Assembly (NCBI RefSeq): GCF_045037415.1
Contig: NZ_CP173438.1
Source of the DNA: Escherichia coli
GTDB lineage: Bacteria > Pseudomonadota > Gammaproteobacteria > Enterobacterales > Enterobacteriaceae
DNA: 64,000 nucleotides
Reading direction: 5' to 3' (one strand)
This document shows, piece after piece, positions 1 to 64,000 of the stretch (positions within the stretch are counted from its first letter, which is position 1; the number at the start of each line of letters is the position of its first letter). The translations under genes were made by a program, and so were the position numbers. The notes beneath the pieces were generated by a model. That model did no database searches and was not told where the DNA came from. It saw only the letters and a program-made list of their open reading frames with translations.

Positions 1-1
1 A

Positions 2-316
2 GCGCTGGCCGGAGGCCCCATCGGTAAATTACGCACCGGGGATGTAATTGAAATTAAAATTGATTGTCGCGAGCTTCACGGCGAAGTCAATTTCCTCGGA
101 ACCCGTAGCGATGAACAATTACCTTCACAGGAGGAGGCAACTGCAATATTAAATGCCAGACCCAGCCATCAGGATTTACTTCCCGATCCTGAATTGCCAG
201 ATGATACCCAGCTATGGGCAATGCTTCAGGCCGTGAGTGGCGGGACATGGACCGGTTGTATTTATGATGTAAACAAAATTGGCGCGGCTTTGCGCGATTT
301 TATGAATAAAAACTGA
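2..316 (+). CDS. yjhG: Sugar-acid dehydratase (IlvD/EDD family, YjhG-like), C-terminal fragment; 5' end outside window
   Basis: Open frame from window edge to TGA at 314-316; tail ...GTWTGCIYDVNKIGAALRDFMNKN resembles YjhG/YagF C-terminus; sits upstream of yjhF as in K-12. Confidence 0.75.
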   Translation, partial: ALAGGPIGKLRTGDVIEIKIDCRELHGEVNFLGTRSDEQLPSQEEATAILNARPSHQDLLPDPELPDDTQLWAMLQAVSGGTWTGCIYDVNKIGAALRDFMNKN

Positions 317-422
317 AAGCATAAATAAAAACATCCAGACACCTGAATTATCCGACTCTGCATCATTCGTTATTTGCTCAGTCGGATAATGATGGGTCGC
401 TACCCTGTTATGAGAGGACGTT

Positions 423-1772
423 ATGCCACTAATTATCGTTGTGGCAGGGATTGCTTTACTCCTGCTTTTAACCATAAAAATTAAGCTTAATACGTTTGTT
501 TCGTTAATTATTGTCTCGATTGCTGTCGCCATCGCCAGTGGTATGGATTTGAGTAAAGTCGTCACCTCAGTCGAATCCGGGCTTGGCGGTACGCTGGGCC
601 ATATTGGTTTGATATTTGGCTTCGGTGTTATGCTCGGTCGCTTGCTGGCCGATGCGGGTGGTGCGCAGCGAATAGCGCTGACCATGCTGAATTATTTCGG
701 GAAAAATAAACTTGACTGGGCAGTGGTCTGTTCGGCGTTTATTGTCGGTATCGCACTTTTTTTCGAAGTCGGTTTAATTCTTCTGGTACCTATTTTATTC
801 GCTATTGCCCGTGAAGCAAAAATATCACCGATGTTTATGTGTGTGCCGATGCTTTCTGGTTTGCTGGTCGCACACGGTTTTTTGCCGCCGCACCCCGGCC
901 CGACTGTTATCGCCAGGGAATATGGCGCTGATGTAGGATTGGTACTGATATACGGTATCATTGTCGGCATTCCAACCTTTATTCTTTGCGGCCCGGTATT
1001 GAATAAATTCTGCCAGCGCATTATTCCGGACGCCTTTAAAAAAGAGGGGAATATAGCCTCTCTCGGCGCGACCCGCCGATTCAGCGAAAGCGAAATGCCA
1101 GGCTTTGGGATCAGTTTTCTCACGGCAATGCTGCCGGTGATCCTGATGGCGGTTGTCACCATCATCCAGATGACTCATGCCAAAAGTGCCGCGGATTCTG
1201 GCTTATTTTACAACGTGATACTGTTCTTAGGTAATTCGACGATCGCCATGCTGATTTCACTGCTGTTCGCGATCTATACCATGGGCCTGGGGCGCGGGAA
1301 AACAATCCCTGACCTGATGGATTCTTGCGGAAAAGCTATCGCGGGTATTGCCGGTCTGCTGCTGATTATCGGTGGTGGTGGTGCATTCAAGCAAGTTCTC
1401 ATCGACTCTGGCGTTGGTCAGTATATTTCCACCCTGGTTTCGGGTATGGATATTAACCCGATCTTGATGGCCTGGGGCGTGGCCGCATTCCTGCGTATTT
1501 GTCTGGGTTCAGCCACCGTCGCGGCGATCTCTACCGCCGGTCTGGTCATCCCATTGTTGGCAGTACATCCCAATACCAACCTGGCCTTGATTACGCTGGC
1601 TACCGGTGCCGGATCCTGTATTTGTTCTCACGTTAACGATGCCAGTTTCTGGATGATTAAAGACTTTTTTGGCCTGACCACCAAAGAAACGCTGTTATCC
1701 TGGACGTTGATGTCCACACTCTTATCCATCAGTGGGCTGATTTTTATTCTGCTCGCCAGCTTAGTTTTATAA
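423..1772 (+). CDS. yjhF: GntP-family gluconate/sugar-acid permease
   Basis: 449-aa polytopic membrane ORF with GntP-like composition; K-12 synteny yjhG-yjhF-yjhU. Confidence 0.85.
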
Positions 1773-2118
1773 TCGGGTTCTTGCCAGTGAGCCAACCTGT
1801 TGTTCACTGTCCCCCATAATTTAGTGAGTGACGGCAACCGTCTGCACGGTGACGAATCGCTGGCGATCAAAAAGGGGCGATATTGAACCGTCGATTATGC
1901 TTGATGGGTGTACTCTCAGTAATACTGTAAAGCCGGAGCATGTCTCCGACTTTACAGTATGGGGGAACAGCAGGCGATCGCTCAAATGGTATGCTGGTTT
2001 ATTTCATGTAAAAGAATAAAATATCTGTATAAAATCATGCCACTGGCAATCTGCATCAACTCTCCGGGTAAACAGGGTTAAGATGAGCATTTCCCCGGTT
2101 TAATACAGGTATACAAAA

Positions 2119-3105
2119 GTGGATAGAGATCAAACAAACAGCAGCCTGTTCAATGATGATCCCGTACTTCATGCAACATGGCTGTACTATCAGGAAGGCA
2201 AAAGCCAGACTGAAGTTGCAGCTATCATGGGGGTGTCCCGCGTCACGGTTGTCAAATACCTGCAAACAGCCCGGGAAAATGGACTGGTTCATATCAACCT
2301 GGATGTGAATGTCTTTGGCTCTATCGACGCTGCTTTGCAAATTCGCGATAAATTCAATCTCCAGAGAGTGATCATCGTGCCGGATGGCGAACATGCCGGA
2401 AAACGTGATGATACAAAGCTGATGCGGACTCGCCTTTCACGTGCCGGTGGCATGTATCTGAATCAGGTGATTGAGAATGGTGATGTGCTGGGGGTTGCCT
2501 GGGGAAGAACAATCCATCAGATGAGCAAAACCATGACGCCGAAGTCATGTAAAAATGTCACCGTTATACAGATGCTCGGTTCCATGCCATCTCAGCCAGA
2601 CCTGACGATCATTGAATCCTCATCGCAAATCGCCTACAAGCTTTCAGGCCGTGTCGCCTCGCTGCACGTGCCCGCCGTGGTATCAAGCGCCAGACTGGCC
2701 ATGGAGTTACAGGCAGAGCCTATTATTCGATCGAATTTTGACGTTCTGACTCGCTGTACGAAAGCCTTTTTTGTCGTGGGTAACGCGCTTGATGAAAATC
2801 CCCTGATTCGGGTGGGCGTGCTGAATAAGAAGGAAATGCAGACGTATCGGGATTTAGGCGCAGTAGGTGTCATTTGTGGTCGCTTCTATGACAAGGAAGG
2901 GATGCCCGTCGTGGCTGATGTTGACCAGCGTATTCTGGGAATCAGTCTGGCTCAGCTAAGGCAGATTGAACGGAAGATCTTCCTTGCTGGTGGGGAAAGA
3001 GGCTATGACGCAACGTTGGGTGCCCTGCTGGGAGGATATGTCACGGACCTGATTGTTGATGAAGGAACGGCAGAGTTTTTGCTGGCGTGTGAATTACCAC
3101 ACTAA
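2119..3105 (+). CDS. yjhU: SorC/DeoR-type sugar-binding transcriptional regulator (GTG start)
   Basis: 328-aa ORF with N-terminal HTH (SQTEVAAIMGVSRVTVVKYL) and SorC-like sugar-binding body; position matches K-12 yjhU. Confidence 0.8.
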   Translation: MDRDQTNSSLFNDDPVLHATWLYYQEGKSQTEVAAIMGVSRVTVVKYLQTARENGLVHINLDVNVFGSIDAALQIRDKFNLQRVIIVPDGEHAGKRDDTKLMRTRLSRAGGMYLNQVIENGDVLGVAWGRTIHQMSKTMTPKSCKNVTVIQMLGSMPSQPDLTIIESSSQIAYKLSGRVASLHVPAVVSSARLAMELQAEPIIRSNFDVLTRCTKAFFVVGNALDENPLIRVGVLNKKEMQTYRDLGAVGVICGRFYDKEGMPVVADVDQRILGISLAQLRQIERKIFLAGGERGYDATLGALLGGYVTDLIVDEGTAEFLLACELPH

Positions 3106-3117
3106 AAGAATGAACAA

Positions 3118-3150
3118 CTGCCCCATGTGGATATGGGGCAGGATTTTATT
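3118..3150. terminator. Putative bidirectional rho-independent terminator between convergent yjhU and transporter gene
   Basis: Inverted repeat TGCCCCATgtggatATGGGGCA followed by a T-rich tract. Confidence 0.5.
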
Positions 3151-4151
3151 GATTAGCGGCGATAATAAGAACAATACCCACAATGTATGAAATAAACATG
3201 GTCAGCAGCAGTTTATTGGTTCCGGCTGGCGCACTGGCAAATTCTCTCCAGATGAAGACTCCCCAGATCACGGCAATCATTGTGGCCCCCTGTCCCAGAC
3301 CGTAGGAAATGGCATACCCCGCCTGACCAGACGCAATCAGACTGAATGCCAGACCGACACACCAAATCATACCGCCCAGCCAGCCGCAAACATGATCCCG
3401 TAAGCTCCCGGAAAAATACATTTTCCCGTTGACCGGTTCTCCTGAAATAGGTTTTTTCATGACCAGCGTGTTAAGGACAAAGTTCGACAAGAACAGCCCC
3501 ACGGCAAACAGAACAAGTGCTGAGTAAGGCGTCATCAGACCGCTGGCAGGCTGGCTGAAATTGTCAGACATGGAGTCCGCCAAGAAGCGGAAAAACCATC
3601 CCATGATGATACCCGCCAGAATGGCAGTAATGAGAACCTTTATTACGGCGAGATTTATCCGCCTCCTGCGTGACACGACCATAGGCTATCGCGGTAAAAA
3701 TAATGGCGCTCACAACGCAGGCGACACCGAGGAACAGAATGAGCGGATCGCCCTGCGGATTGCCGATATAGGTGGTGATCACACCCAGAGCCAGTGCCAG
3801 CCCCACACCCACAGGAAAAGCTACCGCCATACCGGCAAGATTAATAGAAGCGACCAGAAGAATATTGGAAATATTGAAGATAATCCCTGCCAGTATTGCC
3901 GACATCAGACTACTGCTGCTCGCCTGCTGAATATCAGGTATAAAACTGCGACCGGCTTCGCCCATAGAACCCAGCGTGAAGGCAAATAACAAAGAACACA
4001 GCAATAATCCAATTGAATAATCCCAATAGAATAGAGGGAACTCCCATTTTTTATTGCTGACAAGTTTAGTTGTATTCGCCCATGAACCCCAGCAAATCAT
4101 GGTAATAAAACACATTATTATGGCGACAGCATACGATTCCACGATAAACAT
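3146..4151 (-). CDS. GRP/RbsU-type (DMT superfamily) sugar uptake protein, apparently frameshifted around 3645-3680
   Basis: Two overlapping minus-strand ORFs (3564-4151 and 3146-3682), both multi-TM, frames switching near a shared SRR(R) stretch. Confidence 0.55.
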
Positions 4152-4254
4152 AAATAACTCCTTGTGGTAGTTATAATCAATCGTTGTGGACAGAGGGAAT
4201 AGCAGCCATTCTGCGAATGGCTGTCATATGTTATTAATTAAAATAAAGCTGTAA

Positions 4255-4896
4255 TTACGCTTTCAAACCATACGTTTTGAATTTTTCAAGGACGATGGTC
4301 ATTTCGGCTTCAGACAGCACGGGAACATCGTGATGTAATCCGCCACATTTGATGTATAAATCAGCCAGCGTCTCGGTTTCACCCGCCAGCCACAACGTCT
4401 TTTCCAGCGTGACGTCCATGGCCAGCATACCGTGGTGCTGCATCAGCAAGGACTTACTTTCTCTGATTCCTTTAGATACACCGTCGGCCAGTTCAGGACT
4501 GCCAAAGGTATAATAGGGAATACAGGGAATATGATCCGTCCCCGATACCGCCACCATATAATGAATGGCCGGAATTGAATGATTATGTATTGCCACCGCC
4601 GTGGAATTCACCGCATGCGTATGTATGACAGCATTCAATTCTGGTCTGGCTTTATAACACGCCAGATGAAATAACCATTCACTTGATGGTATTTTACCCG
4701 CTTCAGGTATTCCCTTATCGTCTACAAAGACAATCATGTCCGGCGTCATCTTTGAATAAGCGATCCCACTCGGCGTAATCAACATGCCACCGGTATACCT
4801 GGCACTCACATTACCTGATGTTCCTTGATTAAGACCTGACGCATTCATTTCCCGACAAGTGGAAATGATTTTTTCTGCTAACTTAATCCGTTCCAT
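4255..4896 (-). CDS. Class II aldolase/adducin-family protein (DHAP-shunt type aldolase)
   Basis: 213-aa ORF with class II aldolase signatures (GTSGNVSAR, metal-binding His cluster HTHAVNSTAVAIH); immediately downstream of mtnA. Confidence 0.8.
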   Translation of the reverse strand: MERIKLAEKIISTCREMNASGLNQGTSGNVSARYTGGMLITPSGIAYSKMTPDMIVFVDDKGIPEAGKIPSSEWLFHLACYKARPELNAVIHTHAVNSTAVAIHNHSIPAIHYMVAVSGTDHIPCIPYYTFGSPELADGVSKGIRESKSLLMQHHGMLAMDVTLEKTLWLAGETETLADLYIKCGGLHHDVPVLSEAEMTIVLEKFKTYGLKA

Positions 4897-4926
4897 TCCT
4901 GATCCTTAATAGCAATGGCCGCCGTT

Positions 4927-6042
4927 TTAATGCTGTTCCCCCTGGAGTGCTTTACTCTTCAGGTCAGCAAACATATCCGCCAGCGCTGACTTACTGGCAG
5001 CACAGACTCCCCGCTCAGTAATGAAGCCGGTAATGTATCGGGCAGGCGTGACGTCGAAAGCGTAGTTCCCACAACGGGTTCCTTCAGGGGCGGTATTGAC
5101 CCAGCTCAATTCTCCCTGAGGGTTTATCCCATAGACATGGGACTGCTCTTTTCCGTCACGTTGCTCAATCGGAATGCTTTTTCCGTCCTCGATAGTCCAG
5201 TCAATAGTGGGAGAAGGTAACGCGACGTAGAAGGGAACATGGTTATCATGGGCCGCCAGCGCCTTAAGATAGGTACCAATTTTATTACAGACATCCCCTC
5301 TGGCCGTGGTTCGATCGGTCCCAACAATGCAGAGATCAACGTCACCGTGTTGCATCAGGTGGCCACCCGCGTTGTCGGCGATCAGGGTGTGAGGAATACC
5401 GTGTGAGCCCAGTTCAAATGCCGTGAGTCCGCCCTGATTACGTGGCCGCGTTTCATCCACCCAGACGTGAACAGGGATTCCGTTTTCATGCGCTTTGTAG
5501 ATGGGAGAAAGCGCGGTTCCCCAGTCTACAGTCGCCAGCCAGCCTGCGTTACAATGTGTCAGGATATTGACCACACTCCCGGCCGGTTTTTTCTGGGCTA
5601 TTTCGCGGATGACTTCTGTACCATGTAATCCAATTTGTTCACACAACGCGACATCTTCCTCGGCAATTTCTGCCGCCAGCGCCCAGGCCACATCCTTGCG
5701 CTCTGATACACAGAGATCCTTCAGTGTGTCTATCATCCTGTCGAGGGCCCATTTGAGATTAATTGCCGTTGGTCGGGTTTTGATAAGAAGGTCATAGTAA
5801 CGCTGCAGACCCATGTCACTGGCATCGTGATTCATTCCCAGCGCGATGCCATAGGCTGCAACGACACCAATAAGCGGAGCGCCACGAACCCACATCTCCT
5901 GAATAGCCGTAGCGGCCATTTCCGCAGAGGTAAGCGCCACCACCTCGAACTTAAAAGGCAACTTAGTCTGATCGATGATTTCTACCGCTTTTCCATCCCC
6001 GGAAACCCAGACCGTACGATAGTGTTTACCTTTAATATTCAT
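4927..6042 (-). CDS. mtnA: S-methyl-5-thioribose-1-phosphate isomerase (eIF-2B alpha/beta/delta family)
   Basis: 371-aa ORF; N-terminus ...[19 protein letters not shown] and ...[20 protein letters not shown] typical of MtnA. Confidence 0.85.
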
Positions 6043-6051
6043 AATGACCTC

Positions 6052-7311
6052 TTACTTAACCTTCGCAGACTGGATGACGGAATCCATATTTTTAAACTGG
6101 CGGGCATTGACGATAAGATCGCGCGCCATGGTCAATGCACGTCGTTCACATCCTGCGCGAAGCTCTGTATTTTCAATCTGTTTCAGCTCGGCAACGCCAG
6201 CAAAACCAATGATCCGGCGATTCATTTCCATGCCGGCATTCACCAGGGAATCTTCAAGCAGCGTGGCAAAAAACTGATCCTGTGCGTCCTCAAGAGCGGC
6301 CCTGTTCTGTTGATACATTTCTGTCGGCCACGCGTCGCCCTGTGTTTTGTTGTCCCAGAGCTGGCGGAACTCCCGGGTGAAAACGGACCAGGTTTGGACA
6401 ATCTGCTGAAGCAGCCATTCCTGATAGTCAGCGCGACGTTGCTCATTCGCATCCCACCCAGGGCGTGAGAAGTACGCCAGCAGGAGGTTGCCAATATAGT
6501 TGCCGATATCAAACGCCATTGGCCCCATGAAACCGAACTCCGGATCAATCACTTTGGTATCCGTGTCGGTCACCATGATTGAGCCTGAATGAAGGTCGCC
6601 ATGTAACAATGCCTGCGCTTCTGTCATAAATTTGTACTTATAACGCATGGCAACCTGGATCATCTCTACATCAGCCCAGGCCTTATGGACGGCATCGTCC
6701 AGCTCAGGAGAAGTCCAGTTATTCCGTTCAGCGTTGTAATAGGGCTCTGTGAAGATCAGATCTTCCGTAATTTTGCACAGCTCATGATTCAACGCGAACT
6801 CGGCAGTAAGCGCTTTTTTCTGTTCTGCTGACATGCCAATGTCAGACGTATTGAAGAGAGTCTGTGCTAAAAATCTGCCGATATCTTCAGCTAGTTTAGG
6901 GAATTTTTTACCGTTAATCAGTTCCTTACGCAGAATCACGTGAGGAGTCAGATACTCCATGGCAAACAGCGCCATTTCCGGGTCGTAAAAATAGACCTGC
7001 GGAATCAGTGTGTGACCCGCGTACTTGGCTTCCTGACATAAGACGTTGTACTCAAAGCCCGCACGGCTCAGAGATAAAGGCCATCCTTCGCCCCCTGCAC
7101 GAAGCCAGGGCAGAGCTTGTTTTACAATGATGGTTTTATGTGTCCCCTCAACGATAAACACCATGTTCAGGTTTCCGTCCCCCACTTCTGAAACTTTCCA
7201 CTCTTCAGGTAACCCTCCCGGTTCGCATGAAGGGGTCAGTCTGGACGAGAGATAACCCGGCAGCGTGTCACATGTCAGCGGCTTGTAACCTGATGGAATT
7301 GAATCCGTCAT
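6052..7311 (-). CDS. mtnK: 5-methylthioribose kinase
   Basis: 419-aa ORF with aminoglycoside-phosphotransferase-like kinase fold motifs (HGDLHSGSIMV, DPEFGFMGP); 10-bp gap to mtnA. Confidence 0.85.
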   Translation of the reverse strand: MTDSIPSGYKPLTCDTLPGYLSSRLTPSCEPGGLPEEWKVSEVGDGNLNMVFIVEGTHKTIIVKQALPWLRAGGEGWPLSLSRAGFEYNVLCQEAKYAGHTLIPQVYFYDPEMALFAMEYLTPHVILRKELINGKKFPKLAEDIGRFLAQTLFNTSDIGMSAEQKKALTAEFALNHELCKITEDLIFTEPYYNAERNNWTSPELDDAVHKAWADVEMIQVAMRYKYKFMTEAQALLHGDLHSGSIMVTDTDTKVIDPEFGFMGPMAFDIGNYIGNLLLAYFSRPGWDANEQRRADYQEWLLQQIVQTWSVFTREFRQLWDNKTQGDAWPTEMYQQNRAALEDAQDQFFATLLEDSLVNAGMEMNRRIIGFAGVAELKQIENTELRAGCERRALTMARDLIVNARQFKNMDSVIQSAKVK

Positions 7312-7926
7312 AACAGTTCTCCTTGTCTACACAGAATGATAATCAACTTGTCATGTGACAACTATACATTATCAAATGTAAAATTATTTGTGACACATGT
7401 AGATTTTTTGAACTGTATAATATTAAAAATGATGTCGTATGGAGTCATGATCTTTACAGGAATCAGCAGAGGAAAACATCTATTATTACCATGTAATTCA
7501 TGTTGTTATGTCGCAACAATAGTACTGCACGGGGAATTATTACGGGCAAACTTAGGCGAAAGGAAGTACTGAAGTGACAGAATAAATCACACTTTTTGTA
7601 CATATGTACTTTTCTATTGTCTTTTGTTGTGGAAACAAATAGTGTTTGTCATGCCGATGCTAATAGACAGATAGATTCGAGGGCCAACAGCCCCATCATC
7701 ATGATGGAGCAACAGAGGTGAGTCTAACGTTTCCGCACTTCTTATCGATCGGCACTAACGATCAATATCGATAAACTGATCTATCAAAACGATTATCTTT
7801 CTTGCAACCTGCCTGGTTATCCTTCTCTTACATTGCTCGCAGAAAAGCCCTTTTATTACGGTTAGTTATCTAGCTGAGACTTGCTACGCCCATTTTCCAT
7901 GTACCCCAAATCACGAGGTCACAAAG

Positions 7927-8104
7927 GCGCGGAAAGATGAAGAGATGTGCACGTTGCAACAAAAAAAGAAGCGTCCTTGAACAGAGGCTCTCACTCGATA
8001 AAGAATTCTGCGACGAGTGCTTATTCGATATCGATGAGGAAATCAGGGAAAGAAGGATTATCACGATCAGACGCCTCAAAGATGACAACGAAAGAAAATC
8101 GTAG
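7927..8104 (+). CDS. Hypothetical small zinc-ribbon protein (56 aa, CxxC...CxxC)
   Basis: ATG at 7927, ORF MKRCARCNKK...FCDECLFD... to TAG at 8102-8104; below the 60-aa ORF-track cutoff; weak RBS. Confidence 0.2.
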
Positions 8105-8110
8105 CTCAAT

Positions 8111-8857
8111 ATGAAAAATGGAATCGATGTCAGCGTCATTATCCCTGCTTACAACGCCGCTGAAACCAGCGTTAGTTTGGTTACTAAAATCCTCAGTGAA
8201 CCCCACTTGGCTATTGAACTTATCATTGTCGATGACGGTTCTACTGATGAAACTGGCAACGTTCTTCGTCAAATCCACGATGATCGGCTCATTCTCATTG
8301 AGCAGGCCAATCAAGGTGTCTATGCCGCCCGAAATGCTGCTCTAGCCTTGCACCAAGGAGAATAGGTTATATTCCTTGATGCGGACGACGATATAGCAGA
8401 TGGGTTCATAGAAAAAAGATGGCAGGCAGTTAGTACGTCGCAAGCCGACGTCATGATCTTTAATGGCTGGCATTCCTGTGCTGACCAACATCGAAGAGCG
8501 GTTCACAAAAAGCAGCCCTATGGTACGCCTCTGTCAGGTTATTAATGGATTAGACACTGTGTTACACACCGCGAATGGCCGCATTATCTGTGGCTGCAGA
8601 TGGTCAGGCCATCCTATGTCAGGCAGCATTCACTGCGCTTCCAGTCCGGCAGGAGCCATAAAGACATTTTTTAAACGGTTCATCTTGCAGCGAGCAATGG
8701 TTGATTCTGTACATTGGATATAAAGGACTATATCTATATCAACAATAAGGCCTCTATCACACATCGGCCGGATTACTACGTTGTTCGTGCTATAAACTAT
8801 GTTGAAGTGATCGCGAAAATCATCCAAGTAGCGGAACAAGAACAAAACAAAAAATAA
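8111..8857 (+). pseudogene. Family 2 glycosyltransferase, degraded by frameshifts and stops
   Basis: Intact N-terminus VSVIIPAYNAA...IIVDDGSTDET, then DxD motif (FLDADDD) and later segments only in other frames. Confidence 0.5.
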
Positions 8858-9468
8858 AGGTATTTTTGTACCGGCATGCGCTGGTAGAGGCACGTCATTT
8901 TTTGGGACTCTACCGCAATCGCGTTGGGGATAAATCGGGCATGAAGGACTGCTTCAAAGCGAACATATTCGCAGCCCATTTATTCAGAGGTATCAGCAGT
9001 TTTAGCGATGTGTTTTTCTTTATTAAGCTGCTGGGCAAGCTATTCTGATAAGTTGTGCGTTGCTACACGACACCAGCGCACAGCTTAATTTCACGCTTTC
9101 TGACTAAATTGTTCAGGCCTTTTCTATAGGTGCAAACACAACTCCCCGTACTTTCCTCTTCCAACTCAAAATCATCGCACCTTGCTGACCCAAGAAGGGA
9201 GCATACCCTGCACTAGTATCCGCACAGCTAATACTCTATTGATACCAACAACGCTTCAGCACAACAAAGTAACTCGATAATCACAACTCAAAGTGAAGAT
9301 GCCAAAAACTCGTTTGAGAGCAATAAATTCAATAACATGAAAAAAATGTATTTTGCATTGAAAATCTTACTTATTGCGCTTGGCTACAATTGCATGCTTG
9401 GTAATATAGATTATAAAACACCAGACTAGCTGCCTGGTAAGTAATGTAATAGCAGAGGAAATATCACG

Positions 9469-11544
9469 ATGGATCTTGTAGATAGTGTCGAAGCAGGTAA
9501 GCTGACGATCAGTGAATTGATTGATGCCCTGGCGAAAGATAAAAATTACTCAGCTTCCAAGTGGGATCAGCGATACCGTGAATTTACGACCTTGCTACAA
9601 CAAACCTCAACTTTTTCTGAACCTGAAACGGATGGTTTAGTCAAGAGGCTCTGGTATGAACGCGATAACGGTATTGCCAGTATTCGCCAGGGCGTTCCAT
9701 CCTTAGCAGAATATCAGCAAAGCCTGCCACTGCTTAGAGAACTAACTGAACGAATTCGGCAACAGCCGGATGAAGAAACTTACCAATATGTTGGCAATGC
9801 ACTACAACAAGCTAAAGAAAACGGACTTCTCAAGCGTATGTATAGGAGTTTGAGAAATCGCGTCTTTGCCGCGTTCTCGCCAGAAAACTACACCAGTACT
9901 GTGGATGAGAATGCTTTTAGTAAAGCAGCAGAATTCCTAAATCAGCACTTCCATCTCGGTCTGGCACTGACCGGAAATTGGTTACAGAAAAACTATGAAT
10001 TGAAACAAGCCATACACGCCCAATCTCCTGACACAGATCCTTATTACGTGAATATGGCCATCTGGCATCTCTATGAATTGCTCCGTGAACGCGATAATGA
10101 ACAAAAGCAGGAGAAAATAGCGAGCACTACATTCATAACCAGCAATGAGCCCATCGAGAACAAGATCATCCTACATTCACCAACTAACGTGATCTTCTTT
10201 GGCCCCCCTGGCACTGGCAAAACCTTCAGGTTGCAGCAAAAAATGAAAGAGTACACTTCTCATGCTGTTCCAGCTGATCGTGATGCCTGGCTGGATTCTC
10301 GCCTTGAATCGTTGAATTGGATGCAGGTTATAACGCTGGTGCTGCTCGATCTTGGGAAACGAGCCAAAGTTCGCCAAATTATTGAACATATGTGGTTTCA
10401 ACGTAAGGCATTATTAAACGGTCGTAATGGCAACCTATCGAATACAGCCTGGGCAGCTTTGCAATCCTATACAGTTCCCGAGTCGTTAACCGTTGATTAT
10501 AAGAATCGGCGTGAGCCTGCCGTATTTAACAAAACAGATAACAGCGAATGGTTGCTAGTTGATTCACAGCTCGAGCAAGTGGAGGATTTGGTAGAGCTCT
10601 ACGCCGAACTTAAACGAGGCCCTAAATCTGCCGAAGCCATCCAGCGTTTTGCGGTGGTTACGTTCCACCAATCTTACGGCTATGAAGAATTTATTGAAGG
10701 TATACGCGCTCGCTCTGACGAGAGTGGCAATATCTCTTATCCCATTGAGCCGGGTATCTTTATGCGCCTTTCCCAACGTGCCAATGCCGATCCAGGACAT
10801 CGCTACGCCATTTTCATTGATGAGATCAATCGCGGTAACATATCCAAGATCTTTGGTGAACTAATCTCACTCATTGAAGTAGACAAGCGTGCAGGCATGC
10901 CCAATGCAATGAGCCTACAACTGGCTTATAGCGGTGATCACTTCAGCGTACCCGCCAATGTCGATATCATCGGAGCCATGAATACAGCGGACCGTTCTTT
11001 AGCTCTGATGGACACGGCTTTGCGCCGTCGCTTTGACTTTGTCGAAATGATGCCCGATCTCTCTTTACTGAGTGGAGCTAAGGTGAAAGGCATAGAGCTC
11101 GAGTCGTTGTTAGAGAAACTCAATAGCCGCATCGAGGCTCTTTACGATCGTGAACATACGCTGGGGCATGCGTTCTTTATGCCGGTAAAAAATGCACTCG
11201 ATGCCGGTGATGAAGAAGCTGCGTTTAAACAATTGAAGATCGCATTCCAGAAAAAGATCATTCCGCTTTTACAGGAATACTTTTTCGATGACTGGAACAA
11301 GATCCGGTTGGTGCTGGCAGACAATCAAAAGCAAGACGACAACCTGCAATTCGTGATTGAGAAAACCGACGATCTCGATACGCTTTTTGGTAACAACCAT
11401 GGTTTACGACACCATGATCAGCAATCAACAGCTTACGAACTCAAAGATTTCGATCAAGAGATCTGGAATATTCCACAGGCTTATCGTTCAATTTATCAGC
11501 CCCAGCAGACTCCCCTTGATGAGCAGGCTGTAAATCATGGGTGA
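9469..11544 (+). CDS. McrB-family AAA+ GTPase (type IV restriction subunit) with non-canonical ~230-aa N-terminal domain
   Basis: Walker A FFGPPGTGKTF; McrB signature FHQSYGYEEFIEG; Walker B FIDEINRGNISKIFGE; MNTADRSLA...ALRRRF. Confidence 0.85.
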   Translation: MDLVDSVEAGKLTISELIDALAKDKNYSASKWDQRYREFTTLLQQTSTFSEPETDGLVKRLWYERDNGIASIRQGVPSLAEYQQSLPLLRELTERIRQQPDEETYQYVGNALQQAKENGLLKRMYRSLRNRVFAAFSPENYTSTVDENAFSKAAEFLNQHFHLGLALTGNWLQKNYELKQAIHAQSPDTDPYYVNMAIWHLYELLRERDNEQKQEKIASTTFITSNEPIENKIILHSPTNVIFFGPPGTGKTFRLQQKMKEYTSHAVPADRDAWLDSRLESLNWMQVITLVLLDLGKRAKVRQIIEHMWFQRKALLNGRNGNLSNTAWAALQSYTVPESLTVDYKNRREPAVFNKTDNSEWLLVDSQLEQVEDLVELYAELKRGPKSAEAIQRFAVVTFHQSYGYEEFIEGIRARSDESGNISYPIEPGIFMRLSQRANADPGHRYAIFIDEINRGNISKIFGELISLIEVDKRAGMPNAMSLQLAYSGDHFSVPANVDIIGAMNTADRSLALMDTALRRRFDFVEMMPDLSLLSGAKVKGIELESLLEKLNSRIEALYDREHTLGHAFFMPVKNALDAGDEEAAFKQLKIAFQKKIIPLLQEYFFDDWNKIRLVLADNQKQDDNLQFVIEKTDDLDTLFGNNHGLRHHDQQSTAYELKDFDQEIWNIPQAYRSIYQPQQTPLDEQAVNHG

Positions 11545-12823
11545 AGTTATCTCCGTTTTTGAATATGACCTATTGGGGAGTGACAAAGCGGCTTCAGTTG
11601 GCGCAAAACTGGTGCCTCCACTGGTCTTTAATTATTTAGAAGCGCTTAGCTTGGCAAGTAATCAAGGGAGCCAGTTCCTCAAACTCACCTCTCGCTCAGG
11701 CTTCAAATTGCTTCAGGTTCAAAACTACGCGGGGATGCTTTCAACACCTCACGGTTTCCAGCTTGAGATACTGCCCAAGGTTGGTAAAAACCTCACAGCG
11801 GCTAATGCACGTCAAACATTACTGACGATGCTAAGCCATTTGCCTGGGTTTCGACATATTGAAACTCAGCAAGCCACTCTTCAGGCTCAGCGTATGCCTT
11901 TGCTTGAGATTTTTATTCACCAGTTTTTGCATAGCGTTAGCCAATTACTTAAACAAGGTTTACGCTCCGACTATGTGAGCGAGCAAGGTAATCTGGCTTT
12001 TATGAAGGGCAAGCTGATGCTTTCTGCACAGCTGCGACATAACGCGGTGAATCGCCATAAGTTTTGTGTCGATTATGATGACTACATGCCTGATTGTGCA
12101 GCCAATCGGCTCTTACACTCCGCGCTAGATAAGCTTCTTAGTCTAAAGCTGTCATCAGAGAATCAACGCTGGCTTTACGAACTGCGCTTTGCGTTTGACG
12201 GTATTCCACTTAGCCGGGATATTGAACGTGATATAAACAACTTACGCCTCGAGCGTGGTATGGCTCATTACAACGAGCCAATGGCGTGGGCGCAATTGAT
12301 CCTGAGAGGAATGAGTCCGAGTGCTTTGCAGGGAAACACCAAAGCGATATCACTTTTGTTCCCTATGGAAGCGGTATTTGAATCCTTTGTGGCACAGACC
12401 CTACCCTACGAATTACCTTCTCATCTCAAAGTAATACCACAAGCGGCTACTTATTCTCTTGTGAAGCACGGGTCTAACGATTGCTTTAAACTTCGGCCGG
12501 ATTTGTTGATTCAGTCACGTCGACCGGTACAAACCAAATTGGTGATGGACACAAAATGGAAGCTAATAAATAGCAACTCCCAAAAAACAACACAGTATGG
12601 GCTAGCGCAAGCCGACTTCTATCAAATGTTTGCCTACGGTCAAAAATACCTAAATGGGATTGGCGAAATGTACTTAATCTATCCTGCGCATGATCAATTT
12701 AACCAACCGATACAGCAGCATTTTGCTTTCTCTAAAACATTAAAACTATGGGTTGTTCCGTACCAGATAACAGCAAACCGCGGGGAGAGGATGATGTGGG
12801 TGAAGGATGTGTCCAGTATATAA
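11537..12823 (+). CDS. McrC-family nuclease subunit
   Basis: 428-aa ORF overlapping the McrB-like stop by 8 bp (translational coupling); C-terminal PD-(D/E)xK-like LRPDLL...VMDTKWK. Confidence 0.75.
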   Translation: MGEVISVFEYDLLGSDKAASVGAKLVPPLVFNYLEALSLASNQGSQFLKLTSRSGFKLLQVQNYAGMLSTPHGFQLEILPKVGKNLTAANARQTLLTMLSHLPGFRHIETQQATLQAQRMPLLEIFIHQFLHSVSQLLKQGLRSDYVSEQGNLAFMKGKLMLSAQLRHNAVNRHKFCVDYDDYMPDCAANRLLHSALDKLLSLKLSSENQRWLYELRFAFDGIPLSRDIERDINNLRLERGMAHYNEPMAWAQLILRGMSPSALQGNTKAISLLFPMEAVFESFVAQTLPYELPSHLKVIPQAATYSLVKHGSNDCFKLRPDLLIQSRRPVQTKLVMDTKWKLINSNSQKTTQYGLAQADFYQMFAYGQKYLNGIGEMYLIYPAHDQFNQPIQQHFAFSKTLKLWVVPYQITANRGERMMWVKDVSSI

Positions 12824-13547
12824 ATTTCTAGCCAAGCTGGCGATGAACCAGTCCTCTAAAAAATGGGTATAATCATAGTTTATTTACTAATTAAATTAAT
12901 ATAAAGTAATTACTTTATTATATGGAGAATTTATGAAAATGGGAAAAATTGCAGTTACTCCTAATAATGATAAAGCAGCCAGCCACTCTAAAGATGAAAA
13001 TTTAGCCACAAATACAATTAAGAAAAACGTAAAACCTAAATATGGCGATGCGGCATTTTTAGAGTACACTCGACTAATAGTTAACCACCCGAATTATTTT
13101 GGAATGCCAGATCCCTTTGGGGAAAAAGGTGAGATTCAATGGGAAGCTCCATCAAATAGGGCATCGGGGAAATTTAAACACACTCATCAACGGCGCTATG
13201 AATGGTGGAAAAATAAAGCCAGAAGTATTGGGATAGACCCTGACACTGAAAAAGCATGGATTAGTAAAACAGCTAAACTAATTCATCCACTTGGAGTTAA
13301 ACCATGCAAGAAATGCGGTAAAGAAATGGAATTATCTTACTCCTACCCAAATGAGCATTTCTTTTCTCGGGTTAGGAAACTTAATTATATAGATGAGACT
13401 TTTGAGCTATCTCAAAATGAACACATAGTTGATTTGTTGACTCGTTTAGATGATAGATTTGGTGAAAGAATATATTTAGATTTACCACATTTATTTTCTA
13501 CAAAATCCATCACGATTTGAAGTGGTCAACAAAAACTGGCCACCGAG

Positions 13548-14695
<1,148 letters not shown>

Positions 14696-15928
14696 TATGG
14701 CACCTGTGTTGTTCTGAGGTGAGCATATCACCTCTGTTCAGGTGGCCAAATTCAGTAAACCACTTCAATTCCAGATATTTCAAGCAATCTCGAAGCATGG
14801 ATTGAGTATCTAAAAGAACAATACATACCTCAAGAATCACGTATGCTTAGCCCTGGAGCCATGGCAAATCCTCCAGATCGTTTTGATGGATTTCATTCAT
14901 TTAACCGCTGTTGTCGCTCTATTGCTGATAAAGGAAGGACCAAAGAAAATCTTAAATCTTATGTTACTGACAGAAGAGTTTTCGAATATTGGGTGGATGG
15001 TGATTGGGTAGCTGCAGACAGGCTAATGGGCCAAGTTAGAACAAATAATATATTTATTAACGAGGAATGTTTGAATGCCGGAAATGGTGGTTTACATCCA
15101 ACTCCTTGCCAAGCAGATCACATTGGCCCAATCTCACTAGGGTTTTCCCATCGCCCACAATTTCAACTACTTTGCAAATCATGTAATAGTGCCAAAAACA
15201 ATCGTATGTATTTAAGTGATATAATCTCTTTATTAGAAGCTGAGAATGAAGGTCATACGGTTATTTCATGGTTCGCAGAAGAAGTATGGAATCGACTAAA
15301 ACACTCTGTAGATGATAGTGAAAAAGCCTTAAGACTAAGTAAAATACTACGTGATAATAGACATACATATATGAATCTTCTTAAAAAAATAATGGATGAA
15401 GGTTATTATACTTTCCTTGCAAGTCTTTTACATCTTGAGGTAGCCAATTATAACCCAATATTTGAGGGATTATGCATTTCAAATCATTTAACTCATTATA
15501 AATCATTAAAAAAAATAAAACGTGAATCAAAATATGCTGCTGTGCAAAAAACAAGACGAATCAGAATAGCATTTACTTCATTGAATGATTATCATAGAAA
15601 AGAAAATCGGAACGCATTTATTGTATCAAATGAATTATCTGAGAAGTTTTTCTCTGAAGCTATGGATAATTTAAAATCATTAAGTGAAATTACATCTTGC
15701 TTAGATGAAAAAATATCCGGAATAATATCTGAGAATTCAGATTCAAAAAATGAATTTCGAACAATCATTACAGATCTACGAGAAATAGTGACAAACAATA
15801 AAGAAAAATTCAACTTGATATTAAAATATCTAATATCAGGGATGAGCGAAATAGGAAAAGAACTGGAATCATATTGGGAAAATGATCGTTATGTTCGCTC
15901 AATCCCAGAAGAATTTATAGAGTAAGAC

Positions 15929-15952
15929 ATAGCCCTCTTATAAAGAGGGTTT
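15929..15952. terminator. Possible bidirectional terminator hairpin between convergent REase and MTase genes
   Basis: CCCTCTTtataAAGAGGG hairpin followed by TTTTAT; overlaps the C5-MTase stop. Confidence 0.3.
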
Positions 15953-17128
15953 TATATTCCTTTCATAATATTCTGAAGGAGTAATATTACCTCTCATGAA
16001 TAATTGATAGTCATTTTCGGGGTGATGGATATAATATTTACCACTTCCATCTTCACCATGTTGCAAAGGAGGCAGATCAGATAATGCATCCTTTACAGAT
16101 ACCCAAGATTCCTTATCTTCTGTTAATTTTTGTGGAGGTTCAATTGAAAATAAAGGGTCGTTTGAACCAACCAATATAACCCTTTTTCGGCGCTGAGGGA
16201 TTGCATAATGTTCAGAGTTTAATATCCATCCATTCATAGTTTTCATGGTTGATGAGAATTCTTCTTTGACTCTTTCAAAGACCTTACCTTTTTCCATATT
16301 CAACAAACCAGCAACATTTTCAAAAATAAAACCGTTTGGTTTTATCTCATTTAAGAGAGATTTATAATGCATAAAAAGTGAATTTCTTGGATCATCCATT
16401 GTTCTGGCATTTCCTGCCGTAGAAAATCCCTGGCATGGGGGTCCACCAAGTATCCATAATTGTTTATCAAAATATAATTTCTTAAATCCTGATATTTTAT
16501 CTGCTATTTTTGAAAAAGTTTCATTATCAGAAATGCTGCCACATAAAACTTCTTTGTGAACATTGTTTGAATATGTTTGTAGATATTTTTCTTCAATATC
16601 ATTCGCCAATAATGGAGTCCATCCAGCCCATTTGAATCCTAGTCCCAGCCCTCCAGCTCCGGAAAATAAATCGATATAATAACCAGTATTACCTATCGCC
16701 TTCTCTATTTCTTTCGCAATCAGAAAAGCTAAAAATGGGGGCACTGCATTACCGATTTGGGTATTAATTGCTGTTTGACCTCCGAAGAAAATAAAATCAT
16801 CCGGGAACGATTGTAGTCTTGCAGCTTCTCTCTGGGATAGAACACGATCTTGCTCATAGTGAATATGGCAACCATTCCCAGGTCGGTTAAAATATGTATT
16901 GATAGTATATGCAGGCATATCTGGAAGTAATCTACCGTAGTATGTTGAACGGCTTCCTTTTCCTTGTGCATAACTATCCCTAATTTGCTCTATTCTTTTA
17001 GACGGTACATCTAAAGGAATATTTTTCCAGTTGCCACCTGGCGGTACTGAGTTAACAATCATCATATCCAATTCACTTAGCTTTGCTGCCTTGTGATTGG
17101 GAATCATAAATGTTTCACTTTTAGTCAT
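15938..17128 (-). CDS. DNA (cytosine-5)-methyltransferase, circularly permuted motif order
   Basis: Motifs IX/X (RLQSFPDDFIF, QIGNAVPP) precede motif I (DLFSGAGGLGLGF), IV (GGPPCQGFSTAGN), VI (FIFENVAGLL), VIII (QRRKRVILVG). Confidence 0.85.
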   Translation of the reverse strand: MTKSETFMIPNHKAAKLSELDMMIVNSVPPGGNWKNIPLDVPSKRIEQIRDSYAQGKGSRSTYYGRLLPDMPAYTINTYFNRPGNGCHIHYEQDRVLSQREAARLQSFPDDFIFFGGQTAINTQIGNAVPPFLAFLIAKEIEKAIGNTGYYIDLFSGAGGLGLGFKWAGWTPLLANDIEEKYLQTYSNNVHKEVLCGSISDNETFSKIADKISGFKKLYFDKQLWILGGPPCQGFSTAGNARTMDDPRNSLFMHYKSLLNEIKPNGFIFENVAGLLNMEKGKVFERVKEEFSSTMKTMNGWILNSEHYAIPQRRKRVILVGSNDPLFSIEPPQKLTEDKESWVSVKDALSDLPPLQHGEDGSGKYYIHHPENDYQLFMRGNITPSEYYERNIKPSL

Positions 17129-18761
17129 AATGTTGAAAAATCCTCAATAAACTTTCTTTTTCAGCTAACTCAATCTTATCAAATGAAGACAGAAGCTTAT
17201 TAAATTCATTCAAATCCAATTTGTAAATATTTTTGGCAACATAAGCCTCAATTTTCAACTCAGCATCACAACATCCCTCTATGCAAGAAATCACAAGTTG
17301 TTTTAATTCAGAATGTTGTAATAATATTTTTTCAGACGGTATTGCAGTTTTTCGTAAGGCTGACAATGATACATGACCAGTAGCTAAAAAGCTTCTTAAT
17401 TGAAATTCAAAACAAAGGGAGTTTATAATACCAAGCAAACTAAAGAGCGAATCTTGCGAACCACTTTTATAATAGACCACCCCTAATGAATTCCCTGCCA
17501 AAGAGTTAGGAGGTATTATCGTTGCAATCATTCGCCTTTTTTGACTCGGGCGTGAAATGTCACGCCATGCAATCCTTACGAAATTAGAATTGGATAGAAC
17601 CTTATCAATTTTTTTCGTTATTCTTAAGCTCTTCTCATTATGAAAATTATACCTCCCAATCATTTTTCCTTTAATGAATAATAATCCGCCGCCACTTTTT
17701 TGTGTCCAGTCACTACTACCAGTTTCATCTATTTCTCTTCCTGCCCATATCTCTCCATTTTTTTCCAGACTACCCCATGTTGGGTATCCCTCTTGCAGCT
17801 TTCTTAACAAATGAACGGCATGAACACCTTGAGATACCGGAATGCTAAGATATTGAGAATCTATACTAGACAAATCAAAAAAACCTAGTGATTTAATATT
17901 TAAGTTTTTATCATACACACTAAGTTGAATATTATCATTAAGGGATTCACCTTTATTAAAAATAAAAGAACATGAAGAAACATCAGCACCGCCGAATAAT
18001 TTAGCCTCAGCTGGATAATAATTTATGCAATCAATCCTCCCTGAATTAAAAAACTTTTCACGTAATATGTACGATTGTTCATCTGCGAAAAAAGATGCAG
18101 GCATAACTATAGCTACCAATCCATTTTTATTACATATTTCTAAGCTAAGTTCTGCACCAACACGTGAAAGATTAGTCCCCCACCCAGCAAATTTACGCTT
18201 CGGCTGAGAATATGGCAATACTCTTGACAAATAATCATCAAACTCACGAAGAGAGTCTATATACATCGATTTCATAGATGGTTCAAAAAAATCGAGCTCT
18301 CTAGAATCTGGTTTTATATTCTCCCAAGGCGGATTGGTTATAACACAATCAAAATAATCAACATATTTTTTAAATTCATAAAAAACATCACTATTTTTTA
18401 TAGTAATGTTAATATTTGCACCTGCTAACTTAAGTTCAGACAACGCATTTTTAGCATAAGTGAGGCCTGTATTTTCTATATCGAACAGATAAACATTCCA
18501 CTCTACATCTGGAAAACCATTTATCATCCATTGTTTAATAAGCAATGTAATAAGTCGACCATCCCCTGAAAATGGATCTGCGACATTATAACTTTTTTTA
18601 TCACAGGAATTTATCAATGGTAATAACTTCTCTATCATCAAAAGAGCTATTTTTGGATCTGTATAGTATTTACCTGTCGCTTTTTTAGTGAATTTTGTTG
18701 TCTCGTCCAAGGACAGTGAATTAATTAAATGGATATGTTTCATGTAAAATATCTCTTCCAT
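17121..18761 (-). CDS. N6-adenine DNA methyltransferase
   Basis: Motif I VADPFSGDGRLI and motif IV VITNPPWE; stop overlaps the start of the downstream C5-MTase by 8 bp (operon). Confidence 0.8.
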   Translation of the reverse strand: MEEIFYMKHIHLINSLSLDETTKFTKKATGKYYTDPKIALLMIEKLLPLINSCDKKSYNVADPFSGDGRLITLLIKQWMINGFPDVEWNVYLFDIENTGLTYAKNALSELKLAGANINITIKNSDVFYEFKKYVDYFDCVITNPPWENIKPDSRELDFFEPSMKSMYIDSLREFDDYLSRVLPYSQPKRKFAGWGTNLSRVGAELSLEICNKNGLVAIVMPASFFADEQSYILREKFFNSGRIDCINYYPAEAKLFGGADVSSCSFIFNKGESLNDNIQLSVYDKNLNIKSLGFFDLSSIDSQYLSIPVSQGVHAVHLLRKLQEGYPTWGSLEKNGEIWAGREIDETGSSDWTQKSGGGLLFIKGKMIGRYNFHNEKSLRITKKIDKVLSNSNFVRIAWRDISRPSQKRRMIATIIPPNSLAGNSLGVVYYKSGSQDSLFSLLGIINSLCFEFQLRSFLATGHVSLSALRKTAIPSEKILLQHSELKQLVISCIEGCCDAELKIEAYVAKNIYKLDLNEFNKLLSSFDKIELAEKESLLRIFQHYD

Positions 18762-18999
18762 TAATAATATGGATTATATCATTTAACTTGTGAACACTCA
18801 ACAATAACTGTACATAAAAACAGTCATTAAAGATTTCCCCTAGAGTGAGCATCGCTATAAAAATTTAAATTAATTTTATCCTGCTCCGAAAGAAACAGTT
18901 ATCATTTATTCCATAAAGAATAACTTGCTTTATAATCACTTTAAATATCGATATCAATTTTAATACTATGGTTACTTACCATATCAATAAATAGCTTAA

Positions 19000-19790
19000 C
19001 CCGTTATCTCGATACCCCTTAAGAACCCCTTCCGCAACTGCAACATAATCTACGCTCATCCACATGCCTGGTGCGTATTACCGTGAAGGAGATCGGTGAG
19101 TTATTGAGTGATCTCCTTTCATGAAAATACGCACCTGGCTTTAACTGTTCCTGATATAAGTTGACAGTTTTCTGTCCGTAAAACGGTTGATGAACTTCAT
19201 CGGGCGTTTTGTATTTCAATGCCAAATGTGACCGCTCATGGTTATAAATTGCCACGAATTCTTTTACCATTTACCGGCCCTACGTCAGCTCTGCAGGACG
19301 CGAGAGTAAAAACTCATTTTCAGGATTCCGTTTATCCACTCAGCCTGCGCATTCTGGTGGCAGTTATAACCATTAGTCATTGAACAGGTTATTGATAAAT
19401 AATTAAAAAACTCAGTTTTCTGGCTCGCCTGCTCAAGCTGTTCTTCAAGTTCCCTGATTCTTTGCTCGGGTGTCAGCGGGACAGTCGCCAGAGCCACAGG
19501 CAGTCTCCTCTTTACCTGGTCAGGAAGTCCGGGGCTCCAGTCAAGCCGGCCATATTTACGCAACCAGACAAGAACGGTGGAGCGCCCCTGAATGCCATAA
19601 CTGCAGCCGGCCTGTTTATAAGTCATCTCGCCTTTTTCAACCTTCTCAACAACGGCTATTTTAAAGGATAGAGGATAATCACGTTGAGTGCGTTTGAACC
19701 CAGACATCATCACGTTCTCCGGGTTTAAGTCAGGAACGTGTCATAGCTATTCAGGACGGGTCACCGACACAAAAAAAGTCGCCCTTGAGC
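19000..19790 (-). mobile_element. IS3-family element remnant (internally deleted OrfA/OrfB), boundaries approximate
   Basis: ORF 19285-19713 has OrfA-like HTH (MSGFKRTQRDYPLSFKIAVVEK...) fused to integrase-core C-terminal pieces; 19140-19270 encodes the OrfB C-terminus (...AIYNHERSHLALKYKTPDEV). Confidence 0.55.
19072..19133. mobile_element. 62-bp mini element made of the two IS21-family terminal repeats joined back to back, flanked by 5-bp direct repeat CCTGG
   Basis: 19072-19100 matches the end at 19817-19845; 19101-19133 matches the end at 22364-22396; CCTGG at 19067-19071 and 19134-19138. Confidence 0.6.
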
Positions 19791-19901
19791 GACTCGATTT
19801 GCATACGGTATGGTGCTGCGTATTACCGTGAAGGAGATCGGTGAGTAACATCGATGGAGATCGGTTCGTGTCACTTTCACAGAACCGTTTTTAAATTACC
19901 T

Positions 19902-20651
19902 TCACTGATCTCCTTCGGTCAACGGAGATTGTATTTTCCGCATTGATTCTCCTTTAAGTTCGATCTTGATACTGCCATGAACCAGTCGATCTAGGATGGC
20001 ATCCGCATGTGTGGAGTCTCCGATCATTTTGTACCAGTTTTCCACCGGCAACTGGCTCACTACGATGATTGAGCCTCGTTGGTACATCAGATCCACTATT
20101 TCCAGCAGGTCGCTACGCTGTTCTGATGAGAGAGGTTCCAGCCCCCAGTCATCCAGAAGCAGCAGATCGCTATTATTCAGCCTGGTCAAAAGTTTGCTGT
20201 ATCTTCCATCAGCATGCCCCTGATAGCACTGTTCCATCAGCGCTTTAAGGCGATAATAGTAGACCTTGTATCCCTGTCGGCAGGCATTATGACCAAGTGC
20301 ACATGCCAGGAACGTTTTACCGCTGCCGGTGGCCCCGGTCAGTAAAATATTTTGTTTCAGGGTTAACCAGTTTCCCTGACTGAGTGAACGGATGAGGGCC
20401 CTGTCCAGCCCTCTATTGTTACGATAATCCAGCTTTGATAACTCAGCATTAAGTCTGAACCGTGCATGTTTGATCAGACGCTCTGCCTTCCTGTTTTCAC
20501 GGCAGGTTAGTTCTTCTGCTGTCAGTAATGACAGGCGTTCTTCGAAGCCCAGCTCCTGGTATGTGCCCGGTTGAGCAAGTTGCTTTTTAAGCGCATCACG
20601 GAAGCCGGTGAGTTTAAGTGCGGTCAGTTGTTCGTAAAGATGATTCATCAT
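19902..20651 (-). CDS. istB: IS21-family IstB ATP-binding helper protein
   Basis: 249 aa; Walker A LTGATGSGKTFLA, Walker B LLLLDDWG. Confidence 0.9.
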   Translation of the reverse strand: MMNHLYEQLTALKLTGFRDALKKQLAQPGTYQELGFEERLSLLTAEELTCRENRKAERLIKHARFRLNAELSKLDYRNNRGLDRALIRSLSQGNWLTLKQNILLTGATGSGKTFLACALGHNACRQGYKVYYYRLKALMEQCYQGHADGRYSKLLTRLNNSDLLLLDDWGLEPLSSEQRSDLLEIVDLMYQRGSIIVVSQLPVENWYKMIGDSTHADAILDRLVHGSIKIELKGESMRKIQSPLTEGDQ

Positions 20652-20662
20652 TGGATCCCGTA

Positions 20663-22204
20663 TCAGTGGTAATACTCACTGCCGCGTACGTTTTCGTGTT
20701 CCATCGTGGATAACAGATCTGGTTTTGGATCCTGAACAGGTTGTTTATCCAGACCTTTTTCCAGGATCGATTTAATACCTGACAGACGCCATACCTTTGT
20801 TTTCAGAGCTCTTGCACATGCTGCATTAAGTCTGGCTTTACTGTATTTTTTATGAAGGTTCAGGAGTCCAAGGCAGAAGCGATAGCTTTGTTCCGGATGT
20901 GGACGAGAGTTCAGTATATGAAGCACATAACTATGAGTTTCACTGCCTATGTGCCCCGCCCATTCCAGAAGACGCTCTGGCGTCCAGGTGGCATGCTGTC
21001 GATGAGCTTCAGGCATGTGCTCGTTGCGGGTACTGTAGCCATAAGTACGCTTGCGCGGGTGCACAGCAACCTCCTGCCCCTGATTGAAGAGTCTTACCAG
21101 TTCTCCGGAGATCCATGCTTCCAGTTGCTGGCCTAACAGCGAACATGGAACCGAGTAGTAATGTTTGTCGATTTCCACGTGGTAATCGGCATGAACTCTG
21201 ACTTTCTTCACCAGGGTGTAACTGTAACTGGCTTCAGGAAGAGGCTTCAGTGCGGGTTTATCAAGCTGGATGAAGAGTTCTGCACGTGAATAACCCAACT
21301 TCTGCATTATTTTGTTATTCAGTCTTTCCAGCAACTCCCGAATGCGCTGATTAAGCGATGCAAGGCTGTAGAAGATCTCATGCCTGATTCGGGCCATGAT
21401 CCAGCGTTCAACAACCTGAACGCCAACTTCAGCTTTGGCTTTATCTTTCGGTTTACGTGGCCGCGCAGGCAAAACTGCGACATTATAATGCTCAAGCATC
21501 TGCTGGTAGGTAGGGTTAACGTCAGGATCATACTTACATGCCCTGGATGTGGCGCTTTTCAGATTGTCCGGAACAACAAGTTCAGGAACGCCACCCAACC
21601 ACTGGAAGCAGCGAACATGACTCATCACCCAGTCTTCAAGCTGCTGAGACCAGGTGGCCTCTGCCCATGTGTAACTTGATGCCCCGAGAACAGCTACGAT
21701 GACCTGAGCAGTTCTTATTTCTCCGGTCTCAGGGTCGGTAACGCCAACGGTAGGTCCACAGTAATCAACGAAAAGTTTTTCGCCAGCTTTATGTACCTGA
21801 CGCATTGATGGTGAAGTGGTTTTGAGCCATTCACGGTACATCCGGCAGTAATGGTTATAGCTGTAAAAACCGCCTGGATTACGCTCACAGTATTCTTCCC
21901 AGAGTAGCTGCAGCGTCACGCATTTATTACGCAGTTCCCGGTGTACTGTAGCCCAGTCAGGCAGAGAGTGCTTCTTCATCTTAACCTGGGTCTGAAGGAA
22001 CGCATGTTTTAGTTTTGTATCATCCCATCCTGTAGGTAAGGGCCACTGCTTTATGCCAAGTTGAGCCGCCCGATTAGCATATCTGGATACAACGGAAGGG
22101 GAGATTGCAAGACTACGACCAATTTGTCGATGGCTGAGTCCAACACCGTATTTAAGCCTAAGAATTTCTTTAAGTTTTCTCATAGAAATTGGAACTGTTG
22201 GCAT
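20663..22204 (-). CDS. istA: IS21-family IstA transposase
   Basis: 513 aa; N-terminal HTH plus DDE integrase core. Confidence 0.9.
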   Translation of the reverse strand: MPTVPISMRKLKEILRLKYGVGLSHRQIGRSLAISPSVVSRYANRAAQLGIKQWPLPTGWDDTKLKHAFLQTQVKMKKHSLPDWATVHRELRNKCVTLQLLWEEYCERNPGGFYSYNHYCRMYREWLKTTSPSMRQVHKAGEKLFVDYCGPTVGVTDPETGEIRTAQVIVAVLGASSYTWAEATWSQQLEDWVMSHVRCFQWLGGVPELVVPDNLKSATSRACKYDPDVNPTYQQMLEHYNVAVLPARPRKPKDKAKAEVGVQVVERWIMARIRHEIFYSLASLNQRIRELLERLNNKIMQKLGYSRAELFIQLDKPALKPLPEASYSYTLVKKVRVHADYHVEIDKHYYSVPCSLLGQQLEAWISGELVRLFNQGQEVAVHPRKRTYGYSTRNEHMPEAHRQHATWTPERLLEWAGHIGSETHSYVLHILNSRPHPEQSYRFCLGLLNLHKKYSKARLNAACARALKTKVWRLSGIKSILEKGLDKQPVQDPKPDLLSTMEHENVRGSEYYH

Positions 22205-22917
22205 AGGTATCCTTTACCGGAATGGCAAAAGATACAGATCAACACACCTGTGAAGTTCCAATAACATTGATGGAGATCACTGAATAACAAAATGAGTCAA
22301 AAGTGATCTCCATCGATGTTATTCAGCGATCTGTTCAAATGTTATTACCCGATCTCGATGGAAGTTATTGAGTGATCTCCTTTCATGAAAATACGCAGGT
22401 GCGAAGGCCGGACTCAAACATGCGATTTAACCTCATGATTTAAAATTGTTAATAATAAACAACACCATCCTATACCAACACAGATACCAACACGAAAAAT
22501 CACTGGTTTTCGGCATCGAACCAGGACAATCAGGTCCTGATTGAGATACCGAGCTCTGTTACTCGTCATCTTCCTCGACAGGCTCCATTGCATCAAGTGG
22601 TACTCGCACCATCGCGATAGAACCAATCCGGATAAAAGCATCTTCCCCATCTATATCGGTTAACTGATATCGCTTACTTGATGCCGGATAATTGTGTCGA
22701 TTGGCAACAGTGTACTCTTTCGTACAGCCAGAATGTGGCAGACTGAGGTGGAATAGATAACGTCCGTATGCCCGCTGACCACCTCCGGGCGGGAGAGTGT
22801 GGTATCTGACATCATCATTTTTCCTTTCTGTTTATAAATGAAAATGCCAGCCGTGTTCAGGCTGACGTCAGGGAAGTGAAATCGGGTGAGTGATCTTCAC
22901 TGGTTCTGGTACAAAAG

Positions 22918-23094
22918 TTACTGTTGGCGCAGGGTACGGATACCCTCCCTGGCCTGTGCGATACAGGGCAACAGTGCTGCCGAATCTGTTTTATCCTCAT
23001 CGTTGTCGAAGATAATTCCCGATTCGCAGTCGATATTGTCCTGCAGCCACGTAATCAGAATATCCAGCGCTGTTTCCGTGGTTAATGATTTCAT
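22918..23094 (-). CDS. Small hypothetical protein (DUF957-like, 58 aa)
   Basis: ATG at 23094 (MKSLTTETALDILITWLQDNIDCE...); position downstream of yeeW-like gene as in CP4-type islands. Confidence 0.4.
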   Translation of the reverse strand: MKSLTTETALDILITWLQDNIDCESGIIFDNDEDKTDSAALLPCIAQAREGIRTLRQQ

Positions 23095-23110
23095 GTTGTG
23101 AATTTCCGGA

Positions 23111-23599
23111 TTACCAGTCGAAAGTGGGTAAACCCGGCAGATATCCGGCACTGGCATCCAGATGAATGAGACTGACACCATAACACCGGATGAGTGTGAC
23201 GACCAGACGACGGAACGTTTTTGACAGCCCCAGGCGCTTAAGCCGCAGAACCGGGTATGACCACGTATCGGTACGTAACAGATAACCGGTACCGGTAAAA
23301 TGAATCCATTCTGATTCACCGAAGTCACTGGTCTGGTGTGACAGCGAGTACAGCCAGGCGTTGTCCGTTTCCGTGATATGTGCGGTACTGCAGCGTATGC
23401 CGGTAAGGGCAACAAATGGTGGCGTGCAGTCTGCTGAGGTCCGGTCAGATTCATCAACAACACGAAGGGAGTAGCCGTTATCGCAGACCATGTTAATCAG
23501 TTCAGCGAGATTAACACCATCAATGTCAACGACAATGCGCCCCATGTTCAGCGCCTGCACGTTAACGCTGTCGGCTTCCAGCGTCAGGGCCAGTTTCAT
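23111..23599 (-). CDS. YeeW-like hypothetical protein
   Basis: 162-aa ORF overlapping the cbtA stop by 4 bp; conserved position after cbtA. Confidence 0.55.
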
Positions 23600-23973
23600 C
23601 GTTTCGCCTCCGGATGCTTCCCCAGGGTAATGTTATTTACCGTTCTGTAATTGTCGCGGATCATCAGGCCTGTTGCCCGGCGAGCCCGGAGGATATCGAT
23701 GCTGTTTATTAACTGAGAGTGGGTACAGGCGCTGAATCCCGGCAGGTCGGTACGTACCAGTGCGTATTTTTCCACGAGAAAGTTCACTGCATCACACAGT
23801 GAAATGCCTGCCTCAATATGCTGCTCAATCACACGTTCATCAGCGAACGGTGTGTCATTCAGCGTAAGGCCGTAGTGCTGGTCCAGCAGTCGGGTGAGCA
23901 GTGTCTGCCAGATGGTGACTGGAGACGGGCAGCACGATACCTCCCGTACATGCGTGTCGGGTAATGTTTTCAT
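23596..23973 (-). CDS. cbtA: CbtA/YeeV-family toxin (type IV TA, cytoskeleton inhibitor)
   Basis: 125 aa; ...[48 protein letters not shown]... matches recalled YeeV/CbtA. Confidence 0.85.
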
Positions 23974-24062
23974 ACTGAAGATTTTCCTGATATGCAGAGA
24001 TAAAAAATGGGACAGTGGCGTGGTGAAAACACCAGGCCGGAGCAGAAGGTTATTCTGGTGGT

Positions 24063-24431
24063 TTACTTTTTCGTTTCAGGTGTCGGATAAACAGCCAGAT
24101 AAACGTAACCACAGGAGCCGAGGGTGTCGGCTTCACAGGTCAGCCCCTTCGCATACAGTGTCACGGTATGCTGATGGCGGGGATTCAGTTCACCACTGGT
24201 GAGCATTAATTTCAGTTGTTTCATCAGCAGCGGAAAGGCCTGGTCCAGAGGGTACGCATCCGCATCTCTGAACCGGCCTCTGATACCGGCACGGTCGGCA
24301 AGGTAATGCAACCGGTTACCCTCCTGCACCAGACGGGCGCCGAAACAGGGCGTCACTGTGCAGGGTAGTCCCCACCAGGGATGGTCGTCATTGTCATCGG
24401 GATGCGTTGTCCCGGAAAGTGTGTCTGACAC
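24063..24431 (-). CDS. cbeA: CbeA/YeeU-family antitoxin (GTG start)
   Basis: [50 protein letters not shown]... matches recalled YeeU; immediately upstream of cbtA. Confidence 0.8.
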
Positions 24432-24593
24432 GATAAAATCCTCACAGAAAATCGGTGAATGATAGTTTAACGATGACGGGTCAGCCGGCGCGCAGACCGG
24501 CTTCGGTAAAGGTGTATTCGTTGATGAGCAGGACCTCATCCACAGCGGCGTCTGAGCTCTGCCAGTCGTACTCGTTTTCCGGGTGACGGAACA

Positions 24594-24815
24594 TCAGTTC
24601 AGGGTGACGCTCATCAGCCGGACATACGGACCAAAACTGTCCTTACGGCGTTCTGCAAACACGGCCAGCACACCGGGAATATCCTGCACTTCACGACCGG
24701 TATACGCTTCAGCACTGCCGTGCCAGCGGTATTTGCCGGTACAGAACGGAAAAAGACGGGATGCCGGATGCTGACGGTGAATACGCATGGCTTCGCCACG
24801 GGTGATGATTTTCAT
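24594..24815 (-). CDS. yeeT: YeeT-like DUF987 protein
   Basis: 73 aa MKIITRGEAMRIHRQHPASRLFPFCTGKYRWHGSAEAY... Confidence 0.75.
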   Translation of the reverse strand: MKIITRGEAMRIHRQHPASRLFPFCTGKYRWHGSAEAYTGREVQDIPGVLAVFAERRKDSFGPYVRLMSVTLN

Positions 24816-24877
24816 AGTGGGATACCTCTGAAGACAGAAGATAAAAGTGAAAACAGGTGTGATGTGGTTGTGACGGG

Positions 24878-25354
24878 TTAAAGCAGACCATATTCGGCAA
24901 AGGAGAAAACCTGGCTGCCACCGACTATCAGATGGTCCGGCACCCGGATATCCACCAGGCCCAGTGCCTGTACCAGACGTTCCGTGATAAGGCGGTCTGC
25001 CTTGCTGGGTGTGACTTCACCGGACGGGTGATTGTGTGCCAGCACCACAGCAGCGGCATTGTGATACAGGGCGCGTTTAATCACTTCCCGGGGATGGACT
25101 TCCGTGCGGTTGATGGTGCCGGTGAAGAGGGTTTCACCGGCAATCAGCTGATTCTGGTTGTTCAGATACAGCACCCGGAACTCTTCACGCTCCAGTCCCG
25201 CCATGTTCAGAATCAGCCATTCTCGTGCCGCACGGGTGGAGGTGAAGGCCACGCCGGGTTCATGAAGATGGCGGTCCAGGGTTTTCAGGGCCCGTTGAAT
25301 GAGGCTGCGCTCGCCGGGCGTCATCTCTCCGGGCAGAAAGGAAAGCTGTTGCAT
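24878..25354 (-). CDS. yeeS: RadC-like JAB-domain protein (YeeS/YkfG/YfjY family)
   Basis: JAMM-like motif HNHPSGEVTPSKAD; conserved CP4-island position. Confidence 0.8.
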   Translation of the reverse strand: MQQLSFLPGEMTPGERSLIQRALKTLDRHLHEPGVAFTSTRAAREWLILNMAGLEREEFRVLYLNNQNQLIAGETLFTGTINRTEVHPREVIKRALYHNAAAVVLAHNHPSGEVTPSKADRLITERLVQALGLVDIRVPDHLIVGGSQVFSFAEYGLL

Positions 25355-25369
25355 TGTACTTCTCTCCAT

Positions 25370-25843
25370 TCAGTCGATGATGCGCATAATGGCGCTGCAT
25401 TCCGGATGCTGCAGGGCGTAATCCCGCAGCCGGTAATAATGGACCGTCATGGCATAACACTCCGTACGACAGGCATGATGACTGTACGTCATCAGACAGG
25501 CAGCAATGCCGGCGGCTTCCGGGCTCATTTCAGCGCGGTTACCGTTCATGGCATTGAACAGTACCCATGTTTCGTCATCATCGTCATCCGGTTCGGGTGC
25601 CATAAATGCCCCGCCGTTGTTCAGGGTGTACAGATTCCAGATACCACCGCAGTAGTCTTCACACAGACGGTCCATCCAGCCGAAGATACGGGGCTCCAGG
25701 GTCACCCACTGTGGAATGAGGCCAAAGTGCTGCGGCCAGAAGCTGATGCGCCGTTCATCAGGGACGGGAGTGGCTACCAGTTTTTGCAGGTCAGTCTCCG
25801 GTGCACAGGCCGAAGAGGTGGTGTTCTGAGACAATGTTTTCAT
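25370..25843 (-). CDS. Antirestriction protein (ArdB/KlcA-like, YfjX/YafX family)
   Basis: ATG at 25843; MKTLSQNTTSS...FGLIPQWVTLEPRIFGWMDRLCEDYCGGIWNLYTLNNGGAFMAP... Confidence 0.8.
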   Translation of the reverse strand: MKTLSQNTTSSACAPETDLQKLVATPVPDERRISFWPQHFGLIPQWVTLEPRIFGWMDRLCEDYCGGIWNLYTLNNGGAFMAPEPDDDDDETWVLFNAMNGNRAEMSPEAAGIAACLMTYSHHACRTECYAMTVHYYRLRDYALQHPECSAIMRIID

Positions 25844-26184
25844 GTATGAAATCCTTGTAATGTGAATAAATGAGAGGGAGTAAAGGTCGGGAGCTGGCAA
25901 CATCACGTTCATCACTGACCGTGATGACCCGGTAATATCAGGGATGAATGATATTCGGCTGAAATTCCGGACAGCCGTACGCGTAACCGTTCCGGTCACA
26001 GACGGATGGCCAGATGCCATTGCCTGTATACTCAGTCTGCACAGACTGATTTCTCCGGGACGGTAAAGCAGACGGGTACACCAGGCGCACAGGTCATCAT
26101 CAGAAATGGAACGACACCCCGGCAGCGCCTCCGGGGCGTCGGGTGATTCTGGTGCCTGAATCACGCCTTCAGGGACATGCTGCA

Positions 26185-27003
26185 TCAGCGCAGGCTCTCC
26201 AGCAGCGTTTCTGCCATTACCCACAATGCGCGGTTGAGCTTAATATCGGTGTCGATGTTGTGAATGGCACGGGTGTGGATACGTTTTCCTTTTGCACTGC
26301 GGCCGGAAATTCCGCCTTTCAGCATATTCTCCTGGATGGTCTGATATGCGCTCCACAGGTCTTTACCGTAATCCTCCCGGCGTCGTGGTGTCAGAATGTC
26401 AGCGGTGGTGACTGGCTGATGTTCGTCACCATAACGGTAAGTCAGTGCCGCCTGTGCCAGCGCCTGGCGTGTCGGTGGCGGCAGGACCAGCGACTGCATG
26501 GCATCACGCTTTTCCTCAATCCGGTCAAACACGCCCACCACCTCGTAAGCCCCTTCAATGACTCTGTCCACCACATTTCCCCGATGCGGAACACGCACTT
26601 CCCCCGGAGACTGACCACAGACGCATCCGTTCTGACAGACGAACCTGAAGTAACCCGGCAGCATCTGGTAGCTGGAGGTACCGTCATGGGAGTTGAGCAG
26701 AATGATTTCAGGGACATGTTCTCCGTTTATCTCTCCGGCCCGCCGCAGACGCAGCATGTGTTTTGTGTATCCCCGGCGGCCCGGGTCGCGCACACGGGTC
26801 TGGCAGGCGAAGAATGGCTGAAAGCCTTCCCGCTGCAGGCTTTCCAGTACGGTGATGGTGGGAATGTACGCATATCGTTTACTGCGGGAAGTATGCCGGT
26901 CTTCACCGAAAATACTGGGAACATAGTGCATCAGTTCTTCGTGTGTCAGCGGACGGTCACGGCGTATCTGGTTCGTATAACCAAAACGACTGGCTAGTCG
27001 CAT
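26185..27003 (-). CDS. DUF932-family protein (YafZ/YfjQ-like)
   Basis: 272-aa ORF in the conserved position between Ag43 and the antirestriction gene. Confidence 0.7.
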   Translation of the reverse strand: MRLASRFGYTNQIRRDRPLTHEELMHYVPSIFGEDRHTSRSKRYAYIPTITVLESLQREGFQPFFACQTRVRDPGRRGYTKHMLRLRRAGEINGEHVPEIILLNSHDGTSSYQMLPGYFRFVCQNGCVCGQSPGEVRVPHRGNVVDRVIEGAYEVVGVFDRIEEKRDAMQSLVLPPPTRQALAQAALTYRYGDEHQPVTTADILTPRRREDYGKDLWSAYQTIQENMLKGGISGRSAKGKRIHTRAIHNIDTDIKLNRALWVMAETLLESLR

Positions 27004-27157
27004 AATTTGCTCCTTATCGGTGGTTAAGATTTACTGGTGTAATAAATGAAAAAGCCACGTCTCCCGGAGAAGACGCGGCCTGACAGATGAAATGAATGAC
27101 GTTTATTGTCTGAGAAGCCCTTAACTGGCGAGCTGAGTATTAAGCTGTGTTCCGGCA

Positions 27158-27352
27158 TCACCAGCGCAACTGACCTTCAGCATTACGGATAACCAGCCGG
27201 GAATATGTTCCCTGGTCATCTTCAGTAAACACATTGCGGTAAGCTGTTTTGACGGCAACAGCCTGTTCGCGTGAGAAAGGGCCTTCGGGCAATAAACGTG
27301 ATGTACAACCCGGCATATCTGTTGCTCCCTGAAAGTAAAAAGCCCCGGTCAT
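27158..27352 (-). CDS. Small hypothetical protein (DUF905-like)
   Basis: 64-aa ORF between flu and the DUF932 gene; family assignment uncertain. Confidence 0.35.
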
Positions 27353-27363
27353 GATGACCGGGG
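27336..27363 (-). terminator. Rho-independent terminator downstream of flu
   Basis: GCCCCGGTCATcATGACCGGGGC hairpin followed on the minus strand by TTTTT. Confidence 0.55.
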
Positions 27364-27386
27364 CCTGAAGGAGAGTGACCTGATTA

Positions 27387-30233
27387 TCAGAAAGTCACAT
27401 TCAGCGTGGCCTGACCGTTATAACCTTCAGCGCTGCTGCCGCTGACGCTGTGGGCATAACCGCCCTGAACGCCCAGGGTGATATTTTCCCGGATACGGGC
27501 TTCCAGTCCGGCCTGCAGGTCCAGTGACGTGCCATTCCGGGACGGTGAGAACGTCATGTTACTGCCGGCTGCGGCTGTCCCCATGCTCATGTCACCCCGG
27601 GAGCTGAAGGTGCGGATAACAGAAGGCTGTACCCACCAGTTCACCGGCAGTTCACTCACACTGTGTTTTGCACTGTCGCGCAGGGTGTCACGGGATGAGG
27701 TGCCTTCACCAAAGCTCATATCGTTGTGGCTGCCCAGACGGAAACCGGCACGCACATGTTGTGCACTGCCATGCCCGAACTTCACATAACCGGCGTTATC
27801 CTGGCCGTCATCCAGGGAGAGTCCCTGCCAGGTGTACTGCAGTTGTGGCTCCAGCATCAGATTGTCAGTGATACTGAAGGGCAGACCGGTTTCCAGTGAG
27901 CCCAGCCAGCCCCAGCCCCGGGCGCGGAAGTCGTTATTGTCCGATGACGCTTTCATGCTGTGACGGGTTCCCTGGGCCACAATGTCAGCCCACAGGCCGG
28001 AGGATGTGTGTACCAGATTCAGGTATCCGCCCAGACTGCCGGCATCATCCCGGACCGTGCCGGCGCGGGAGCCGTCATCATCCTTAACATCAACGGAAGA
28101 ATGGCCTGCGGCACCATACACCCCTGTCGTCAGAGACATACCGGCAACCTCTGTTCTGAGCAGGTCACCCTCCAGACGGACGAAGCCATAGCTGCCGCTG
28201 CTTTCCGGCGTGGCTCCACGGGCAATACCGCCGTTGTTATCGTGACCGAGATGACCGCCCTGAATGCTGAGACGGACGCTGTTATTTTCACCGTTTACAC
28301 CGGTCTGATGGCTGCGGGAGCCTGCCAGAATCCGGTCATAGTCCATTGCCTGTGTCAGCATGGATGTATACAGGGGGACTTCAGCACGATAAGCATTTTC
28401 ACTGCGCAGGTACCAGTCTTCATCGCTGTCACGGTTCAGGGTGTAGTTAAAGGCGCCGGCCTGAAGCGGGCGACTCAGGGCAAACGCACCTTCTTCTGTG
28501 GTGGCGCCATTCTGTGCATCCACAACCCGGATACCCTGTCCGGAGGTTGCCACCCCAAGGTTACTGTTTCCGACATTTGTAAACGCAAGCCAGGTTTTGC
28601 CGGTTGCCTGACCACCATTAATCACCAGCTGGTCAGAGGTATTGCTGCCATCAAGGCGAACACGCATATTGATGGTGCCACCCTGACCGGTGAGGTTACT
28701 GGTGGTCAGTTTATGGAACGTTACCGGGGAGTCGCCTTTTGCAACAGCACGGCTCAGCGCGGCATCCGGTGTCGTCTGATTATCAAAGCGAATCTCCCCT
28801 GCGTTAACAATATCGCCGGTACTGACCACATCACCATTCAGTACCATGCTGGCACCTTTACTGAGCTGTGTTCTGCCACTCAGATTTCCCCCGGCAGCCA
28901 GCGTCAGTGTTCCACGATGTCCGACAGTGGTGTTGCCAGCCTGTCCTCCGGCATTAACCGTAAAGCTGCCGCCATTTTCCAGCAGCAGGCCGCTGGCCTG
29001 ACCGGAGATACCATCAATACTGAACTTACCGCTGGCATTGGTCCCCTCAACAGTGGCACCACTGTCTGCTATCAGGGCACCACCGGATGTCATGGTGACA
29101 TCTGTTGCCTTACCACCGGCAGACACTGCCAGGATACCGCCGTCATCCACCAGGGTATTCTGCGCTGAATGGCCTTCCAGTACATCCAGGCGACCACCGG
29201 ACTCCAGAACAACACCGTCAGCATTACCGTTTTCCACAGTGAAATTGCCCAGACGGTTGCTGCCGGTGACGGTTGCCGCCGTACTGGTGACCAGTGCGCC
29301 TCCCTGCTTCAGGGTGACATTCGTGGCTGTACCACCGGCGTTCACCTGCAGTTTGCCTTTCTGGTTAACGGTGGTGAAATCCGCCAGACCACCTTCCTTG
29401 ACAATCTGCCAGCCGTCACTGTTTACAACCGTGTCAGAGGCTGTGCCTCCGTTGTGCACATACTGGTAACCGCCATTCAGTGTGGTATCCAGCGCATGCC
29501 CGTGTACCGTCTGGTCGCCGCCGGCATAAACCACAGTGGTATTTGCTGTTCCTTCAGCAGCCACAATCTGACGACCATTTTTATTGATGGTGGTACGTAC
29601 GGCATTTCCGCGAACAAACTGCCCGGTATCACCATTGTCTGCATCTGGTCCCCCTTCCGCGCCGGTATTCACAACCGTGTCGGTTGCCATTGCGCCGGAT
29701 TTGACGGCCTGCCAGCCCTTCTCATTAATGACGGTACCCGTTGCAATCCCGCCTTCATGTACCCACTGCTCACCGCCGTTCAGAGTGGTATTCACTGCCT
29801 GCCCCTGAAGGCTCTGTCCTCCTCCGGCACTGATAACCGTGTCTGAAACGCTTCCTCCGGCATTCACTCTCTGAAGACCACCACCGGTGACAGTAGTGTT
29901 GTTGGCGATACCGCCATTTTGTATCCATTGTCCGCCGGTATTGGCCTCGTTATCCGGCCCATACTCCAGCCCGGTACTGATGGTCATTCCGTTGGCCGTA
30001 CCGAGGACAATCTGGTTGTCATGATTTGTCAGTGTTCCGTCGTTCACGGTTTCTCCCGCCTGTACAACCGTGTCAGCAGCCAGTGCCGGGACTGATGTGA
30101 CAGCAGCAAGAGACAGTGCAACCGCCACACCGGCGCGTTTTCCCCGTGAGCGGGCCAGTTCGGAGGCCACCACCAGGGTGCCCGTAATGTGATTCCATAC
30201 CAGCCTGTAGCTGGTGTTCAGATGTCGTTTCAT
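27387..30233 (-). CDS. flu: Antigen 43 (AIDA-I-type self-associating autotransporter adhesin)
   Basis: ATG at 30233 ([18 protein letters not shown]...), extended signal peptide, repetitive beta-helix passenger, C-terminal beta-barrel ending ...ATLNVTF. Confidence 0.9.
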
Positions 30234-30444
30234 CAGCTTTTCCTTACAGAGGGTGAATAAAAAAGCCGGTACCCACAAAAGTGGATACCGGCAGGTACAA
30301 AACAGCATGGTCAGATAAAGTGGTTTTTCCCGGACATAAATGCTTCCCCTCTCTCATCCGCCAGAGAAGTATCAGTCCGTTGTGTGCAATTCCGTTCTGC
30401 ATGATGAAGAGATTCAGCTGCCTTTTCGCAGACCATTAACCACT

Positions 30445-30490
30445 ATAAACGATCGATGGTAACGATCGATACCTGTTTTATCGATCGTTT
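30445..30490 (-). promoter_or_regulatory. flu (agn43) phase-variation switch region with three clustered GATC (Dam) sites
   Basis: GATC at 30451-30454, 30464-30467 and 30483-30486 upstream of the flu start. Confidence 0.55.
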
Positions 30491-30580
30491 TATTCTATTA
30501 ACAGCAGAGCAGTCACGCAAGAGAAACAGGAGGGGGATGGAGTGTTTGTATCATGTTTTCAGTTGGTTAACGCAATGTAA

Positions 30581-31477
30581 TCAGGCATTTCCCCTGGCAG
30601 AGTGTTCAGAAGAAAATCCAGTTCCATACAGCGCGGGCAACAGAGACCACCGTGTCACGGACGGCACGCAGAACCGTGCGTGCAACAGAGGCAATACAGA
30701 CGCTCTCCGCCGTGTCAAATATCCGGTCCACCGCACCGGTAAACTGTTCACGGGCCTGAACCGGACAGATTCCGTGCGCAGCTCGTCCTGCAGGCGGGTC
30801 ATCAGGGGACTGGCGGCATGGTCGGGAAGTGCTGTCATGAGCGCACTGACCAGCGTATCCAGTTCCCAGCCGGTGCGGGCCGATACGGCCACAACCGGAT
30901 GTACGGGCCGGAACAGACGGAATACCGCCTCCGTTTTCTCCCGAATGTTCTGTGCCTGTGCGGGAGAAGGCTGAATGCCGGCCATATCCCATTCATGGCA
31001 GGGCTCCGTTTTGTCGGCCTGCGTCACCACAAACAGCACCTGCTGATGTCCCCGGTGCAGGATGTGTCGCCAGAAATACTCATCCACAGACAGGGCACGG
31101 TCATCGGCTTTAATCAGCCACAGTACCAGGTCAAGTTCAGGCAGAATGTCACGGTACAGGGCTTCATACTCTGCATCCCTGTTCCGGCTCTCGCCCACCC
31201 CGGGCAGGTCAGTGATAACCATGCTGTGACCATGGCCACTCAGACGGAAGCGCCGTACTTCCCGGGTGCCGGCGTGAACATCACTGACCGGGGTGACCTC
31301 CCCCTGAAACAGTGCATTACAGAGTGAGGATTTACCGGCCCCGCTTTTACCCATAATGCCAATCACGGGTTCGTGACTGGTGAGTTTGCGCAGATGTTCC
31401 AGGATGTGACGGGAAAGCGAGTAAGGCAGGGAGGAGAGCGGTTTTTCAATTGCCTCAATGGCATCAGACGGATTCAT
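30581..31477 (-). CDS. yeeP: YeeP/YkfA/YfjP-family GTPase, probable C-terminal frameshift near 30770-30780
   Basis: G1 motif GIMGKSGAGKSS, G3 DLPGVG; the conserved C-terminus (...QAREQFTGAVDRIFDTAESV...) is in another frame (ORF 30606-30992). Confidence 0.7.
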   Translation of the reverse strand: MNPSDAIEAIEKPLSSLPYSLSRHILEHLRKLTSHEPVIGIMGKSGAGKSSLCNALFQGEVTPVSDVHAGTREVRRFRLSGHGHSMVITDLPGVGESRNRDAEYEALYRDILPELDLVLWLIKADDRALSVDEYFWRHILHRGHQQVLFVVTQADKTEPCHEWDMAGIQPSPAQAQNIREKTEAVFRLFRPVHPVVAVSARTGWELDTLVSALMTALPDHAASPLMTRLQDELRTESVRFRPVNSLPVRWTGYLTRRRASVLPLLHARFCVPSVTRWSLLPALYGTGFSSEHSARGNA

Positions 31478-31561
31478 ACATGTATTCCCGGTGAAAAAAG
31501 ACAAAACCCCCGCACACCGGAAAGGTGGCGGGGGACTCACGGAGATAATATATGTCTGAAA

Positions 31562-32479
31562 TTATCTGGAATGTCGGTACCTTTTATACTCTTCAACAAT
31601 CAGGTCATGCAGCATTTCGCCGGTACTGAGTCTTCTGACCCTCGATAATTCTTTGAGCTGCGCCCTGGTTTCTGCGTCAAGAAAAAACTGTACATTGACT
31701 TTATCTTCCTGCATTTTTTTGTACTTGCGCTGCGCCTTGGCCTTATTGAAACTGTTTCTGAAATTTTTTATATCGTCAGGTGAGGTGAGTGGACAGGTAA
31801 CCCATATGTCAAATGAAAGGTGGATTGCGTGGTAAATATCAGCAGAACCAGGAAAACTGGCCAGTTTTTCCAGTGCAATATTTTTTCCCTTCAAATAATT
31901 CCATGTCCATATGCATTCATGTTCGTTCTCCGGGAGGAGGTAACTGAAAGGACTCTTTGATTTAAATGCCCGTATCCATCTGTCTTTGGTCTGGATTATC
32001 CACTCATCCCGCAAATTCTTATCAGAAAGAATATCGAGAACTCTGAGTATTTGTCTGAACTGTGTCGATGAGTCCGACGGGAAGGCATTCCCTTCCAGAT
32101 ACTCTTCTTTAAGATACAGTTTATTCTTTTGAAGCAAGTCTGCGCTTATTTTTGCCCTGTTATTCTGGATAAACTGCATCAACAGATACCAGGAAAATAA
32201 GCATGCGCGTTCACTGCCCGCGATCCAGGATATTTTTTCCAGGGGGACCAGGAAGGCCAGGGCCTTCAGACGCATACCAGAAATTATTTGTTCAAGTTCA
32301 AAATCTGAAAGTGTGATGTTCAGATTTTCTCTGTTTTTTTTTATGTAAGCGATAAAACGTTCCGGGGGATCATAAACATTAAGGGGCAGTACGGAGATAT
32401 TACGCTCTCCAAGATAATAAGAGTAATACGCATTTGTTCTTTCATTCATAACCTTATCCGACAAAATTTTCTGAACCAT
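31562..32479 (-). CDS. Hypothetical protein (305 aa) with C-terminal ribbon-helix-helix-like segment; AT-rich
   Basis: Long uninterrupted ORF; C-terminus VNVQFFLDAETRAQLKELSRVRRLSTGEMLHDLIVEEY; no recognised family. Confidence 0.6.
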   Translation of the reverse strand: MVQKILSDKVMNERTNAYYSYYLGERNISVLPLNVYDPPERFIAYIKKNRENLNITLSDFELEQIISGMRLKALAFLVPLEKISWIAGSERACLFSWYLLMQFIQNNRAKISADLLQKNKLYLKEEYLEGNAFPSDSSTQFRQILRVLDILSDKNLRDEWIIQTKDRWIRAFKSKSPFSYLLPENEHECIWTWNYLKGKNIALEKLASFPGSADIYHAIHLSFDIWVTCPLTSPDDIKNFRNSFNKAKAQRKYKKMQEDKVNVQFFLDAETRAQLKELSRVRRLSTGEMLHDLIVEEYKRYRHSR

Positions 32480-33679
32480 CCTCTTTCTCCGGTTGCTTAA
32501 AAATTAAACATAATAAGGTGATAATAACATGATAAAAAGAAGTTTATAATAGTATATTAAGGTGGTCAATAAAAAGGCAATCTGCGCGCTGTACAGTCAT
32601 TCTGACAGGAAATGCAGGAGGAAGGGAAGGTAACCGGCTTCGTTATGCTGACAGGAATACCTGTTATCATGGAAGTGCACTCATGTGGCCGACGTAGCTT
32701 AAGAGGATGGAAGAGTGGAGACTGCAGACAGGGGGTATTGAAAGGTAAACATGTTTCGCCCGCCAGCTGCACCGGGGGCCAGCATCACTTTTTTTACGTT
32801 GTAACCCGGTATGCATTCCGGCTTTGATGATTACAGTCAGAGGGCAGCAGACTGACGTTATTTAACCGGACAGAAAAATTATGGACACTGAAATATCGTC
32901 TGTTAATACCTCGTTTGTCGGTGTGGTATTCCCTGTATTACCGGCGTCACCGATAAAGAGAGTTATAAACGCCAGAAAGGTACCTCCTTTATGCCGGGGA
33001 ACACTTACGGAAAATGAAGTCTGAAAAGGAGCACAATGAAAAGAGGCGTGTCCCGTAAATATAACGAATCATCGCAGGATATGCATTATCAGGTGATACC
33101 AGAGGGCATTAAACTGTCGCCACGGATAAGAATATACAACATTTCTGATAACAAAACATCATAACGTGTTTCAGATATGTTCCGGCATCAGTCTGACGGA
33201 TATTATTTCCCGGGAAAACAAACCTGCTACTGTGACGGTTAACTGTATCTGCATAAATTATTTATGATGAAAGAACAGTATTACGGATTCAAATATCATC
33301 CTGTTTGCATTCAGGCGGACATTCCCGGATGCCGGAAAGAATATCCTGCAGGCTGAGTGAGTCTCTTCCACAGTGCCGGGATCGCTGTCGCCACGTACAT
33401 ATTGTCACCAGGATGGGTATGTACCGCAGCATGCCATTTCTGGTGAATAACCGCACCTGCACATTCAGTCTGCTGAGAACCTGGCGTGCATCGGGCTGTA
33501 AAGAACATCCCTGTCCGTGGCTCCTCTGGTGGTGTTGCCTGCTCAGCAATGACAGGATGCCCTTAAGACGCCCGTCATGGCTCAGTATGATGACGACGAA
33601 CACGCTCTGCAGGTGAGCATGCGGGGCCGGGAGCATCATCATTTCCGTATTTTGTCACACCTTCCGGAAGCAACCGGCA

Positions 33680-34297
33680 TCAGTTGCGGTTATCGTCAAC
33701 CGTTGTGCGGTATGCCAGGAGCACGTACTGATCCATCAGATCCGTCAGTGCTGCGCTCTGCCTCTGACGGTTGATGATCCATTCCTCCAGCTCTTTTTCT
33801 GATTTCCGTTTCAGGTTCTCTTTCCAGTCTTCAAGGCTGTTTCCGGTCATTAAATCAAGCCAGCAAAGCCAGACCAGTTTGAGGCGCAACTCCGTGCCAC
33901 CAAACTGACGGAAGAGGCTAATCAGTTTATTTGCCAGAGAACGCTGCCTCAGACGTTCACATTCAGACAGGAGAATGCCTTCCAGCATCGGATGATGAAC
34001 CAGCAGATGTTCACTGGTGCATAAATTCACTATCAGATCATCATCCAGGGGCGGCGTGGCCCGTTTGTCAGGGCCATAAATCAGCCGGTGCAGGCTCTGG
34101 GGTACGATGGCAATCTCCGGTTTTTCACCATTGAATGACACCCACCCGGGCGTCAGATTATGGAAGTAGTAGATATTCGGATGACACACGCCCCAGGATA
34201 CGGCGTGCCGGGTGAAGCCGGTCAGCCATTTCTGGTAGCTTTCGTGGAGCAGTTCGTAACGGGTCTGATACTGTTGTTTCATTTTCATATTCCTCAC
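33680..34297 (-). CDS. Hypothetical protein (205 aa) downstream of alpA
   Basis: ORF only; no recognised motifs. Confidence 0.45.
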   Translation of the reverse strand: MRNMKMKQQYQTRYELLHESYQKWLTGFTRHAVSWGVCHPNIYYFHNLTPGWVSFNGEKPEIAIVPQSLHRLIYGPDKRATPPLDDDLIVNLCTSEHLLVHHPMLEGILLSECERLRQRSLANKLISLFRQFGGTELRLKLVWLCWLDLMTGNSLEDWKENLKRKSEKELEEWIINRQRQSAALTDLMDQYVLLAYRTTVDDNRN

Positions 34298-34377
34298 GGG
34301 GGATATAACAGGCAGCAGAATGCCGCCGGCAGGCCGGGGATTACGTCTGCTGCGGGTGAACGGATAACGGTCAGAAA

Positions 34378-34584
34378 TTACGGGCGGGGCTGTGCAATAC
34401 GCGCCTGTAGCCAGGCTTCCACTTCACTTTTCAGCCAGCGGGAGCTGCGGCCCAGCTTGATGGGAGCCGGAAAGGCCCCATCCCTGATGAGCCTGTAAAA
34501 CCACTTATCTGTCAGGCCGTTCAGTTGAGTGATAAATGCCATGTCGACCATCTGGTCATCCATCAGTGAAACTGGGGTGGTCAT
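34378..34584 (-). CDS. alpA: AlpA-family prophage transcriptional regulator
   Basis: ATG at 34584; ...FITQLNGLTDKWFYRLIRDGAFPAPIKLGRSSRWLKSEVEAWLQARI typical of AlpA. Confidence 0.8.
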   Translation of the reverse strand: MTTPVSLMDDQMVDMAFITQLNGLTDKWFYRLIRDGAFPAPIKLGRSSRWLKSEVEAWLQARIAQPRP

Positions 34585-35309
34585 GAGAATGTTCCTCCGG
34601 ATGTTGTTAATCTCAACCGGCGTTGGTGATGAAAACAACGCACCACCTTCACCGGCATAACAACCGGGGAGAAACGTAAAAAATAATCGGGAATGTGACC
34701 GTCAGGAGATAAACGGGGGGATTGCGGTGGCTGAGCCGTACCGGTATGTCGGGTGGTTGTTGCGAAACGATGCTTCCGCACGCGCACGCGATAAAGGAGG
34801 GAGGACTTTCGTGAGACAAGGGGAAAACTAGCGTTCTGATAATTGCAGAGTTGTTTTTGAAGGCGGTTGTGGTATATCAGCCTGTGACCTGTGGGCAGGC
34901 GACAGTTATCACTGGTGGGATAAGACTGTCTGATTGGTATTATAAATATATAAGAGAGATCAAACACATGAGATCAAATACATGAGTTCATATATGTGAA
35001 ATAAACACTGTGAGTGCGATCAGTGGGCATGAGAACGCAGTAGCAGCAGATTGCGTTGTACCCACAGGGCTATCTCTGATAGCTGGCGTATAACCTGCGT
35101 ATATAAAACGTACCTGCAACACACGTGAACAGAGTGCATTAAGCATCCGTCTGAGCGGTAAACGTATCCGACCTGGTGAGTGACAGTCTGAGAGACCGGT
35201 TAAGTGGTGGCACGGGAGTAATGAGTTTGGGGAGGGTACCAGAATGCCAGGCTGGTGCGGTATGCTGACAGCATCCTGTTAACCGCAGCATAAAGTAATG
35301 AGAGGCTAA

Positions 35310-35507
35310 TGGAAGTTAAAACCACAGCAGTTCCGTCGTTGTTCATCCCGGGAGACGCTGGAAAAAGTGATTTCCCACACGCGTTATAAACTTACCCCTG
35401 CGGAGCTGGAAGCCTTTAACTCTGCCGTTGACAACCGGCTGGCAGAACTGACAATGAACAAACTTTACGATCGCGTGCCGGCTTCCGTCTGGAAATATGT
35501 CACCTGA
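35310..35507 (+). pseudogene. Hha/YmoA-family regulator homolog lacking an in-frame start (likely N-terminal frameshift)
   Basis: Frame gives ...RRCSSRETLEKVISHTRYKLTPAELEAFNSAVDNRLAELTMNKLYDRVPASVWKYVT*; an ATG at 35309 is in the +1 frame. Confidence 0.4.
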
Positions 35508-35839
35508 ATCTTGAATCCGCGCTACGATGACTCCGGTGTTATCTGTGCACCGGAAGATCGGGAACATTAAGCAGTATAACGGCAACAAAGAATTCGAAAT
35601 CAAAAGGGAATGGTGTACAGAGGGGCAGGCGTTCAGGCATTACCGGCCTGTATCTTCTGAAGGGGACTCGTATTTGTCGGGGCTGAGTATTCCGCTCGAT
35701 TCGATCACGGATTGGCGGAATACCTGACTGTGATTGATTCAGATACCATTTTGCAGGGAGCCGGTGCGTTACTGTCTGGCACAACAAACGCAGCGGGTCG
35801 CTCTGCCCCGCCGATTCCTGATAATCCCTCCCCTGTAAC

Positions 35840-36034
35840 CTACTGCAACAGTACAAATACACTGACGCCTGAAACGGTAACCAGAATCAGCACCAGCAGT
35901 AACGTCAGTAAACAGAGCAGACGATCGGTCTTCCGGTAATAACCGAAGGGGTCGACAGCGCCACAATACGGGCAACAAACTGTATTATGAGTAATTGCGT
36001 TACCACAGTCCCTGCACTTCTTTTTGCGTATCAC
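35840..36034 (-). CDS. Small zinc-ribbon membrane protein (hypothetical)
   Basis: 64 aa; CRDCG...CCPYCG followed by a hydrophobic helix. Confidence 0.35.
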   Translation of the reverse strand: MIRKKKCRDCGNAITHNTVCCPYCGAVDPFGYYRKTDRLLCLLTLLLVLILVTVSGVSVFVLLQ

Positions 36035-36236
36035 GATAGCTCCCTCGCCACGCCTTATCCGTAACCGGTTTTTTACATTAAAAAAAACAACGCCGGGAAT
36101 TCAATCGTCAGTCCGGAGACGACCGTTCGGGTTATCACAGAGTGCCTGAGACAGTGTCCTGCCGGAGGTCACTTCAGGGACTCTGCGTATTTTTTACGAC
36201 GTGGCTATTCCGTATGAACCATACGGAGATTTAACC

Positions 36237-36806
36237 ATGACCTACAAATACAACCCCTTCTGGCAGCAACGTATTCGTGAGACGGTGCGGCACGCACTGA
36301 ATGTTCATCCCCGCCTGACGGCATTGCGGGTTGACCTGCGTTTCCCGGATGTACCGGCAGCAACGGACGCAGCTGTGATATCCCGCTTCATCAATGCCCT
36401 GAAAGCCCGAATCGACGCTTACCAGAAACGTAAGCATCGGGAAGGTAAACGCGTGCATCCCACAACCCTGCATTACGTCTGGGCCCGGGAGTTTGGGGAG
36501 TGCAAAGGTAAAAAACACTATCACCTGATGCTGCTGGTTAACCGGGATACCTGGTGTCGTGCCGGTGATTACCGTGCTCCGGGATCACTGGCCGGGATGA
36601 TTAAACAGGCGTGGTGCAGTGCCCTGGGAGTGGATGTCGGGTGCCATGCCACGCTGGTGCATTTTCCGGCCTGGCCGGCGGTGTGGCTGGAACGCGATGA
36701 TGACACTGGCTTTCAGCAGGTGCTGGAACGTGCTGACTATCTGGCGAAGGAACATACCAAAGCTCACTGCACCGGTGAGCGCAATTTTGGCTGTAGCCGG
36801 AGTTGA
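36237..36806 (+). CDS. Inovirus Gp2-like / YagK-YfjJ family protein (HUH rolling-circle Rep-like)
   Basis: ATG at 36237 (MTYKYNPFWQQRIRE...); HUH-like motif KKHYHLMLLVN; family recalled from CP4-6/CP4-57. Confidence 0.7.
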   Translation: MTYKYNPFWQQRIRETVRHALNVHPRLTALRVDLRFPDVPAATDAAVISRFINALKARIDAYQKRKHREGKRVHPTTLHYVWAREFGECKGKKHYHLMLLVNRDTWCRAGDYRAPGSLAGMIKQAWCSALGVDVGCHATLVHFPAWPAVWLERDDDTGFQQVLERADYLAKEHTKAHCTGERNFGCSRS

Positions 36807-37059
36807 GCACGACTGGCGCGCCAATACCCGGCAAACCAAAAGTATGGGTTGTTGTCTGGCGGCAACGATGTATCCACTCGCCCACTGACTGTTTTTTACG
36901 TCAGTGTTCCATTGTGTGACAACCACAGTGCTGTAACAGCAACCAGCCTGCTTTACCCAAACTCCAGTCCAGATTTTAACTGAACCGCCATTCACACCCT
37001 GACCACGCTGCCCGTACCGGGACGGCTGTTGCCTGCGTGTCGTCTGGCGGCTGAGGAAT

Positions 37060-37467
37060 ATGACTATGTACGCAAAATCCTTTATCGCTCTTGATGGCAA
37101 CGGACGTCTGACGGGCGCCCGTACTGCACAGGCCGCACCTTATGCTCACTACACCTGCCACTTGTGTGGCAGTGCACTCAGATACCATCCGCAATACGAC
37201 ACTGAACTTCCCTGGTTTGAACACACTGACGACAGGCTGACAGAGCACGGTCAACAGTGCCCTTATGTCAGGCCGGAGCGCAGAGAAATACAGTTGATTA
37301 AACGTCTGCAGCAATTCGTACCGGATGCCTTACCCGTGGTGCGTAAAGCCAGCTGGCACTGCAGACAATGTCACCACGATTATTATGGGGAGCAGTACTG
37401 CACACACTGCCAGACCGGAGGATTCAGTATTCCCCGGACAACTCAGGAGGAAATATGCGAATTCTGA
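37060..37467 (+). CDS. Zinc-ribbon protein resembling the N-terminal domain of CoiA-like competence proteins (paralog 1)
   Basis: YTCHLCGSALRY...PWFEH...WHCRQCHHDYYGEQYCTHCQTGG; paralogous to the next ORF. Confidence 0.5.
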   Translation: MTMYAKSFIALDGNGRLTGARTAQAAPYAHYTCHLCGSALRYHPQYDTELPWFEHTDDRLTEHGQQCPYVRPERREIQLIKRLQQFVPDALPVVRKASWHCRQCHHDYYGEQYCTHCQTGGFSIPRTTQEEICEF

Positions 37468-37889
37468 ACTGTTATATGGCGAATGACAGCAAAGGCCATT
37501 TTGTTACGGCGAAAGAAGCTGCGAAGCACAACCGACAGGACGTTTTGTGCTGTGTGTCCTGTGGATGCCCGTTAACACTTCAGCGGGGCAATGACGGACA
37601 ACCACCGTGGTTTGAACATGACCAGATGACTGTCGCTGAAAAAATCCTGCTGCGATGTACCTGGCTTGACCCGGCAGAGAAAGAGGCCCGTCGTTTGCAT
37701 CTGCAGGGCATGACGGTTCCGGATTATACGGTGAAGGTGAGAAAGTGGTTTTGTGTGATGTGTGACGAAGATTATGAGGGGGAAAAGTGCTGCCCACGCT
37801 GCGGTACCGGGGTATACAGCAGGGCGTGGGGGCGGCAGGAGGTGCCGTCGGAAGATGCCAGGGCTGATAATCCGTTACAGAGGCTGTAA
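37455..37889 (+). CDS. Zinc-ribbon protein resembling the N-terminal domain of CoiA-like competence proteins (paralog 2)
   Basis: LCCVSCGCPLTL...PWFEH...WFCVMCDEDYEGEKCCPRCGTGV; start overlaps paralog 1 by 13 bp. Confidence 0.5.
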   Translation: MRILNCYMANDSKGHFVTAKEAAKHNRQDVLCCVSCGCPLTLQRGNDGQPPWFEHDQMTVAEKILLRCTWLDPAEKEARRLHLQGMTVPDYTVKVRKWFCVMCDEDYEGEKCCPRCGTGVYSRAWGRQEVPSEDARADNPLQRL

Positions 37890-38045
37890 TGGTTGCCTCC
37901 GGAGCAGTTTGCGGTGATGCCTTTCCCGGGAATGGATTGCCAGTGCGGGGACTGTGGAGCTTAATTCCGGTGTTGGTGGCCTTTCCATTGATTTTATGCC
38001 AACAGCCCCCTGTGACTGACAGGCTGCCTCGTCATTCCATTCGTA

Positions 38046-38151
38046 TCTCCAGTAACAGGGGGTTGTATTGTATTTTATTGTACCGGTTCAGGTGTGCGTT
38101 TCCCGGCGCGTCTGCACCGGCTTAACCAAATTCAACAGGGATAAAATAGTG
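38046..38151. repeat. About 110-bp repeat, copy 1 (second copy at 58765-58875), abutting the IS66 left end
   Basis: tctccagtaacagggggttgtattg...caacagggataaaatagtg is near-identical at both loci (copy 2 has an extra 5 bp); flanks differ. Confidence 0.7.
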
Positions 38152-38222
38152 GTAAGCGTACAGCCTGAACCGTCTGGTCAGAATCTGACGAATTAGACAA
38201 AGTGGTGTCCACCAAATAAGTA

Positions 38223-38624
38223 GTGGGAACCAAAGTGTCAGATATGCAGAAAAATGTGACTCCCGGCAGGCGAAAAGGCTGCCCTAATTATCCTCCCGAA
38301 TTTAAACAGCTGCTCGTTGCTGCCTCCTGTGAACCCGGGATATCCATCTCAAAACTTGCTCTTGAAAATGGCATTAACGCCAATCTGTTGTTCAAATGGC
38401 GACAACAATGGCGCGAGGGAAAGCTGCTATTACCTTCTTCAGAGAGCCCCCAGCTACTTCCTGTGACTCTCGATGCAGCTGCCGAACAGCCAGAATCGCT
38501 CGCAGAGGACCCGGAAACCCTCAGTATCAGCTGTGAGGTAACGTTCCGGCACGGGACGCTCCGCTTCAATGGCAATGTCAGCGAAAAGCTCCTGACTCTG
38601 CTGATACAGGAACTGAAGCGATGA
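38223..38624 (+). CDS. IS66 accessory protein TnpA (orf1)
   Basis: 133 aa with HTH (ISISKLALENGINANLLFKWRQQ). Confidence 0.8.
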   Translation: MGTKVSDMQKNVTPGRRKGCPNYPPEFKQLLVAASCEPGISISKLALENGINANLLFKWRQQWREGKLLLPSSESPQLLPVTLDAAAEQPESLAEDPETLSISCEVTFRHGTLRFNGNVSEKLLTLLIQELKR

Positions 38625-38968
38625 TCCCGTTACCTTCCGGGACCAAAATTTGGCTGGTTGCCGGTATCACCGATATGAGAAATGGCTTCAACGGCCTGGC
38701 TGCGAAAGTACAAACGGCGCTGAAAGACGATCCCATGTCCGGCCATGTTTTCATTTTCCGGGGCCGCAGCGGCAGTCAGGTTAAACTGCTGTGGTCCACC
38801 GGTAACGGACTGTGCCTCCTGACCAAACGGCTGGAGCGTGGGCGCTTCGCCTGGCCGTCAGCCCGTGATGGCAAAGTGTTCCTTACGCAGGCGCAGCTGG
38901 CGATGCTGCTGGAAGGTATCGACTGGCGACAGCCCAAGCGGCTGCTGACCTCCCTGACCATGCTGTAA
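38621..38968 (+). CDS. IS66 TnpB (orf2)
   Basis: 115 aa, MIPLPSGTKIWLVAGITDMRNGFNGLAAKVQ... typical IS66 orf2. Confidence 0.85.
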   Translation: MIPLPSGTKIWLVAGITDMRNGFNGLAAKVQTALKDDPMSGHVFIFRGRSGSQVKLLWSTGNGLCLLTKRLERGRFAWPSARDGKVFLTQAQLAMLLEGIDWRQPKRLLTSLTML

Positions 38969-39017
38969 ATCTCTTTATCCTGGTTGTCACAGAATAAGCC
39001 CGGTAAAATACGGGCTT

Positions 39018-40403
39018 ATGAACGACATCTCTTCTGACGACATCTTCCTGCTAAAACAGCGCCTGGCCGAACAGGAAGCGCTGATCCACGCCCTGCAGGA
39101 AAAGCTGAGCAACCGGGAGCGCGAAATAGACCATCTGCAGGCGCAGCTGGATAAACTCCGCCGGATGAACTTCGGCAGTCGTTCCGAAAAAGTCTCCCGC
39201 CGTATCGCACAAATGGAAGCCGATCTGAACCGGCTTCAGAAAGAGAGCGATACGCTGACTGGTAGGGTGTATGACCCGGCAGTACAGCGTCCGTTGCGTC
39301 AGACCCGCACCCGTAAGCCGTTCCCTGAATCACTACCCCGTGACGAAAAGCGACTGTTGCCTGCGGCGCCGTGCTGCCCGAACTGCGGCGGTTCACTGAG
39401 CTATCTGGGCGAGGATACCGCCGAACAGCTGGAGTTGATGCGTAGCGCCTTCCGGGTTATCCGGACGGTACGGGAAAAACATGCCTGTACTCAGTGCGAT
39501 GCCATCGTGCAGGCACCTGCACCTTCGCGGCCCATCGAGCGGGGTATCGCCGGACCGGGGCTGCTGGCCCGCGTGCTGACCTCGAAGTATGCAGAGCACA
39601 CCCCGCTGTATTGCCAGTCAGAAATATACGGCCGGCAAGGTGTGGAGCTGAGCCGTTCACTGCTGTCGGGCTGGGTGGATGCATGCTGCCGGCTGCTGTC
39701 TCCGCTGGAAGAGGCGCTTCATGGCTATGTCATGACTGACGGCAAACTCCATGCCGATGATACCCCGGTCCAGGTACTGCTGCCGGGTAATAAGAAGACG
39801 AAGACCGGGCGGTTGTGGGCGTATGTTCGTGATGACCGCAATGCCGGGTCAGCGTTGGCACCTGCAGTGTGGTTCGCTTACAGCCCGGACAGAAAAGGCA
39901 TCCATCCGCAGACTCATCTTGCTTGCTTCAGCGGTGTGCTGCAAGCGGATGCGTACGCCGGGTTCAACGAGCTGTATCGCAATGGTGGGATAACGGAAGC
40001 TGCCTGCTGGGCTCATGCCCGCCGAAAGATCCACGATGTGCACGTCCGCATCCCGTCAGCACTGACGGAAGAAGCCCTAGAGCAGATCGGTCAGTTGTAC
40101 GCCATAGAGGCGGATATAAGGGGAATGCCGGCAGAGCAGCGGCTTGCTGAACGTCAGCGAAAAACGAAACCGCTGTTGAAATCCCTGGAAAGCTGGTTGC
40201 GTGAAAAGATGAAGACCCTGTTCTTCGGCTCTGGCCATGGTGGTGAGCGGGGAGCGCTACTGTACAGCCTGATCGGGACGTGCAAACTGAATGACGTGGA
40301 TCCAGAAAGCTACCTTCGCCATGTGCCTGGCGTCATAGCAGACTGGCCGGTCAACCGGGTCAGCGAACTGCTTCCGTGGCGCATAGCACTGCCAGCTGAA
40401 TAA
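39018..40403 (+). CDS. IS66-family transposase TnpC (orf3), possibly shortened
   Basis: 461 aa with leucine-zipper N-terminus, CxxC zinc motif and DDE core; shorter than the recalled ~520 aa. Confidence 0.8.
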   Translation: MNDISSDDIFLLKQRLAEQEALIHALQEKLSNREREIDHLQAQLDKLRRMNFGSRSEKVSRRIAQMEADLNRLQKESDTLTGRVYDPAVQRPLRQTRTRKPFPESLPRDEKRLLPAAPCCPNCGGSLSYLGEDTAEQLELMRSAFRVIRTVREKHACTQCDAIVQAPAPSRPIERGIAGPGLLARVLTSKYAEHTPLYCQSEIYGRQGVELSRSLLSGWVDACCRLLSPLEEALHGYVMTDGKLHADDTPVQVLLPGNKKTKTGRLWAYVRDDRNAGSALAPAVWFAYSPDRKGIHPQTHLACFSGVLQADAYAGFNELYRNGGITEAACWAHARRKIHDVHVRIPSALTEEALEQIGQLYAIEADIRGMPAEQRLAERQRKTKPLLKSLESWLREKMKTLFFGSGHGGERGALLYSLIGTCKLNDVDPESYLRHVPGVIADWPVNRVSELLPWRIALPAE

Positions 40404-40641
40404 CACATCCCCGTCAATACGGCCCTCGCTGTACGCTTACTTTTGTTCGGACTGCTTATGGCCTTTTTCCACTGGTGTAGCAGGAAAGTTAACCGGCTGC
40501 CACCATGAGATGACGTGTAAACCGTGCAGGCATGTTTTCACGTGGTGACGCTTTCATTGGGGGTCTACGCCGGAACCCCAATATTGTTCACATACATGAA
40601 TTTGAAAAACTAAGCGATACTGCTGTCCGTACCTTATAAAC

Positions 40642-42000
40642 TTATTTCAACGCTTCCGGCAGCGTCACAATCCACAGTTCACTGTCAGACTCCGGTTTCT
40701 CCAGTGGCTTCACTCTGAGGGTCGTTTCAACCTGCTTGTCGTCAAGCGTCAGCTTTCCTTCCGCGTTCACCCGATAATCCTTGAATGTCTTGCCCTCGAC
40801 CGGATGTTGCATCGCCACCTTCACGCCAAAGTCGTTATCGTTCGCCACCGCCAGCGTTTTGCTGTCGATCAGCGCCAACCCTTCAGCCTTCTCCTGCTGC
40901 CAGCCCAAGGAGCGCAGATCAACAACCTGCGTTTTCTGCGCAAGGGTAATGCCGCGCTGTGACAGGGTTTTCTCATCATCAAACTCCGGATACTCACCCG
41001 GCTTGTCGAAGCCTGACAGGTCGCTCGCCTTATTGAGATCGACCTCGTAAATCAGGTTACGCATTCTGTTGTTTTTATCTCTTCCCTGTTCGATCAGCAG
41101 GATGTGCTGGTTATCGAGCGCCACGATGTCTCCGATTTTAGCGTCGCTGTTTTTGCTGTAGGCCGCGCTGTCGATAGGATAACCGTACATCGCGGTTTTT
41201 CCGCTTGCCGGATCGAAGCTCACCAGACGCGTAAACAGCGCCTTTTTCTTGCTCTTAGCGTCGATATCCAGCGTACTTTGCACGGCGACAATAATACGCC
41301 CGTCCGGCATACGGGTGAGGCCTTCAAAGCCGCGGTTCGCCTGACGCCATTTGAGGATATTTGGCAAACCGCCCGCAATCGCTTTTTCCCCTTCCGCCGC
41401 CTGCGGACCGTGGATTGCCAGGATTTTCCCTTTACTGTCGATGTTAATCAGGAACGGGCCATACTCATCGCACAGCCAGTAACCTCCTTTACCATCCGGA
41501 GTGATCCCTTCCGTATCCAGCCCGCGATTATCCCCCTTCAGTCTATGTAACGTGTCGCTGAAGGCCACTTCATTGGTGGAGCCAATCACGTCGCTTGCCA
41601 GCGGCAGACCGTTGATCGCGCCTTTATCGTCATGCAGAGGACGGGGATCGATGGCCTCCGCTTTGCCGTTTTGTACACGAATCGTCATCAGCAGCGGCGC
41701 GAAATCTGGCGTAACGAAAATTTTAGTTTCGTTTTTCCCCTCTTTCGGTGAATCCGCGTTCGGACCGCGATCGGTAATGGTTGCGAATGTCAGGGCATCG
41801 CCCTGTTTACCGGTGAACAGCAGGCCAGAACCTATCCCAACCGGAAGGCCGTTCGGGAATGCACTGGCAAATGCGCCGGCGTAGTTCACGTGCGTGCCTT
41901 CTGGAAAACTGACGACATAGCGCTCAGCCGTAGGTTGTGCCGCCAGGGCAGAGAAAGAGAGCGTACAACCGATTAGCACGGGAATAATTTTTCTTTTCAT
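40642..42000 (-). CDS. Secreted esterase-like / phytase-like family protein
   Basis: ATG at 42000; signal peptide MKRKIIPVLIGCTLSFSALA; family assignment tentative. Confidence 0.7.
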   Translation of the reverse strand: MKRKIIPVLIGCTLSFSALAAQPTAERYVVSFPEGTHVNYAGAFASAFPNGLPVGIGSGLLFTGKQGDALTFATITDRGPNADSPKEGKNETKIFVTPDFAPLLMTIRVQNGKAEAIDPRPLHDDKGAINGLPLASDVIGSTNEVAFSDTLHRLKGDNRGLDTEGITPDGKGGYWLCDEYGPFLINIDSKGKILAIHGPQAAEGEKAIAGGLPNILKWRQANRGFEGLTRMPDGRIIVAVQSTLDIDAKSKKKALFTRLVSFDPASGKTAMYGYPIDSAAYSKNSDAKIGDIVALDNQHILLIEQGRDKNNRMRNLIYEVDLNKASDLSGFDKPGEYPEFDDEKTLSQRGITLAQKTQVVDLRSLGWQQEKAEGLALIDSKTLAVANDNDFGVKVAMQHPVEGKTFKDYRVNAEGKLTLDDKQVETTLRVKPLEKPESDSELWIVTLPEALK

Positions 42001-42289
42001 ATTGTTAGCATCCATAAAGTGAAGATCACACTACACCATAAAGAAGAAACGAGTCAGGAAAATGACATCGAATGGCAACATGCGCGGGCCTGAGGCCAAA
42101 GAAATGTAAAACACTGTTGTTATTTGTAACAACGGAAACATTTACGGAAATTATTTGTCTTTCTTCGTGATCAAAAATGCTGTGTCTTGTTGGATTGGAG
42201 TGATGAGGGCTGCGTTTAGGAAACGCCCTATATTGTACGGTTGCATTATCGCGGTAGGGGTAATGCACGTGTCAGTATGATGAGCTGAC

Positions 42290-42415
42290 CACACTCACGT
42301 GGGTGGACTGGTATAACAATCGACGATTGCTGGAAAGGCAGGGCCATATCCCACCGGCAGAAGCAGAAAAAGCTTATTATGCTTCCATCGGAAACGATGA
42401 TCTGGCAGCCTGAGT
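42290..42415 (+). pseudogene. Possible integrase-core (transposase) C-terminal fragment
   Basis: Frame gives ...VDWYNNRRLLERQGHIPPAEAEKAYYASIGNDDLAA*, resembling transposase C-termini. Confidence 0.25.
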
Positions 42416-42572
42416 TCACAGATAAAACACTCTCCAGGAAACCCGGGGCGGTTCACTTAGCCGCGTGTCCATTATTGCTGGATAAGATCACACTTTAAAA
42501 TGCCCTATATAGGGTTAACCAGTAATTATCTGTATGATAGCTTTGAGTTCGGGAGGAGGTAATGACTCCAAC

Positions 42573-42968
42573 TTACTGATAGTGTTTTATGTTCAGATAA
42601 TGCCCGATGACCTTGTCATGCAGCTCCACCGATTTTGAGAACGACAGTAACTTCCGTCCCAGCCTTGCCAGATGTTGTCTCAGATTCAGATTATGTCGCT
42701 CAATGCGCTGAGTGTAACGCTTGCTGATAACGTGCAGCTTTCTCTTCAGGCGTGATTCATACAGCGGCCAGCCATCCGTCATCTATACCACGACCTCAAA
42801 GGCCGACAGCAGGCTCAGAAGACGCTCCAGTGTGGCCAGAGTGCGTTCACCGAAGACGTGCGCCACAACCGTCCTCCGTATCCTGTCATACGCGTAAAAC
42901 AGCCAGCGCTGACGTGATTTAGCACCGACGTAGCCCCACTGTTCGTCCATTTCAGCGCAGACAATCAC
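42573..42968 (-). pseudogene. insB: IS1 insB with internal nonsense codon (TAG at 42783-42785)
   Basis: Reads ...[20 protein letters not shown]...; canonical IS1 has W at the stop position. Confidence 0.6.
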
Positions 42969-42994
42969 ATCACTGCCCGGTTGTATGCGCGAGG

Positions 42995-43270
42995 TTACCG
43001 ACTACGGCCTGAGTTTTTTAAGTGACGTAAAACCATGTTGAGGCCAACGCCCATAATGCGTGCACTGGCGCGACATCCGACGCCATTCATGGCCATATCA
43101 ATGATTTTCTGGTGCGTACCGGGCTGAGAGGCGGTGTAAGTGAACTGTAGTTGCCATGTTTTACGGCAATGAGAGCAGAGATAGCGCTGATGTCCGGCAG
43201 TGCTTTTGCCGTTACGCACCACGCCTTCAGTAGCGGAGCAGGAAGGACATCTGATGGAAATGGAAGCCAC
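42995..43270 (-). CDS. insA: IS1 InsA
   Basis: 91 aa [42 protein letters not shown]... Confidence 0.9.
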
Positions 43271-43498
43271 GCAAGCACCTTAAAATCACCATCATACACT
43301 AAATCAGTAAGTTGGCAGCATTACCGAAATCCCCATCCTTTAGGGCAGTGAGGATGTCAATAATAGCAGACCACATCATGAGTCATTCTGACCGACACAT
43401 GCCAGAAGCAGAGGCTCCATCCCATTTTATACCTACCTTATAACACTTAGAAAAACAACATGTTAAAAATGTCTATTGGAAACAATTTTATTTCCAAT

Positions 43499-43527
43499 TG
43501 TAATGATAACCATTCTCATATTAATAT
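43499..43527 (+). promoter_or_regulatory. Putative Fur box in fecI promoter region
   Basis: tgtaATGATAACCATTCTCATattaat resembles Fur consensus GATAATGATAATCATTATC; about 40 bp upstream of fecI. Confidence 0.45.
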
Positions 43528-43561
43528 GACTACGTGATAATTAACTTTTGATGCACTCCGC

Positions 43562-44079
43562 ATGTCTGACCGCGCCACTACCACAGCTTCCTTAACGTTC
43601 GAGTCGCTTTATGGCACACATCACGGCTGGTTGAAAAGCTGGCTGACGCGCAAACTCCAGTCTGCTTTTGATGCAGATGACATTGCCCAGGACACTTTTT
43701 TGCGGGTAATGGTCAGCGAAACGCTCTCGACGATCCGCGATCCTCGCTCCTTCCTCTGCACTATCGCCAAACGCGTGATGGTGGACCTGTTTCGCCGAAA
43801 CGCGCTGGAAAAAGCGTATCTGGAGATGCTGGCGCTTATGCCGGAGGGGGGAGCGCCTTCACCTGAGGAACGCGAAAGCCAACTCGAGACCCTACAACTC
43901 CTCGACAGCATGCTGGACGGGCTAAACGGCAAAACACGTGAAGCGTTTCTGCTTTCGCAACTGGATGGTCTGACATACAGCGAGATTGCGCACAAACTCG
44001 GTGTTTCCATCAGCTCCGTGAAAAAATACGTGGCGAAAGCCGTCGAGCACTGCCTGCTGTTCCGTCTGGAGTATGGGTT

Positions 44080-44083
<4 letters not shown>
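43562..44083 (+). CDS. fecI: ECF sigma factor FecI
   Basis: 173 aa matching recalled FecI. Confidence 0.95.
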
Positions 44084-47444
<3,361 letters not shown>

Positions 47445-47488
47445 TGTGTTAACGCCCGGCTTGCCGGGCTTTTAGCTGGAATGTGATT

Positions 47489-58875: not shown

Positions 58876-59920
58876 CAAATAACCGAAGTATTACTTGCAG
58901 TAATCGGGGGAAGCATCCGGGGTTTTATTCAACAGGCTGTAGATCACTGACTGCGTCTGTTGGCCGTCCACTTCACGCGTCATTCGACCAGAGTAAATAT
59001 TGATGATTACTAGATTCGTGTATTTTATCAGGCATTTTACTTGCGAATAAATCCCCTTGCTATCCAGCGAAACCACACAGGTAGCTATTACCATATGTGG
59101 TAATACACTAGTTACAGGAAAAATATGCAAGTTCCGCAATACGTTGTGTGTTGCTCCTTAGCCAGGATCTTTTCTTCCATGCGAGATATGACAACAATTT
59201 TGAGGAAGGATGTTCGTAACTGGTAGAGTTACTACAACAAGCATGGGAGGCTCTGACTCTGACAGACATTGTACTGTGGAATGTTGTTACAGGTTGGGGC
59301 GGCAACCGTGCCAGGAAACCATGAGCCGTTCACGGCATTAAAGGCCACACTTCAGTCGTTTACATTCCCTATGGTGGCAGGCATCTTCCATTAAGGCGTC
59401 AGAGCGTTACCAACGTTATGTTGTCATGGCTCATCTTTCATAGTCGATGCTTATCTGGTGGCTGAAGCTAGCCGCAGATAAAGAGTGTGAAGTTGATACC
59501 ATGGAGTGGAGTGACGTGCAGGCAGGAGATTCGCTCTATGCAGGGTTGTGAGATGAATTCAAACCGGCTGGCAGCGCCAGTGATATTCGAAGATTCGTCC
59601 GGTTGTTACCCAGTATGCATTAAAAACCCATACATTATGGACAATATAACGGCTTCTACAACAAGGAAGTGCCTGTTTACCATCCGGGTGTAATGACTCA
59701 CCTTTGTGGGCTTTTGCCCGTCGCGCTCTTAACGTTGAAGACATTCTCTGCCTGCCGATTCAGGACTGCGACAAAAGCCATATCTGGCTACTGGTCAAGG
59801 ATGACCAGCGTCTGGAGTAGGTGATAAGCCAAATAGATAAGCTGGAATATGTGGTGAAAGTGCAACGTAATCAGTCCAACCCGACGATGTTTAACAAGAT
59901 TGTGGTGTTTTTTCAGTAAG

Positions 59921-60703
59921 TCATTCGTCTTCTGAATCAGGTGTAATGATCTTTACAGAACCATTCTGGCAGTGCGTAACATAATCTGCCGGTAACGGAC
60001 GATCGCTAATCAGAACGTCAAATGCAGAGATCGGTGCGAGGCTGGCAGAGGCCACTTCATCGAACAACGCGTGGCGGGCGAGCAAAATTTTCCGTAGTCC
60101 ACGGTTCATCGCTTTACGCTTAGTGGCAAGATCTTCAGGGTTAAACCAGCTGACGCCAAAGTGATTATGCACACCGCTGGCGGAAATAAATATTTTTCGC
60201 GGATTGAGAGAGTCTAATGGCGAAGAGTTACTGGCATCGTAAAAAGCATCACTTCTGGCACGATACGTACCACCACAAAGTATTGCTGTTACATTAGGCT
60301 TTTCATTCAACGCAACAAAGACGCGATGTGAGTAACAGATGCCGGTGAAGGTGATTGCATCCGGAATCATGCTTATAACGAGTGGTATCTCCTGGCCATT
60401 ATCAAAGAAGATCAGATCATTTTCATTAACCATTCCGGCAGCCAGAATTGCAATAGGTAAGTCATCACGATGATTTTTTGGAACGTCATGGATTACTGGC
60501 ATGGATGGCGCGGGTTTATTCACCATTACAATATAGCCACCCAGTAGGGTCAGTGGCAGAGGTTCATCTTCCTGATGGAGATCGCGACGAATAGTCATTA
60601 CAGAAACTTCCAGCATTCGCGCTGCGTCTTTCAAATGGATTCTGTCGGTTTTCTTAAGCAGTTCCATCAAACGTCGGATACGCTCTTTTTGCTTCGTTTC
60701 CAT
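59921..60703 (-). CDS. deoQ: DeoR-family transcriptional regulator (deoxyribose operon repressor type)
   Basis: 260 aa; N-terminal HTH (IHLKDAARMLEVSVMTIRRDL); divergent from the deoK-deoP genes. Confidence 0.7.
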   Translation of the reverse strand: METKQKERIRRLMELLKKTDRIHLKDAARMLEVSVMTIRRDLHQEDEPLPLTLLGGYIVMVNKPAPSMPVIHDVPKNHRDDLPIAILAAGMVNENDLIFFDNGQEIPLVISMIPDAITFTGICYSHRVFVALNEKPNVTAILCGGTYRARSDAFYDASNSSPLDSLNPRKIFISASGVHNHFGVSWFNPEDLATKRKAMNRGLRKILLARHALFDEVASASLAPISAFDVLISDRPLPADYVTHCQNGSVKIITPDSEDE

Positions 60704-61008
60704 CAACTCTCTCTCCGTAAGAATGTTATAAAAATAACATTTTGGCGTTAGTAAACATTGTTTTCATTACCATACTATACGACCGCCCCTTTGAAATGAA
60801 AAGGGTATAGGCTGCTGAGTTTTGGGCACTAATCTTGTTAGGTTGCTTATGATTAGATAGTGTTGGCCTGAGTGATGAGACTGGAAGTCTATTAAATAAA
60901 CATCGGGTTGATGTGCTAATCGCGATCTCAGTCACAAATGATGCAAAAGTAACATGCTAATGTTATTTAAATACCATTGTTATGCGAAAGTTTATAAGAG
61001 GTAGTGAA

Positions 61009-61929
61009 ATGGACATTGCAGTTATTGGTTCCAATATGGTGGATCTCATTACTTACACTAATCAGATGCCTAAAGAAGGAGAAACTCTGGAAGCACCTGC
61101 CTTCAAAATCGGATGTGGTGGGAAAGGTGCTAATCAAGCGGTGGCGGCGGCTAAATTGAATTCAAAAGTCCTGATGCTGACTAAAGTAGGTGATGATATT
61201 TTTGCGGATAATACTATTCGTAATCTTGAATCATGGGGAATTAATACCACTTATGTTGAGAAGGTCCCCTGTACCAGCAGTGGTGTTGCACCGATCTTTG
61301 TTAATGCCAACTCGAGCAATAGTATATTAATAATTAAGGGAGCGAATAAATTTCTTTCCCCGGAAGATATCGATCGAGCTGCAGAAGATCTGAAAAAATG
61401 CAAATTGATCGTTTTACAACTGGAAGTTCAACTGGAAACAGTTTACCACGCGATTGAGTTTGGTAAGAAAAATGGTATTGAAGTGTTATTAAATCCGGCT
61501 CCGGCATTGCGTGAGTTAGATATGTCTTATGCCTGCAAATGTGATTTCTTTATCCCGAATGAAACAGAACTGGAAATATTAACCGGTATGTCGGTTGATA
61601 CTTATGATCATATTCGTTTGGCCGCACGTTCGTTAGTTGATAAAGGGCTGAACAATATTATTGTTACCATGAGCGAAAAAGGCGCATTATGGATGACCCG
61701 CGATCAGGAAGTCCATGTTCCTGCATTCAAAGTAAATGCTGTTGATACTAGTGGCGCTGGTGACGCATTTATTGGTTGCTTTTCCCATTATTATGTTCAA
61801 AGCGGTGATGTTGAAGCCGCTTTGAAAAAAGCCGCTCTCTTTGCCGCTTTCAGCGTCACAGGGAAAGGTACGCAATCATCTTATCCGAGTATTGAACAAT
61901 TTAATGAATTTTTAACCTTAAACGAATAA
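61009..61929 (+). CDS. deoK: Ribokinase-family sugar kinase (deoxyribokinase-like)
   Basis: PfkB motifs GGKGANQAVAAA and DTSGAGDAF; ATG at 61009. Confidence 0.8.
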   Translation: MDIAVIGSNMVDLITYTNQMPKEGETLEAPAFKIGCGGKGANQAVAAAKLNSKVLMLTKVGDDIFADNTIRNLESWGINTTYVEKVPCTSSGVAPIFVNANSSNSILIIKGANKFLSPEDIDRAAEDLKKCKLIVLQLEVQLETVYHAIEFGKKNGIEVLLNPAPALRELDMSYACKCDFFIPNETELEILTGMSVDTYDHIRLAARSLVDKGLNNIIVTMSEKGALWMTRDQEVHVPAFKVNAVDTSGAGDAFIGCFSHYYVQSGDVEAALKKAALFAAFSVTGKGTQSSYPSIEQFNEFLTLNE

Positions 61930-61956
61930 TCATCCTGCACAGTTAAAGGTAGCACT

Positions 61957-63273
61957 ATGAACGATAAAAACATCATTCAGATGCCTGATGGGTATCTGAA
62001 TAAGACTCCCTTGTTCCAGTTTATTTTGTTATCGTGTTTATTCCCGCTATGGGGATGCGCAGCTGCATTAAATGACATATTAATCACTCAATTCAAAAGT
62101 GTATTTTCGCTAAGTAACTTTGCTTCAGCATTGGTGCAGAGCGCATTTTATGGAGGTTATTTTTTAATTGCAATACCAGCATCCCTTGTGATTAAAAAGA
62201 CCAGTTATAAGGTGGCAATTTTAATTGGCCTGACGCTGTATATTGGTGGTTGTACACTTTTTTTCCCTGCCTCGCATATGGCAACCTACACTATGTTCCT
62301 TGCAGCTATTTTTGCGATTGCGATTGGCCTGAGTTTCCTTGAAACTGCAGCGAACACATACAGTTCAATGATCGGTCCAAAAGCCTATGCCACATTGCGG
62401 CTCAATATCAGCCAGACCTTTTATCCGATTGGTGCTGCGTCTGGTATTTTATTGGGCAAATATCTGGTTTTCTCCGAGGGGGAAAGCCTTGAGAAGCAGA
62501 TGTCCGGAATGAACGCCGAGCAAATTCACAACTTTAAGGTGCTGATGTTAGAGAACACCCTTGAACCGTATAAGTATATGATTATGATTCTGGTTGTGGT
62601 CATGGTGTTGTTCCTTTTAACCCGCTTCCCAACCTGTAAAGTGGCACAGACAAGTCACCATAAACGCCCGTCAGCAATGGATACGCTGCGCTATCTGGCT
62701 AAAAATTCGCGCTTTCGTCGTGGTATTGTGGCTCAATTCCTTTATGTGGGTATGCAGGTCGCAGTATGGTCATTTACCATCCGTCTGGCACTGGAGTTGG
62801 GCGATATCAACGAACGTGATGCTTCAAACTTCATGGTCTACAGCTTTGCCTGCTTCTTTATTGGCAAGTTTATAGCCAACATCCTTATGACACGTTTTAA
62901 TCCGGAAAAAGTCCTAATTCTCTATTCCGTTATAGGGGCGCTGTTTCTGGCATATGTTGCACTGGCTCCAAGTTTCAGCGCGGTCTATGTCGCCGTCCTG
63001 GTAAGTGTTTTGTTTGGCCCTTGCTGGGCGACGATCTATGCAGGAACACTGGATACAGTTGATAATCAACATACAGAAATGGCAGGAGCAGTCATTGTTA
63101 TGGCTATTGTTGGCGCAGCGGTGGTTCCGGCAATTCAGGGGTATATTGCAGATATGTTCCACTCACTACAGCTTTCATTCCTGGTTTCTATGCTCTGTTT
63201 TGTCTATGTCGGTGTCTACTTCTGGCGTGAAAGCAAAGTACGTAATGCACTGGCTGAAGTCACAGAGTCCTGA
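61957..63273 (+). CDS. deoP: FucP-type MFS sugar:H+ symporter (deoxyribose permease-like)
   Basis: 438-aa 12-TM MFS protein with FucP-like features. Confidence 0.8.
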   Translation: MNDKNIIQMPDGYLNKTPLFQFILLSCLFPLWGCAAALNDILITQFKSVFSLSNFASALVQSAFYGGYFLIAIPASLVIKKTSYKVAILIGLTLYIGGCTLFFPASHMATYTMFLAAIFAIAIGLSFLETAANTYSSMIGPKAYATLRLNISQTFYPIGAASGILLGKYLVFSEGESLEKQMSGMNAEQIHNFKVLMLENTLEPYKYMIMILVVVMVLFLLTRFPTCKVAQTSHHKRPSAMDTLRYLAKNSRFRRGIVAQFLYVGMQVAVWSFTIRLALELGDINERDASNFMVYSFACFFIGKFIANILMTRFNPEKVLILYSVIGALFLAYVALAPSFSAVYVAVLVSVLFGPCWATIYAGTLDTVDNQHTEMAGAVIVMAIVGAAVVPAIQGYIADMFHSLQLSFLVSMLCFVYVGVYFWRESKVRNALAEVTES

Positions 63274-63284
63274 GGAGAATCGTT

Positions 63285-64000
63285 ATGAGTACGCGTATTT
63301 ATTTGTGGCGGGCGCTTTTTGGCGAAAAACCTCGTATCTTGCTGGAAAATAGTGATTTTACTGTCACGTCTTTTCGCTATGACAGTGGTGTCGAGGGGCT
63401 TAAAATTGCAAACAGTCGTGGACATTTAATTATTCTTCCCTGGATGGGGCAGATGATTTGGGATGCGCAATTTGATGGACACAGTCTCACCATGTGCAAT
63501 ATGTTTCGCCAGCCTAAACCGGCGACAGAGGTGATAGAAACCTATGGCTGTTTTGCCTTTCATTCAGGTTTGCTGGCTAATGGCTGCCCATCTGCGGAAG
63601 ATACTCATCTGCTACACGGTGAAATGGCCTGTGCCGCGATGGATGAAGCATGGATGGAATTAGAGGGAGATATGTTACGCCTTACCGGGCGTTACGAGTA
63701 TGTAATGGGGTTCGGGCATCATTATCTGGCTCAGCCAACAGTGGTCCTTCACAGATCCTCTACATTGTTCGATATTAAGATGGCCGTAACCAATCTGGCT
63801 TCTGTAGATATGCCACTACAATATATGTGCCACATGAATTATGCATATATACCAAATGCTACGTTCAGCCAGAATATACCGGACGAAATATTAAGGTTGC
63901 GTGAATCAGTACCTTCGCATGTTAATCCCACCGCTCAGTGGCTGGCGTTTAATCAACGGATTATGCAGGGAGAAGCCTCTCTGTCGACGCTGAATCAACC
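63285..64000 (+). CDS. deoX: DeoX-like protein (aldose-epimerase-like), 3' end outside window
   Basis: ATG at 63285, open to the window end; follows deoP as in the deoQKPX arrangement. Confidence 0.6.
   Translation, partial: MSTRIYLWRALFGEKPRILLENSDFTVTSFRYDSGVEGLKIANSRGHLIILPWMGQMIWDAQFDGHSLTMCNMFRQPKPATEVIETYGCFAFHSGLLANGCPSAEDTHLLHGEMACAAMDEAWMELEGDMLRLTGRYEYVMGFGHHYLAQPTVVLHRSSTLFDIKMAVTNLASVDMPLQYMCHMNYAYIPNATFSQNIPDEILRLRESVPSHVNPTAQWLAFNQRIMQGEASLSTLNQ

Follow-up and report, generated by a model that had tools for sequence, protein, structure and literature searches.

The closest K-12 relative of the gene module analyzed here is CP4-44, a cryptic element at the cobU-tmaR locus of Escherichia coli K-12 with the order yeeP-isrC-flu-yeeR-yeeS-yeeT-cbeA-cbtA-yeeW. 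The CP4-57 and CP4-6 elements of the same strain share a core order (GTPase, DUF932, antirestriction, RadC-like, DUF987, antitoxin and toxin genes) with the module, to which their proteins are 52-82% identical. However, they are more distant paralogues that lack Ag43 and carry other cargo between the DUF932 and antirestriction genes. Each also has an intact integrase of its own, at ssrA for CP4-57 and at thrW for CP4-6, and in CP4-57 the AlpA and YfjJ genes lie near the integrase. Another described system is the satellite phage P4, whose integration site is the tRNA-Leu gene leuX. Finally, ST131 strains carry a 79.1-kb island, GI-leuX, that includes genes for EcoMI and McrBC (PMC3203889, PMC4134206, PMC4659465).

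The window, which is the 64-kb stretch of E. coli DNA analyzed here, is approximately 100% identical to ST131 chromosomes and falls within the published GI-leuX. Specifically, the order yjhF/yjhU, McrBC-like genes, EcoMI (Eco31I-type) restriction-modification (RM) system, module and fecIRABCDE is the same as in GI-leuX of ST131 strain EC958 and the KpLE2 family, again at approximately 100% identity. Two strain-level differences from EC958 are apparent: ISEc12 lies in the att junction described below rather than 599 bp away, and ISEc52 sits inside the Eco31I-type endonuclease gene.

Within the window, positions 22918-31540 very probably represent the distal conserved core of a CP4-44-type cryptic, P4-like island that integrated at leuX through site-specific recombination of the P4 type and has since become immobile. 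A CP4-44-type core at leuX is already known, and it is an ordinary component of E. coli islands. The module is found in 5073 of 5426 complete genomes, its core gene order is kept across Enterobacterales, and the CP4-type backbone occupies a median of three places per genome, recurring at other loci that include cobU-tmaR.

Gene content of the conserved core

An earlier note on this DNA had listed GTPase, Ag43, DUF932, antirestriction, RadC-like, YeeT, CbeA/CbtA and YeeW-like genes in this span and had assigned them to a CP4-type conserved core. All of these genes are present on the minus strand, and every family assignment held in profile searches. The collinear set that runs from the GTPase through Ag43 with its IsrC leader to the RadC-like, DUF987, CbeA, CbtA and YeeW genes is that of a CP4-44-type core. 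The comparison with CP4-44, CP4-6 and CP4-57 that the note had proposed gives the same core order in each case, with CP4-44 nearest in both order and identity. Missing from that list were a truncated DUF905 gene, the IsrC/IS102 RNA and a gene annotated as DUF957. Moreover, the limits 22918 and 31540 hold only as limits of open reading frames, being the stop of the DUF957-annotated gene and the GTG of the longest GTPase reading frame. The roles given below for the module proteins are predicted from homology.

The first gene of the span is a YeeP/YfjP/YkfA-family GTPase of 290 amino acids (30581-31453, minus strand; PF01926 (MMR_HSR1), 55 bits), whose translation contains the P-loop GKSGAGKS and the motif DLPG. 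It is 99% identical to the yeeP pseudogene fragment of K-12 and 52% identical to YfjP/YkfA. A weak 30-bit match to the LeoBC defence component reflects P-loop similarity only, and we rejected this assignment.

Ag43 is known to mediate autoaggregation and to be turned ON or OFF by Dam methylation versus OxyR binding at three GATC sites. The Ag43/Cah autotransporter adhesin gene (27387-30233, minus strand) appears to be intact. Its 948-residue product matches positions 1-948 of 948 of NF033177 at 1994 bits (cut-off 1200 bits), and has the ESPR, AIDA-repeat, autochaperone (AC_1) and beta-barrel (Autotransporter) domains of a type Va architecture. Upstream lies the IsrC/IS102 leader RNA of agn43 (30252-30488, minus strand), which scores 68.1 bits with the Rfam covariance model RF00124 (gathering score 46 bits). 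An Rfam E-value search of 18.7-38.3 kb returned no structured RNA other than IsrC. A hairpin at 30265-30292, within the IsrC region, directly precedes the agn43 start. The GATC sites of the Dam/OxyR switch lie at 30451, 30464 and 30483, and OxyR binding is predicted there. Their spacing of 19 and 13 nucleotides is the same as in K-12 flu, such that CP4-44 and this module have in common both the position of IsrC upstream of agn43 and the geometry of the switch.

Beyond Ag43, the module departs from CP4-44 in that a DUF905 remnant, a DUF932 gene and an ArdB gene occupy the place held by yeeR in K-12. An alignment with an intact homologue reveals a 20-bp deletion that truncates the DUF905 gene (27158-27352, minus strand). 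Its match to PF06006 is confined to profile positions 2-46 of 70, and RefSeq annotates the gene as frameshifted. The DUF932 protein of the YfjQ/YafZ family (26185-27003, minus strand; PF06067, 176 bits) is 74% identical to YfjQ and YafZ, and has relatives at least 70% identical across Enterobacterales. The ArdB/KlcA-like antirestriction gene claimed in the earlier note (25370-25843, minus strand) is borne out by its PF03230 domain (127 bits), by a 208-bit match to the PHROG 'anti-restriction protein', and by near identity of its product to the solved ArdB structure 2WJ9 (E 2e-108), with KlcA 2KMG matching at E 1e-19. Its product is predicted to relieve restriction; members of the ArdB family block type I restriction upon entry to a new host.

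Next is a RadC-like JAB protein of the YeeS/LfgB family (24878-25354, minus strand; PF04002, 150 bits) that is 98.6% identical to YeeS and 77% identical to LfgB/YfjY. It retains an intact JAMM motif, HNHPSGEVTPSKAD, and may act as a protease, as does its homologue LfgB, the protease of CP4-57. The DUF987 protein that follows (24594-24815, minus strand; PF06174, 137 bits) is 97% identical to YeeT.

CbtA and CbeA form a type IV toxin-antitoxin system that acts on FtsZ and MreB filaments; in such a system the toxin blocks the polymerization of FtsZ and MreB, and the antitoxin opposes this effect with no binding between the two proteins. As previously proposed, such a pair is present. The CbeA/YeeU-family antitoxin gene (24063-24431; PF06154, 179 bits) lies upstream of the CbtA-family toxin gene (23596-23973; PF06755, 207 bits), with both on the minus strand and 89 bp apart. 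The antitoxin is 89% identical to K-12 CbeA and matches the solved YeeU structures 2INW and 2H28 at E 1e-74, whereas the toxin is 87% identical to K-12 CbtA. By analogy with such systems, the pair likely stabilizes the island.

The last genes are a DUF5983 gene and the extra DUF957-annotated gene that distinguishes this module from CP4-44. The DUF5983 protein (23111-23599, minus strand; PF25638, 108 bits; PF19419, 74 bits) is a full-length YeeW-type protein of 162 amino acids, 71% identical to the truncated YeeW of K-12. Thus, both the GTPase and YeeW/DUF5983 are full-length here and truncated in CP4-44. Overall, five proteins are 87-99% identical to their CP4-44 counterparts, and Ag43 is 74% identical to Flu. 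The 58-residue DUF957 product (22918-23094, minus strand) carries its name from RefSeq annotation alone, with no Pfam or NCBIfam match even at E 10 and no PHROG match. Nevertheless, the gene is kept after DUF5983 in other genera at 59-91% identity. Beyond it, in the tail of the element, are two gene fragments (22559-22812, minus strand), one a helix-turn-helix regulator without its N-terminus and the other a hypothetical gene without its C-terminus. Neither has a Pfam match, and RefSeq lists both as pseudogenes in identical sequence.

The att junction and the neighbouring restriction genes

The earlier note had described the module as bounded on one side by IS21 and had seen no tRNA. An istA/istB element does sit 520 bp to the left of the span. 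This is ISEc12 of the IS21 family (19817-22397, minus strand; 2581 bp; istA 20663-22204, istB 19902-20651), with ends TGCGTATT and AATACGCA and a 5-bp target duplication, GGTGC. ARAGORN finds no intact tRNA gene in the window, but part of the 3´ end of leuX remains, interrupted by ISEc12. To the left, TGGTGC (19811-19816, minus strand), which reads GCACCA, the tRNA-Leu 3´ end, in reverse complement, forms the left part of a P4-type att core. It adjoins the native downstream flank of leuX (19766-19811), including a terminator-like hairpin and T-run (19771-19794, minus strand; AAAAAAAGTCGCCCTTGAGCGACT, the reverse complement of the stem followed by the T-run). Together, 68 nucleotides of tRNA fragment and flank match the leuX 3´ end and downstream flank of the island-free strain A25 at 92.8%. 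To the right (22398-22421, minus strand) are the duplicated GGTGC (22398-22402), the rest of the core, GAAGGCCGGACTC (22403-22415), and P4-arm-like AAACAT (22416-22421).

When ISEc12, whose target duplication falls within the core, is removed, 19 of 20 bases are those of the P4 attP core, TGGTGCCGAAGGCCGGACTC, the missing base being a C. Past the core, the sequence continues as in P4 (AAACAT) and not as in leuX (GAACCG). The junction is in direct orientation relative to leuX, whose 3´ end it matches in a 14/14 seed that extends into the flank, and there is no other leuX-like match of 14 nucleotides or more. This arrangement, a P4-type core at a tRNA 3´ end flanked by a P4-like arm and, opposite it, by native leuX sequence, is that of a P4-family element at its junction with the chromosome. 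Judging from these bases, the true distal boundary of the module is this P4-type att junction, split by ISEc12. CP4-44 of K-12 offers no counterpart to this preserved junction.

ISEc12 itself is a late secondary insertion, given its 5-bp target duplication and its three different places in three related genomes: the att junction here, 599 bp away in ST131 NZ_CP103710.1, and inside DUF5983 in strain MLI106K1. The same evidence rules out IS21 as the module boundary. This split form of the junction is shared by 62 complete genomes.

The earlier note had also placed the antirestriction gene in the same island as the RM and McrBC systems. This is correct insofar as all of them belong to GI-leuX as published (PMC3203889, PMC4659465), but the Eco31I-type RM and McrBC genes are on the far side of the att junction from the module. 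Where these genes lie, other strains have type II Zorya along with other systems, or else a type I RM system. They form part of a distinct defence hotspot, variable in content and located downstream of leuX, and we rejected the idea that they are part of the same integrating unit, since they lie beyond the junction and are swapped for other defence genes elsewhere.

Could the block nonetheless serve a conjugative or mobilizable element as an anti-defence cassette resembling a leading region, in which ArdB, the RadC-like protein and the DUF932 protein are expressed early after single-strand entry and are functionally tied to the adjoining RM and McrBC systems? ArdB/KlcA and RadC-like genes are indeed typical of the leading regions of plasmids and ICEs, and the cassette does adjoin restriction systems. 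However, the annotation of the whole island includes no gene for a relaxase, a coupling protein or type IV secretion, and the restriction genes are the exchangeable occupants of a position beyond the junction. In addition, the systems next to the cassette are of type IIS and type IV, and to our knowledge ArdB activity is documented against type I systems (from the 2WJ9 and KlcA work) and not against these types. We consider this reading very improbable, and because the restriction genes form a separate variable hotspot, no functional link with ArdB is to be assumed. Antirestriction modules are mentioned in PMC5512222.

Backbone, integrase and mobility

On the other side, the backbone reaches past the span to AlpA/Vis, Hha, YfjJ-like and two zinc-ribbon genes, ending at approximately 38.1 kb. 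AlpA, which the earlier note had placed about 3 kb further on, is annotated at 34378-34584 on the minus strand, approximately 2.9 kb beyond the span, and its reading frame extends to 34638 with a TTG start. This P4 Vis-like helix-turn-helix regulator (PF05930, 32 bits) is 37% identical over 84 amino acids to P4 ORF88 (E 1.6e-12). Variable cargo had been proposed as the boundary of the module on this side. This holds for a 305-residue protein (31562-32479, minus strand) that has no Pfam, NCBIfam, PADLOC or PHROG match and only 21-24% matches in other genera; its slot holds YfjI in another CP4-44 copy. It does not hold for a 205-residue protein (33680-34297, minus strand), likewise without a match in Pfam, NCBIfam, PADLOC or PHROGs, whose 58-61% identical copies adjoin AlpA in Salmonella, Hafnia, Lelliottia, Photorhabdus and Serratia.

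On the plus strand are a short Hha/YmoA-family gene (35367-35507; PF05321, 68 bits, profile 16-57 of 57), a YagK/YfjJ-family gene (36237-36806; PF11726, 162 bits; 'inovirus Gp2 family' in RefSeq) whose product is 36-40% identical to YfjJ and YagK, and two overlapping DUF7828 and zinc-ribbon genes (37066-37889; PF25165, PF11682). The zinc-ribbon pair closes the backbone ahead of an IS66 element, and both genes recur in this order in strain Z226-7, within its CP4-44, and in strain MLI106K1, within its leuX island. Z226-7 carries a fuller CP4-44 at the K-12 locus, with the same backbone including the AlpA, Hha, YfjJ and zinc-ribbon end, and no integrase. The CP4-44 at the K-12 locus likewise lacks an integrase.

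The backbone thus begins with AlpA/Vis and its partner of about 200 residues, with the Hha, YfjJ-like and two zinc-ribbon genes diverging on the other strand. Leftwards on the minus strand follow the variable slot, the GTPase, Ag43 with its IsrC leader, the broken DUF905 gene, and the DUF932, ArdB, RadC-like JAB, DUF987, CbeA, CbtA, DUF5983 and DUF957 genes. It ends at a recombinant att junction composed of native leuX flank, att core and P4-like arm, approximately 500 bp past DUF957.

The absence of an integrase reported in the earlier note was confirmed, with none in the window, and the annotation of a near-identical genome likewise shows none in the corresponding stretch. The search of the adjacent genome that it had recommended located a truncated P4-like integrase at leuX in near-identical ST131 genomes. 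This remnant, approximately 14 kb beyond the window, comprises 149 N-terminal residues only, and no functional P4-family tyrosine integrase beside the tRNA gene was found there. In MLI106K1, the same island lies between an intact leuX integrase and the same junction, 48.6 kb apart, and that integrase is 59% identical to P4 Int along its entire length. We infer, from position only, that the cognate integrase of the module is the P4-family enzyme at the leuX-proximal end, approximately 56 kb from the junction. Excision would not be expected from an integrase cut to 149 residues and an att core that is missing one base and split by ISEc12.

The island from leuX to the att junction is a mosaic with many IS elements (IS66, IS1, IS3, IS600), which raises the possibility that the backbone was brought in by recombination or IS-mediated events rather than as part of the original integrating unit. 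The orientation of AlpA relative to the GTPase, unlike that in most other genera, points to a past rearrangement. A related alternative is that the module is an independent small integrative or mobilizable element, with its own integrase and att sites lost or unseen, that inserted later into a KpLE2-like leuX island with fec. AlpA, YfjJ and the zinc-ribbon genes make up a self-contained backbone that recurs at other loci and is cut on the right by IS66, and in K-12 KpLE2 fec adjoins yjhU with the module absent. However, no second att-like repeat flanks the segment, with only IS-derived repeats in 18.7-39 kb, and the sole att junction is of the leuX/P4 type and lies exactly at the distal end of the module. 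Evidence against this account, which we judge unlikely, also comes from MLI106K1, in which the island has this architecture and the leuX integrase is intact.

The resemblance to P4 extends to the leuX integration site, the 19 of 20 core bases plus arm bases, the P4-like integrase of relatives, the Vis/ORF88 homologue and a strong avoidance of GATC in both. These features would suit a still-functional satellite, helper-dependent and capsid-hijacking, rather than a decayed island. Yet among 13 P4 proteins searched by tblastn against the 64 kb, only ORF88/Vis has a match; alpha primase-helicase, sid, delta, psu, epsilon, cI and int are absent, and with them the replication, immunity and capsid-size functions of P4. 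The integrase is truncated in ST131, and the att core is damaged and split. Furthermore, the 56-kb island is five times the length of P4, carries metabolic, iron-uptake and adhesin cargo, and would far exceed the capsid capacity suggested by the 11.6-kb P4 genome. A functional satellite is largely refuted and barely credible, leaving a decayed CP4-44-type island as the preferred reading.

A GATC desert around a Dam-controlled switch

A stretch of 8.6 kb (23659-32222) contains no GATC (Dam) sites apart from the three that make up the Ag43 Dam/OxyR switch. Synonymous-codon shuffles predict approximately 19.6 GATC sites where one is observed, and control genes are not depleted, which rules out amino-acid or codon content as the cause. 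The depletion is common to the cores of many Enterobacterales genera whose proteins are just 55-75% identical. Nor is it a by-product of Ag43 alone, since it is present in cores without Ag43 in E. albertii and other genera, and the CP4-6 and CP4-57 cores of K-12 and phage P4 are also GATC-poor. It is possible, though we advance this only tentatively and think it somewhat doubtful, that selection keeps the conserved CP4-type core almost GATC-free. Our literature search found no paper describing GATC depletion for CP4-type cores; PMC4659465 comments only in general terms on stretches free of GATC in the mobile elements of ST131.

The finding of the module itself adds nothing new, as it is a textbook component of E. 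coli islands and this copy lies in the published GI-leuX of ST131. What the present analysis contributes is the true limit of the element, fixed at a P4-type att junction, together with a dead integrase that makes this copy a fixed chromosomal passenger. It also draws attention to a conserved GATC desert that surrounds a switch under Dam control. If selection does maintain this desert, then the module may still pass through a phage-like, under-methylated phase during which MutH, SeqA or GATC-specific nucleases would be harmful. Alternatively, the desert might insulate the epigenetic switch, or might lower mismatch repair locally.

A CP4-44-type core within GI-leuX of ST131

The CP4-44-like gene block at 22918-31540, which lies entirely on the minus strand, confirms the earlier observation and supports its interpretation. 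Every family name assigned in the earlier note from the sequence alone is upheld by Pfam and NCBIfam, well over curated cut-offs. Specifically, the GTPase is of the MMR_HSR1 type with P-loop and DLPG motifs, and the intact Ag43 reading frame matches the Ag43/Cah equivalog NF033177 over its full length (1994 bits against a cut-off of 1200). The antirestriction protein belongs to the ArdB/KlcA family (Antirestrict PF03230); its matches include ArdB, in the solved structure 2WJ9 (E 2e-108), and KlcA (E 1e-19). Profiles likewise identify DUF932, a RadC-like JAB protein whose JAMM motif is intact, DUF987, the CbtA toxin, the CbeA antitoxin (which also matches YeeU structures) and DUF5983, the YeeW family.

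Three features had been overlooked: the agn43 leader RNA IsrC/IS102 (Rfam, 68 bits against a gathering score of 46), a DUF905 gene shortened by a 20-bp deletion, and a 58-aa gene after DUF5983 that is annotated as DUF957 in RefSeq and has zero profile matches here. The agn43 leader carries three GATC sites (30451, 30464 and 30483) with 19- and 13-nt spacing equal to that of K-12 flu. A hairpin directly precedes the agn43 start codon, and terminator-like hairpins follow agn43, DUF905, DUF932 and DUF957.

Judging from their families, Ag43 would undergo Dam/OxyR phase variation and cause autoaggregation, CbtA/CbeA would act on the cytoskeleton and stabilise the island, and ArdB would shield incoming DNA from type I restriction. 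The JAB protein would act as a protease; LfgB, its CP4-57 homologue, is reported to cleave the antitoxin MqsA (PMC10846083).

Proteins of the module were compared with those of K-12 CP4-44, CP4-57 and CP4-6, of which CP4-44 is the nearest (YeeP fragment 99% identical, YeeS 98.6%, YeeT 97%, CbeA 89%, CbtA 87%, Flu 74%, YeeW 71%). However, K-12 CP4-44 lacks DUF932 and ArdB counterparts, and yeeR occupies that place, whereas CP4-57 and CP4-6 hold homologues of both at 67-75% identity. The fuller CP4-44 of strain Z226-7, located at the K-12 locus between cobU and tmaR and likewise devoid of an integrase, has exactly the same backbone as the window. One strand carries two zinc-ribbon genes, a YfjJ-like gene and Hha; the other carries AlpA, a 200-aa gene, a variable slot, GTPase, agn43, DUF905, DUF932, ArdB, YeeS, YeeT, YeeU, CbtA and YeeW. 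The slot holds YfjI in Z226-7, but a 305-aa gene product in the window. This match extends the CP4-44-type backbone of the window from ~22.4 kb to ~38.1 kb, such that the span first proposed contains the module genes but is narrower than the element's backbone. The segment from AlpA to the zinc-ribbon genes is itself multi-copy in E. coli. Gene order in the module is kept across Escherichia, Salmonella, Citrobacter, Enterobacter, Yersinia, Hafnia, Serratia, Photorhabdus and others, and DUF932 is at least 70% identical among these Enterobacterales genera.

AlpA and its 200-aa partner (33680-34638) point towards the GTPase-DUF932 block in E. coli (the window and Z226-7 CP4-44) and away from it in most other genera (loci L012-L087), which suggests an inversion in the E. 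coli lineage. This partner, a 205-aa protein (33680-34297), is kept beside AlpA in many genera at 58-61% identity. Neither this protein nor the 305-aa protein (31562-32479), whose C-terminus resembles a ribbon-helix-helix by eye only, has a family match in Pfam, NCBIfam, PADLOC or PHROGs.

Many E. coli ST131 chromosomes contain the 11 kb surrounding the module at 100% identity, and 5073 of 5426 complete E. coli genomes carry parts of this stretch. Aligned with the ST131 chromosome NZ_CP103710.1, the window is collinear throughout at 99.98-100%, except for two relocated insertion sequences. It begins with yjhF, yjhU and sugar genes, followed by McrB/McrC-family genes, an Eco31I-type type IIS restriction-modification system and an IS21 element. 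The module comes next, then AlpA, Hha, YfjJ-like and zinc-ribbon genes, then IS66, a phytase-like gene and IS remnants, and finally fecIRABCDE. This arrangement is that of GI-leuX as described for ST131 strain EC958, an island of 79.1 kb whose EcoMI (Eco31I) and McrBC genes have already been characterised (PMC3203889, PMC4134206, PMC4659465). The object is already known: it is a CP4-44-type core within GI-leuX of ST131.

A P4-type junction at the leuX flank

The IS21 element had been taken as the boundary of the module, a reading that the data contradict. This element is ISEc12 (19817-22397), with perfect ends and a 5-bp target duplication, GGTGC. NZ_CP103710.1 has it 599 bp further left, with uninterrupted sequence at the position where the window's copy is inserted, and strain MLI106K1 has it within DUF5983. 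The target duplication and the differing positions among relatives mark ISEc12 as a recent passenger rather than a limit. The window's ISEc12 junction is common to 62 complete genomes. A 62-bp miniature ISEc12 derivative, with left and right ends fused (TGCGTATT...AATACGCA) and its own 5-bp target duplication CCTGG, lies at 19072-19133 within a decayed IS3-family transposase remnant (19019-19713).

Read without the insertion sequence, the border consists of the native downstream flank and terminator of the tRNA-Leu gene leuX (19766-19811), then TGGTGC-GAAGGCCGGACTC, then AAACAT. With leuX +/-60 nt as the query, this junction is the sole match of at least 14 nt in the window, and it is in direct orientation relative to leuX. 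A 68-nt stretch comprising the flank and 24 nt of the tRNA 3' end matches leuX and its native surroundings in strain A25, where this site is free of any island, at 92.8%. The attP core of satellite phage P4 is TGGTGCCGAAGGCCGGACTC, followed by AAACAT. The window holds 19 of the 20 core bases, and the bases past the core are those of P4 (AAACAT) rather than those of leuX (GAACCG). This junction, ~500 bp past the last module gene, has the form expected of recombination between attB in leuX and a P4-type attP.

The presumed cognate integrase lies outside the window. In near-identical genomes, leuX is found ~14 kb past the window's right end, adjoined by an integrase pseudogene reduced to its N-terminal 149 residues, which share 52% identity with P4 Int. 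The same island in MLI106K1 covers the 48.6 kb from leuX to this junction, in the order integrase, nanXY, fec, IS66, zinc-ribbon genes, YfjJ, Hha, AlpA and module; the integrase there is intact and shares 59% identity with P4 Int from end to end. AlpA has a P4 homologue in ORF88/Vis (37% over 84 aa). Since the remaining P4 proteins all lack matches in the 64-kb window, the element is a P4-family island without any satellite functions, and in ST131 without its recombinase too.

Defence genes beyond the junction

The part of the window left of the native leuX flank contains the decayed IS3-family transposase, the Eco31I-type system and McrBC-like genes. The same place in MLI106K1 holds a type II Zorya system, a phosphorothioate-dependent endonuclease, a large helicase system and other defence genes, and in A25 a type I hsd system directly follows leuX, plus McrB. 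These differences assign the restriction genes to a variable defence hotspot downstream of leuX and set them apart from the unit with which ArdB arrived. The proposal that ArdB shares an island with the restriction-modification and McrBC genes is thus correct for the published GI-leuX, but those genes lie past the att junction and are replaced in MLI106K1 and A25. ArdB is not known to have any link to type IIS or type IV systems. The variable region occupies 18762-19816 and extends leftwards (corresponding loci L006 1-8821 and L007 1-13316).

An IS3-family ISEc52 copy (13518-14767) interrupts the Eco31I-type (EcoMI) endonuclease gene, splitting it into 12933-13520 and 14843-15925, despite which both methyltransferase genes (15938-18761) are intact. 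In NZ_CP103710.1, ISEc52 lies 5.5 kb from this position and the endonuclease gene is uninterrupted; the ISEc52-endonuclease junction is present in 17 complete genomes. The system is probably methylation-only in the sublineage with this insertion.

A GATC desert in the core

GATC occurs 215 times in the window, but is absent from 23659-30451 (6792 bp) and, after the three switch sites, again until 32222. The result is an 8.6-kb desert (23659-32222) whose sole Dam sites are those of the Ag43 Dam/OxyR switch. At the density of the remaining window (190 per 50 kb), the first gap alone should contain ~26 sites. A Markov model predicts 36.9 sites in 22918-32479, where six are observed; no other palindromic tetramer in that span comes close to such depletion (O/E 0.16 for GATC, versus 0.86, not depleted, in the remaining window). 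Synonymous codon shuffles within each gene from CbtA through GTPase give ~19.6 expected sites against one observed; the same shuffles reveal no depletion in eleven control genes elsewhere in the window.

One alternative explanation is that the desert insulates the Ag43 switch. In K-12 and Z226-7, flu and yeeS-yeeW also lack GATC, and the inserted yeeR/IrmA cargo has normal density. Multi-kb deserts are found as well in E. albertii, Salmonella diarizonae, Lelliottia, Hafnia and Citrobacter, cores without Ag43 among them. Three-GATC clusters sit just upstream of GATC-free cores in E. albertii (locus L010, 4876-4907; spacing 18 and 13 nt) and Lelliottia (locus L058, 8421-8466), and may represent switches of the Dam/OxyR type that control other genes than Ag43.

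In a set of 55 compact cores running from DUF932 to CbtA, taken from different species, no palindromic tetramer is more depleted than GATC (O/E 0.48, versus 0.73 in flanks), and 47 of the 55 have a lower GATC value than the DNA on either side of them, although these loci are related and the counts not independent. Even so, at 55-75% protein identity, synonymous sites should long ago have regained GATC by chance. Reduced mismatch repair is another alternative explanation. In the literature searched, we found no description of a GATC desert specific to CP4-type cores beyond the general remark that GATC-free regions of at least 1 kb are enriched in ST131 mobile elements (PMC4659465).

Phage P4 itself has 14 GATC sites against 40.5 expected, and a 6.4-kb desert. 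McClelland in 1985 and Deschavanne and Radman in 1991 are said to have described counter-selection of GATC in enterobacterial phage DNA. The simplest reading of the desert is such counter-selection, either inherited by P4-derived elements or still acting on them.

Follow-up and report, generated by a model that had tools for sequence, protein, structure and literature searches.

A predicted agn43-type Dam/OxyR phase switch of the long-leader class upstream of an intact cah gene in Escherichia coli

Three GATC sites lie close together in the 5' region of an Ag43-family gene, cah/flu, in a 64-kb stretch of E. coli DNA (hereafter, the window), raising the question of whether this gene is controlled by the Dam/OxyR switch known from agn43. 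[quoted passage not shown] The initial annotation of the locus proposed that the arrangement of the three sites is such a switch. The spacing of the sites, the -10 region, the match to the OxyR consensus, the conservation of the region, the IsrC-type leader and the intact downstream gene all support this proposal. We estimate a probability of about 0.85, from sequence comparisons, that the cis-regulatory region of cah/flu works as an agn43-type epigenetic phase switch. The switch is of a known type; judged from its elements, it is complete and precedes an intact gene. The features are listed in Table 1.

Table 1. Coordinates of the predicted switch, the downstream gene and the flanking GATC-free stretches in the window.
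Feature	Position	Strand	Remarks
GATC-I (Dam site)	30483..30486 (minus-strand order 30486..30483)	both	at the predicted transcription start
GATC-II (Dam site)	30464..30467	both	19 bp from GATC-I, as in K-12
GATC-III (Dam site)	30451..30454	both	13 bp from GATC-II, as in K-12
-35 hexamer TTGCGT (predicted)	30515..30520	minus	3/6 match to TTGACA; 17 nt upstream of the -10 hexamer; aligns with K-12 TTGTCC
-10 hexamer TAGAAT (predicted)	30492..30497	minus	5/6 match to TATAAT
OxyR left half-site ATAGAATAAAACGAT (predicted)	30484..30498	minus	8/10; overlaps the -10 box and GATC-I
OxyR right half-site ATCGTTACCATCGAT (predicted)	30452..30466	minus	8/10; overlaps GATC-II and GATC-III
Central spacer GATAAAACAGGTATC	30468..30482	minus	differs from K-12 AATATCTATTTTATC, which has the CTAT element
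5' leader, IsrC (IS102) equivalent	30259..30486	minus	predicted start site to leader terminator
Intrinsic terminator in leader	30259..30292	minus	12-bp stem GCCGGTATCCAC/GTGGGTACCGGC (30292..30265), then U6 (30264..30259)
cah/flu CDS, 948 aa	30233..27387	minus	intact Ag43/Cah-family autotransporter
GATC-free flank (6.8 kb)	23663..30450		cah and downstream island genes
GATC-free stretch, other side (1.7 kb)	30487-32221		

The three sites start where they had been annotated, at 30451, 30464 and 30483, and span 36 bp from first to last base. The interval originally assigned to the switch, 30445-30490, contains all three, but leaves out the promoter and, in the left OxyR half-site, the ATAG arm (30498..30495). 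The sites indeed belong to the flu 5' region; however, they are not upstream of the promoter, as they are predicted to coincide with the minus-strand transcription start and to follow it closely. In K-12 MG1655, the GATC sites start at positions 1818, 1837 and 1850 of sequence L001, and the start-to-start spacings of 19 and 13 bp are the same as in the window. A MAFFT alignment of the two regions placed an 11-base gap within the GATC core; this gap was wrong, and an ungapped manual alignment yielded identical spacing. The window and K-12 agn43 also share the -10 region AATAGAATAAAACGATC, the GATC flanks ATCGATCGTT and ATCGATCG, two 8/10 OxyR half-sites 17 bp apart, a leader with the IsrC terminator, an Ag43-family gene downstream and a yeeP-like GTPase gene upstream. 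In contrast, the centre of the switch reads AAAACAGGT in the window and ATCTATTTT in K-12, so that the window allele has neither the CTAT element nor the compact N7 arrangement of OxyR contacts. The two loci differ also in the leader, the middle of which is barely alignable (253 nt from GATC-I to the ATG, compared with 222 nt in K-12), in the -35 hexamer and in the encoded protein, which is of the Cah class in the window and has 1039 residues in K-12. The yeeR and irmA genes are not found downstream in the window.

A generic promoter scan detected no sigma-70 promoter at the cah switch, because the scan required at least 4/6 matches per hexamer and the -35 hexamer has only three. The promoter was placed by homology. 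The TAGAAT hexamer is the same in K-12, CFT073, EAEC 042 and two Citrobacter species. The 5' end of K-12 isrC is annotated at the G of GATC-I, and the corresponding Rfam model starts 2 nt upstream of GATC-I; by comparison with both, transcription would start at about 30486, and the GATC sites would therefore occupy positions +1 to about +36 of the transcript. The 228-bp distance from the start to the ATG that was determined by RACE in strain EC958 (PMC4807369) agrees with transcription from GATC-I in an allele of the short-leader type.

The absence of an OxyR-binding sequence around the triplet would have argued against the switch. A consensus site is present there, it is conserved, and it is the best one in the window. 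Both strands of the 64 kb were scanned with the half-site consensus ATAGnTnnnAnCTAT. The pair formed by the left and right half-sites, separated by 17 bp (N17), scores 16/20, the top match in the window (the runner-up scores 13) and equal to the score of the K-12 site. The centres of the half-sites are 32 bp apart, a spacing termed canonical for reduced OxyR at opvAB (PMC4856963). The half-sites are predicted from the consensus and from conservation, and the left one contains the -10 hexamer, so that the putative OxyR site overlaps the predicted promoter and start. The compact N7 arrangement was rejected for the window allele, in which it scores approximately 10/20, a background level, versus 14/20 in K-12. 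The CTAT element, which occupies positions +12 to +15 in K-12, is absent from the window allele and is replaced by AACA.

Conservation was assessed using the pattern CGATC-N13-TCGATCG-N6-TCGATCG, which fixes the GATC cores and their spacing, run on one genome per species and on metagenome contigs. Homologues were chosen solely by downstream features, either the leader terminator or the Ag43 signal-peptide coding sequence. Most matches outside enterobacteria (cyanobacteria, MAGs) are chance occurrences in CGATCG-rich DNA that lack the ATAG arm. The selection comprises 83 homologous loci, corresponding to 56 unique sequences. In the latter, the positions specified by the OxyR consensus are 93–100% conserved. 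The ATAG of the left half-site is invariant and is also kept in Citrobacter modules; in the right half-site, the positions left free by the search pattern, T28 and A32, are conserved at 93% and 100%, respectively. Positions 29–31, which are unspecified ("n") in the consensus, are the most variable of the core (48–86%). The module occurs in three Citrobacter species too, where the invariant positions are unchanged and other bases stand at the "n" positions. Promoter elements are similarly maintained in the 56 alleles: the TTG of the -35 hexamer is present in all, and the -10 hexamer is 96–100% conserved at pattern-free positions. These data indicate that an OxyR-binding sequence is present at the locus and is under constraint.

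The alleles fall into two switch lineages. The centre of the spacer reads AAACAGG in 42 and YCTATTT in 14 of the 56 unique alleles. Among the 83 loci, AAACAGG is always associated with leaders of 252–259 nt (60/60) and YCTATTT with leaders of 220–228 nt (23/23). By these features, the window allele is a long-leader "Cah-type" switch, devoid of the CTAT element typical of K-12. All K-12-type loci, and 55 of the 60 Cah-type loci, score 16/20 for the extended N17 OxyR arrangement. The long-leader type precedes mostly genes of the 948-aa Cah class (38), but also 1039/1040-aa genes (7). Of 5426 complete E. coli genomes, 3444 have the Cah type, counted by the presence of the window's 384-bp upstream region at ≥80% coverage, and 1781 have the K-12 type. 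The CTAT element is not treated here as a defining feature, because it is absent from the majority class. Its absence suggests that the element is dispensable in nature and points to which OxyR geometry matters: the bases common to both lineages and to the copies in Citrobacter mark out two OxyR half-sites with 17 bp between them. A close relative of the window allele is O157:H7 cah, the regulatory region of which is 97.9% identical over 384 bp and which precedes a gene of the same class and length in a different genomic island context. We found no accessible experimental study of the O157:H7 cah switch.

The gene downstream is intact and full-length. The protein matches NCBIfam NF033177 over 948/948 positions with a score of 1994 bits (cut-off 1200), and features the Pfam domains ESPR (signal), AIDA repeats, AC_1 (autochaperone) and Autotransporter (beta-barrel). 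In the near-identical genome NZ_CP023844, the gene is annotated as "calcium-binding autotransporter Cah". Several complete E. coli genomes match the 384 bp that precede the ATG with 100% identity; in an identical genome, this region is likewise flanked by the yeeP-like GTPase gene and the Cah gene. In the window, the yeeP-like gene (30581-31540, minus strand) differs from that of E. coli strain 4/1-1 by a 1-bp deletion near 30760, which replaces the last ~50 residues and shifts the stop codon from 30606 to 30581; like K-12 yeeP, it is probably a pseudogene.

By analogy with K-12 agn43, the locus would work as follows. A sigma-70 promoter (TTGCGT-17-TAGAAT) would start transcription at about GATC-I. 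An OxyR tetramer would bind the two 15-bp half-sites, one of which includes the -10 box and GATC-I and the other GATC-II and GATC-III. Bound OxyR would stop RNA polymerase and shield the three GATC sites from Dam, resulting in an unmethylated OFF state. If Dam acted first, in the interval that follows replication, OxyR would be excluded and the gene transcribed, resulting in a methylated ON state. Both states would be inherited and would flip now and then. In the ON state, transcripts would reach cah by reading through the terminator in the 253-nt IsrC-like leader. The 64 kb include neither dam nor oxyR; as core genes of E. coli, the two are assumed to be present in the host. Since the centre of the Cah-type switch differs from that of K-12, OxyR affinity and switching bias may differ.

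[quoted passage not shown] At K-12-type switches, repression results from the binding of OxyR to the unmethylated site, methylation blocks OxyR and allows full expression, and expression is intermediate when both Dam and OxyR are missing; the states are heritable, and switching occurs at ~1e-2 to 1e-3 per generation (PMC4872104; PMC3764049; PMC13337833; PMC2909390). Such alleles are known to form ON and OFF lineages with alternative methylation states, and are locked OFF by loss of dam and locked ON by loss of oxyR (PMC2909390; PMC4807369; PMC9431211; PMC4872104). Deletion of oxyR increases agn43 mRNA 121-fold in the ST131 strain EC958 and derepresses the operon in CFT073 (PMC4807369). Fusions of the EAEC 042 flu promoter gave rise to ON and OFF clones (PMC9431211). 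One indirect indication concerns the 948-aa class: in E. coli Nissle 1917, expression of Ag43c (948 aa) and of the downstream DUF932 gene yfjQ was massively raised in one plasmid-cured clone (PMC11056357); in our reading, which is not that of the authors, this jump possibly captured an OFF-to-ON switch. If the switch in the window is functional, expression of this aggregation and biofilm adhesin should be heterogeneous in the strain. This matters for transcriptomes and phenotypes obtained from single colonies, a pitfall known as that of the "right colony" (PMC3764049), of which the Nissle 1917 Ag43c jump may be an instance (PMC11056357).

The switch may be present with an altered function. Replacement of CTAT by AACA could cause the loss of a middle OxyR contact, leaving either the extended geometry of reduced OxyR only or a weaker binding, and the allele could be biased to ON or responsive to oxidative stress, unlike K-12 agn43. 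The compact N7 score indeed falls from 13–14/20 in K-12-type to 9–10/20 in Cah-type loci, while the N17 score stays at 16/20. In addition, centres and leader types co-segregate perfectly, and all the experimentally tested alleles that we inspected (K-12, CFT073 agn43a and agn43b, EAEC 042 flu_2242 and flu_4511) turned out to be of the K-12 type. In the accessible literature on cah regulation, we found no direct experiment on a Cah-type long-leader switch, and three SMRT methylome papers (PMC4490391, PMC4659465, PMC6602927) report no per-site data for agn43 or cah. However, both GATC-bearing half-sites are fully conserved, and the Cah type is the commoner of the two, which argues for a working element. 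[quoted passage not shown] On balance, we regard an altered function as unlikely. It is similarly doubtful that the Cah type, as defined by its centre AAAACAGGT and a 253-nt leader and carried by about two-thirds of complete E. coli genomes, is a functionally distinct class that uses only the extended, reduced-form OxyR arrangement. If it were, the site would be released by OxyR in its oxidised form, for which four adjacent contacts are necessary, and the OFF-to-ON transition would become sensitive to oxidative stress; at the least, switching rates would differ from those of K-12 agn43.

The leader bears on a second alternative, in which the main role of the element is to express an independent small RNA (IsrC/IS102) or to recruit SeqA, with no phase-variable control of cah. 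The Rfam family RF00124 (IS102/IsrC), which is typed as an sRNA gene, matches positions 30488..30252 on the minus strand with 68.1 bits (gathering score 46, E 1e-10). The match ends past the terminator and spans the full model (1-206), with internal insertions of 41 and 63 nt compared with 35 and 35 in the model, and the fold of the leader RNA has a z-score of -2.86. A strong terminator, common to the window allele and K-12, precedes cah, and closely spaced GATC sites could bind SeqA when hemimethylated. In contrast, IsrC has been described as the terminated leader of agn43, with flu expressed by antitermination or read-through (PMC5389530). We found no separate cah promoter in the 25-nt gap between the terminator and the ATG, and deletion of oxyR raises the agn43 mRNA itself in several strains (PMC4807369). 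A small RNA or SeqA element without control of cah is thus very improbable, and a phase switch acting on cah by read-through of the leader is the reading that we retain.

By number alone, the triplet is within chance. The window contains 215 GATC sites; if they are placed at random, each window is expected to have ~1.1 triplets confined to 36 bp (P of at least one = 0.65); three triplets within 40 bp are present (7747-7781, 30451-30486 and 61372-61410). It is the context, and not the count, that makes the triplet non-random: its three sites are the only GATCs in the ~8.5 kb from 23662 to 32222. The adjacent gap of 6792 bp was not reached in any of 5000 simulations, in which the largest gap was 4297 bp, and the probability that three random points in ~8.5 kb fall within 36 bp is ~4e-5, a post-hoc estimate given by 3(r/L)^2. 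Three Dam sites within 36 bp in the midst of a GATC desert are the pattern that selection for those sites would be expected to produce. The idea that the triplet is a functionless cluster, for which the ~1.1 triplets expected and the two others present could speak, is refuted by the comparative data, as the sites hold the exact positions of their K-12 counterparts, are invariant with their flanks across divergent alleles and genera, and coincide with the best OxyR match of the window, isolated in a GATC desert.

The two remaining triplets have different surroundings. The 7747-7781 cluster (spacing 13 and 18 bp) is in intergenic DNA that carries no annotation, with mtnK (minus strand, starting at ~7311) on one side and, on the other, a 55-aa Cys-rich ORF with a truncated GT2 glycosyltransferase gene (8111-8365, plus strand). 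It includes a 7/10 OxyR-like half-site, ATCGGCACTAACGAT, with no paired site, and 1075 of the 5426 complete E. coli genomes contain the region. The cluster could be a remnant of a gtr-like Dam/OxyR locus, or simply be due to chance. The 61372-61410 cluster (spacing 15 and 20 bp) is within a pseudogene fragment of a PfkB-family kinase, which is interrupted by an IS in strain 4/1-1, and seems to have arisen by chance within coding sequence.

The larger of the two GATC-free stretches, 6.8 kb in length, includes cah, DUF905, DUF932, an antirestriction gene, JAB/RadC, DUF987, yeeU and part of cbtA. No GATC is found in the cah CDS, versus 6.8±2.1 expected, and none of 2000 synonymous-codon shuffles reached zero. 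By the same procedure, K-12 flu contains no GATC versus 8.6 expected, and CFT073 agn43b two versus 10.6. The DUF932, antirestriction and JAB genes each contain none, versus ~2.4 expected. TCGA is likewise depleted in cah (0 versus 3.9). At most of the 83 homologous loci, the switch is likewise separated from the next GATC by >3 kb on the downstream side and >1.1 kb on the upstream side. Under-representation of GATC in genomic islands has been reported in a methylome study (PMC4659465). One possibility is that the desert, with no site in cah where about seven are expected, reflects selection for keeping processive Dam or SeqA away from the switch.

The predicted switch may be compared with other methylation-dependent systems. 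As in Salmonella gtr (P22, LT2) and opvAB, GATC sites lie inside the OxyR half-sites, GATC pairs are 13 bp apart, and the spacing of half-sites is typical of reduced OxyR (PMC2909390; PMC4856963). However, at gtr and opvAB, three or four half-sites with alternative occupancy precede the promoter, and OxyR can act as an activator. In contrast, the window has one OxyR site, made of two half-sites and located over the -10 box and the start, and OxyR is predicted to function as a repressor only. In Pap-type Dam/Lrp systems, Dam similarly competes with a DNA-binding protein, and the outcome is a methylation pattern that is inherited, but these systems involve Lrp and PapI and two GATC boxes 102 bp apart, and show no sequence similarity to the window (PMC2909390).

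Copies of the same module, with a TAGAAT-like -10 hexamer, three GATC sites spaced by 19 and 13 bp and both OxyR half-sites, are also found upstream of non-Ag43 genes in C. braakii (L009 5108-5145), C. amalonaticus (L018 941-978), C. werkmanii (L003 7175-7212) and two metagenome contigs (L112 and L043). The C. braakii copy precedes genes for two small proteins with signal peptides (154 and 157 aa), after which comes the same DUF932/antirestriction/JAB island backbone. The genes behind the copies in C. werkmanii, L112 and L043 encode a small multi-pass membrane protein and a secreted protein of ~120–140 aa; SMODS and SLATT genes come after in L003. Searches for Pfam and NCBIfam families returned no match for the small proteins encoded downstream of the Citrobacter copies. 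The distribution of the module suggests that the agn43-type switch is a portable cassette, able to serve other surface or secreted cargo.

Apart from IS content, the window is 99.98–99.99% identical to E. coli strain 4/1-1, in reverse orientation. The IS differences consist of an ISEc52-like copy at 13517-14767 and an IS21-family element (istA, 513 aa; istB, 249 aa) at ~19816-22398. GATC sites with a 23-bp period are found at the end of the latter (22305-22374), where a search for a tandem repeat found none. The island also encodes, at ~42900-51400 (mapped to L144 10672-18693), a type II restriction-modification system of the Alw26I/Eco31I/Esp3I family, consisting of an adenine methyltransferase, a dcm-like cytosine methyltransferase and an endonuclease, with adjoining McrBC genes. 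This system bears on the methylome of the strain, but not on GATC.

Follow-up and report, generated by a model that had tools for sequence, protein, structure and literature searches.

The closest described relatives of the gene analyzed here are ykfA, yfjP and yeeP of Escherichia coli K-12, located in the islands CP4-6, CP4-57 and CP4-44, respectively. They belong to the same family of GTPases, to which the G motifs and a C-terminal tail of the form ...VVSVARAVW(N/D)(W/F)(I/F)FF are common. In K-12, yeeP lies directly upstream from isrC and flu/agn43; its 5' part has been lost, leaving 426 nt, and this lesion is undoubtedly real. Among the titles and abstracts that a literature search on yeeP, ykfA and yfjP yielded, none concerned the function of this GTPase family.

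The second system of relevance is EcoMI (= Eco31I), a type IIS system found in the GI-leuX island of E. coli ST131. SMRT sequencing of the ST131 strain EC958 detected m6A at 100% of the GAG(m6A)CC sites, and GGT(m5C)TC was predicted for the opposite strand; the EC958 methyltransferases are 100% identical to M1/M2.Eco31I and the genes of the system lie in GI-leuX (Forde et al. 2015, PMC4659465).

The GTPase gene is carried by a stretch of 64,000 bases of an E. coli chromosome (the window), which is collinear over its whole length with O25b:H4-ST131 genomes. The region is the GI-leuX island of an ST131-type chromosome; its layout, from yjhG by way of McrBC and the Eco31I-type restriction-modification genes to the fec operon, corresponds to the island given this name by Forde et al. 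The gene set and neighbourhood are the same as those of EcoMI: McrBC, an endonuclease of the Alw26I/Eco31I/Esp3I family, and m5C and m6A methyltransferases.

The GTPase gene and its reading frames

The initial annotation had described a YeeP-like GTPase that appeared frameshifted, with its motifs in a main frame and the conserved C-terminal segment in a second one. Both overlapping minus-strand ORFs, 30581..31540 and 30606..30992, were recovered at these coordinates. The first, 319 aa long when counted from GTG 31540, houses the GTPase domain: a profile search yielded a match to MMR_HSR1 (E = 1.3e-14), models of the Era/Der/MnmE type also matched but well under their cut-offs, and the motifs G1 (GKSGAGKS), G3 (DLPG), G4 (TQAD) and G5 (SAR) are all located upstream from the frame break. 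The second ORF, which gave no family match when scanned alone, has QAREQFTGAVDRIFDTAESV...WNWIFF as its last 50 residues and terminates in ...QAREQFTGAVDRIFDTAESVCIASVARTVLRAVRDTVVSVARAVWNWIFF. Analysis of the GTPase with PADLOC detected only weak similarity, to dynamin-like LeoA/LeoBC models, and with PHROGs only families of unknown function.

RefSeq contains E. coli records that are 100% identical to window positions 30400-31700, in which PGAP labels the gene "GTPase family protein, frameshifted". The gene limits in these records correspond to window 31477 (ATG) and 30606 (stop), a length of 872 nt. GTG 31540, the start of the ORF in the initial annotation, is thus only the start of the longest ORF, and the real start is ATG 31477. 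For comparison we used the allele of strain 4/1-1, which is 99.9% identical and contains an unbroken gene of 873 nt encoding WP_001553935.1 (290 aa); the annotations of strains 4993 and Esc7 likewise show the intact 873-nt allele. The features of the locus are as follows.

30606..31477, minus strand: YeeP/YkfA/YfjP-type GTPase gene as assembled, 872 nt; the intact gene for WP_001553935.1 has 873 nt
30606..30758, minus strand: coding segment for the true C-terminus, read in the other frame (QAREQFTGAVDRIF...VVSVARAVWNWIFF); its conservation extends to YkfA, YfjP and the K-12 yeeP fragment
30581..30759, minus strand: end of the main ORF after the break, with 59 unrelated, out-of-frame residues (FRPVNSLPVRW...ARGNA); the ORF extends 25 nt beyond the true stop
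31478..31540, minus strand: upstream extension from GTG 31540, outside the gene; all related records annotate the start at ATG 31477
30758..30762, plus strand: corrupted Eco31I site, reading GAACC instead of the GAGACC of the reference (alignments to the intact allele and to strain 4993)
30252-30488, minus strand: IS102/IsrC sRNA match (Rfam, 68 bits, above the gathering score), between the GTPase and Ag43/Cah genes

Alignment on the gene strand revealed one difference only within the gene, namely GTCCGGTCTCAGG in the intact allele against GTCCGGT-TCAGG in the window. On the plus strand, one G (C on the gene strand) is absent between 30759 and 30760. The initial annotation had predicted a single-base change near 30770-30780; it is indeed a single base, located about 10-20 nt away from that interval. 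When one C was put back into the window gene, the encoded protein was identical to WP_001553935.1. No homopolymer or other slippage-prone context is present at the break site.

Alignment with intact YkfA and YfjP had been suggested as a check, with homologues ending like the main frame as the result that would speak against a frameshift. The opposite was found: K-12 YkfA and YfjP, the yeeP fragment and the 99.9% identical allele all end like the alternative frame of the window and not like its main frame, so that the frame break, a one-base gap relative to the intact orthologues, is real in the sequence as given. As assembled, the product consists of native residues 1-239 followed by 59 out-of-frame residues, and 51 conserved C-terminal residues are lost. 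The P-loop GTPase domain, with G1, G3, G4 and G5, and the island context are those of the family, but the C-terminal tail (...VVSVARAVWxxxFF) is out of frame with the GTPase domain. If intact, the gene would encode a P-loop GTPase of 290 aa, of the YeeP/YkfA/YfjP type found in CP4-type islands, with a conserved hydrophobic or amphipathic tail at its C-terminus.

The surroundings of the gene show the order of a CP4-type island, all on the minus strand: a gene for a 305-aa hypothetical protein, the GTPase gene, the IS102/IsrC match, GATC sites and the Ag43/Cah autotransporter gene, followed by DUF905, DUF932, antirestriction, RadC, DUF987 and YeeU/CbtA genes. The 305-aa protein (WP_000250227.1; 31562-32479, minus strand), encoded directly upstream from the GTPase, gave no PADLOC or PHROGs match, and the Rfam scan gave nothing besides the expected IS102/IsrC match. 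This match is overlapped by three clustered GATC sites of the agn43 switch region, at 30451, 30464 and 30483; such a cluster is characteristic of the switch through which Dam and OxyR control phase variation of agn43. Between the end of the shifted GTPase frame, at 30581, and the IsrC match, about 90 nt remain. The K-12 order yeeP-isrC-flu matches the order in the window, where the GTPase gene is upstream from the IS102/IsrC match and cah; unlike yeeP, the window gene is full length except for one base.

Differences from strain 4993 and the Eco31I motif

Alignment of the window with the ST131 strain 4993 over 64,000 bases showed two one-base indels and no substitutions. Both indels are located within GAGACC, the complement of which, GGTCTC, is the Eco31I site, and both affect motif positions 3-4; the motif struck is the one recognized by EcoMI. 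In strain 4993 the same 64 kb contain 11 copies of GAGACC, that is 66 bases, and the chance of both differences landing in the motif is P about 1e-6. Two of the 11 copies are affected in the window, and no flanking-context rule for which copies are affected was found among the 11 sites. The GTPase deletion is one of these indels; the other is the following.

3632..3638, plus strand: second corrupted Eco31I site, GAGAACC instead of GAGACC, with an extra A at 3635 (window/4993 alignment)

The insertion at 3635 frameshifts the gene for a GRP-family sugar transporter (about 3146-4151, minus strand), with four in-frame stops downstream. The transporter gene is annotated as "frameshifted" with this lesion in strains Esc7 and Esc10 and is intact in Esc5 and 4993. 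With the methylated positions taken from PMC4659465, the G missing from the GTPase gene pairs with the m5C of GGT(m5C)TC and adjoins the m6A of GAG(m6A)CC, and the extra A is at the m6A position. Both lesions are thus at or next to the bases that would be modified in the methylated motif.

Another gene of the island, encoding a DUF905-family protein (27121-27316, minus strand) downstream from Ag43/Cah, is annotated as "frameshifted" in all related records, including 4993. No GAGACC-type motif is found near this gene, which, unlike the GTPase gene, therefore looks like a genuine pseudogene.

The genes of the Eco31I-type system of the window are the following.

17121..18761, minus strand: Eco31I-type N6-adenine DNA methyltransferase (M1.EcoMI homologue), intact ORF with N6_Mtase and Eco57I matches; WP_001295726.1 in strain 4993
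15938..17128, minus strand: Eco31I-type C5-cytosine DNA methyltransferase (M2.EcoMI homologue), intact ORF with a DNA_methylase match (E = 6.9e-61); WP_001295727.1
12933-13520 and 14843-15925, plus strand: Eco31I-type endonuclease gene, split, with ISEc52 (IS3-family) between the two parts at about 13525-14695

In this respect the window differs from EcoMI: judged from the sequence, only the methyltransferases look functional. With the endonuclease gene split and the methyltransferase genes intact, the methyltransferases are effectively orphan in the window. The endonuclease gene is uninterrupted in the Esc strains and in strain 98212, and the latter carries a complete Eco31I-type system. The cognate methyltransferase is encoded in each of the assemblies examined for it, namely the window, Esc5, Esc7, Esc10 and 98212. 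An insertion of ISEc12 (IS21-family, istA/istB), at about 19817-22397 in the window, is also present in 4993 and 98212 and absent from the Esc strains. The Esc strains contain an ISEcp1-blaCTX-M-15 / IS26 / aac(6')-Ib-cr / blaOXA-1 block between the methyltransferase and endonuclease genes.

Distribution of the lesions among related assemblies

The deletion allele was found as an exact 81-nt match in 31 of about 4,490 E. coli records with a match to this gene family, and the insertion allele, also as an exact match, in 10 of 1,237 E. coli records with a match. At least 523-536 genomes share the window flanks across at least 80% of their length. Among the matches listed, records outside the 31 exact carriers span one extra base at the deletion site.

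The carriers of the two lesions overlap but are not nested, as seen in the following strains.

Esc5: GTPase gene frameshifted, GRP transporter gene intact
Esc7: GTPase gene intact (WP_001553935.1), GRP transporter gene frameshifted
Esc10: GTPase and GRP transporter genes both frameshifted
447: deletion allele and insertion allele
439 and 463: absent from the listed deletion carriers, insertion allele

The records of strains 447, 439 and 463 are near-identical in length. In the collection searched, both lesions together with the IS content of the window occur in no record; 98215, 447 and Esc10 each show structural differences from the window. For the Esc series, 21 records are listed with the deletion, among which Esc10 alone also has the insertion; Esc7 and Esc25 have the insertion only. 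Most genomes of this series measure 5,156,475-5,156,542 bp, and those of Esc5, Esc7 and Esc10 are within about 40 bp of each other.

From each of Esc5, Esc7 and Esc10 a region of about 47 kb was taken, of which about 46.6 kb are shared. Over this shared region only four sites differed, and all four were in GAGACC/GGTCTC: the A insertion, the GTPase G deletion, a G deletion at the GAGACC copy that corresponds to window 35192, and a C to T change at the m5C of a GGTCTC copy. The occurrence of all combinations at two sites, together with the confinement of all differences to one hexamer, is not how inherited mutations in near-clonal isolates behave. Strain relatedness does not account for the pattern on a wider scale either: strain 4993 has no SNPs relative to the window, yet its GTPase gene is intact, and strain 98212 has 36 SNPs in 13.3 kb, yet the deletion is present. 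The pattern is non-nested among Esc5, Esc7 and Esc10, and the lesions are not reproduced between near-identical assemblies.

In strain 98212 the deletion is present in two paralogous CP4-type islands with Ag43 genes, which share 98.5% identity. No difference separates the two copies between the equivalents of window positions 29750 and 31000, and their flanks differ. Gene conversion was considered as the source of the deletion in both islands; it is possible but unneeded, because an explanation based on the motif covers both copies. One of the islands has an IS66-family element upstream from the GTPase gene.

Further lesions were found in the same assembly at the same motif, and two of the affected genes are listed here.

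8123-9191 of the stretch extracted from NZ_CP173524.1: hisB of strain 98212, annotated as "frameshifted"
25643-27186 of the same stretch: istA of ISEc12 in strain 98212, annotated as "frameshifted"

The 98212 hisB gene reads ACGAGAACCG and its lesion is GAGAACC. In istA, GAGAACC and GGTTCTC are found where the window has GAGACC and GGTCTC. The GRP transporter gene of 98212 has GAAACC in place of GAGACC. It is suspicious in its own right that a clinical isolate should have a frameshifted hisB, and these observations suggest that false pseudogenes occur genome-wide in the 98212 assembly. Overall, differences at positions 3-4 of GAGACC amounted to 2/2 in the window, 4/4 in the Esc strains and 4/5 of those inspected in 98212.

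Origin of the frame break

The missing base lies in GAGACC, the site of erratic one-base errors in several recent E. coli assemblies; the GTPase gene is therefore most likely intact in the organism and encodes WP_001553935.1. We consider it highly probable that the frame break is a methylation-induced consensus error of long-read, probably nanopore, sequencing and not a mutation. The statement that the GTPase is frameshifted thus holds for the sequence, where PGAP agrees with it, and probably does not hold for the organism, in view of the location of both window indels in the Eco31I motif and of their patchy occurrence.

The motif location, the methyltransferase genes, the statistics and the patchy distribution are observed, and the sequencing platform and the mechanism at the signal level are inferred. 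The mechanism would be as follows. The C of GGT(m5C)TC and, on the opposite strand, the A of GAG(m6A)CC would be modified by the two Eco31I-type methyltransferases, and these modified bases would distort the sequencing signal. The basecaller or polisher may then drop, duplicate or miscall a base at some copies of the motif, and the entry of the error into the consensus would vary from run to run. Methylation-related nanopore errors have been described as motif- and strain-specific, with small differences in read frequency deciding the consensus at random (PMC11389150, PMC11610573).

The strongest competing explanation is a genuine one-base deletion, which would make the gene a real recent pseudogene, or a C-terminally altered variant, of an ST131-like sublineage. 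The break is present in the sequence as given, and the exact allele occurs in 31 RefSeq complete genomes from several submitters, where it is annotated as "frameshifted". That 31 independent public assemblies contain the same allele and that PGAP accepted it counts against an artefact, as a real clonal deletion would look alike. So does the restriction of the lesions to 2 of the 11 motif copies in the window, for which no context rule was found. The decay of YeeP-family genes in nature also counts against an artefact: the family consists of dispensable island genes, K-12 yeeP is a truncated 426-nt remnant, and the neighbouring DUF905 gene is frameshifted even in 4993. A clone-specific real deletion was first favoured on account of the 31 carriers and was then dropped, because the link with the motif and the non-nested pattern emerged. 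The lesion and the one further difference in 64 kb both fall in a rare methylated motif; the lesion is distributed in a non-nested manner among near-identical isolates whose other differences all sit in the same motif; it is at odds with SNP distance and is present in two paralogous copies of one genome; and it affects a site with no homopolymer or slippage-prone context. A genuine deletion is accordingly improbable.

A second explanation, to which we attach very little probability, is that GAGACC/GGTCTC is a hot spot in vivo, at which Eco31I-type methylation or restriction activity provokes indels and C-to-T changes, so that the isolates truly differ; as its mechanism, just as doubtful, the adjacent m6A and m5C marks would cause replication or repair slips. 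If this were true, genes such as the GTPase gene would switch on and off. The location in the motif of all differences between near-identical isolates would be expected from such a hot spot, and one of the four Esc differences is a C to T change at the m5C. Change of C to T at m5C is a known deamination hot spot, as at Dcm sites, but insertions of A and deletions of G do not arise by deamination. Eco31I cleaves outside its recognition sequence (1/5), so misrepair of its cuts would not reach positions 3-4, and in the window the lesions are present all the same with the endonuclease gene split by an IS. At least 523-536 genomes share the flanks, but only 31 and 10 records have the lesions, and the ST131 records inspected one by one, such as 4993 and 4/1-1, are intact. 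Moreover, strain 98212 would be auxotrophic for histidine if its hisB were truly frameshifted.

Programmed ribosomal frameshifting, or another form of recoding, that joins the two overlapping frames, which jointly encode a complete homologue, into a full-length GTPase was rejected as scarcely credible, since the annotated non-carriers inspected (4/1-1, 4993 and Esc7) encode the protein in a single frame, the break context CGG-TTC-AGG contains neither an X-XXY-YYZ slippery heptamer nor a conserved stimulatory element, and even near-identical isolates do not all share the arrangement in two frames.

With a consensus error as the preferred explanation, the GTPase is most likely an ordinary, already catalogued island protein (WP_001553935.1), and the feature itself, being ordinary or artefactual, is of low biological interest. 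Its implications concern genome data. In E. coli carriers of Eco31I-type methyltransferases, including the pandemic ST131 clone, GAGACC seems to be a source of one-base indels in the "complete" genomes recently made public, and annotation pipelines turn these indels into frameshifted pseudogenes, such as those of the GTPase, the GRP-family sugar transporter, hisB and the IS21 transposase. Artefacts of this kind, whether taken for pseudogenes or for differences between isolates, can bias the number of pseudogenes counted, the distances used in cgMLST or outbreak work, and analyses of evolution within hosts. They would be flagged by simply screening positions 3-4 of GAGACC for indels.

The literature searched contained no report of nanopore errors at GAGACC/GGTCTC, a motif whose m6A and m5C occupy neighbouring base pairs on opposite strands, and no mention of it as prone to error, which weighs against an artefact. 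So does the kind of error: the published nanopore methylation errors consulted are mostly purine/purine or pyrimidine/pyrimidine substitutions, whereas those found here are mostly one-base indels (G deletion, A insertion), with some substitutions. In other respects the present case resembles the nanopore methylation errors described by Lohde et al. 2024 (PMC11610573), in a multicentre study (PMC11389150) and by Chiou et al. 2023 (PMC10687267). The lesions are likewise confined to a strain-specific motif, and, as with the known errors, they occur, in the assemblies examined for this, in genomes that encode the methyltransferase, are irreproducible between assemblies of the same or a near-identical strain and give rise to false allele or pseudogene calls.

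Follow-up and report, generated by a model that had tools for sequence, protein, structure and literature searches.

A paralogous zinc-ribbon protein pair neighbouring a Rep-class HUH endonuclease-like gene in CP4-57-like islands of Escherichia coli

Proteins of the HUH superfamily are distinguished by the order of their catalytic motifs, as relaxases carry the tyrosine N-terminal to the HUH motif, while the HUH motif precedes the tyrosine in the Rep class. The latter includes gpII/G2P of inoviruses, the Rep proteins of CRESS-DNA viruses, and NS1 and Rep of parvoviruses and AAV, and CRESS Reps are associated with T-rich loop sites of the form ...TT/AC. HUH initiators that work with accessory DNA-binding or zinc modules are well known, so such a combination is not in itself a new principle. 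Small zinc proteins are also known from P4-related elements, where the late-gene activators P2 Ogr and P4 Delta contain Cys4 sites; in Delta, an Ogr-like zinc finger is duplicated in tandem. The cargo of islands such as CP4-57, CP4-44, and PAI-like elements includes genes for virulence, iron uptake, and defence against phages. In Pseudomonas, a pair formed by AlpA and an "inovirus Gp2-like" protein has been reported as a likely core function of tmRNA-integrated islands, with no mechanism given (PMC12595487). Finally, the competence protein CoiA, described as a DNA-processing nuclease (bioRxiv 10.1101/2024.02.06.579203), combines a PD-(D/E)XK nuclease with an N-terminal zinc-finger pattern (CoiA_N, PF25164).

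Here, we describe a locus in which features reminiscent of several of these systems meet. The window analysed is a 64,000-nucleotide stretch of a B2-type E. coli chromosome (GCF_045037415.1, contig NZ_CP173438.1) and is 100% identical to Nissle 1917. It contains the following genes:

33680..34282, minus strand: protein of ~200 aa that could be placed in no family, encoded 3' of alpA
34378..34584, minus strand: AlpA-family helix-turn-helix gene of the excisionase/activator type, part of the same conserved module
36237..36806, plus strand: YagK/YfjJ-family HUH (Rep-order) endonuclease-like gene, 189 aa, assigned from Pfam and motifs
37066..37467, plus strand: ZnR-a, the first zinc-ribbon ORF, a-type, 133 aa, two zinc sites (DUF7828 and Zn_ribbon_11)
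37455..37889, plus strand: ZnR-b, the second zinc-ribbon ORF, b-type, 144 aa, two zinc sites (DUF7828 and Zn_ribbon_11)

The three plus-strand ORFs were recovered at the positions and on the strand proposed by an initial annotation made from the letters alone, and RefSeq labels them identically in Nissle 1917 and THO-003, in gene order "inovirus Gp2 family protein", "putative zinc ribbon protein", and "zinc-ribbon domain-containing protein". Of 5426 complete E. coli genomes, 3810 (~70%) carry the region, at a median of two copies. The AlpA gene, a "helix-turn-helix transcriptional regulator" in RefSeq, matches PHROG excisionase/regulator families (E 8e-10), and in other loci an AlpA gene adjoins ZnR genes. 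Its downstream neighbour, the ~200-aa product of 33680..34282, had no match in NCBIfam, PHROGs, or PADLOC; its homologue in locus L010 (L010:5458-5988; BLASTP 30% identity, E 1e-19) lies directly 5' of each ZnR gene. The window island is the same kind of element as the AlpA/Gp2-like islands, E. coli CP4-57 and Pseudomonas I23, I44, and I55, sharing with them the adjacent pair as well as RadC and defence cargo (PMC12595487). However, K-12 CP4-57 holds alpA-yfjI-yfjJ followed by cargo and no ZnR gene, and the word "zinc" is absent from PMC12595487. Some, but not all, enterobacterial islands carry the ZnR pair as an addition.

The identity of the upstream gene as Gp2/HUH Rep-like, as initially suggested, was borne out by matches to Pfam YagK_YfjJ_C (E 1.3e-47) and, weakly, REP_ORF2-G2P (6.2e-5), together with conserved catalytic residues. 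In 32 homologues, only 16-22% identical to the window protein, residues R31, D33, E85, H94, H96, W126, Y168, K171, and R182 are invariant. These comprise HUH motif 2 (H94-Y-H96), the Y168-x-x-K171 motif, and E85 as the acidic third ligand, while motif 1 reads LRVDL. Since the HUH motif (residues 94-96) precedes Tyr168, YagK has the Rep order, and the order of the conjugative relaxases (HUH MOB classes), with the catalytic tyrosine N-terminal to HUH, is not found in it. The HUH catalytic signature is intact. The AF2 model (pLDDT 84, pTM 0.83) gave weak best Foldseek matches in the PDB (E >= 3.7e-3, TM <= 0.45), namely the nuclease domains of MVM NS1, bocavirus NS1, AAV Rep, and Vientovirus Rep, as well as AEP primases. 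The window protein is 36% identical to K-12 YfjJ, and its only match among PHROGs is phrog_25019, to which no function is assigned. An alternative GTG start of the gene lies at 36201. Overall, YagK shares motif 1, HUH, the invariant Glu, Y-x-x-K, and the Rep order with the viral members of the class. In contrast to those, it is a nuclease-only protein of 189 aa that lacks a helicase domain. Its gene lies in a chromosomal island, and the protein is accompanied by separate zinc-finger proteins instead of an internal DNA-binding or zinc domain; its activity is predicted, and its nick site is a candidate.

Both ZnR proteins are covered end to end by the same two Pfam models, DUF7828 (PF25165; ZnR-a E 2.5e-31, model positions 1-87 of 87; ZnR-b 9.3e-31) and Zn_ribbon_11 (PF11682, formerly DUF3279; ZnR-a E 8.6e-9, ZnR-b 1.7e-18), and DUF7828 was matched by all 43 aligned homologues. 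In this alignment (ZnR2 numbering), C33, C36, F53, E54, H55, C68, W98, C100, C103, Y107, G109, C113, and C116 vary little or not at all, the four cysteines of the C4 ribbon (C100, C103, C113, C116) being invariant; the shared string of Cys and PWFEH-type motifs pointed out in the initial annotation falls on these conserved columns and occurs in both ORFs. The corresponding sites of ZnR-a are C33, C36, H55, and C67, and C101, C104, C114, and C117 (135-aa numbering). Each protein is therefore predicted to bind zinc at a CCHC and a C4 site, separated by ~25 residues of helix; the AF2 model of ZnR-b has a pLDDT of 88. With a pI of 6.2-9.2, the proteins are close to neutral, an unusual property among small proteins that bind DNA sequence-specifically. 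Of the lengths first given for the ORFs, 135 and 145 aa, the ORFs themselves stood, but the values are corrected to 133 and 144 aa. For ZnR-a, the start is most likely 37066 (MYAKSF...) and not 37060, which opens the longest ORF, since a GAGGA Shine-Dalgarno sequence lies 8 nt away and orthologues begin with MYAKSF or MYAQSF. The 13-bp overlap of the two genes is real (37455-37467, ATGcgaattcTGA), and the ZnR-b ATG is preceded by an AGGAGG Shine-Dalgarno sequence 5 nt upstream. The family is restricted to Enterobacterales. It is known to Pfam as domains of DUF origin but is unstudied, as a literature search returned no paper mentioning it.

The proposed likeness of the ZnR proteins to the N-terminus of CoiA held as a remote relationship and not as family membership. 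The CoiA_N profile matched ZnR-b below threshold (E 0.39) and over the first zinc site only, and it did not match ZnR-a at E <= 10; nine of the 43 family members reach E <= 0.1, the best at 1.3e-3. The resemblance is nevertheless credible, because in the metagenomic intermediate P0234, which ends in a C-terminal Zn_ribbon_11, the same residues match both CoiA_N (3.9e-7) and DUF7828 (1e-5). The two groups share the N-terminal pattern C-x2-C ... aromatic-x-H ... C. Unlike CoiA, the ZnR proteins lack the C-terminal region and the PD-(D/E)XK domain, for which there was no Pfam match, and carry the additional C4 ribbon instead; as anticipated in the initial annotation, no nuclease domain follows, the chains ending at 133 and 144 aa, just past the second zinc site. 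Moreover, the ZnR family is island-borne and confined to Enterobacterales, and its members are not competence genes. Assignment to CoiA was accordingly rejected, and DUF7828 plus Zn_ribbon_11 is the proper family on the basis of the profile matches.

Among loci collected without using YagK, 56 of 58 a-type ZnR genes have a YagK-like ORF no more than 1.5 kb upstream, in the same orientation. The placement of the tandem beside a Rep-like gene, which had been set down as unexplained, is thus part of a conserved neighbourhood and not noise. ZnR genes accompany three YagK subtypes whose mutual identity is only ~20%, and the order of the genes varies (YagK-ZnRa-ZnRb; YagK-AlpA-ZnRa-ZnRb-YagK2; AlpA-hyp-ZnR-YagK-hyp-ZnR-AlpA), while adjacency is kept. 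In addition, P0218 joins a ZnR and then a YagK-like domain in one protein (hhalign probability 96.9%, E 2e-10), and its gene adjoins an intact YagK gene and alpA. This fusion is found on a single contig, and its YagK-like half is degenerate, missing one His and the Tyr. YagK/YfjJ proteins need no ZnR partner, since K-12 CP4-57 carries yfjJ without one.

A second feature tied to YagK is a short motif, TTTTTTAC, which occurs three times around the gene in the window:

36069..36076, plus strand: copy of TTTTTTAC, 167 nt upstream of the YagK start
36190..36197, plus strand: copy of TTTTTTAC, 46 nt upstream of the YagK start
36883..36906, plus strand: DNA hairpin CACTGAC(T)GT-TTTTT-ACGTCAGTG carrying TTTTTTAC at 36892-36899, 87 nt past the YagK stop

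When folded as DNA, the hairpin reaches -6.5 kcal/mol (z -3.6), and none of 200 shuffles was as stable; this context is not general, as other TTTTTTAC sites fold weakly. The motif is linked to YagK genes in at least eight sequence contexts, including K-12 yfjJ. Downstream of YagK-like genes, T6 runs are followed by AC in 26 of 26 cases, and the reverse complement was found zero times. An explanation as the mere U-tract of a terminator was rejected given this constant AC and the position of the window run inside a hairpin loop. The placement of TTTTTTAC in a loop recalls the T-rich sites of CRESS Reps, and the hairpin at 36883..36906 is a candidate for the site that the HUH protein recognises or nicks.

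Taken together, these observations lead us to favour, tentatively, a reading that is possible though short of probable, namely that the two ZnR proteins serve the AlpA-YagK core module of CP4-57-like islands as its zinc-finger adaptor or regulator. The adaptor reading is based on the selective constraint on the three genes, the conserved zinc sites, the old and ordered a/b pair, the YagK-ZnR neighbourhood, the P0218 fusion, the invariant Rep-order HUH signature, the tie between TTTTTTAC and YagK, the CoiA-related finger, and the AlpA/Gp2-like pair reported from Pseudomonas (PMC12595487). The core module of CP4-57/P4-like islands would then consist of AlpA, the YagK/YfjJ-type Rep-class HUH endonuclease, and the ~200-aa protein, with the ZnR pair included. 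ZnR-a and ZnR-b would be made together from one translationally coupled operon, their expression being set via a conserved leader 5' of ZnR-a, and would most likely act as a hetero-oligomer. Following an AlpA-driven activation or excision step, the pair could serve as a non-catalytic adaptor that binds nucleic acid, the HUH protein, or both, and directs or limits single-strand nicking and the initiation of rolling-circle-type replication on the island, at nick sites such as the TTTTTTAC copies flanking the HUH gene. Several observations were counted against the adaptor reading: the presence of K-12 yfjJ without ZnR, a leader that tracks a-type ZnR, the single degenerate fusion, and the near-neutral pI. 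Also, linkage within one mobile element could give co-occurrence without physical interaction.

The leader just mentioned is the most conserved DNA of the locus:

36978..37065, plus strand: conserved non-coding leader of ~90 nt directly upstream of ZnR-a, recognised from cross-genus conservation

A comparison of E. coli with a Klebsiella plasmid island gives 80-93% identity for the leader, in contrast to 45-80% for the adjacent coding DNA (dS 1.6-2.8). The leader consists, in order, of AACCGCCATTCAC, a hairpin GCTGCCC-loop-GGGACGGC with a bulged A, GCCTGCGTGTCGTCTGGCGG, and the Shine-Dalgarno sequence. The core occurs in 38 distinct versions from 72 loci, each followed by a ZnR gene and present as one copy per locus, and it is missing wherever an a-type ZnR gene is missing, including at K-12 yfjJ. 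Only 26 of 72,556 plasmid records contain it, and those listed are all among the carriers of ZnR genes. Since the leader travels with a-type ZnR and not with YagK, it supports regulation of ZnR and not an origin, and for the same reasons it was rejected as a YagK origin or a plasmid-derived oriT. No Rfam covariance model matched at E <= 1 across 32000-38400, and the minimum free energy resembles that of shuffles (z -0.09), so a structured RNA was not accepted either; RNAalifold retained only the central hairpin, whose core is partly imposed by the search pattern, with almost no covariation. A coding uORF was dismissed because the loop differs in length by 2, 4, and 5 nt between versions, which disrupts the reading frame, and a sigma-54-like GGGACGG-N4-TTGC, considered by eye, was discarded as its -12 element is not conserved in divergent versions.

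These properties of the leader bear on the idea that the ZnR proteins, like P2 Ogr and P4 Delta, regulate genes of the island or its cargo as zinc-finger activators or repressors of transcription (or translation) and autoregulate via the leader, with the YagK link reflecting merely a shared early operon. The exclusive occurrence of this conserved stretch, Shine-Dalgarno sequence included, with a-type genes fits such a role, as do the placement of the pair directly after alpA, itself a regulator, in one operon in several lineages, its location where the backbone gives way to variable cargo or defence genes, and the YagK genes that occur without ZnR. The tandem Ogr-like zinc finger of Delta offers a precedent in a related element class, and like Ogr and Delta, the ZnR proteins are small Cys4 zinc proteins of P4-related mobile elements. 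However, they show no sequence match to these, Ogr_Delta being absent from the Pfam matches of both proteins at E <= 10, and they combine two different zinc modules in two separate polypeptides with no evident late-promoter context. Furthermore, the leader shows neither a sigma-70-like promoter nor any clear operator in the form of a dyad or direct repeats, the near-neutral pI speaks against regulators of this kind, and both the P0218 fusion and the interleaving with YagK genes would be left unexplained. We therefore consider purely regulatory proteins rather unlikely.

A bolder extension of the adaptor reading holds that YagK, ZnR-a/ZnR-b, TTTTTTAC, and the leader together form an unrecognised system for the initiation of rolling-circle replication or transfer, in which a nuclease-only HUH Rep would be guided by a separate, heterodimeric origin-recognition factor with two zinc modules. 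This is improbable, but if true, it would provide a means of replication and mobility after excision for the pathogenicity and defence islands associated with tRNA/tmRNA genes, which are very common in E. coli and its relatives. The Gp2-like HUH signature, TTTTTTAC, and the ZnR partners in any case turn genes annotated as "hypothetical" into a module that can be tested.

It could also be speculated that the ZnR pair is cargo unrelated to YagK function, such as a defence or counter-defence factor that lacks a nuclease and acts as a decoy of enzymes that process DNA, CoiA-like ones among them. The genes 3' of ZnR-b do differ between islands, being IS66 and fec in the window and elsewhere gentisate genes, a DNA methylase with an SNF2 helicase, KwaA, or type I R-M, and the islands hold anti-restriction, RadC, and toxin-antitoxin genes; the architecture likewise resembles a CoiA-type protein stripped of its nuclease. 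Yet the position and order of the pair are constant across genera and YagK subtypes, unlike cargo, and the P0218 fusion joins it to a YagK-like domain. ZnR-a, ZnR-b, and YagK matched none of the PADLOC families, so the assignment of ZnR/YagK to a known defence system was rejected, and the same applies to a phage origin of ZnR, as tblastn against 50,697 phage genome records gave no match and neither ZnR has a PHROG. A cargo role is accordingly decidedly improbable.

Finally, the initial annotation had described the two ORFs as tandem paralogues. The alignment agrees, giving 31% identity over 125 residues (BLASTP E 2e-15), and the paralogy inferred from this comparison is far beyond chance. The duplication itself is real but not local. 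The closest reciprocal relatives of ZnR-a are Kp_a, L017_a, and L015_a, while ZnR-b groups with Kp_b, L015_b, and L017_b, and the a-then-b order is kept in Escherichia, Klebsiella, and other Enterobacterales, ZnR-b lying 3' of ZnR-a in 51 of 64 cases. Where the called starts of a pair lie within 60 nt, 27 of 28 pairs overlap by 1-13 nt. The notion that the ORFs are fragments of a single larger gene that was disrupted, or pseudogenes decaying in a cryptic island, was rejected and deserves next to no credence: the overlap is in different frames, so a single indel could fuse the ORFs, rare fused ORFs of 225-290 aa exist, and the window island is rich in IS elements and pseudogenes, but each ORF encodes both domains in full, with all eight zinc ligands, and fused forms occur as singletons or in very small clusters. 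Purifying selection acts on all three genes, with dN/dS of 0.15-0.20 for ZnR-a, 0.08-0.16 for ZnR-b, and 0.10-0.24 for YagK. The a-type and b-type genes separated long ago, and their two-gene arrangement is found again in islands on Klebsiella plasmids and in metagenomic lineages in which synonymous sites are saturated.

The locus comprises a YagK/YfjJ-family gene (YagK) followed by two zinc-ribbon ORFs, ZnR-a (133 aa) and ZnR-b (144 aa), on a chromosome of the E. coli B2 type. According to the RefSeq annotation of the Nissle 1917 and THO-003 records, it lies inside a CP4-57/CP4-44-like integrative island; the window shares 100% identity with Nissle 1917 and numerous clinical isolates over 36000-38000, and with strain THO-003 over 20000-44000. 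In RefSeq, the minus strand left of YagK carries cbtA/cbeA, DUF987, a RadC-like JAB protein, an anti-restriction gene, DUF932, Ag43/Cah, a YeeP-type GTPase, two hypothetical genes and an AlpA-type HTH gene, after which an hha-like remnant and then a 65-aa zinc-ribbon/membrane ORF precede YagK. The plus strand reads 'inovirus Gp2 family protein' (YagK), 'putative zinc ribbon protein' and 'zinc-ribbon domain-containing protein', and an IS66 element, a phytase-like gene and the fec operon lie to the right of ZnR-b.

33680-34282, minus strand: protein of roughly 200 aa, downstream of alpA
35358-35507, plus strand: short gene of the Hha/YmoA family; in Nissle 1917 its annotation is intact (49 aa), in THO-003 that of a pseudogene truncated at the N-terminus
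35840-36037, minus strand: ORF of 64-65 aa, a C-x2-C...C-x2-C zinc ribbon then a hydrophobic helix, divergent from YagK, annotated 'hypothetical'
36069-36076, 36190-36197 and 36892-36899, plus strand: copies of the octamer TTTTTTAC, at -167, -46 and +87 relative to YagK
36237-36806, plus strand: YagK, 189 aa
36978-37065, plus strand: non-coding leader of roughly 90 nt directly before ZnR-a, with the highest conservation anywhere in the locus
About 38152-40403, plus strand: IS66-family element (tnpA 38244-38624, tnpB 38621-38968, tnpC 39018-40403)

All three ORFs lie where the initial annotation had placed them, and the 13-bp overlap it described is real, as ZnR-b starts at 37455, within ZnR-a, which ends at 37467. 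ZnR-b has a strong AGGAGG ribosome-binding site, and the start of ZnR-a is more likely 37066 than 37060, based on Shine-Dalgarno spacing, the RefSeq call and the N-termini of orthologues. The proposed paralogy is likewise upheld by alignment (31% identity over 125 residues, E 2e-15), and both proteins match DUF7828 (E about 1e-31) and Zn_ribbon_11, covering each model at full length. Conserved columns among 43 homologues define two metal sites (C33, C36, H55, C68 and C100, C103, C113, C116), accompanied by F53, E54, W98, Y107 and G109. In a confident AlphaFold2 model of ZnR-b (pLDDT 88), a helix lies between a small, beta-rich module at the N-terminus and a ribbon at the C-terminus. A metagenomic protein of 273 aa (P0234; loci L006-L008, on contigs too short for gene context) combines a CoiA_N/DUF7828-type finger, an unassigned middle domain of roughly 170 residues and a C-terminal Zn_ribbon_11, and may represent a larger ancestral architecture behind the ZnR proteins.

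When pairs from E. coli, from an IncFIB/HI1B plasmid island of Klebsiella and from metagenomic loci were compared all against all, they fell cleanly into an a-type group (window ZnR-a, Kp_a, L015_a and L017_a, all with the N-terminus MYAKSF) and a b-type group (window ZnR-b, Kp_b, L015_b and L017_b). The a gene invariably comes first, and its stop mostly overlaps the start of the b gene; ZnR-b follows ZnR-a in 51 of the 64 loci with sufficient downstream sequence, and the remainder are mostly truncations or fusions. Given this clean split and constant order across lineages, the duplication took place before these island lineages diverged, and both copies have been kept. Such an old, jointly maintained pair would be the pattern expected for two cooperating subunits. 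The dN/dS values are 0.15-0.20 for ZnR-a, 0.08-0.16 for ZnR-b and 0.10-0.24 for YagK.

The Rep-like assignment of YagK proposed earlier is backed by strong motif evidence, namely the invariant HUH, Y-x-x-K and E85. YagK matches Pfam YagK_YfjJ_C (E 1.3e-47) and, weakly, REP_ORF2-G2P (6.2e-5), and is 36% identical to K-12 YfjJ. Its homologues reach 16-22% identity, including 346-358-aa Providencia forms and 195-aa Klebsiella/Enterobacter forms not always recognised by Pfam, and throughout them R31 and D33 (motif 1, LRVDL), E85, H94 and H96 (HUH), W126, Y168 and K171 (Y-x-x-K) and R182 are invariant. The HUH motif precedes the Tyr, an order typical of Rep proteins and not of HUH relaxases. The AlphaFold2 model is good (pLDDT 84, pTM 0.83), and its best Foldseek matches in the PDB are HUH nuclease domains (MVM and bocavirus NS1, AAV Rep, Vientovirus Rep) and related AEP primases, all weak (E >= 3.7e-3, TM <= 0.45).

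The octamer TTTTTTAC occurs eight times in the window against 2.3 expected. Downstream of YagK-like genes, 26 of 48 distinct 130-nt stretches hold a T6 run, directly followed by AC in 26/26 cases; the reverse complement was seen 0 times. At least eight unrelated contexts carry the octamer, including K-12 yfjJ (+6; L141), the Klebsiella island (+49; L020 7961-) and the loci L010, L012 and L005. A stable DNA hairpin (36883-36906; z -3.6) presents the +87 copy in its loop, and the hairpin is weak at the other sites. The junction of T-run and AC recalls the nick sites of CRESS Rep (TAATATT|AC) and Ff gpII. As a candidate target, TTTTTTAC may be where the HUH protein nicks or binds.

Comparison loci were fetched through ZnR proteins or a non-coding pattern, never through YagK, and 56 of 58 a-type genes have, on their own strand, a YagK-like ORF no more than 1.5 kb upstream; the adjacency to YagK/YfjJ-family genes is thus meaningful. 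The gene set is kept, and its arrangement varies:

E. coli: YagK-a-b, with alpA and the 200-aa gene divergent
Klebsiella: YagK-AlpA-a-b-YagK2-DUF2913
Other Enterobacterales: YagK-like-AlpA-a-b, then defence cargo
Providencia-type locus: YagK-AlpA-ZnR, then ars genes
Locus L010: AlpA-hyp-ZnR-YagK-hyp-ZnR-AlpA

The 33680-34282 protein, which had no match in NCBIfam, PHROGs or PADLOC, is homologous to 'hyp' of L010 (30% identity, E 1e-19), and as this homologue immediately precedes each ZnR gene there, the protein probably makes up a fourth component of the module. In one metagenomic protein (P0218), encoded directly after intact YagK and alpA, ZnR is followed by a region aligning to the YagK profile (hhalign probability 96.9%, E 2e-10) that has lost one His and the Tyr. 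Against an obligatory YagK-ZnR partnership stand K-12 CP4-57, which carries alpA-yfjI-yfjJ and no ZnR, and Pseudomonas islands, described with AlpA and a Gp2-like protein as suggested core functions and with no zinc protein (PMC12595487). On the Klebsiella plasmid pRWS291.s3 (L020 7343-10741), DUF932, DUF905, WYL, Gp2, AlpA, ZnR-a, ZnR-b, a second Gp2-type gene and DUF2913 occur together; with the whole backbone on large IncFIB/HI1B plasmids, such islands, or their cores, reside on plasmids too.

Taken together, the intact Rep-type HUH signature, the candidate site, the AlpA gene nearby, the old and translationally coupled a/b pair, the fusion and the finger of CoiA type lead us to favour, tentatively, a view in which the ZnR pair would serve the HUH initiator of the island as a zinc-finger adaptor or specificity factor without catalysis of its own, its expression being tightly controlled through the leader. 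The near-neutral pI values of the ZnR proteins advise caution in assuming classical DNA binding. HUH initiators with accessory zinc or DNA-binding modules are a familiar theme in mobile elements, which the ZnR/YagK system would fit, and interest would grow should these very common islands turn out to be replicated or transferred by the module.

The leader bears on the main alternative, that the ZnR pair regulates transcription or translation and merely shares an operon with YagK. The E. coli leader and that of the Klebsiella plasmid island are 80-93% identical, against 45-80% for coding DNA with saturated synonymous sites. Its conservation starts abruptly at AACTGAACCGCC, regardless of upstream sequence, and continues with a hairpin (GCTGCCC-loop-GGGACGGC, with variable loops), GCCTGCGTGTCGTCTGGCGG and a Shine-Dalgarno sequence; covariation is little, and Rfam gave no match. 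Scanning metagenomes with a degenerate pattern gave 132 matches, 72 with a ZnR gene immediately downstream, which comprise 38 distinct core versions. One copy occurs per locus, only with a-type genes, and it is absent wherever the a-type gene is missing; only 26 of 72,556 plasmid records contain it, and those listed carry ZnR genes too. Most simply, the element can be read as a leader that regulates the ZnR operon in cis, or as its operator. This strict link to ZnR-a and the existence of YagK genes without ZnR favour the regulatory alternative, which we consider rather unlikely, and less likely than the adaptor proposal. That the pair is cargo, counter-defence or a decoy seems improbable, and a fragment or pseudogene origin of the two ORFs is excluded with near certainty. 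Rare single ORFs of 225-290 aa joining the a and b genes (P0047, P0241, P0017 and L132 287-1159; clusters of 1-11 members) probably reflect indels in the 13-bp overlap or sequencing errors.

The ZnR family is narrow. A search of 1.84 billion proteins yielded 123 representatives at 50% identity, many of them fragments, and a profile search gave 485 clusters at 90% identity; the named sources are all Enterobacterales (Escherichia, Salmonella, Citrobacter, Enterobacter, Klebsiella, Yersinia, Serratia, Edwardsiella and Lelliottia). No match was found in 50,697 phage genomes, and 32 of 72,556 plasmid records matched, several being mislabelled chromosomes. About 3810-3822 of 5426 complete E. coli genomes carry the family, with a median of two copies. 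The proteins are already catalogued through Pfam DUFs and RefSeq names, their function being uncharacterised; the literature searched does not mention DUF7828, Zn_ribbon_11 or DUF3279, nor does it describe the a/b orthology, conserved neighbourhood, fusion, leader or TTTTTTAC motif.

Among the flanking genes, the 35840-36037 ORF is conserved in other islands (L003, L004), with weak PHROGs matches, all to function-unknown families. The IS66-family element is inserted about 262 nt past ZnR-b, and those 262 nt are common to other islands without the IS. Finally, by annotation of the identical THO-003 region, about 10700-18750 encodes a McrBC-like pair and an Alw26I/Eco31I/Esp3I-type restriction enzyme with two methyltransferases; the G+C content of only 31-36% at 15-19 kb points to a separately acquired defence block.

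Follow-up and report, generated by a model that had tools for sequence, protein, structure and literature searches.

What is encoded by a gene that stands alone among insertion sequences, where did it come from, and is it of use to the cell that carries it? These questions are raised by the single gene between two insertion sequences in the stretch analyzed here, a 64,000-nt window of Escherichia coli DNA (hereafter the window), which is a chromosomal island. The favored reading, given a probability of about 0.55, is that the gene encodes a PhoB-regulated, Sec-exported periplasmic beta-propeller phosphoesterase for phosphate scavenging, captured from an Enterobacter-like genome and travelling with fec. 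Coordinates of the gene, its candidate promoter elements and its neighbors are collected in Table 1.

Table 1. Positions of the gene, its upstream elements and the flanking features in the window.
Feature	Positions	Strand	Basis
CDS, 452 aa, PF13449 'Phytase-like' beta-propeller protein (WP_000823243.1; SRL PAI orf34)	40642..42000	-	ORF list, Pfam, RefSeq annotation, AF2 model, PMC6980539
Signal peptide, about residues 1-20/21, predicted cleavage between MKRKIIPVLIGCTLSFSALA and A, Sec/SPase I type	41938..42000	-	Hydropathy; n/h/c regions inspected by hand
Pho-box-like site ATGTCATTTTCCTGACTC, 11/14 core matches to CTGTCAT-N4-CTGTCAY	42051..42068	-	Orthologous sites 11-14/14 at the same position, 69 species loci
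TATGGT as candidate -10 hexamer with no -35; Pho box exactly 10 nt upstream	42035..42040	-	Spacing as in K-12 phoA, phoB, pstS
DNA homologous to the chromosomal Enterobacter/Lelliottia locus, ~83-87% nt (captured segment)	40636..42155	.	BLAST homology limit
Second upstream block, also conserved in Enterobacter, AATAATTTCC..AAATGTTTC..GTTGT.ACA.ATAA..ACAG..TTTACATTTC	42100..42155	-	Alignment
IS66-family element, tnpA/tnpB/tnpC, terminal inverted repeats GTAAGCGTACAGC	38152..40440	+	
IS3-family transposase fragment (pseudogene)	42282..42413	+	RefSeq annotation transferred from Nissle 1917
IS1F, insA intact, insB with internal stop	42558..43325	-	
fecI, fecR, fecA, start of the ferric-citrate uptake operon	43562..47444	+	

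In the six-frame ORF list, the minus-strand ORF ran from 40642 to 42015 and gave 457 aa from its first ATG; a second in-frame ATG, at 42000, gave the 452-aa protein with the N-terminus MKRKIIPVLIG.... The second ATG was taken as the start, because homologues are 450-452 aa long and the upstream ATG is a CTG in the Enterobacter orthologues, which rules out 42015. The 452-aa ORF of the initial annotation is intact, and its product is identical to RefSeq WP_000823243.1. The esterase/phytase-like assignment made there also stood up to a profile search: Pfam PF13449 ('Phytase-like') was matched far above chance (E = 4.6e-43, 148.6 bits vs. a cutoff of 27.6) over profile positions 4-284 of 284, passing the gathering threshold, so that the protein is a full-length, high-scoring member of the family. 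No other Pfam family was matched at E ≤ 0.01, and the NCBIfam search with the same protein returned no model.

The AF2 model of WP_000823243.1 was all-beta (pLDDT 95.1, pTM 0.91), and the protein is read as an exported beta-propeller enzyme of an uncharacterized 'phytase-like' family. Among 53 relatives (29-89% identity), the conserved residues were D77-R78-G79-x-N81, D162/E164, E179-Y180 and N222-R223-G224-x-E226, followed by R258, D291, E304-Q305, E373 and D388/D390. Many of the acidic ones are held at strand starts in the model, and the window copy keeps every family-conserved residue. The structure libraries searched contained no solved structure of a PF13449 member, and a single-sequence search of the PDB with the 452-aa protein gave no match. 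Structural neighbors were chemically diverse, comprising YjiK, glutaminyl cyclases, GH43/GH130 enzymes, SGL lactonases and NHL domains; the YjiK/SdiA-regulated domain (PDB 3qqz), itself without known function, and the human soluble calcium-activated nucleotidase SCAN-1 (2h2n) aligned over only 218-230 of the 452 residues, at only 13-17% identity.

This diversity of neighbors, together with the fact that homology assigned no catalytic residues, speaks for a propeller protein that acts in binding or as an enzyme (lactonase, lyase, cyclase or glycan-active) and whose chemistry has nothing to do with phosphate; the Pho box described below would then mark a secondary role in the starvation response, for example in envelope remodelling. 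We consider it unlikely, as it is countered by the company that the family keeps: PF13449 domains are fused specifically to 5'-nucleotidase, metallophosphoesterase and ParB-like nuclease domains, distant members respond to P stress, and the conserved Arg/Lys and Asp/Glu set fits phosphate and metal binding. Further fusions were to SLH and T9SS cell-surface anchors and to a choice-of-anchor I domain. Cyanobacterial PF13449 proteins are among the exported or exoproteome proteins induced by P stress (PMC9846622, PMC11020310, PMC4949707).

The signal peptide reported in the initial annotation was confirmed when the N-termini of the query and of 52 relatives (29-89% identity) were inspected by hand; nearly all of these relatives have a comparable one. 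The N-terminus (MKRK-IIPVLIGCTLSFSALA, then AQP after the predicted cleavage point) begins with positive charges (n-region), continues as a hydrophobic core and ends in an A-x-A site. No Tat motif was seen in the 452-aa protein, and a lipoprotein reading (L-I-G-C12) was ruled out, the Cys being too near the N-terminus and not conserved in relatives. As the signal is of typical Sec/SPase I type, export to the periplasm is predicted rather than secretion. The description of the protein as secreted thus holds for the Sec signal and is otherwise better worded as exported to the periplasm, no secretion-system partner, chaperone or regulator having been found by the gene in the contexts examined.

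The main new point concerns the DNA upstream of the gene, where sequences vary freely among genera except for one conserved element, a pair of TGTCA-containing 7-mers with a spacing of 11 bp. Sites were scored against the Pho-box core CTGTCAT-N4-CTGTCAY (PMC4447250, PMC2648988). All 69 Enterobacterales species loci, which are phylogenetically related and do not represent 69 independent observations, and the window had a match of 11-14 out of 14, placed 57-79 nt upstream of the ATG. In random 120-nt windows from the same loci, scores of at least 11 occurred in 0.84% and of at least 12 in 0.11%. When the promoters were dereplicated at 70% identity (n = 34), the 25-nt upstream flank carried 0.07 bit per position vs. 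1.6 bit for the half-sites, a value that is inflated because each footprint was aligned on its best match to the consensus; the TA of the -10, which this alignment did not use, carried 2.0 and 1.6 bit. The consensus over these 34 promoters was CTGTCATTTTTCTGTCAT, 10 nt and TATAAT. Positive controls from MG1655, run with the same script, scored 13/14 (phoA), 12/14 (phoB) and 14/14 and 12/14 (pstS), and each showed the box, 10 nt and -10 in the same layout as the orthologues.

This gene thus shows the promoter layout of the Pho regulon, with a Pho box standing where the -35 would be and a spacing of about 10 nt to the -10. A scan of the upstream DNA for sigma-70 consensus promoters gave none, which fits a promoter that depends on an activator. 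Of all the boxes, that of E. coli is the weakest: the second tract reads TGACT, where Enterobacter has TGACA and most other genera have TGTCA, so that PhoB control of this copy could be weak or lost. Judged from promoter architecture, Pho control of the family in Enterobacterales is likely, and for the E. coli copy the chances of PhoB control are about even. The literature yielded no expression or ChIP data on this gene; what is new here is the conserved Pho-box architecture and, with it, a predicted new member of the Pho regulon. The phosphatases of phoA type, which are PhoB-dependent and periplasmic, are alike in predicted Sec export and in a Pho box standing for the -35, 10 nt before the -10. 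They differ in that the phoA product has the alkaline-phosphatase alpha/beta fold vs. a beta-propeller here, and in that the E. coli box reaches only 11/14. Some orthologous promoters (upstream regions of loci L032 and L072, and locus L063) contain three or more tandem TGTCAT repeats, e.g. CTGTCATCCTTCAGTCATCTTTCTGTCATG, which points to a pair of Pho boxes, overlapping or in tandem, like that at pstS.

Under the PhoB-type phosphoesterase reading, a 1.5-kb piece comprising the gene and its promoter was captured from an Enterobacter-like chromosome and now lies among insertion sequences in the leuX/fec island, carried by about 40% of E. coli. The promoter would be of the PhoB-activated type, with the Pho box in place of the -35 and 10 nt upstream of the -10 hexamer, so that PhoB~P would switch the gene on when phosphate is limiting. 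The protein would then be exported to the periplasm, where it would hydrolyze organic phosphate esters or anhydrides and release Pi, in a reaction that is probably metal/Ca2+-dependent and would use the conserved acidic residues. Of this picture, the analysis shows the ORF, its family, the signal peptide, the propeller fold, the IS setting, the origin and the conserved Pho-box layout, while PhoB control of the E. coli copy, the phosphoesterase chemistry and the need for a metal are inferred.

It is tempting to extend this to the family as a whole, with PF13449 as an unrecognized class of PhoB-regulated exported beta-propeller phosphoesterase beside PhoA, PhoD, PhoX, PafA and Psip1; we consider this extension less likely than not. 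Psip1 was itself recognized only in 2024, and some cyanobacterial Psip1 proteins have an added phytase-like domain, so new beta-propeller phosphatases are still being recognized (PMC11098088). If the prediction is true, the textbook E. coli Pho regulon is incomplete, K-12 having lost a member in a 39-kb deletion adjacent to IS1F; a phosphate-starvation enzyme that is invisible to K-12 studies would be present in many clinical and commensal E. coli, and the same enzyme in most Enterobacter, Pantoea, Serratia and Buttiauxella. The widespread PF13449 family, to which P-stress proteins abundant in marine cyanobacteria belong, would also gain its first physiological role. Should the prediction fail, what remains is an annotated passenger in linkage with fec.

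The origin of the gene was traced by homology. The closest relatives outside E. coli were chromosomal genes of Enterobacter and Lelliottia (89-91% aa), followed by Pantoea, Pluralibacter, Scandinavium and others at ~80% aa and by Buttiauxella, Serratia, Yersinia, Cronobacter and Cedecea at ~65%. In Enterobacter the location of the gene is constant, with a divergent yfaZ-like gene on one side and yjiA-yjiX-cstA on the other. No conserved operon partner was found in Pantoea, [Enterobacter] lignolyticus, Enterobacter or three distant relatives, the gene being monocistronic throughout. Homology of the window to the Enterobacter locus was confined to 1.52 kb, i.e. the gene together with the 155 bp that precede it, and since nucleotide homology covers only this part, the gene and its own promoter were captured together as one piece from an Enterobacter-like bacterium. 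That only about 1.5 kb (gene and promoter) is Enterobacter-like DNA is also new here. The second upstream block has both direct (TTTCCGT-N5-TTTCCGT) and inverted (GTTGTTA-CAAA-TAACAAC) repeats, and may in Enterobacter be part of the promoter of the divergent yfaZ-like gene; just downstream of it, E. coli lacks 12 nt that are present in Enterobacter (...TATACG...).

To the left of the captured segment, the tnpA/tnpB/tnpC genes of the IS66-family element (38223-40403) lie within inverted repeats at 38152 and 40440. Compared with the 523-aa ISCro1-type transposase, tnpC (39018-40403) has an in-frame deletion of ~51 aa near 40220 that takes out the conserved ...NNIAENALR... segment, and the element is therefore probably defective and immobile; RefSeq carries no pseudogene flag for this tnpC. 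To the right, the order is IS3 fragment, IS1F, ykiE and fecIRABCDE, and in E. coli the gene is physically linked to fec. Coordinates of the IS3 fragment were obtained by adding 20399 to those of the Nissle 1917 locus. A gene alone between insertion sequences with a transposase fragment nearby, as first described, is therefore what the locus contains. A composite transposon, i.e. two copies of one functional IS around a cargo, was not found in the window, as the flanking elements differ and one of them is defective. Delivery of the gene as IS cargo, also proposed initially, is plausible in view of the 1.52-kb homology segment and an IS1-bracketed plasmid block (below).

The gene sits in the leuX/fec island, in the neighborhood of Ag43, fec and CP4-type genes. 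The 64-kb window contains no tRNA gene, so the island's attachment site lies outside it, and an Rfam search of 40300-43600 gave no match. The 2-kb gene region was 100% identical to many genomes, Nissle 1917 included; over a longer stretch, identity to Nissle was 99.45%, which indicates another strain as the source of the window. Both gene and setting have been catalogued before: the same arrangement forms orf34-orf37 of the Shigella flexneri SRL pathogenicity island, with the same gene next to the same IS66 neighbor and a 99.78% match in the re-annotation table, orf34 having been annotated originally as 'putative periplasmic protein (C. jejuni)' (PMC6980539). No functional work on the gene was found in the literature. 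Apart from the extent of the captured segment, novelty is confined to the predicted addition to the Pho regulon and a first hint at the physiology of PF13449.

The gene and its promoter (40642-42160) were present in 2262 of 5426 complete E. coli genomes (~40%), with 66 plasmid places; all E. coli copies were at least 99% identical, and 2190 of the 2262 genomes had the gene at full length. At least 64 plasmid records carried it at ≥99% identity. On the IncHI1B-type E. coli plasmid NZ_CP010234 (locus L005, 9737-14781), a 2,992-bp block corresponding to window positions 39464-42455, with the 3' part of tnpC, the gene and the IS3 fragment, is enclosed by two IS1 copies in the same orientation. Two other E. 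coli strains (L080 and L081) had the same order of IS66, gene, IS3 fragment, IS1F and fec. Both have an additional ~1.3 kb between IS3 fragment and IS1F (8773-10110), with an ariR/ymgB-like gene and further IS fragments, which is absent at window positions 42414-42557, the window version being shorter. Carriers include ExPEC lineages (S88, ST131) and Nissle 1917. A truncated 352-aa form of the present allele (cluster P0072) had 439 member sequences, and a second, divergent allele (71% identity; cluster P0078) was found in some E. coli.

MG1655 matched the window on both sides and lacked 3204..42557 (39.35 kb), with the junction exactly at the outer end of IS1F. Most simply, this gap would be an IS1-adjacent deletion in the K-12 lineage. 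The missing stretch holds R-M systems, Ag43, CP4-type genes, the IS66 element and the phytase-like gene.

These distribution data bear on whether the gene might be a neutral hitchhiker in E. coli, linked to a selected fec operon, with a decaying promoter and no contribution to fitness. K-12 does without the gene at no obvious cost, truncated alleles circulate, and the Pho box is more degenerate in E. coli than anywhere else in the set, 12 nt of the upstream conserved region being missing relative to Enterobacter; since the E. coli copies are all ≥99% identical, an intact ORF may merely reflect recent spread. We nevertheless regard a passenger status as distinctly unlikely, on account of the full-length ORF in nearly all carrier genomes, the retention of all family-conserved residues and the separate movement of the same block onto plasmids. 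Like the other three rivals (phytase, host factor, non-phosphate propeller), it is less well supported than the PhoB-type phosphoesterase reading.

The name given to the protein in Pfam and RefSeq would make it a genuine phytase, dephosphorylating myo-inositol hexakisphosphate in the gut and opening dietary phytate phosphorus to E. coli. Pho regulation is compatible with such a role, a GWAS paper speculates on a 'phytase family protein' associated with chicken E. coli (PMC12987596), and an orthologue is listed among 'phytase-encoding sequences' in Pantoea brenneri genome notes (PMC12697123). A phytase is nonetheless very unlikely, as 'phytase' is a mere label taken from Pfam, behind which no assay was found. 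The models of beta-propeller phytase (3-phytase, PF02333), PhoX (PF05787) and histidine acid phytase were all unmatched (Pfam, E ≤ 0.01). A profile search of PDB sequences returned only generic NHL/'Pizza' blades and a marginal Drp35 match, so no function could be transferred. PhoX, Psip1 and beta-propeller phytase (BPP), which are exported, Ca2+-dependent beta-propeller enzymes induced by P limitation, are parallels to the enzyme predicted here; PhoX and BPP differ in that their Pfam models show no sequence match to the present protein and their propellers were not among its top structural matches. Literature searches on the accession, PF13449, phytase-like/Pho regulon and atypical alkaline phosphatase gave only passing annotations, no biochemical assay of any PF13449 member was found in the searchable literature, and the names of protein clusters of distant relatives added no functional information. 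The Streptomyces SCO7697 'phytase' and the atypical PhoA of Synechococcus PCC 7942 might be PF13449 members.

A role in host interaction, raised in the initial annotation, for instance as a virulence factor acting at the surface or after secretion on host lipids or glycans, would suit a gene that shares its island with Ag43, fec and CP4-type genes, equals orf34 of the Shigella SRL pathogenicity island and occurs in ExPEC lineages (S88, ST131) and on an STEC outbreak virulence plasmid (PMC13094856), but it is unsupported and highly improbable, given that probiotic Nissle 1917 also carries the gene, that no secretion system, chaperone or regulator is associated with it, and that orthologues (60-91% identity) are chromosomal in Enterobacter, Pantoea, Buttiauxella, Serratia, Cedecea and others, many of them soil, plant-associated or environmental Enterobacterales, under promoters with a nutrient-starvation signature, a conserved Pho box that points to phosphate scavenging.

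Two database records met in the homology searches (L006, L032) look mislabelled. A 'Ruminococcaceae' MAG contig was 99.5% identical to the E. coli segment, and a 'Chryseobacterium sp. 18061' contig carried an Enterobacterales-type orthologue with a promoter nearly identical to that of 'Citrobacter sp. 18056'.

Follow-up and report, generated by a model that had tools for sequence, protein, structure and literature searches.

Upstream of the ferric citrate uptake genes in the Escherichia coli sequence analyzed here, a window of 64,000 nucleotides (NCBI RefSeq assembly GCF_045037415.1, contig NZ_CP173438.1), lies a complete copy of IS1 with two nonsense codons in its transposase frame. This element is very probably a non-autonomous IS1F fossil and the upstream border of fecIRABCDE, a module that has spread horizontally; the history of the element is one that we infer below. 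Judged from its sequence, it is the IS1F of K-12 (the insB7 pseudogene), an already known and ordinary element, inherited as a fossil and not specific to this strain. The additions made here are small: a second amber codon, an intact counterpart that a plasmid carries at this joint, and the recognition of the K-12 fec neighbourhood as a 39-kb deletion.

A pattern search for IS1 terminal repeats returned exactly two matches in the 64-kb window, at 42558-42580 on the plus strand and at 43303-43325 on the minus strand, with 0.01 expected by chance. These delimit a 768-bp element of IS1F type on the minus strand (42558-43325), whose left terminal inverted repeat (IRL, 43303-43325, minus strand, GGTAATGCTGCCAACTTACTGAT) is directed toward ykiE and fecI and whose right terminal inverted repeat (IRR, 42558-42580, plus strand, GGTAATGACTCCAACTTACTGAT) is directed toward an IS3 remnant, both repeats being the same as those of K-12 IS1F. 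A preliminary description had placed an IS1 copy at these positions, and it proved to be a complete element with both terminal repeats present. Its size and ends are those of the IS1 family (about 768 bp, with imperfect terminal inverted repeats of about 23 bp, GGTRATG...CCAACTTAYTGAT), as is its layout, with insA, an overlapping insB' in the -1 frame and the A6C slippery motif, and all three protein domains, Zn_ribbon_InsA, HTH_Tnp_IS1 and DDE_Tnp_IS1, were found. The insA gene (42995-43270, minus strand) is present in the ORF list as an intact frame of 91 codons with a GTG start and encodes the InsA repressor/DNA-binding protein (Pfam Zn_ribbon_InsA, 1.1e-18; HTH_Tnp_IS1, 1.2e-28), in which comparison with other copies revealed one lineage-specific change, T79M. 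The A6C motif (AAAAAAC; 43013-43019, minus strand) for the programmed -1 frameshift is also intact. The translated insB' frame (42573-43076, minus strand, 167 codons) is collinear with the insB of IS1A and, with its stops masked, matches DDE_Tnp_IS1 (PF03400) at 1.8e-72 over residues 37-167. An open InsAB' frame, which is needed for autonomy, is absent from the window element, where amber codons interrupt insB at codons 25 and 98. In other genomes the identical sequence is labelled by PGAP as 'IS1 family transposase; programmed frameshift; internal stop', and the internal stop was flagged in every full-length copy that we sampled.

The downstream amber had already been noted as a stop in insB where canonical IS1 has Trp, and the alignment bears this out: codon 98 (42783-42785, minus strand; element nt 541-543, cta on the plus strand) is TAG right before the conserved MTDGW, in the frame ...AFEVVV*MTDGW..., whereas TGG is found there in K-12 IS1A, in IS1X2 and in intact IS1F-type copies. 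The same change is carried by insB7 of K-12 IS1F. The upstream amber, which the preliminary description overlooked, is a CAG to TAG change at insB codon 25 (43002-43004, minus strand) that is synonymous in insA and lies four codons past the A6C site; it is absent from K-12 and from six of the six other copies sampled, all of which have CAG. Because of this codon, even the frameshifted product stops after ...KKLRP, before the catalytic domain. The element is thus unable to encode an InsAB' transposase and can yield only InsA or an InsA-like frameshift product of 88 aa.

When exact 59-mer matches were counted per record, which is distinct from extracting each fec-adjacent copy, the codon-98 TAG was present in 2957 E. 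coli records and the codon-25 TAG in only 862. The codon-98 TAG was also present in all six fec-adjacent copies that were sampled evenly down the ranking. The Trp98 amber is thus old and widespread, while the Gln25 amber is the marker of a sublineage, usable as a clean one in its 862 records. A sequencing error had been named at the outset as the observation that would undo the claim of a nonsense codon. That the TAG codons are base-calling errors of sequencing or assembly, and the IS1 is intact apart from them, might be entertained given that the assembly may contain errors, two isolated 1-bp indels having been found elsewhere in the comparison with a near-identical genome. However, the Trp98 amber is identical in K-12 MG1655 as well as in the 2957 records, the Gln25 amber recurs in its 862 records, and identity over the full element is 100% in the 30 best-listed genomes, which makes an artefact virtually impossible. 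A search with the TGG version of the 59-mer was considered as a count of intact IS1F copies and was rejected, as its 4227 records were mostly mosaic IS1X2-type elements. In another lineage of fec-adjacent IS1F, represented by the sampled copies L013, L015 and L017, a C to A substitution at element nt 313 has turned the A6C motif into A7, and this is a further, independent lesion of the signal for transposase expression.

The window element is identical to K-12 MG1655 IS1F at 762 of 768 positions (99.2%) and to IS1A at 695 of 768 (90.5%). The K-12 element (NC_000913.3, 4518472-4519239), annotated as insA7 (b4294) and the pseudogene insB7 (b4576), lies by fecI in the KpLE2 region, and it resembles the window copy in its length of 768 bp, its orientation, its junction nucleotide at ykiE-fecI, its Trp98 amber and its terminal repeats. 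Neither copy has a target duplication, and the fecI-side flank is the same in both for at least 100 bp. Both its near-identity to IS1F, with about 90% identity to IS1A, and its site at the ykiE-fecI border identify the element as the IS1F isoform. The comparison with the fecI-proximal IS1 of K-12 that had been proposed as a check therefore returned the same element, at the same position and with the same TAG. Six substitutions separate the two copies, with the codon-25 amber, InsA T79M and InsB G112R specific to the window and InsA H34P and T52K being changes of K-12 IS1F itself. The copies also differ in the flank beyond the IRR, which in K-12 is the yjhU side after a 39-kb deletion, whereas in the window it is a 67-bp flank followed by the IS3 remnant.

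Canonical IS1 (K-12 IS1A and IS1E) and IS1X2 share with the window element their length, repeat architecture, insA/insB' layout, A6C motif and Pfam domains. IS1A nevertheless differs from it at 73 of 768 positions, and its transposase is functional, while IS1X2 is an intact, many-copy mosaic with an IS1A-like 5' part and an IS1F-like 3' part. Another relative is the IS1F-type copy of O157:H7 (NZ_AP018488.1, 389-1156), which lies beside a CPBP endopeptidase pseudogene and is identical to K-12 IS1F at 764 of 768 positions. Like the window copy, it is a pseudogene with an internal stop and is without a target duplication, but it occupies another locus, keeps TGG at codon 98 and carries an independent stop, E45*, indicating that IS1F-type elements have been inactivated independently at least twice.

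The joint on which the element sits was investigated from both sides. In the orientation of the element, it is preceded by GGGGATTTC and followed by TCCTCCCGA, and these flanks match at 0 of 9 positions when compared over 9 bp and at 0 of 8 over 8 bp, which confirms the earlier statement that the 9 bp on either side do not correspond. A target duplication of 7-14 bp was also sought around the element without a match, and none was seen at K-12 IS1F or at the five other IS1 copies whose flanks were compared. A target-site duplication of 8-9 bp is the mark of an insertion event and not of membership in the IS1 family. The IRL-side flank (43326-43561) comprises a hairpin remnant (43326-43365), ykiE (43357-43425, minus strand) and the region upstream of fecI; fecI itself (43562-44083, plus strand), identified from the ORF list and the annotation, is the first gene of fecIR-fecABCDE, so that IS1F constitutes the upstream border of the module. 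The 10.57-kb block from 42558 to 53125 is 99.7% identical to K-12.

A fec locus on an IncF plasmid of Klebsiella pneumoniae (L019), which has no IS1 upstream of fecI, allowed the joint to be compared with an IS1-free form. This locus is 96.7% identical to the window from 43330 on and is unrelated beyond that point, the break lying 4 bp from the end of IS1F and falling inside a hairpin. In Klebsiella the hairpin has a perfect 19-bp stem (-40.6 kcal/mol, z -10.6), whereas the truncated version in the window does not fold (-8.2 kcal/mol, z -0.13). The Klebsiella palindrome, TTGACATCCTCCCCGCCC-TAAA-GGGCGGGGAGGATGTCAA (2991-3032 in L019, corresponding to 43326-43365 in the window), overlaps the stop codon of ykiE. 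In E. coli the hairpin is cut by IS1F, any role that it had downstream of ykiE is lost, and ykiE is now transcribed straight toward insA. Neither the missing hairpin arm nor the Klebsiella upstream DNA is present on the IRR side of the window element, and the joint therefore does not represent a simple insertion whose duplication has eroded. Erosion by point mutation of a 9-bp duplication left by such an insertion could be imagined for an element that is old, 9.5% diverged from IS1A and burdened with two nonsense mutations. Yet 0 of 9 matches would require near-saturating change next to flanks that are 99-100% conserved between K-12, the plasmids and the window, and the sequence expected from Klebsiella, namely the remainder of the hairpin arm and the upstream DNA, is absent where it should be found; we regard this origin as extremely improbable.

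On the other side of the element, the 67-bp flank (42491-42557) travels with IS1F-type elements on both chromosomes and IncF plasmids; it is the same in the sampled loci L011, L012, L013, L015, L017 and L018, and nearly the same in L010. It is bordered by nested IS3-family remnants (42283-42490, plus strand; annotated by PGAP as 'IS3 family transposase, incomplete'), which consist of the 3' end of a transposase gene (42283-42413) and then the terminal ~35 bp of an IS3 ending ...GATAAGATCA. The plasmid contig L012 has a complete IS3 at the position of this remnant. In the window the IS3 end (TGATCTTATCCAGCAATAATGG...) abuts the 67-bp flank, and in L013, L015, L017 and L018 (at ~783-815) a different IS3-family end (TGATCTTACCCAGCAATAGTGG...) lies 3 bp further off, an arrangement suggesting that IS3-family elements inserted twice, independently, almost at one site.

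Of the 5426 complete E. coli genomes examined, 2754 contain fecI, and the junction of the IS1F IRL with ykiE-fecI was found in 2593, or 94% of the fecI-positive genomes; IS1F stands beside fec in about half of all E. coli. The junction of the IRR with the 67-bp flank, as it is in the window, was found in 2068 genomes, and the entire 2.3-kb context of the phytase-like gene, IS3 remnant, IS1F and fecI in 1707, while the K-12-type joint of the IRR with yjhU was found in 358. The fec junction also occurs on plasmids, among them a K. oxytoca plasmid. These counts bear on whether a recent, strain-specific rearrangement at the element, by inversion, deletion or recombination, removed a target duplication that was once present. 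The absence of any match in the 9-bp flanks and the difference from K-12 in the IRR-side flank would agree with such an event, and events of this kind have been seen at the element in K-12, MSHS 133 and SK1144. In the window, however, the exact 2.3-kb context is that of the 1707 genomes, the IRR junction is that of the 2068 genomes and of IncF plasmids, and it is the differing flank of K-12 that is the derived state, truncating a gene that is intact elsewhere, all of which renders a recent rearrangement very unlikely. The preferred reading is that the duplication-free joint, as its occurrence across these genomes attests, is old and shared across E. coli. The preliminary description of a rearrangement joint by fecI was thus right in that this is a true joint and not a simple insertion, but the joint is shared widely and is not peculiar to this sequence.

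Two IncF plasmids, pCFS3292-2 (NZ_CP026937.1) and pMRSN346647_113.1 (NZ_CP018207.1), carry intact IS1F-type elements that are 98.4-98.8% identical to the window element. In both, codon 98 is TGG, codon 25 is CAG and insB is open, and PLSDB lists for them an IS1 family transposase with a protein accession. The copy on pCFS3292-2 lies next to fecI between the same two flanks as the window copy, which indicates that the duplication-free joint is independent of the nonsense mutation, and the pairing of the two in the preliminary description accordingly does not hold. The copy on pMRSN346647_113.1 has the IRR-side flank of the window but evgAS-like genes and no fec on its IRL side, a combination which implies that flanks have been exchanged at an IS1F-type element more than once. 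The pCFS3292-2 copy could nonetheless be the product of gene-conversion repair from a second intact copy on the plasmid, the two copies sharing the private substitutions 43C, 144G (Y30C) and 244T, and for this reason it is not strict proof that the joint predates the amber. The two copies (L011, 5985-6752 and 9051-9818) lie 2.3 kb apart in the same orientation directly upstream of fec, where they bracket genes for an MBL-fold hydrolase and an HTH regulator; neither has a target duplication, and the pair is a possible composite-transposon-like unit.

The differing flank of K-12 could be traced within the window itself. Beyond the IRR of IS1F, the K-12 sequence aligns to the window from 3203 down to 1 (yjhU-yjhF-yjhG), so that window position 3203-3204 corresponds to the K-12 joint; K-12 is without window positions 3204-42557 (39.35 kb), a deletion with its end precisely at the IRR. 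Its other end interrupts a gene for a GRP-family sugar transporter (3146-4150) that is intact in related genomes. Since the K-12 joint truncates a gene that is intact elsewhere, it is the derived form, and the window flank, with its 2068 genomes, is the majority form. Deletions that stop at an IS1 terminus are a textbook product of transposition by IS1 within one molecule, or of recombination between the element and another IS1 copy.

Other changes at the element were found in additional genomes. In MSHS 133 (NZ_CP041304.1, 883-1650) the fec-adjacent IS1 is a chimera of an IS1F body containing the TAG and an IS1A-type IRR (…CTTATTGAT), and this structure, with its far flank next to hlyE, points to homologous recombination between IS1F and another IS1. 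SK1144 (NZ_AP018784.2, 3961-4010), which has fecI without IS1F, was considered as an empty site and rejected, because ttacc, the 5 bp at the outer edge of the IRL, is still present there directly beside an IS3-type end; its collinearity with the window stops at 42490. By this trace SK1144 once had IS1F and lost it through a deletion that stopped at the IS3 terminus. DETEC-P80 has a truncated copy of the fec-adjacent IS1F. Taken from the junctions in K-12, MSHS 133 and SK1144, the recombinogenic role of IS1F appears to continue.

IS1F has been described as the 'type IV' IS1 of K-12, which departs from the consensus at 73 positions and shows no detectable mobility by itself (PMC12428005), while under over-expression of InsAB' in trans the K-12 IS1F accounted for 44% of insertions and was the most readily mobilised defective copy (PMC12903888). 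The window element had been called immobilised, which is correct insofar as it encodes no transposase, but its ends are intact, and since its repeats are identical to those of K-12 IS1F, which was mobilised in trans (PMC12903888), 'non-autonomous' is the more fitting term. By analogy with K-12 IS1F, the window element may still serve as a substrate for the transposase of other IS1 copies and offer portable homology to recombination, a potential of which the 39-kb deletion in K-12 is an illustration. It is more doubtful whether the dead IS1F has been an active participant in the evolution of the fec island, its intact ends being used naturally by the transposase of other copies, and we consider this unlikely, if conceivable. 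The Trp98 amber is probably older than the 39-kb deletion in K-12, and the deletion would then exemplify trans-driven, one-ended IS1 activity; were this true, the fec module could also be carried in this way from plasmids to chromosomal islands and back. In a weaker variant, the intact insA may be kept as a trans-repressor of IS1.

Retention for a function of its own, whether of InsA as a trans-repressor of IS1 or of the element for the expression of ykiE or fec, would make IS1F a domesticated element. Several features are compatible with this: insA is intact in the window with both InsA Pfam domains, the ratio of non-synonymous to synonymous substitutions is 7:6 in insA compared with 9:3 in the insB-only region (11 copies, with few substitutions), and IS1F cuts short the hairpin that immediately follows ykiE, a gene whose transcription runs toward insA. 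However, the contrast in substitutions is far too small for significance, and several of the changes in insA affect zinc-ribbon residues (C8Y, Y30C and, in K-12, H34P), which is what decay would produce. Transcription of fecI runs away from the element, and no function need be invoked for the retention of IS1F, given its physical linkage to the fec operon, which is under selection. Domestication is therefore improbable.

These findings are consistent with the following history, in which the order of events is one that we infer. An active IS1F-type element would have become joined upstream of ykiE-fecI by an event that left no target duplication. The candidate events are replicative transposition of IS1, giving a cointegrate or an adjacent deletion, and recombination between two IS1 copies, and replicative transposition and homologous recombination between IS1 elements are equally plausible, as no reciprocal junction was found that would tell them apart. 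A cointegrate or deletion event may have generated the reciprocal junction forms, in which the IRL would be preceded by ...TCGGGAGGA-type sequence or the IRR would be followed by the missing hairpin arm and Klebsiella-type upstream DNA. The block of IS1F and fec would then have spread among E. coli chromosomal islands and plasmids, while insB decayed, probably first at Trp98 and later, in the lineage of the window, at Gln25. The element would persist through its linkage to fec, and its sole remaining roles would be those of a trans-mobilisable end and of portable homology.

The window as a whole is a chromosomal island, in which yjhG-yjhF-yjhU are followed by a sugar/methylthioribose cluster, McrBC, an Eco31I-family restriction-modification system and ISEc12; then by a CP4-like prophage remnant with cbtA/yeeU and the autotransporter gene cah, IS66 and a phytase-like esterase; and finally by the IS3 remnant, IS1F-fecIRABCDE, IS911/IS600 remnants and metabolic genes. 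There are no tRNA genes in the 64 kb, which places the attachment site of the island outside the window. Islands associated with leuX have been listed for extraintestinal E. coli in a review (PMC7545054), and the combination of Fec with an Ag43-type autotransporter in the window recalls them.

Three further observations were made within the island by comparison with the near-identical genome THO-003. A 1250-bp IS911 (13518-14767; ends TGAAGTGGTCAACAAAAACTGG... and ...CCACTTCA, with a 3-bp ATT target duplication) splits a gene for an Alw26I/Eco31I/Esp3I-family restriction endonuclease that is uninterrupted in THO-003, and the two cognate methyltransferase genes downstream are spared by the insertion. 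At ~3636, in the minus-strand gene for the GRP-family transporter (3146-4150), there is a 1-bp insertion (GAGAACC, compared with GAGACC in THO-003) that divides the gene into two ORFs (3146-3682 and 3564-4151); the frameshift may be genuine, making the transporter gene a pseudogene, or may stem from a fault in the assembly. At ~30760, a 1-bp deletion (CTGAACCGG, compared with CTGAGACCGG in THO-003) probably frameshifts a YeeP-like GTPase-family gene of the prophage remnant.

The presence of IS1F with an insB pseudogene matters little by itself, because both already figure in the annotation of the K-12 reference and have been the subject of experiments. The fec genes are a virulence and fitness determinant in E. 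coli from mastitis and from the urinary tract. For these genes, IS1F is a convenient marker of the boundary of the mobile module, and the fec neighbourhood of K-12 is to be read as an IS1-adjacent 39-kb deletion derivative of the island form present in the window.

What the first reader, a model, noticed from the sequence alone, without database searches (positions are those of the whole stretch)
59921..64000. deoQ-deoK-deoP-deoX deoxyribose utilisation operon at the right edge
A DeoR-family regulator lies divergent to a ribokinase-family kinase, a FucP-type permease and a DeoX-like gene. This matches the deoxyribose catabolic operon known from Salmonella and pathogenic E. coli and absent from K-12. 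It is a second island-borne salvage pathway alongside the mtnK cluster.
Basis: partly seen in the sequence, partly recalled or inferred. Interest (0 to 1): 0.3.

Follow-up and report, generated by a model that had tools for sequence, protein, structure and literature searches.

The report
Known deoxyribose-use operon deoQKPX
This is the already described deoQ-deoK-deoP-deoX gene set that lets about 30% of E. coli strains (many of them pathogenic), like Salmonella, take up the DNA sugar 2-deoxyribose and use it as food; it is intact here, sits in the leuX genomic island, and is ordinary for this kind of strain.

Summary
A DeoR-family regulator (59921-60703, minus strand) lies divergent to a PfkB kinase (61009-61929), an MFS permease (61957-63273) and a DUF4432 gene (63285 onward, cut by the window end).

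- The kinase is 96% identical to the kinase of the Salmonella ilvN-deoQKPX-uhpA locus and only 37% identical to E. coli RbsK.
- It has Met10 and Tyr16 where RbsK has Asn14 and Asn20.
- Gene order, a CRP-like site and three TGTTA-N6-TAACA operator-like sites are conserved in position across about 40 enterobacterial species.
- About 29% of complete E. coli genomes carry the module. A lab strain has ilvN next to uhpA with nothing between them.

New but modest points:
- DeoX is confidently predicted to have a galactose-mutarotase fold, so a deoxyribose mutarotase or pyranase role is likely. This is untested.
- The E. coli module carries a 242-bp ilvN stub and a uhpA stub. The ilvN stub is 91% identical to E. 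coli's own ilvN and 77% identical to Salmonella's. Third codon positions of the deo genes are only about 50% identical to Salmonella. The published idea of transfer from Salmonella enterica therefore looks doubtful.
- RefSeq names the genes "rbsK" and "fucP", which is misleading.

Novelty: already known. Interest: low.

The parts
59679..59919 (+). 3' fragment (242 bp) of an ilvN gene, a pseudogene with a 1-bp deletion and an internal TAG. It is the left stub of the captured ilvN-deoQKPX-uhpA segment.
   Evidence: Homology to Salmonella and Citrobacter chromosomes starts exactly here. The fragment is 90.5-90.9% identical to E. coli's own ilvN, 77% to Salmonella and 82% to Citrobacter. RefSeq annotates an 'acetolactate synthase small subunit' pseudogene.
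59921..60703 (-). deoQ: DeoR-family repressor, 260 aa.
   Evidence: HTH_DeoR plus DeoRC domains. It scores 230 bits on the NCBIfam DeoR model, just under the 244-bit cut-off. It is 38% identical to K-12 DeoR, with 'MTIRRDL' in the N-terminal HTH region identical, and 84% identical to the Salmonella neighbour of deoK. The sequence is identical to UniProt Q67FX0_ECOLX.
60724..60739 (.). Operator-like palindrome O1, TGTTATAAAAATAACA, in the deoQ leader.
   Evidence: Perfect match to TGTTA-N6-TAACA. A site occurs at the equivalent distal position, -285 to -320 from the deoK ATG, in most Enterobacteriaceae loci. The same pattern finds the two DeoR operators upstream of K-12 deoC.
60774..60802 (-). 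Candidate deoQ promoter (TTTTCA-17-TATAGT).
   Evidence: Consensus scan only. The TATAGT block (ACTATACG on the + strand) is conserved with Salmonella. The transcription start was not mapped here.
60921..60936 (.). CRP-like site, CGCGATCTCAGTCACA, about 40 bp upstream of the inferred deoK transcription start.
   Evidence: AATCGCGATC-N3-GTCACAAATG is nearly invariant in 18 species. It has 2 mismatches to TGTGA-N6-TCACA. Function is inferred.
60939..60954 (.). Operator-like site O2, TGATGCAAAAGTAACA, over the -35 region of the deoK promoter.
   Evidence: Lies at -70 from the deoK ATG, the same position in about 40 species. It has 2 mismatches in this window and 1 in most other species.
60956..60976 (.). 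Candidate -10 element (GCTAAT here, GATAAT in other species) overlapped by operator-like site O3, TGTTATTTAAATACCA (60961-60976).
   Evidence: O3 lies at -48 from the ATG, conserved in position in about 40 species. O2 and O3 start 22 bp apart.
61009..61929 (+). deoK: deoxyribokinase, 306 aa, PfkB/ribokinase family.
   Evidence: 96% identical to the Salmonella kinase at the ilvN-uhpA locus and 37% to K-12 RbsK. Met10 and Tyr16 are conserved in all DeoK-like homologs and are Asn in RbsK. PfkB E = 5e-63.
61957..63273 (+). deoP: MFS permease of the FucP/FHS type, 438 aa; the presumed deoxyribose:H+ symporter.
   Evidence: 96% identical to the Salmonella deoP-position gene and 36% to K-12 FucP. TIGR00885 scores 324 bits.
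63285..64000 (+). deoX: DUF4432 protein with a mutarotase-like fold; the first 238 of 337 codons. The gene continues about 298 bp past the window end.
   Evidence: 83% identical to Salmonella deoX. AF2 model pLDDT 96.6. The best PDB matches are aldose 1-epimerases: 3TY1 at TM 0.82, then the GalM family. It follows deoK-deoP in 70 of 80 species loci.

Best explanation
This is the deoQKPX (deoK) regulon for growth on free 2-deoxy-D-ribose.

**Proposed mechanism**
- DeoP, an MFS proton symporter, imports deoxyribose.
- DeoX, a mutarotase-fold protein, probably speeds interconversion of the sugar's ring and anomer forms, so that the kinase receives the form it can use. This step is inferred.
- DeoK phosphorylates the sugar with ATP to deoxyribose-5-phosphate.
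- The core enzyme DeoC, encoded elsewhere in the genome, splits that product into glyceraldehyde-3-phosphate and acetaldehyde.
- DeoQ is transcribed divergently. It represses deoKPX by binding three TGTTA-N6-TAACA operators: two over the deoK promoter and one in its own leader.
- A class-II-like CRP site makes expression sensitive to catabolite repression.
- The half-sites are the same as those of DeoR operators, so cross-repression by DeoR is plausible.

**Shown here:** gene content, orthology to the Salmonella locus, the Met10/Tyr16 positions that differ from RbsK, conserved regulatory motifs, the DeoX fold, and the presence of deoC.

**Taken from the literature:** enzyme activity, the growth phenotype and the colonisation advantage.

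**Inferred:** the DeoX activity, the DeoP substrate, and the exact promoter positions.
For: **Orthology**
- The kinase, permease, regulator and DeoX are 96%, 96%, 84% and 83% identical to the four genes between ilvN and uhpA in Salmonella, with the same order and orientation.
- The kinase is only 37% identical to RbsK.
- Met10 and Tyr16 replace RbsK Asn14 and Asn20 in all DeoK-like homologs. PMC6452873 reports that K-12 evolved on deoxyribose acquired RbsK N20Y plus N14D or N14S.

**Salmonella DeoK function**
- deoK is needed for Salmonella growth on deoxyribose (PMC13432705).

**Regulatory motifs**
- Two of the three matches to TGTTA-N6-TAACA (up to 1 mismatch) in the 64-kb window fall within the 305-bp intergenic region.
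- The three sites and the CRP-like site are conserved in position in about 40 species.
- The same pattern finds the DeoR operators at K-12 deoC.
- The DeoQ N-terminal HTH region closely resembles DeoR's.

**DeoX**
- The AF2 model has pLDDT 96.6, and the top PDB matches are all aldose 1-epimerases.
- deoK-deoP-deoX are linked in 70 of 80 species loci, with deoC adjacent in Aeromonas.

**Downstream step and E. coli literature**
- deoC is present in 5423 of 5426 E. coli genomes.
- PMC5382810, PMC6455142, PMC7545054, PMC3147056 and PMC6218438 describe the deoK operon in E. coli islands. They say it confers deoxyribose use and a colonisation advantage.
Against: - No experiment on this strain is available, so expression and growth are assumed.
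- The primary papers (Tourneux 2000, Christensen 2003, Bernier-Febreau 2004, Martinez-Jehanne 2009) are not in the held library. The Met10 mutagenesis result, the three DeoQ operators, the DeoR and CRP control and the 324-bp spacer are therefore recalled from memory, not read.
- O2 has 2 mismatches in this window.
- The E. coli intergenic region is about 20 bp shorter than the Salmonella one and diverges in its middle part.
- DeoK also phosphorylates ribose (PMC13432705), so substrate range is not strictly exclusive.
- DeoX is cut by the window end. Its completeness in this exact genome is inferred from 100% identical genomes.
Confidence: 0.93

Rival explanations
1. The cluster is a second ribose or L-fucose utilisation system, as the RefSeq names 'rbsK ribokinase' and 'fucP L-fucose:H+ symporter' imply. 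The kinase would act mainly on ribose and the permease on fucose.
For: - Both proteins score above the curated cut-offs of the NCBIfam equivalog models: TIGR02152 at 369 bits against 300, and TIGR00885 at 324 bits against 280.
- RefSeq names them accordingly.
- Salmonella DeoK does phosphorylate ribose and can support growth on it (PMC13432705).
Against: - Identity to the true E. coli RbsK and FucP is only 37% and 36%, against 96% to the Salmonella deoK and deoP genes.
- The ribose-contacting Asn14 of RbsK is Met here.
- There are no fucI, fucK or fucA genes and no rbsD or rbsACB genes in the cluster.
- The operators are of the DeoR type.
- In Salmonella, deoK is required for growth on deoxyribose but not on ribose (PMC13432705).
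Confidence: 0.04
2. The module is a decaying island passenger. The genes look intact but are silent or non-functional in this lineage, like the neighbouring vpe genes and the ilvN and uhpA stubs.
For: - The surroundings are full of IS elements and pseudogenes.
- The adjacent vpe-type PTS gene is truncated in the matching genome.
- IS insertions within the module are seen in some genomes: H1-H7 match in two pieces around IS1, IS5, ISEc52 or ISEc23.
Against: - All four reading frames are full length.
- Substitutions against Salmonella are concentrated at third codon positions: 49-55% identity there, against 92-99% at second positions. This is the signature of purifying selection.
- The same holds between the two E. 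coli alleles.
- Promoter, CRP and operator motifs are retained.
Confidence: 0.03

Closest known systems
Salmonella enterica deoQKPX regulon (deoK deoxyribokinase; Tourneux 2000, Christensen 2003; recalled, not readable here)
   Same: - The same four genes in the same order and orientation.
- Proteins 83-96% identical.
- The same three operator-like sites and CRP-like site at the same distances from the deoK ATG.
- The same 306-aa kinase with Met10.
   Different: - In Salmonella the genes lie between intact ilvN and uhpA. Here they lie in the leuX island, with only stubs of ilvN and uhpA.
- DNA identity is only about 80%, and third codon positions are about 50% identical.
- The intergenic region is about 20 bp shorter (302-305 bp depending on the deoQ start codon, against 324 bp in L003).
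deoK operon of pathogenic E. coli islands (PAI of AL862 at pheV; 55989, CFT073, NCTC 86 ROD 40, LAC PAI)
   Same: This is the same module. The literature describes it in tRNA-associated islands next to the vpe operon (PMC5382810, PMC6455142, PMC7545054). A vpe-type PTS remnant follows deoX in the genome that matches this window. The DeoQ sequence is identical to a UniProt E. coli entry, Q67FX0.
   Different: - Here the island is at leuX rather than pheV.
- vpe is disrupted by an IS66-family element.
- At least two alleles circulate in E. coli. In one search, the best place per record was at least 99% identical in 845 records and 95-99% identical in 774 records (one search compares the two alleles).
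E. coli RbsK / rbsDACBKR ribose system
   Same: - The same PfkB fold and catalytic motifs, GGKGANQ and the DTxGAGD anion hole.
- 170-bit match to PDB 1RKD-type chains.
- There is some substrate overlap: RbsK supports deoxyribose growth when overexpressed or mutated (PMC13432705, PMC6452873).
   Different: - 37% identity.
- Met10 and Tyr16 instead of Asn14 and Asn20.
- An MFS symporter rather than an ABC transporter.
- A mutarotase-fold DeoX rather than the RbsD pyranase.
- A DeoR-type rather than a LacI-type repressor.
E. coli DeoR / deoCABD operon
   Same: - DeoQ is a DeoR paralog, at 38% identity with a closely similar N-terminal HTH region.
- The operators share the TGTTA-N6-TAACA half-sites.
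- The pathway converges on DeoC.
   Different: - DeoQ falls below the DeoR equivalog cut-off, at 230 bits against 244.
- The inducer is presumably deoxyribose itself rather than deoxyribose-5-phosphate. This is recalled, not tested.
Galactose mutarotase (GalM) / aldose 1-epimerase superfamily, for DeoX
   Same: Predicted beta-sandwich fold. The top Foldseek matches are 3TY1, B. subtilis GalM, YphB, L. lactis GalM and YeaD. Invariant His93, His111 and His183 are reminiscent of the His/His/Glu active site.
   Different: - No sequence-level match to any PDB chain or to E. coli GalM by profile comparison.
- Only 8-15% identity in the structural alignments.
- The catalytic residues were not mapped.
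- The substrate is unknown.

Membership tests
deoQKPX deoxyribose regulon (Salmonella type) | Four genes: deoQ divergent from deoK-deoP-deoX. | tested here: met
   ORF map. The same order and orientation occur in Salmonella L002 and L003 and in 70 of 80 species loci.
deoQKPX deoxyribose regulon (Salmonella type) | Each product is orthologous to the Salmonella gene rather than to a paralog. | tested here: met
   84%, 96%, 96% and 83% identity to the Salmonella DeoQ, DeoK, DeoP and DeoX positions. Identity to DeoR, RbsK and FucP is 38%, 37% and 36%.
deoQKPX deoxyribose regulon (Salmonella type) | Chromosomal position between ilvN and uhpA. | tested here: not met
   Here the module lies in the leuX island. 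However, it carries a 242-bp ilvN stub and a uhpA stub, which shows that it came from such a position. Position is not essential to the function.
deoQKPX deoxyribose regulon (Salmonella type) | Divergent promoters with three DeoQ operators and CRP control. | tested here: inconclusive
   Three TGTTA-N6-TAACA-like sites and a CRP-like site are present and conserved in position. Binding and regulation were not tested. The published operator coordinates could not be read.
Deoxyribokinase DeoK (EC 2.7.1.15-like, PfkB family) | PfkB/ribokinase fold with the catalytic Asp and anion-hole motif. | tested here: met
   PF00294 E = 5e-63. DTSGAGDAF is conserved, and D252 is invariant in the alignment with RbsK. 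PMC13432705 reports that an aspartate is critical for activity in RbsK, DeoK and RikA.
Deoxyribokinase DeoK (EC 2.7.1.15-like, PfkB family) | Met at position 10, where RbsK has the ribose-binding Asn14. (Specificity determinant according to Tourneux 2000; recalled.) | tested here: met
   GSNMVD in the window protein and in all DeoK-like homologs, against GSINAD in RbsK. PMC6452873 links Asn14 to ribose binding and reports N14 and N20Y changes on adaptation to deoxyribose.
Deoxyribokinase DeoK (EC 2.7.1.15-like, PfkB family) | ATP-dependent phosphorylation of 2-deoxy-D-ribose, and a requirement for growth on it. | not testable with these tools
   Shown for Salmonella DeoK (PMC13432705). Reported for E. 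coli carriers of the operon in the literature cited by PMC5382810 and PMC3147056.
Aldose 1-epimerase (mutarotase) superfamily, for DeoX | Galactose-mutarotase beta-sandwich fold. | tested here: met
   AF2 pLDDT 96.6, pTM 0.94. Foldseek top hit 3TY1, E = 2e-15, TM 0.82, followed by GalM structures.
Aldose 1-epimerase (mutarotase) superfamily, for DeoX | Catalytic His/Glu pair positioned as in GalM. | tested here: inconclusive
   His93, His111, Asn170 and His183 are invariant, and Glu245 and Arg286 nearly so, in 55 homologs. No residue-level superposition was available. Profile comparison with E. coli GalM gave nothing.
L-fucose:H+ symporter FucP (the RefSeq name for the permease) | Ortholog of FucP within a fucPIK context. 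| tested here: not met
   36% identity to K-12 FucP. There are no fuc genes nearby. The protein is above the TIGR00885 cut-off, so it belongs to the FucP-type (FHS) subfamily, but it is not FucP itself.

The most novel reading that the evidence does not exclude
The E. coli deo module may not be a loan from Salmonella enterica, as the literature says. It may instead be a relic of an ancestral Escherichia-lineage ilvN-deoQKPX-uhpA locus. On this reading it was cut out once, with ilvN and uhpA stubs, into a mobile island, lost from its native site, and has since spread and recombined among tRNA-associated islands. Its fourth gene, deoX, would encode a still uncharacterised deoxyribose mutarotase or pyranase that plays the role RbsD plays for ribose.
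Probability: 0.45. Interest if true: 0.35.

Novelty: already known. Interest (0 to 1): 0.15.

Why it matters
Deoxyribose use is a documented fitness trait of pathogenic E. coli. According to the literature cited in PMC3147056, PMC6218438 and PMC6455142, it gives a competitive advantage in gut colonisation. Recognising the operon correctly therefore matters for metabolic models and strain typing, because automated annotation calls these genes "ribokinase" and "fucose permease".

Nothing here changes the known biology. There are two small additions:
- A confident structural assignment of DeoX to the mutarotase fold, which gives a testable function for the one uncharacterised gene.
- Sequence evidence that the donor of the E. 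coli module was closer to Escherichia than to Salmonella.

Tried and rejected
- **Primary papers.** Look-ups of Bernier-Febreau 2004, Christensen 2003, Tourneux 2000 and Martinez-Jehanne 2009 by DOI or PMC id all failed because the papers are not held. Details from them are marked as recalled.
- **Single-sequence AF2 of DeoX.** It gave a useless model with pLDDT 36.6. It was redone with a 55-sequence alignment.
- **Sequence search of DeoX against PDB chains.** No hit even at E = 10.
- **hhalign of the DeoX profile against E. coli GalM.** No meaningful alignment, so catalytic residues could not be mapped.
- **Rfam scan of 56000-64000.** No RNA family found.
- **tRNA scan of the window.** None found. 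The island's tRNA (leuX) lies outside the window.
- **Terminator scan.** Nothing credible between the genes, which is consistent with one deoKPX transcript.
- **Rejected: a ribose or fucose system.** See the rival explanations.
- **Rejected: recent transfer from Salmonella.** DNA identity is about 80%, and the ilvN stub is E. coli-like.
- **Rejected: gene conversion by the resident ilvN as the reason the stub looks E. coli-like.** Differences from the resident ilvN are scattered and there are no identical tracts. Both island alleles share the same truncation point, 1-bp deletion and TAG stop.

Full report
**What is there**

- A 260-aa regulator on the minus strand, 59921-60703.
- A 305-bp intergenic region.
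- Three genes on the plus strand: a 306-aa kinase (61009-61929), a 438-aa permease (61957-63273) and a gene that starts at 63285 and is cut by the window end after 238 codons.

The genes on the plus strand are closely spaced (27 and 11 nt), and no terminator-like site lies between them. The last three therefore look like one transcript.

Pfam and NCBIfam assign the following:
- HTH_DeoR plus DeoRC to the regulator.
- PfkB/ribokinase to the kinase.
- FucP-type MFS to the permease.
- DUF4432 to the fourth gene.

The stretch is 100% identical to many E. coli chromosomes. In one of these, NZ_CP023826.1, the fourth gene is 337 aa. The window as a whole matches that chromosome apart from IS differences and one 2.6-kb insertion.

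**Is it the deoxyribose operon?**

The kinase sequence falls in a 90%-identity cluster that includes Salmonella proteins which UniRef names deoxyribokinase. One of these, P0124, is 96% identical to the window kinase.

The Salmonella contigs that encode P0124 show the arrangement ivbL-ilvB-ilvN | DeoR-family gene (minus) | kinase-MFS-DUF4432 (plus) | uhpA-uhpB-uhpC-uhpT. As I recall it, this is the published position of deoQKPX.

Identities to the four Salmonella genes are 84% (DeoQ), 96% (DeoK), 96% (DeoP) and 83% (DeoX). By contrast:
- The kinase is 37% identical to K-12 RbsK.
- The permease is 36% identical to K-12 FucP.
- The regulator is 38% identical to K-12 DeoR.

The result goes the other way.

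In an alignment with RbsK, the window kinase and all DeoK-like homologs, down to 65% identity in Vibrio, Pasteurellaceae and Bacillus, have Met10 and Tyr16 where RbsK has Asn14 and Asn20. PMC6452873 reports that K-12 evolved to grow on deoxyribose acquired RbsK N20Y together with N14D or N14S, and that Asn14 is a ribose-binding residue. From memory, Tourneux et al. 2000 identified Met10 as the residue that distinguishes deoxyribokinase. I could not read that paper.

PMC13432705 confirms that Salmonella DeoK is a deoxyribose kinase that also accepts ribose, and that deoK is required for growth on deoxyribose.

**Regulatory region**

The pattern TGTTA-N6-TAACA with up to one mismatch occurs three times in the 64-kb window. 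Two of those matches lie in the 305-bp deoQ-deoK spacer, at 60724-60739 (perfect) and 60961-60976. A weaker third copy lies at 60939-60954.

The same pattern picks out TGTTAGAATTCTAACA and TGTTAGAATACTAACA upstream of K-12 deoC. These are the classical DeoR operators, by established knowledge.

The N-terminal HTH region of DeoQ is close to that of DeoR, and the segment 'MTIRRDL' is identical.

Across the species loci fetched with the kinase, operator-like sites recur in about 40 Enterobacteriaceae. They lie at -70 and -48 from the deoK ATG, with a third at about -285 to -320.

An alignment of the proximal 125 bp shows a nearly invariant AATCGCGATC-N3-GTCACAAATG. This is CRP-like, with the TCACA half-site perfect. 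Both operator sites follow it, flanking a GATAAT or GCTAAT -10 candidate.

If transcription starts near 60968-60970, the CRP-like site is centred at about -40. This is the class II position. O2 and O3 would then cover the -35 and -10 elements.

This fits what I recall of Christensen et al. 2003:
- Divergent promoters in a 324-bp spacer.
- Three DeoQ operators.
- Repression by DeoQ and DeoR.
- Catabolite repression of deoKPX.

The Salmonella spacer in L003 is indeed 324 bp. Binding and transcription start sites were not tested here.

**The pathway's last step**

deoC, the deoxyribose-phosphate aldolase gene, is present in 5423 of 5426 complete E. coli genomes. The kinase product therefore has a route into central metabolism in essentially any E. 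coli.

**DeoX**

No PDB chain matches DeoX by sequence, and a single-sequence model failed.

An exhaustive search found 479 relatives. Fifty-five full-length ones were aligned. His93, His111, Asn170 and His183 were invariant, and Glu245 and Arg286 nearly invariant.

With this alignment AlphaFold2 gave pLDDT 96.6 and pTM 0.94. Foldseek against the PDB returned only aldose 1-epimerases at the top:
- 3TY1 from Klebsiella, TM 0.82.
- B. subtilis GalM.
- E. coli YphB.
- L. lactis and human GalM.
- Salmonella YeaD.

deoK-deoP-deoX occur in that order in 70 of the 80 species loci. In Aeromonas australiensis, deoC follows deoX directly.

Some genome annotations already call a gene next to deoK a 'deoxyribose mutarotase (deoM)' (PMC3899980). 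I found no experimental work on it.

The most likely role for DeoX is a mutarotase or pyranase that feeds the kinase, analogous to RbsD for ribose. This is an inference from fold and gene linkage only.

**Distribution and context**

In one search, 1593 of 5426 complete E. coli genomes (29%) carry at least 80% of the query 59700-64000.

Nearly all other genomes match only about 240 bases. That match is their own ilvN gene hitting an ilvN fragment at 59679-59919. In a BL21-type lab strain, ilvN and uhpA are adjacent with a 74-bp spacer and no deo genes.

In the genome identical to the window, the surroundings are as follows:
- Beyond deoX there is an IS66-family element, then a truncated vpe-type PTS gene.
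- About 14 kb further on lie a truncated integrase and tRNA-Leu (leuX).
- On the other side are acuR, a BCCT transporter, the fec operon, a CP4-like remnant, restriction systems, and the mtnK-mtnA-aldolase cluster next to yjhU.

PMC10986504 places the mtnK cluster, known as the DHAP shunt, at the end of the leuX island. 'Island-borne alongside the mtnK cluster' is therefore correct.

The literature places the deoK operon in tRNA-associated islands of pathogenic and some commensal E. coli, next to vpe. It links the operon to competitiveness in the gut (PMC5382810, PMC6455142, PMC7545054, PMC3147056, PMC6218438).

**A side result on origin**

The module has truncated flanks: a 242-bp 3' piece of ilvN on the left, and the deoX-uhpA spacer with the first ~65 bp of uhpA on the right. 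The right flank lies just outside the window.

More than 40 Enterobacteriaceae species have the four genes between intact ilvN and uhpA.

The best DNA identity of the E. coli module to any species representative is about 80% (Citrobacter 80.2%, Salmonella 79.2%). Third codon positions are 49-55% identical to Salmonella. This is the same level of divergence as E. coli's own ilvB, ilvN and uhpA show against Salmonella, at 82-85%.

The ilvN stub is 91% identical to E. coli's own ilvN, but only 77% identical to Salmonella's and 82% to Citrobacter's.

Two E. coli alleles of the module (this window and strain SCU-111) share the same truncation point, a 1-bp deletion and an internal TAG in the stub. 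They differ by 8% in the stub and by 5-8% at third positions of deoQ, deoP and deoX, while deoK is nearly identical.

This points to a single capture from a chromosome closer to Escherichia than to Salmonella, followed by long diversification and recombination. PMC5382810, citing Bernier-Febreau 2004, says the operon is thought to have come from Salmonella enterica. The data here do not favour a recent transfer of that kind.

No extant donor was found. No Escherichia species representative appeared among the 80 loci kept from the 167 relatives found.

**Verdict**

This is a well-known operon in a typical place for an extraintestinal-type E. coli.

The caveats are:
- RefSeq names the genes rbsK and fucP.
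- The DeoX activity is still inferred.
- The phenotype of this strain was not tested.

Noticed in passing
window 59679-59919, and L001:12600-12735 (just beyond the window end): The deo module is flanked by a 242-bp ilvN 3' stub and a uhpA 5' stub. The ilvN stub is 91% identical to E. coli's own ilvN but 77% identical to Salmonella's. The deo genes are only about 80% identical to any other species. This argues against the published idea of recent transfer from Salmonella enterica and for a donor in or near Escherichia.
   Followed up: yes
window 59679-64000 versus L005 (E. coli SCU-111): Two alleles of the module circulate in E. coli. In one search, the best place was at least 99% identical to this window in 845 records and 95-99% identical in 774 records. 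They are mosaic: deoK 99.7%, deoP 97.8%, deoX 97.1%, deoQ 96.0% and the ilvN stub 92% identical. Both share the same stub truncation point, frameshift and stop codon.
   Followed up: partly
window 61009-63273: RefSeq/PGAP names deoK 'rbsK ribokinase' and deoP 'fucP L-fucose:H+ symporter'. Both score above the NCBIfam equivalog cut-offs (TIGR02152, TIGR00885) although they are only 36-37% identical to the true RbsK and FucP. This is a systematic mis-annotation that hides the deoxyribose trait.
   Followed up: yes
It corresponds to the DHAP shunt for 5'-deoxynucleoside use, described at the end of the leuX island in ExPEC (PMC10986504, PMC12632272).
   Followed up: partly
window 58408-59678: About 1.3 kb between acuR and the ilvN stub has no intact gene. 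There is only a 36-aa 'alcohol dehydrogenase' fragment (about 58588-58695, minus strand). Parts of this stretch are shared with other islands at 93-99% identity, and the left junction of the deo module differs between strains (L005).
   Followed up: partly
window 19816-22398: About 2.6 kb is present in the window but absent from the otherwise nearly identical strain 4/4 chromosome. An ISEc52 copy also sits at a different place (13518-14767). These are strain-level island rearrangements.
   Followed up: no
loci L064-L073 (Proteus) and L060 (Providencia stuartii): These species have deoQ and deoK homologs but no adjacent deoP or deoX. Aeromonas australiensis (L061) has deoC directly after deoX. 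Bacillus methanolicus (L076) has deoC-like, deoP and deoX genes upstream of deoK.
   Followed up: no
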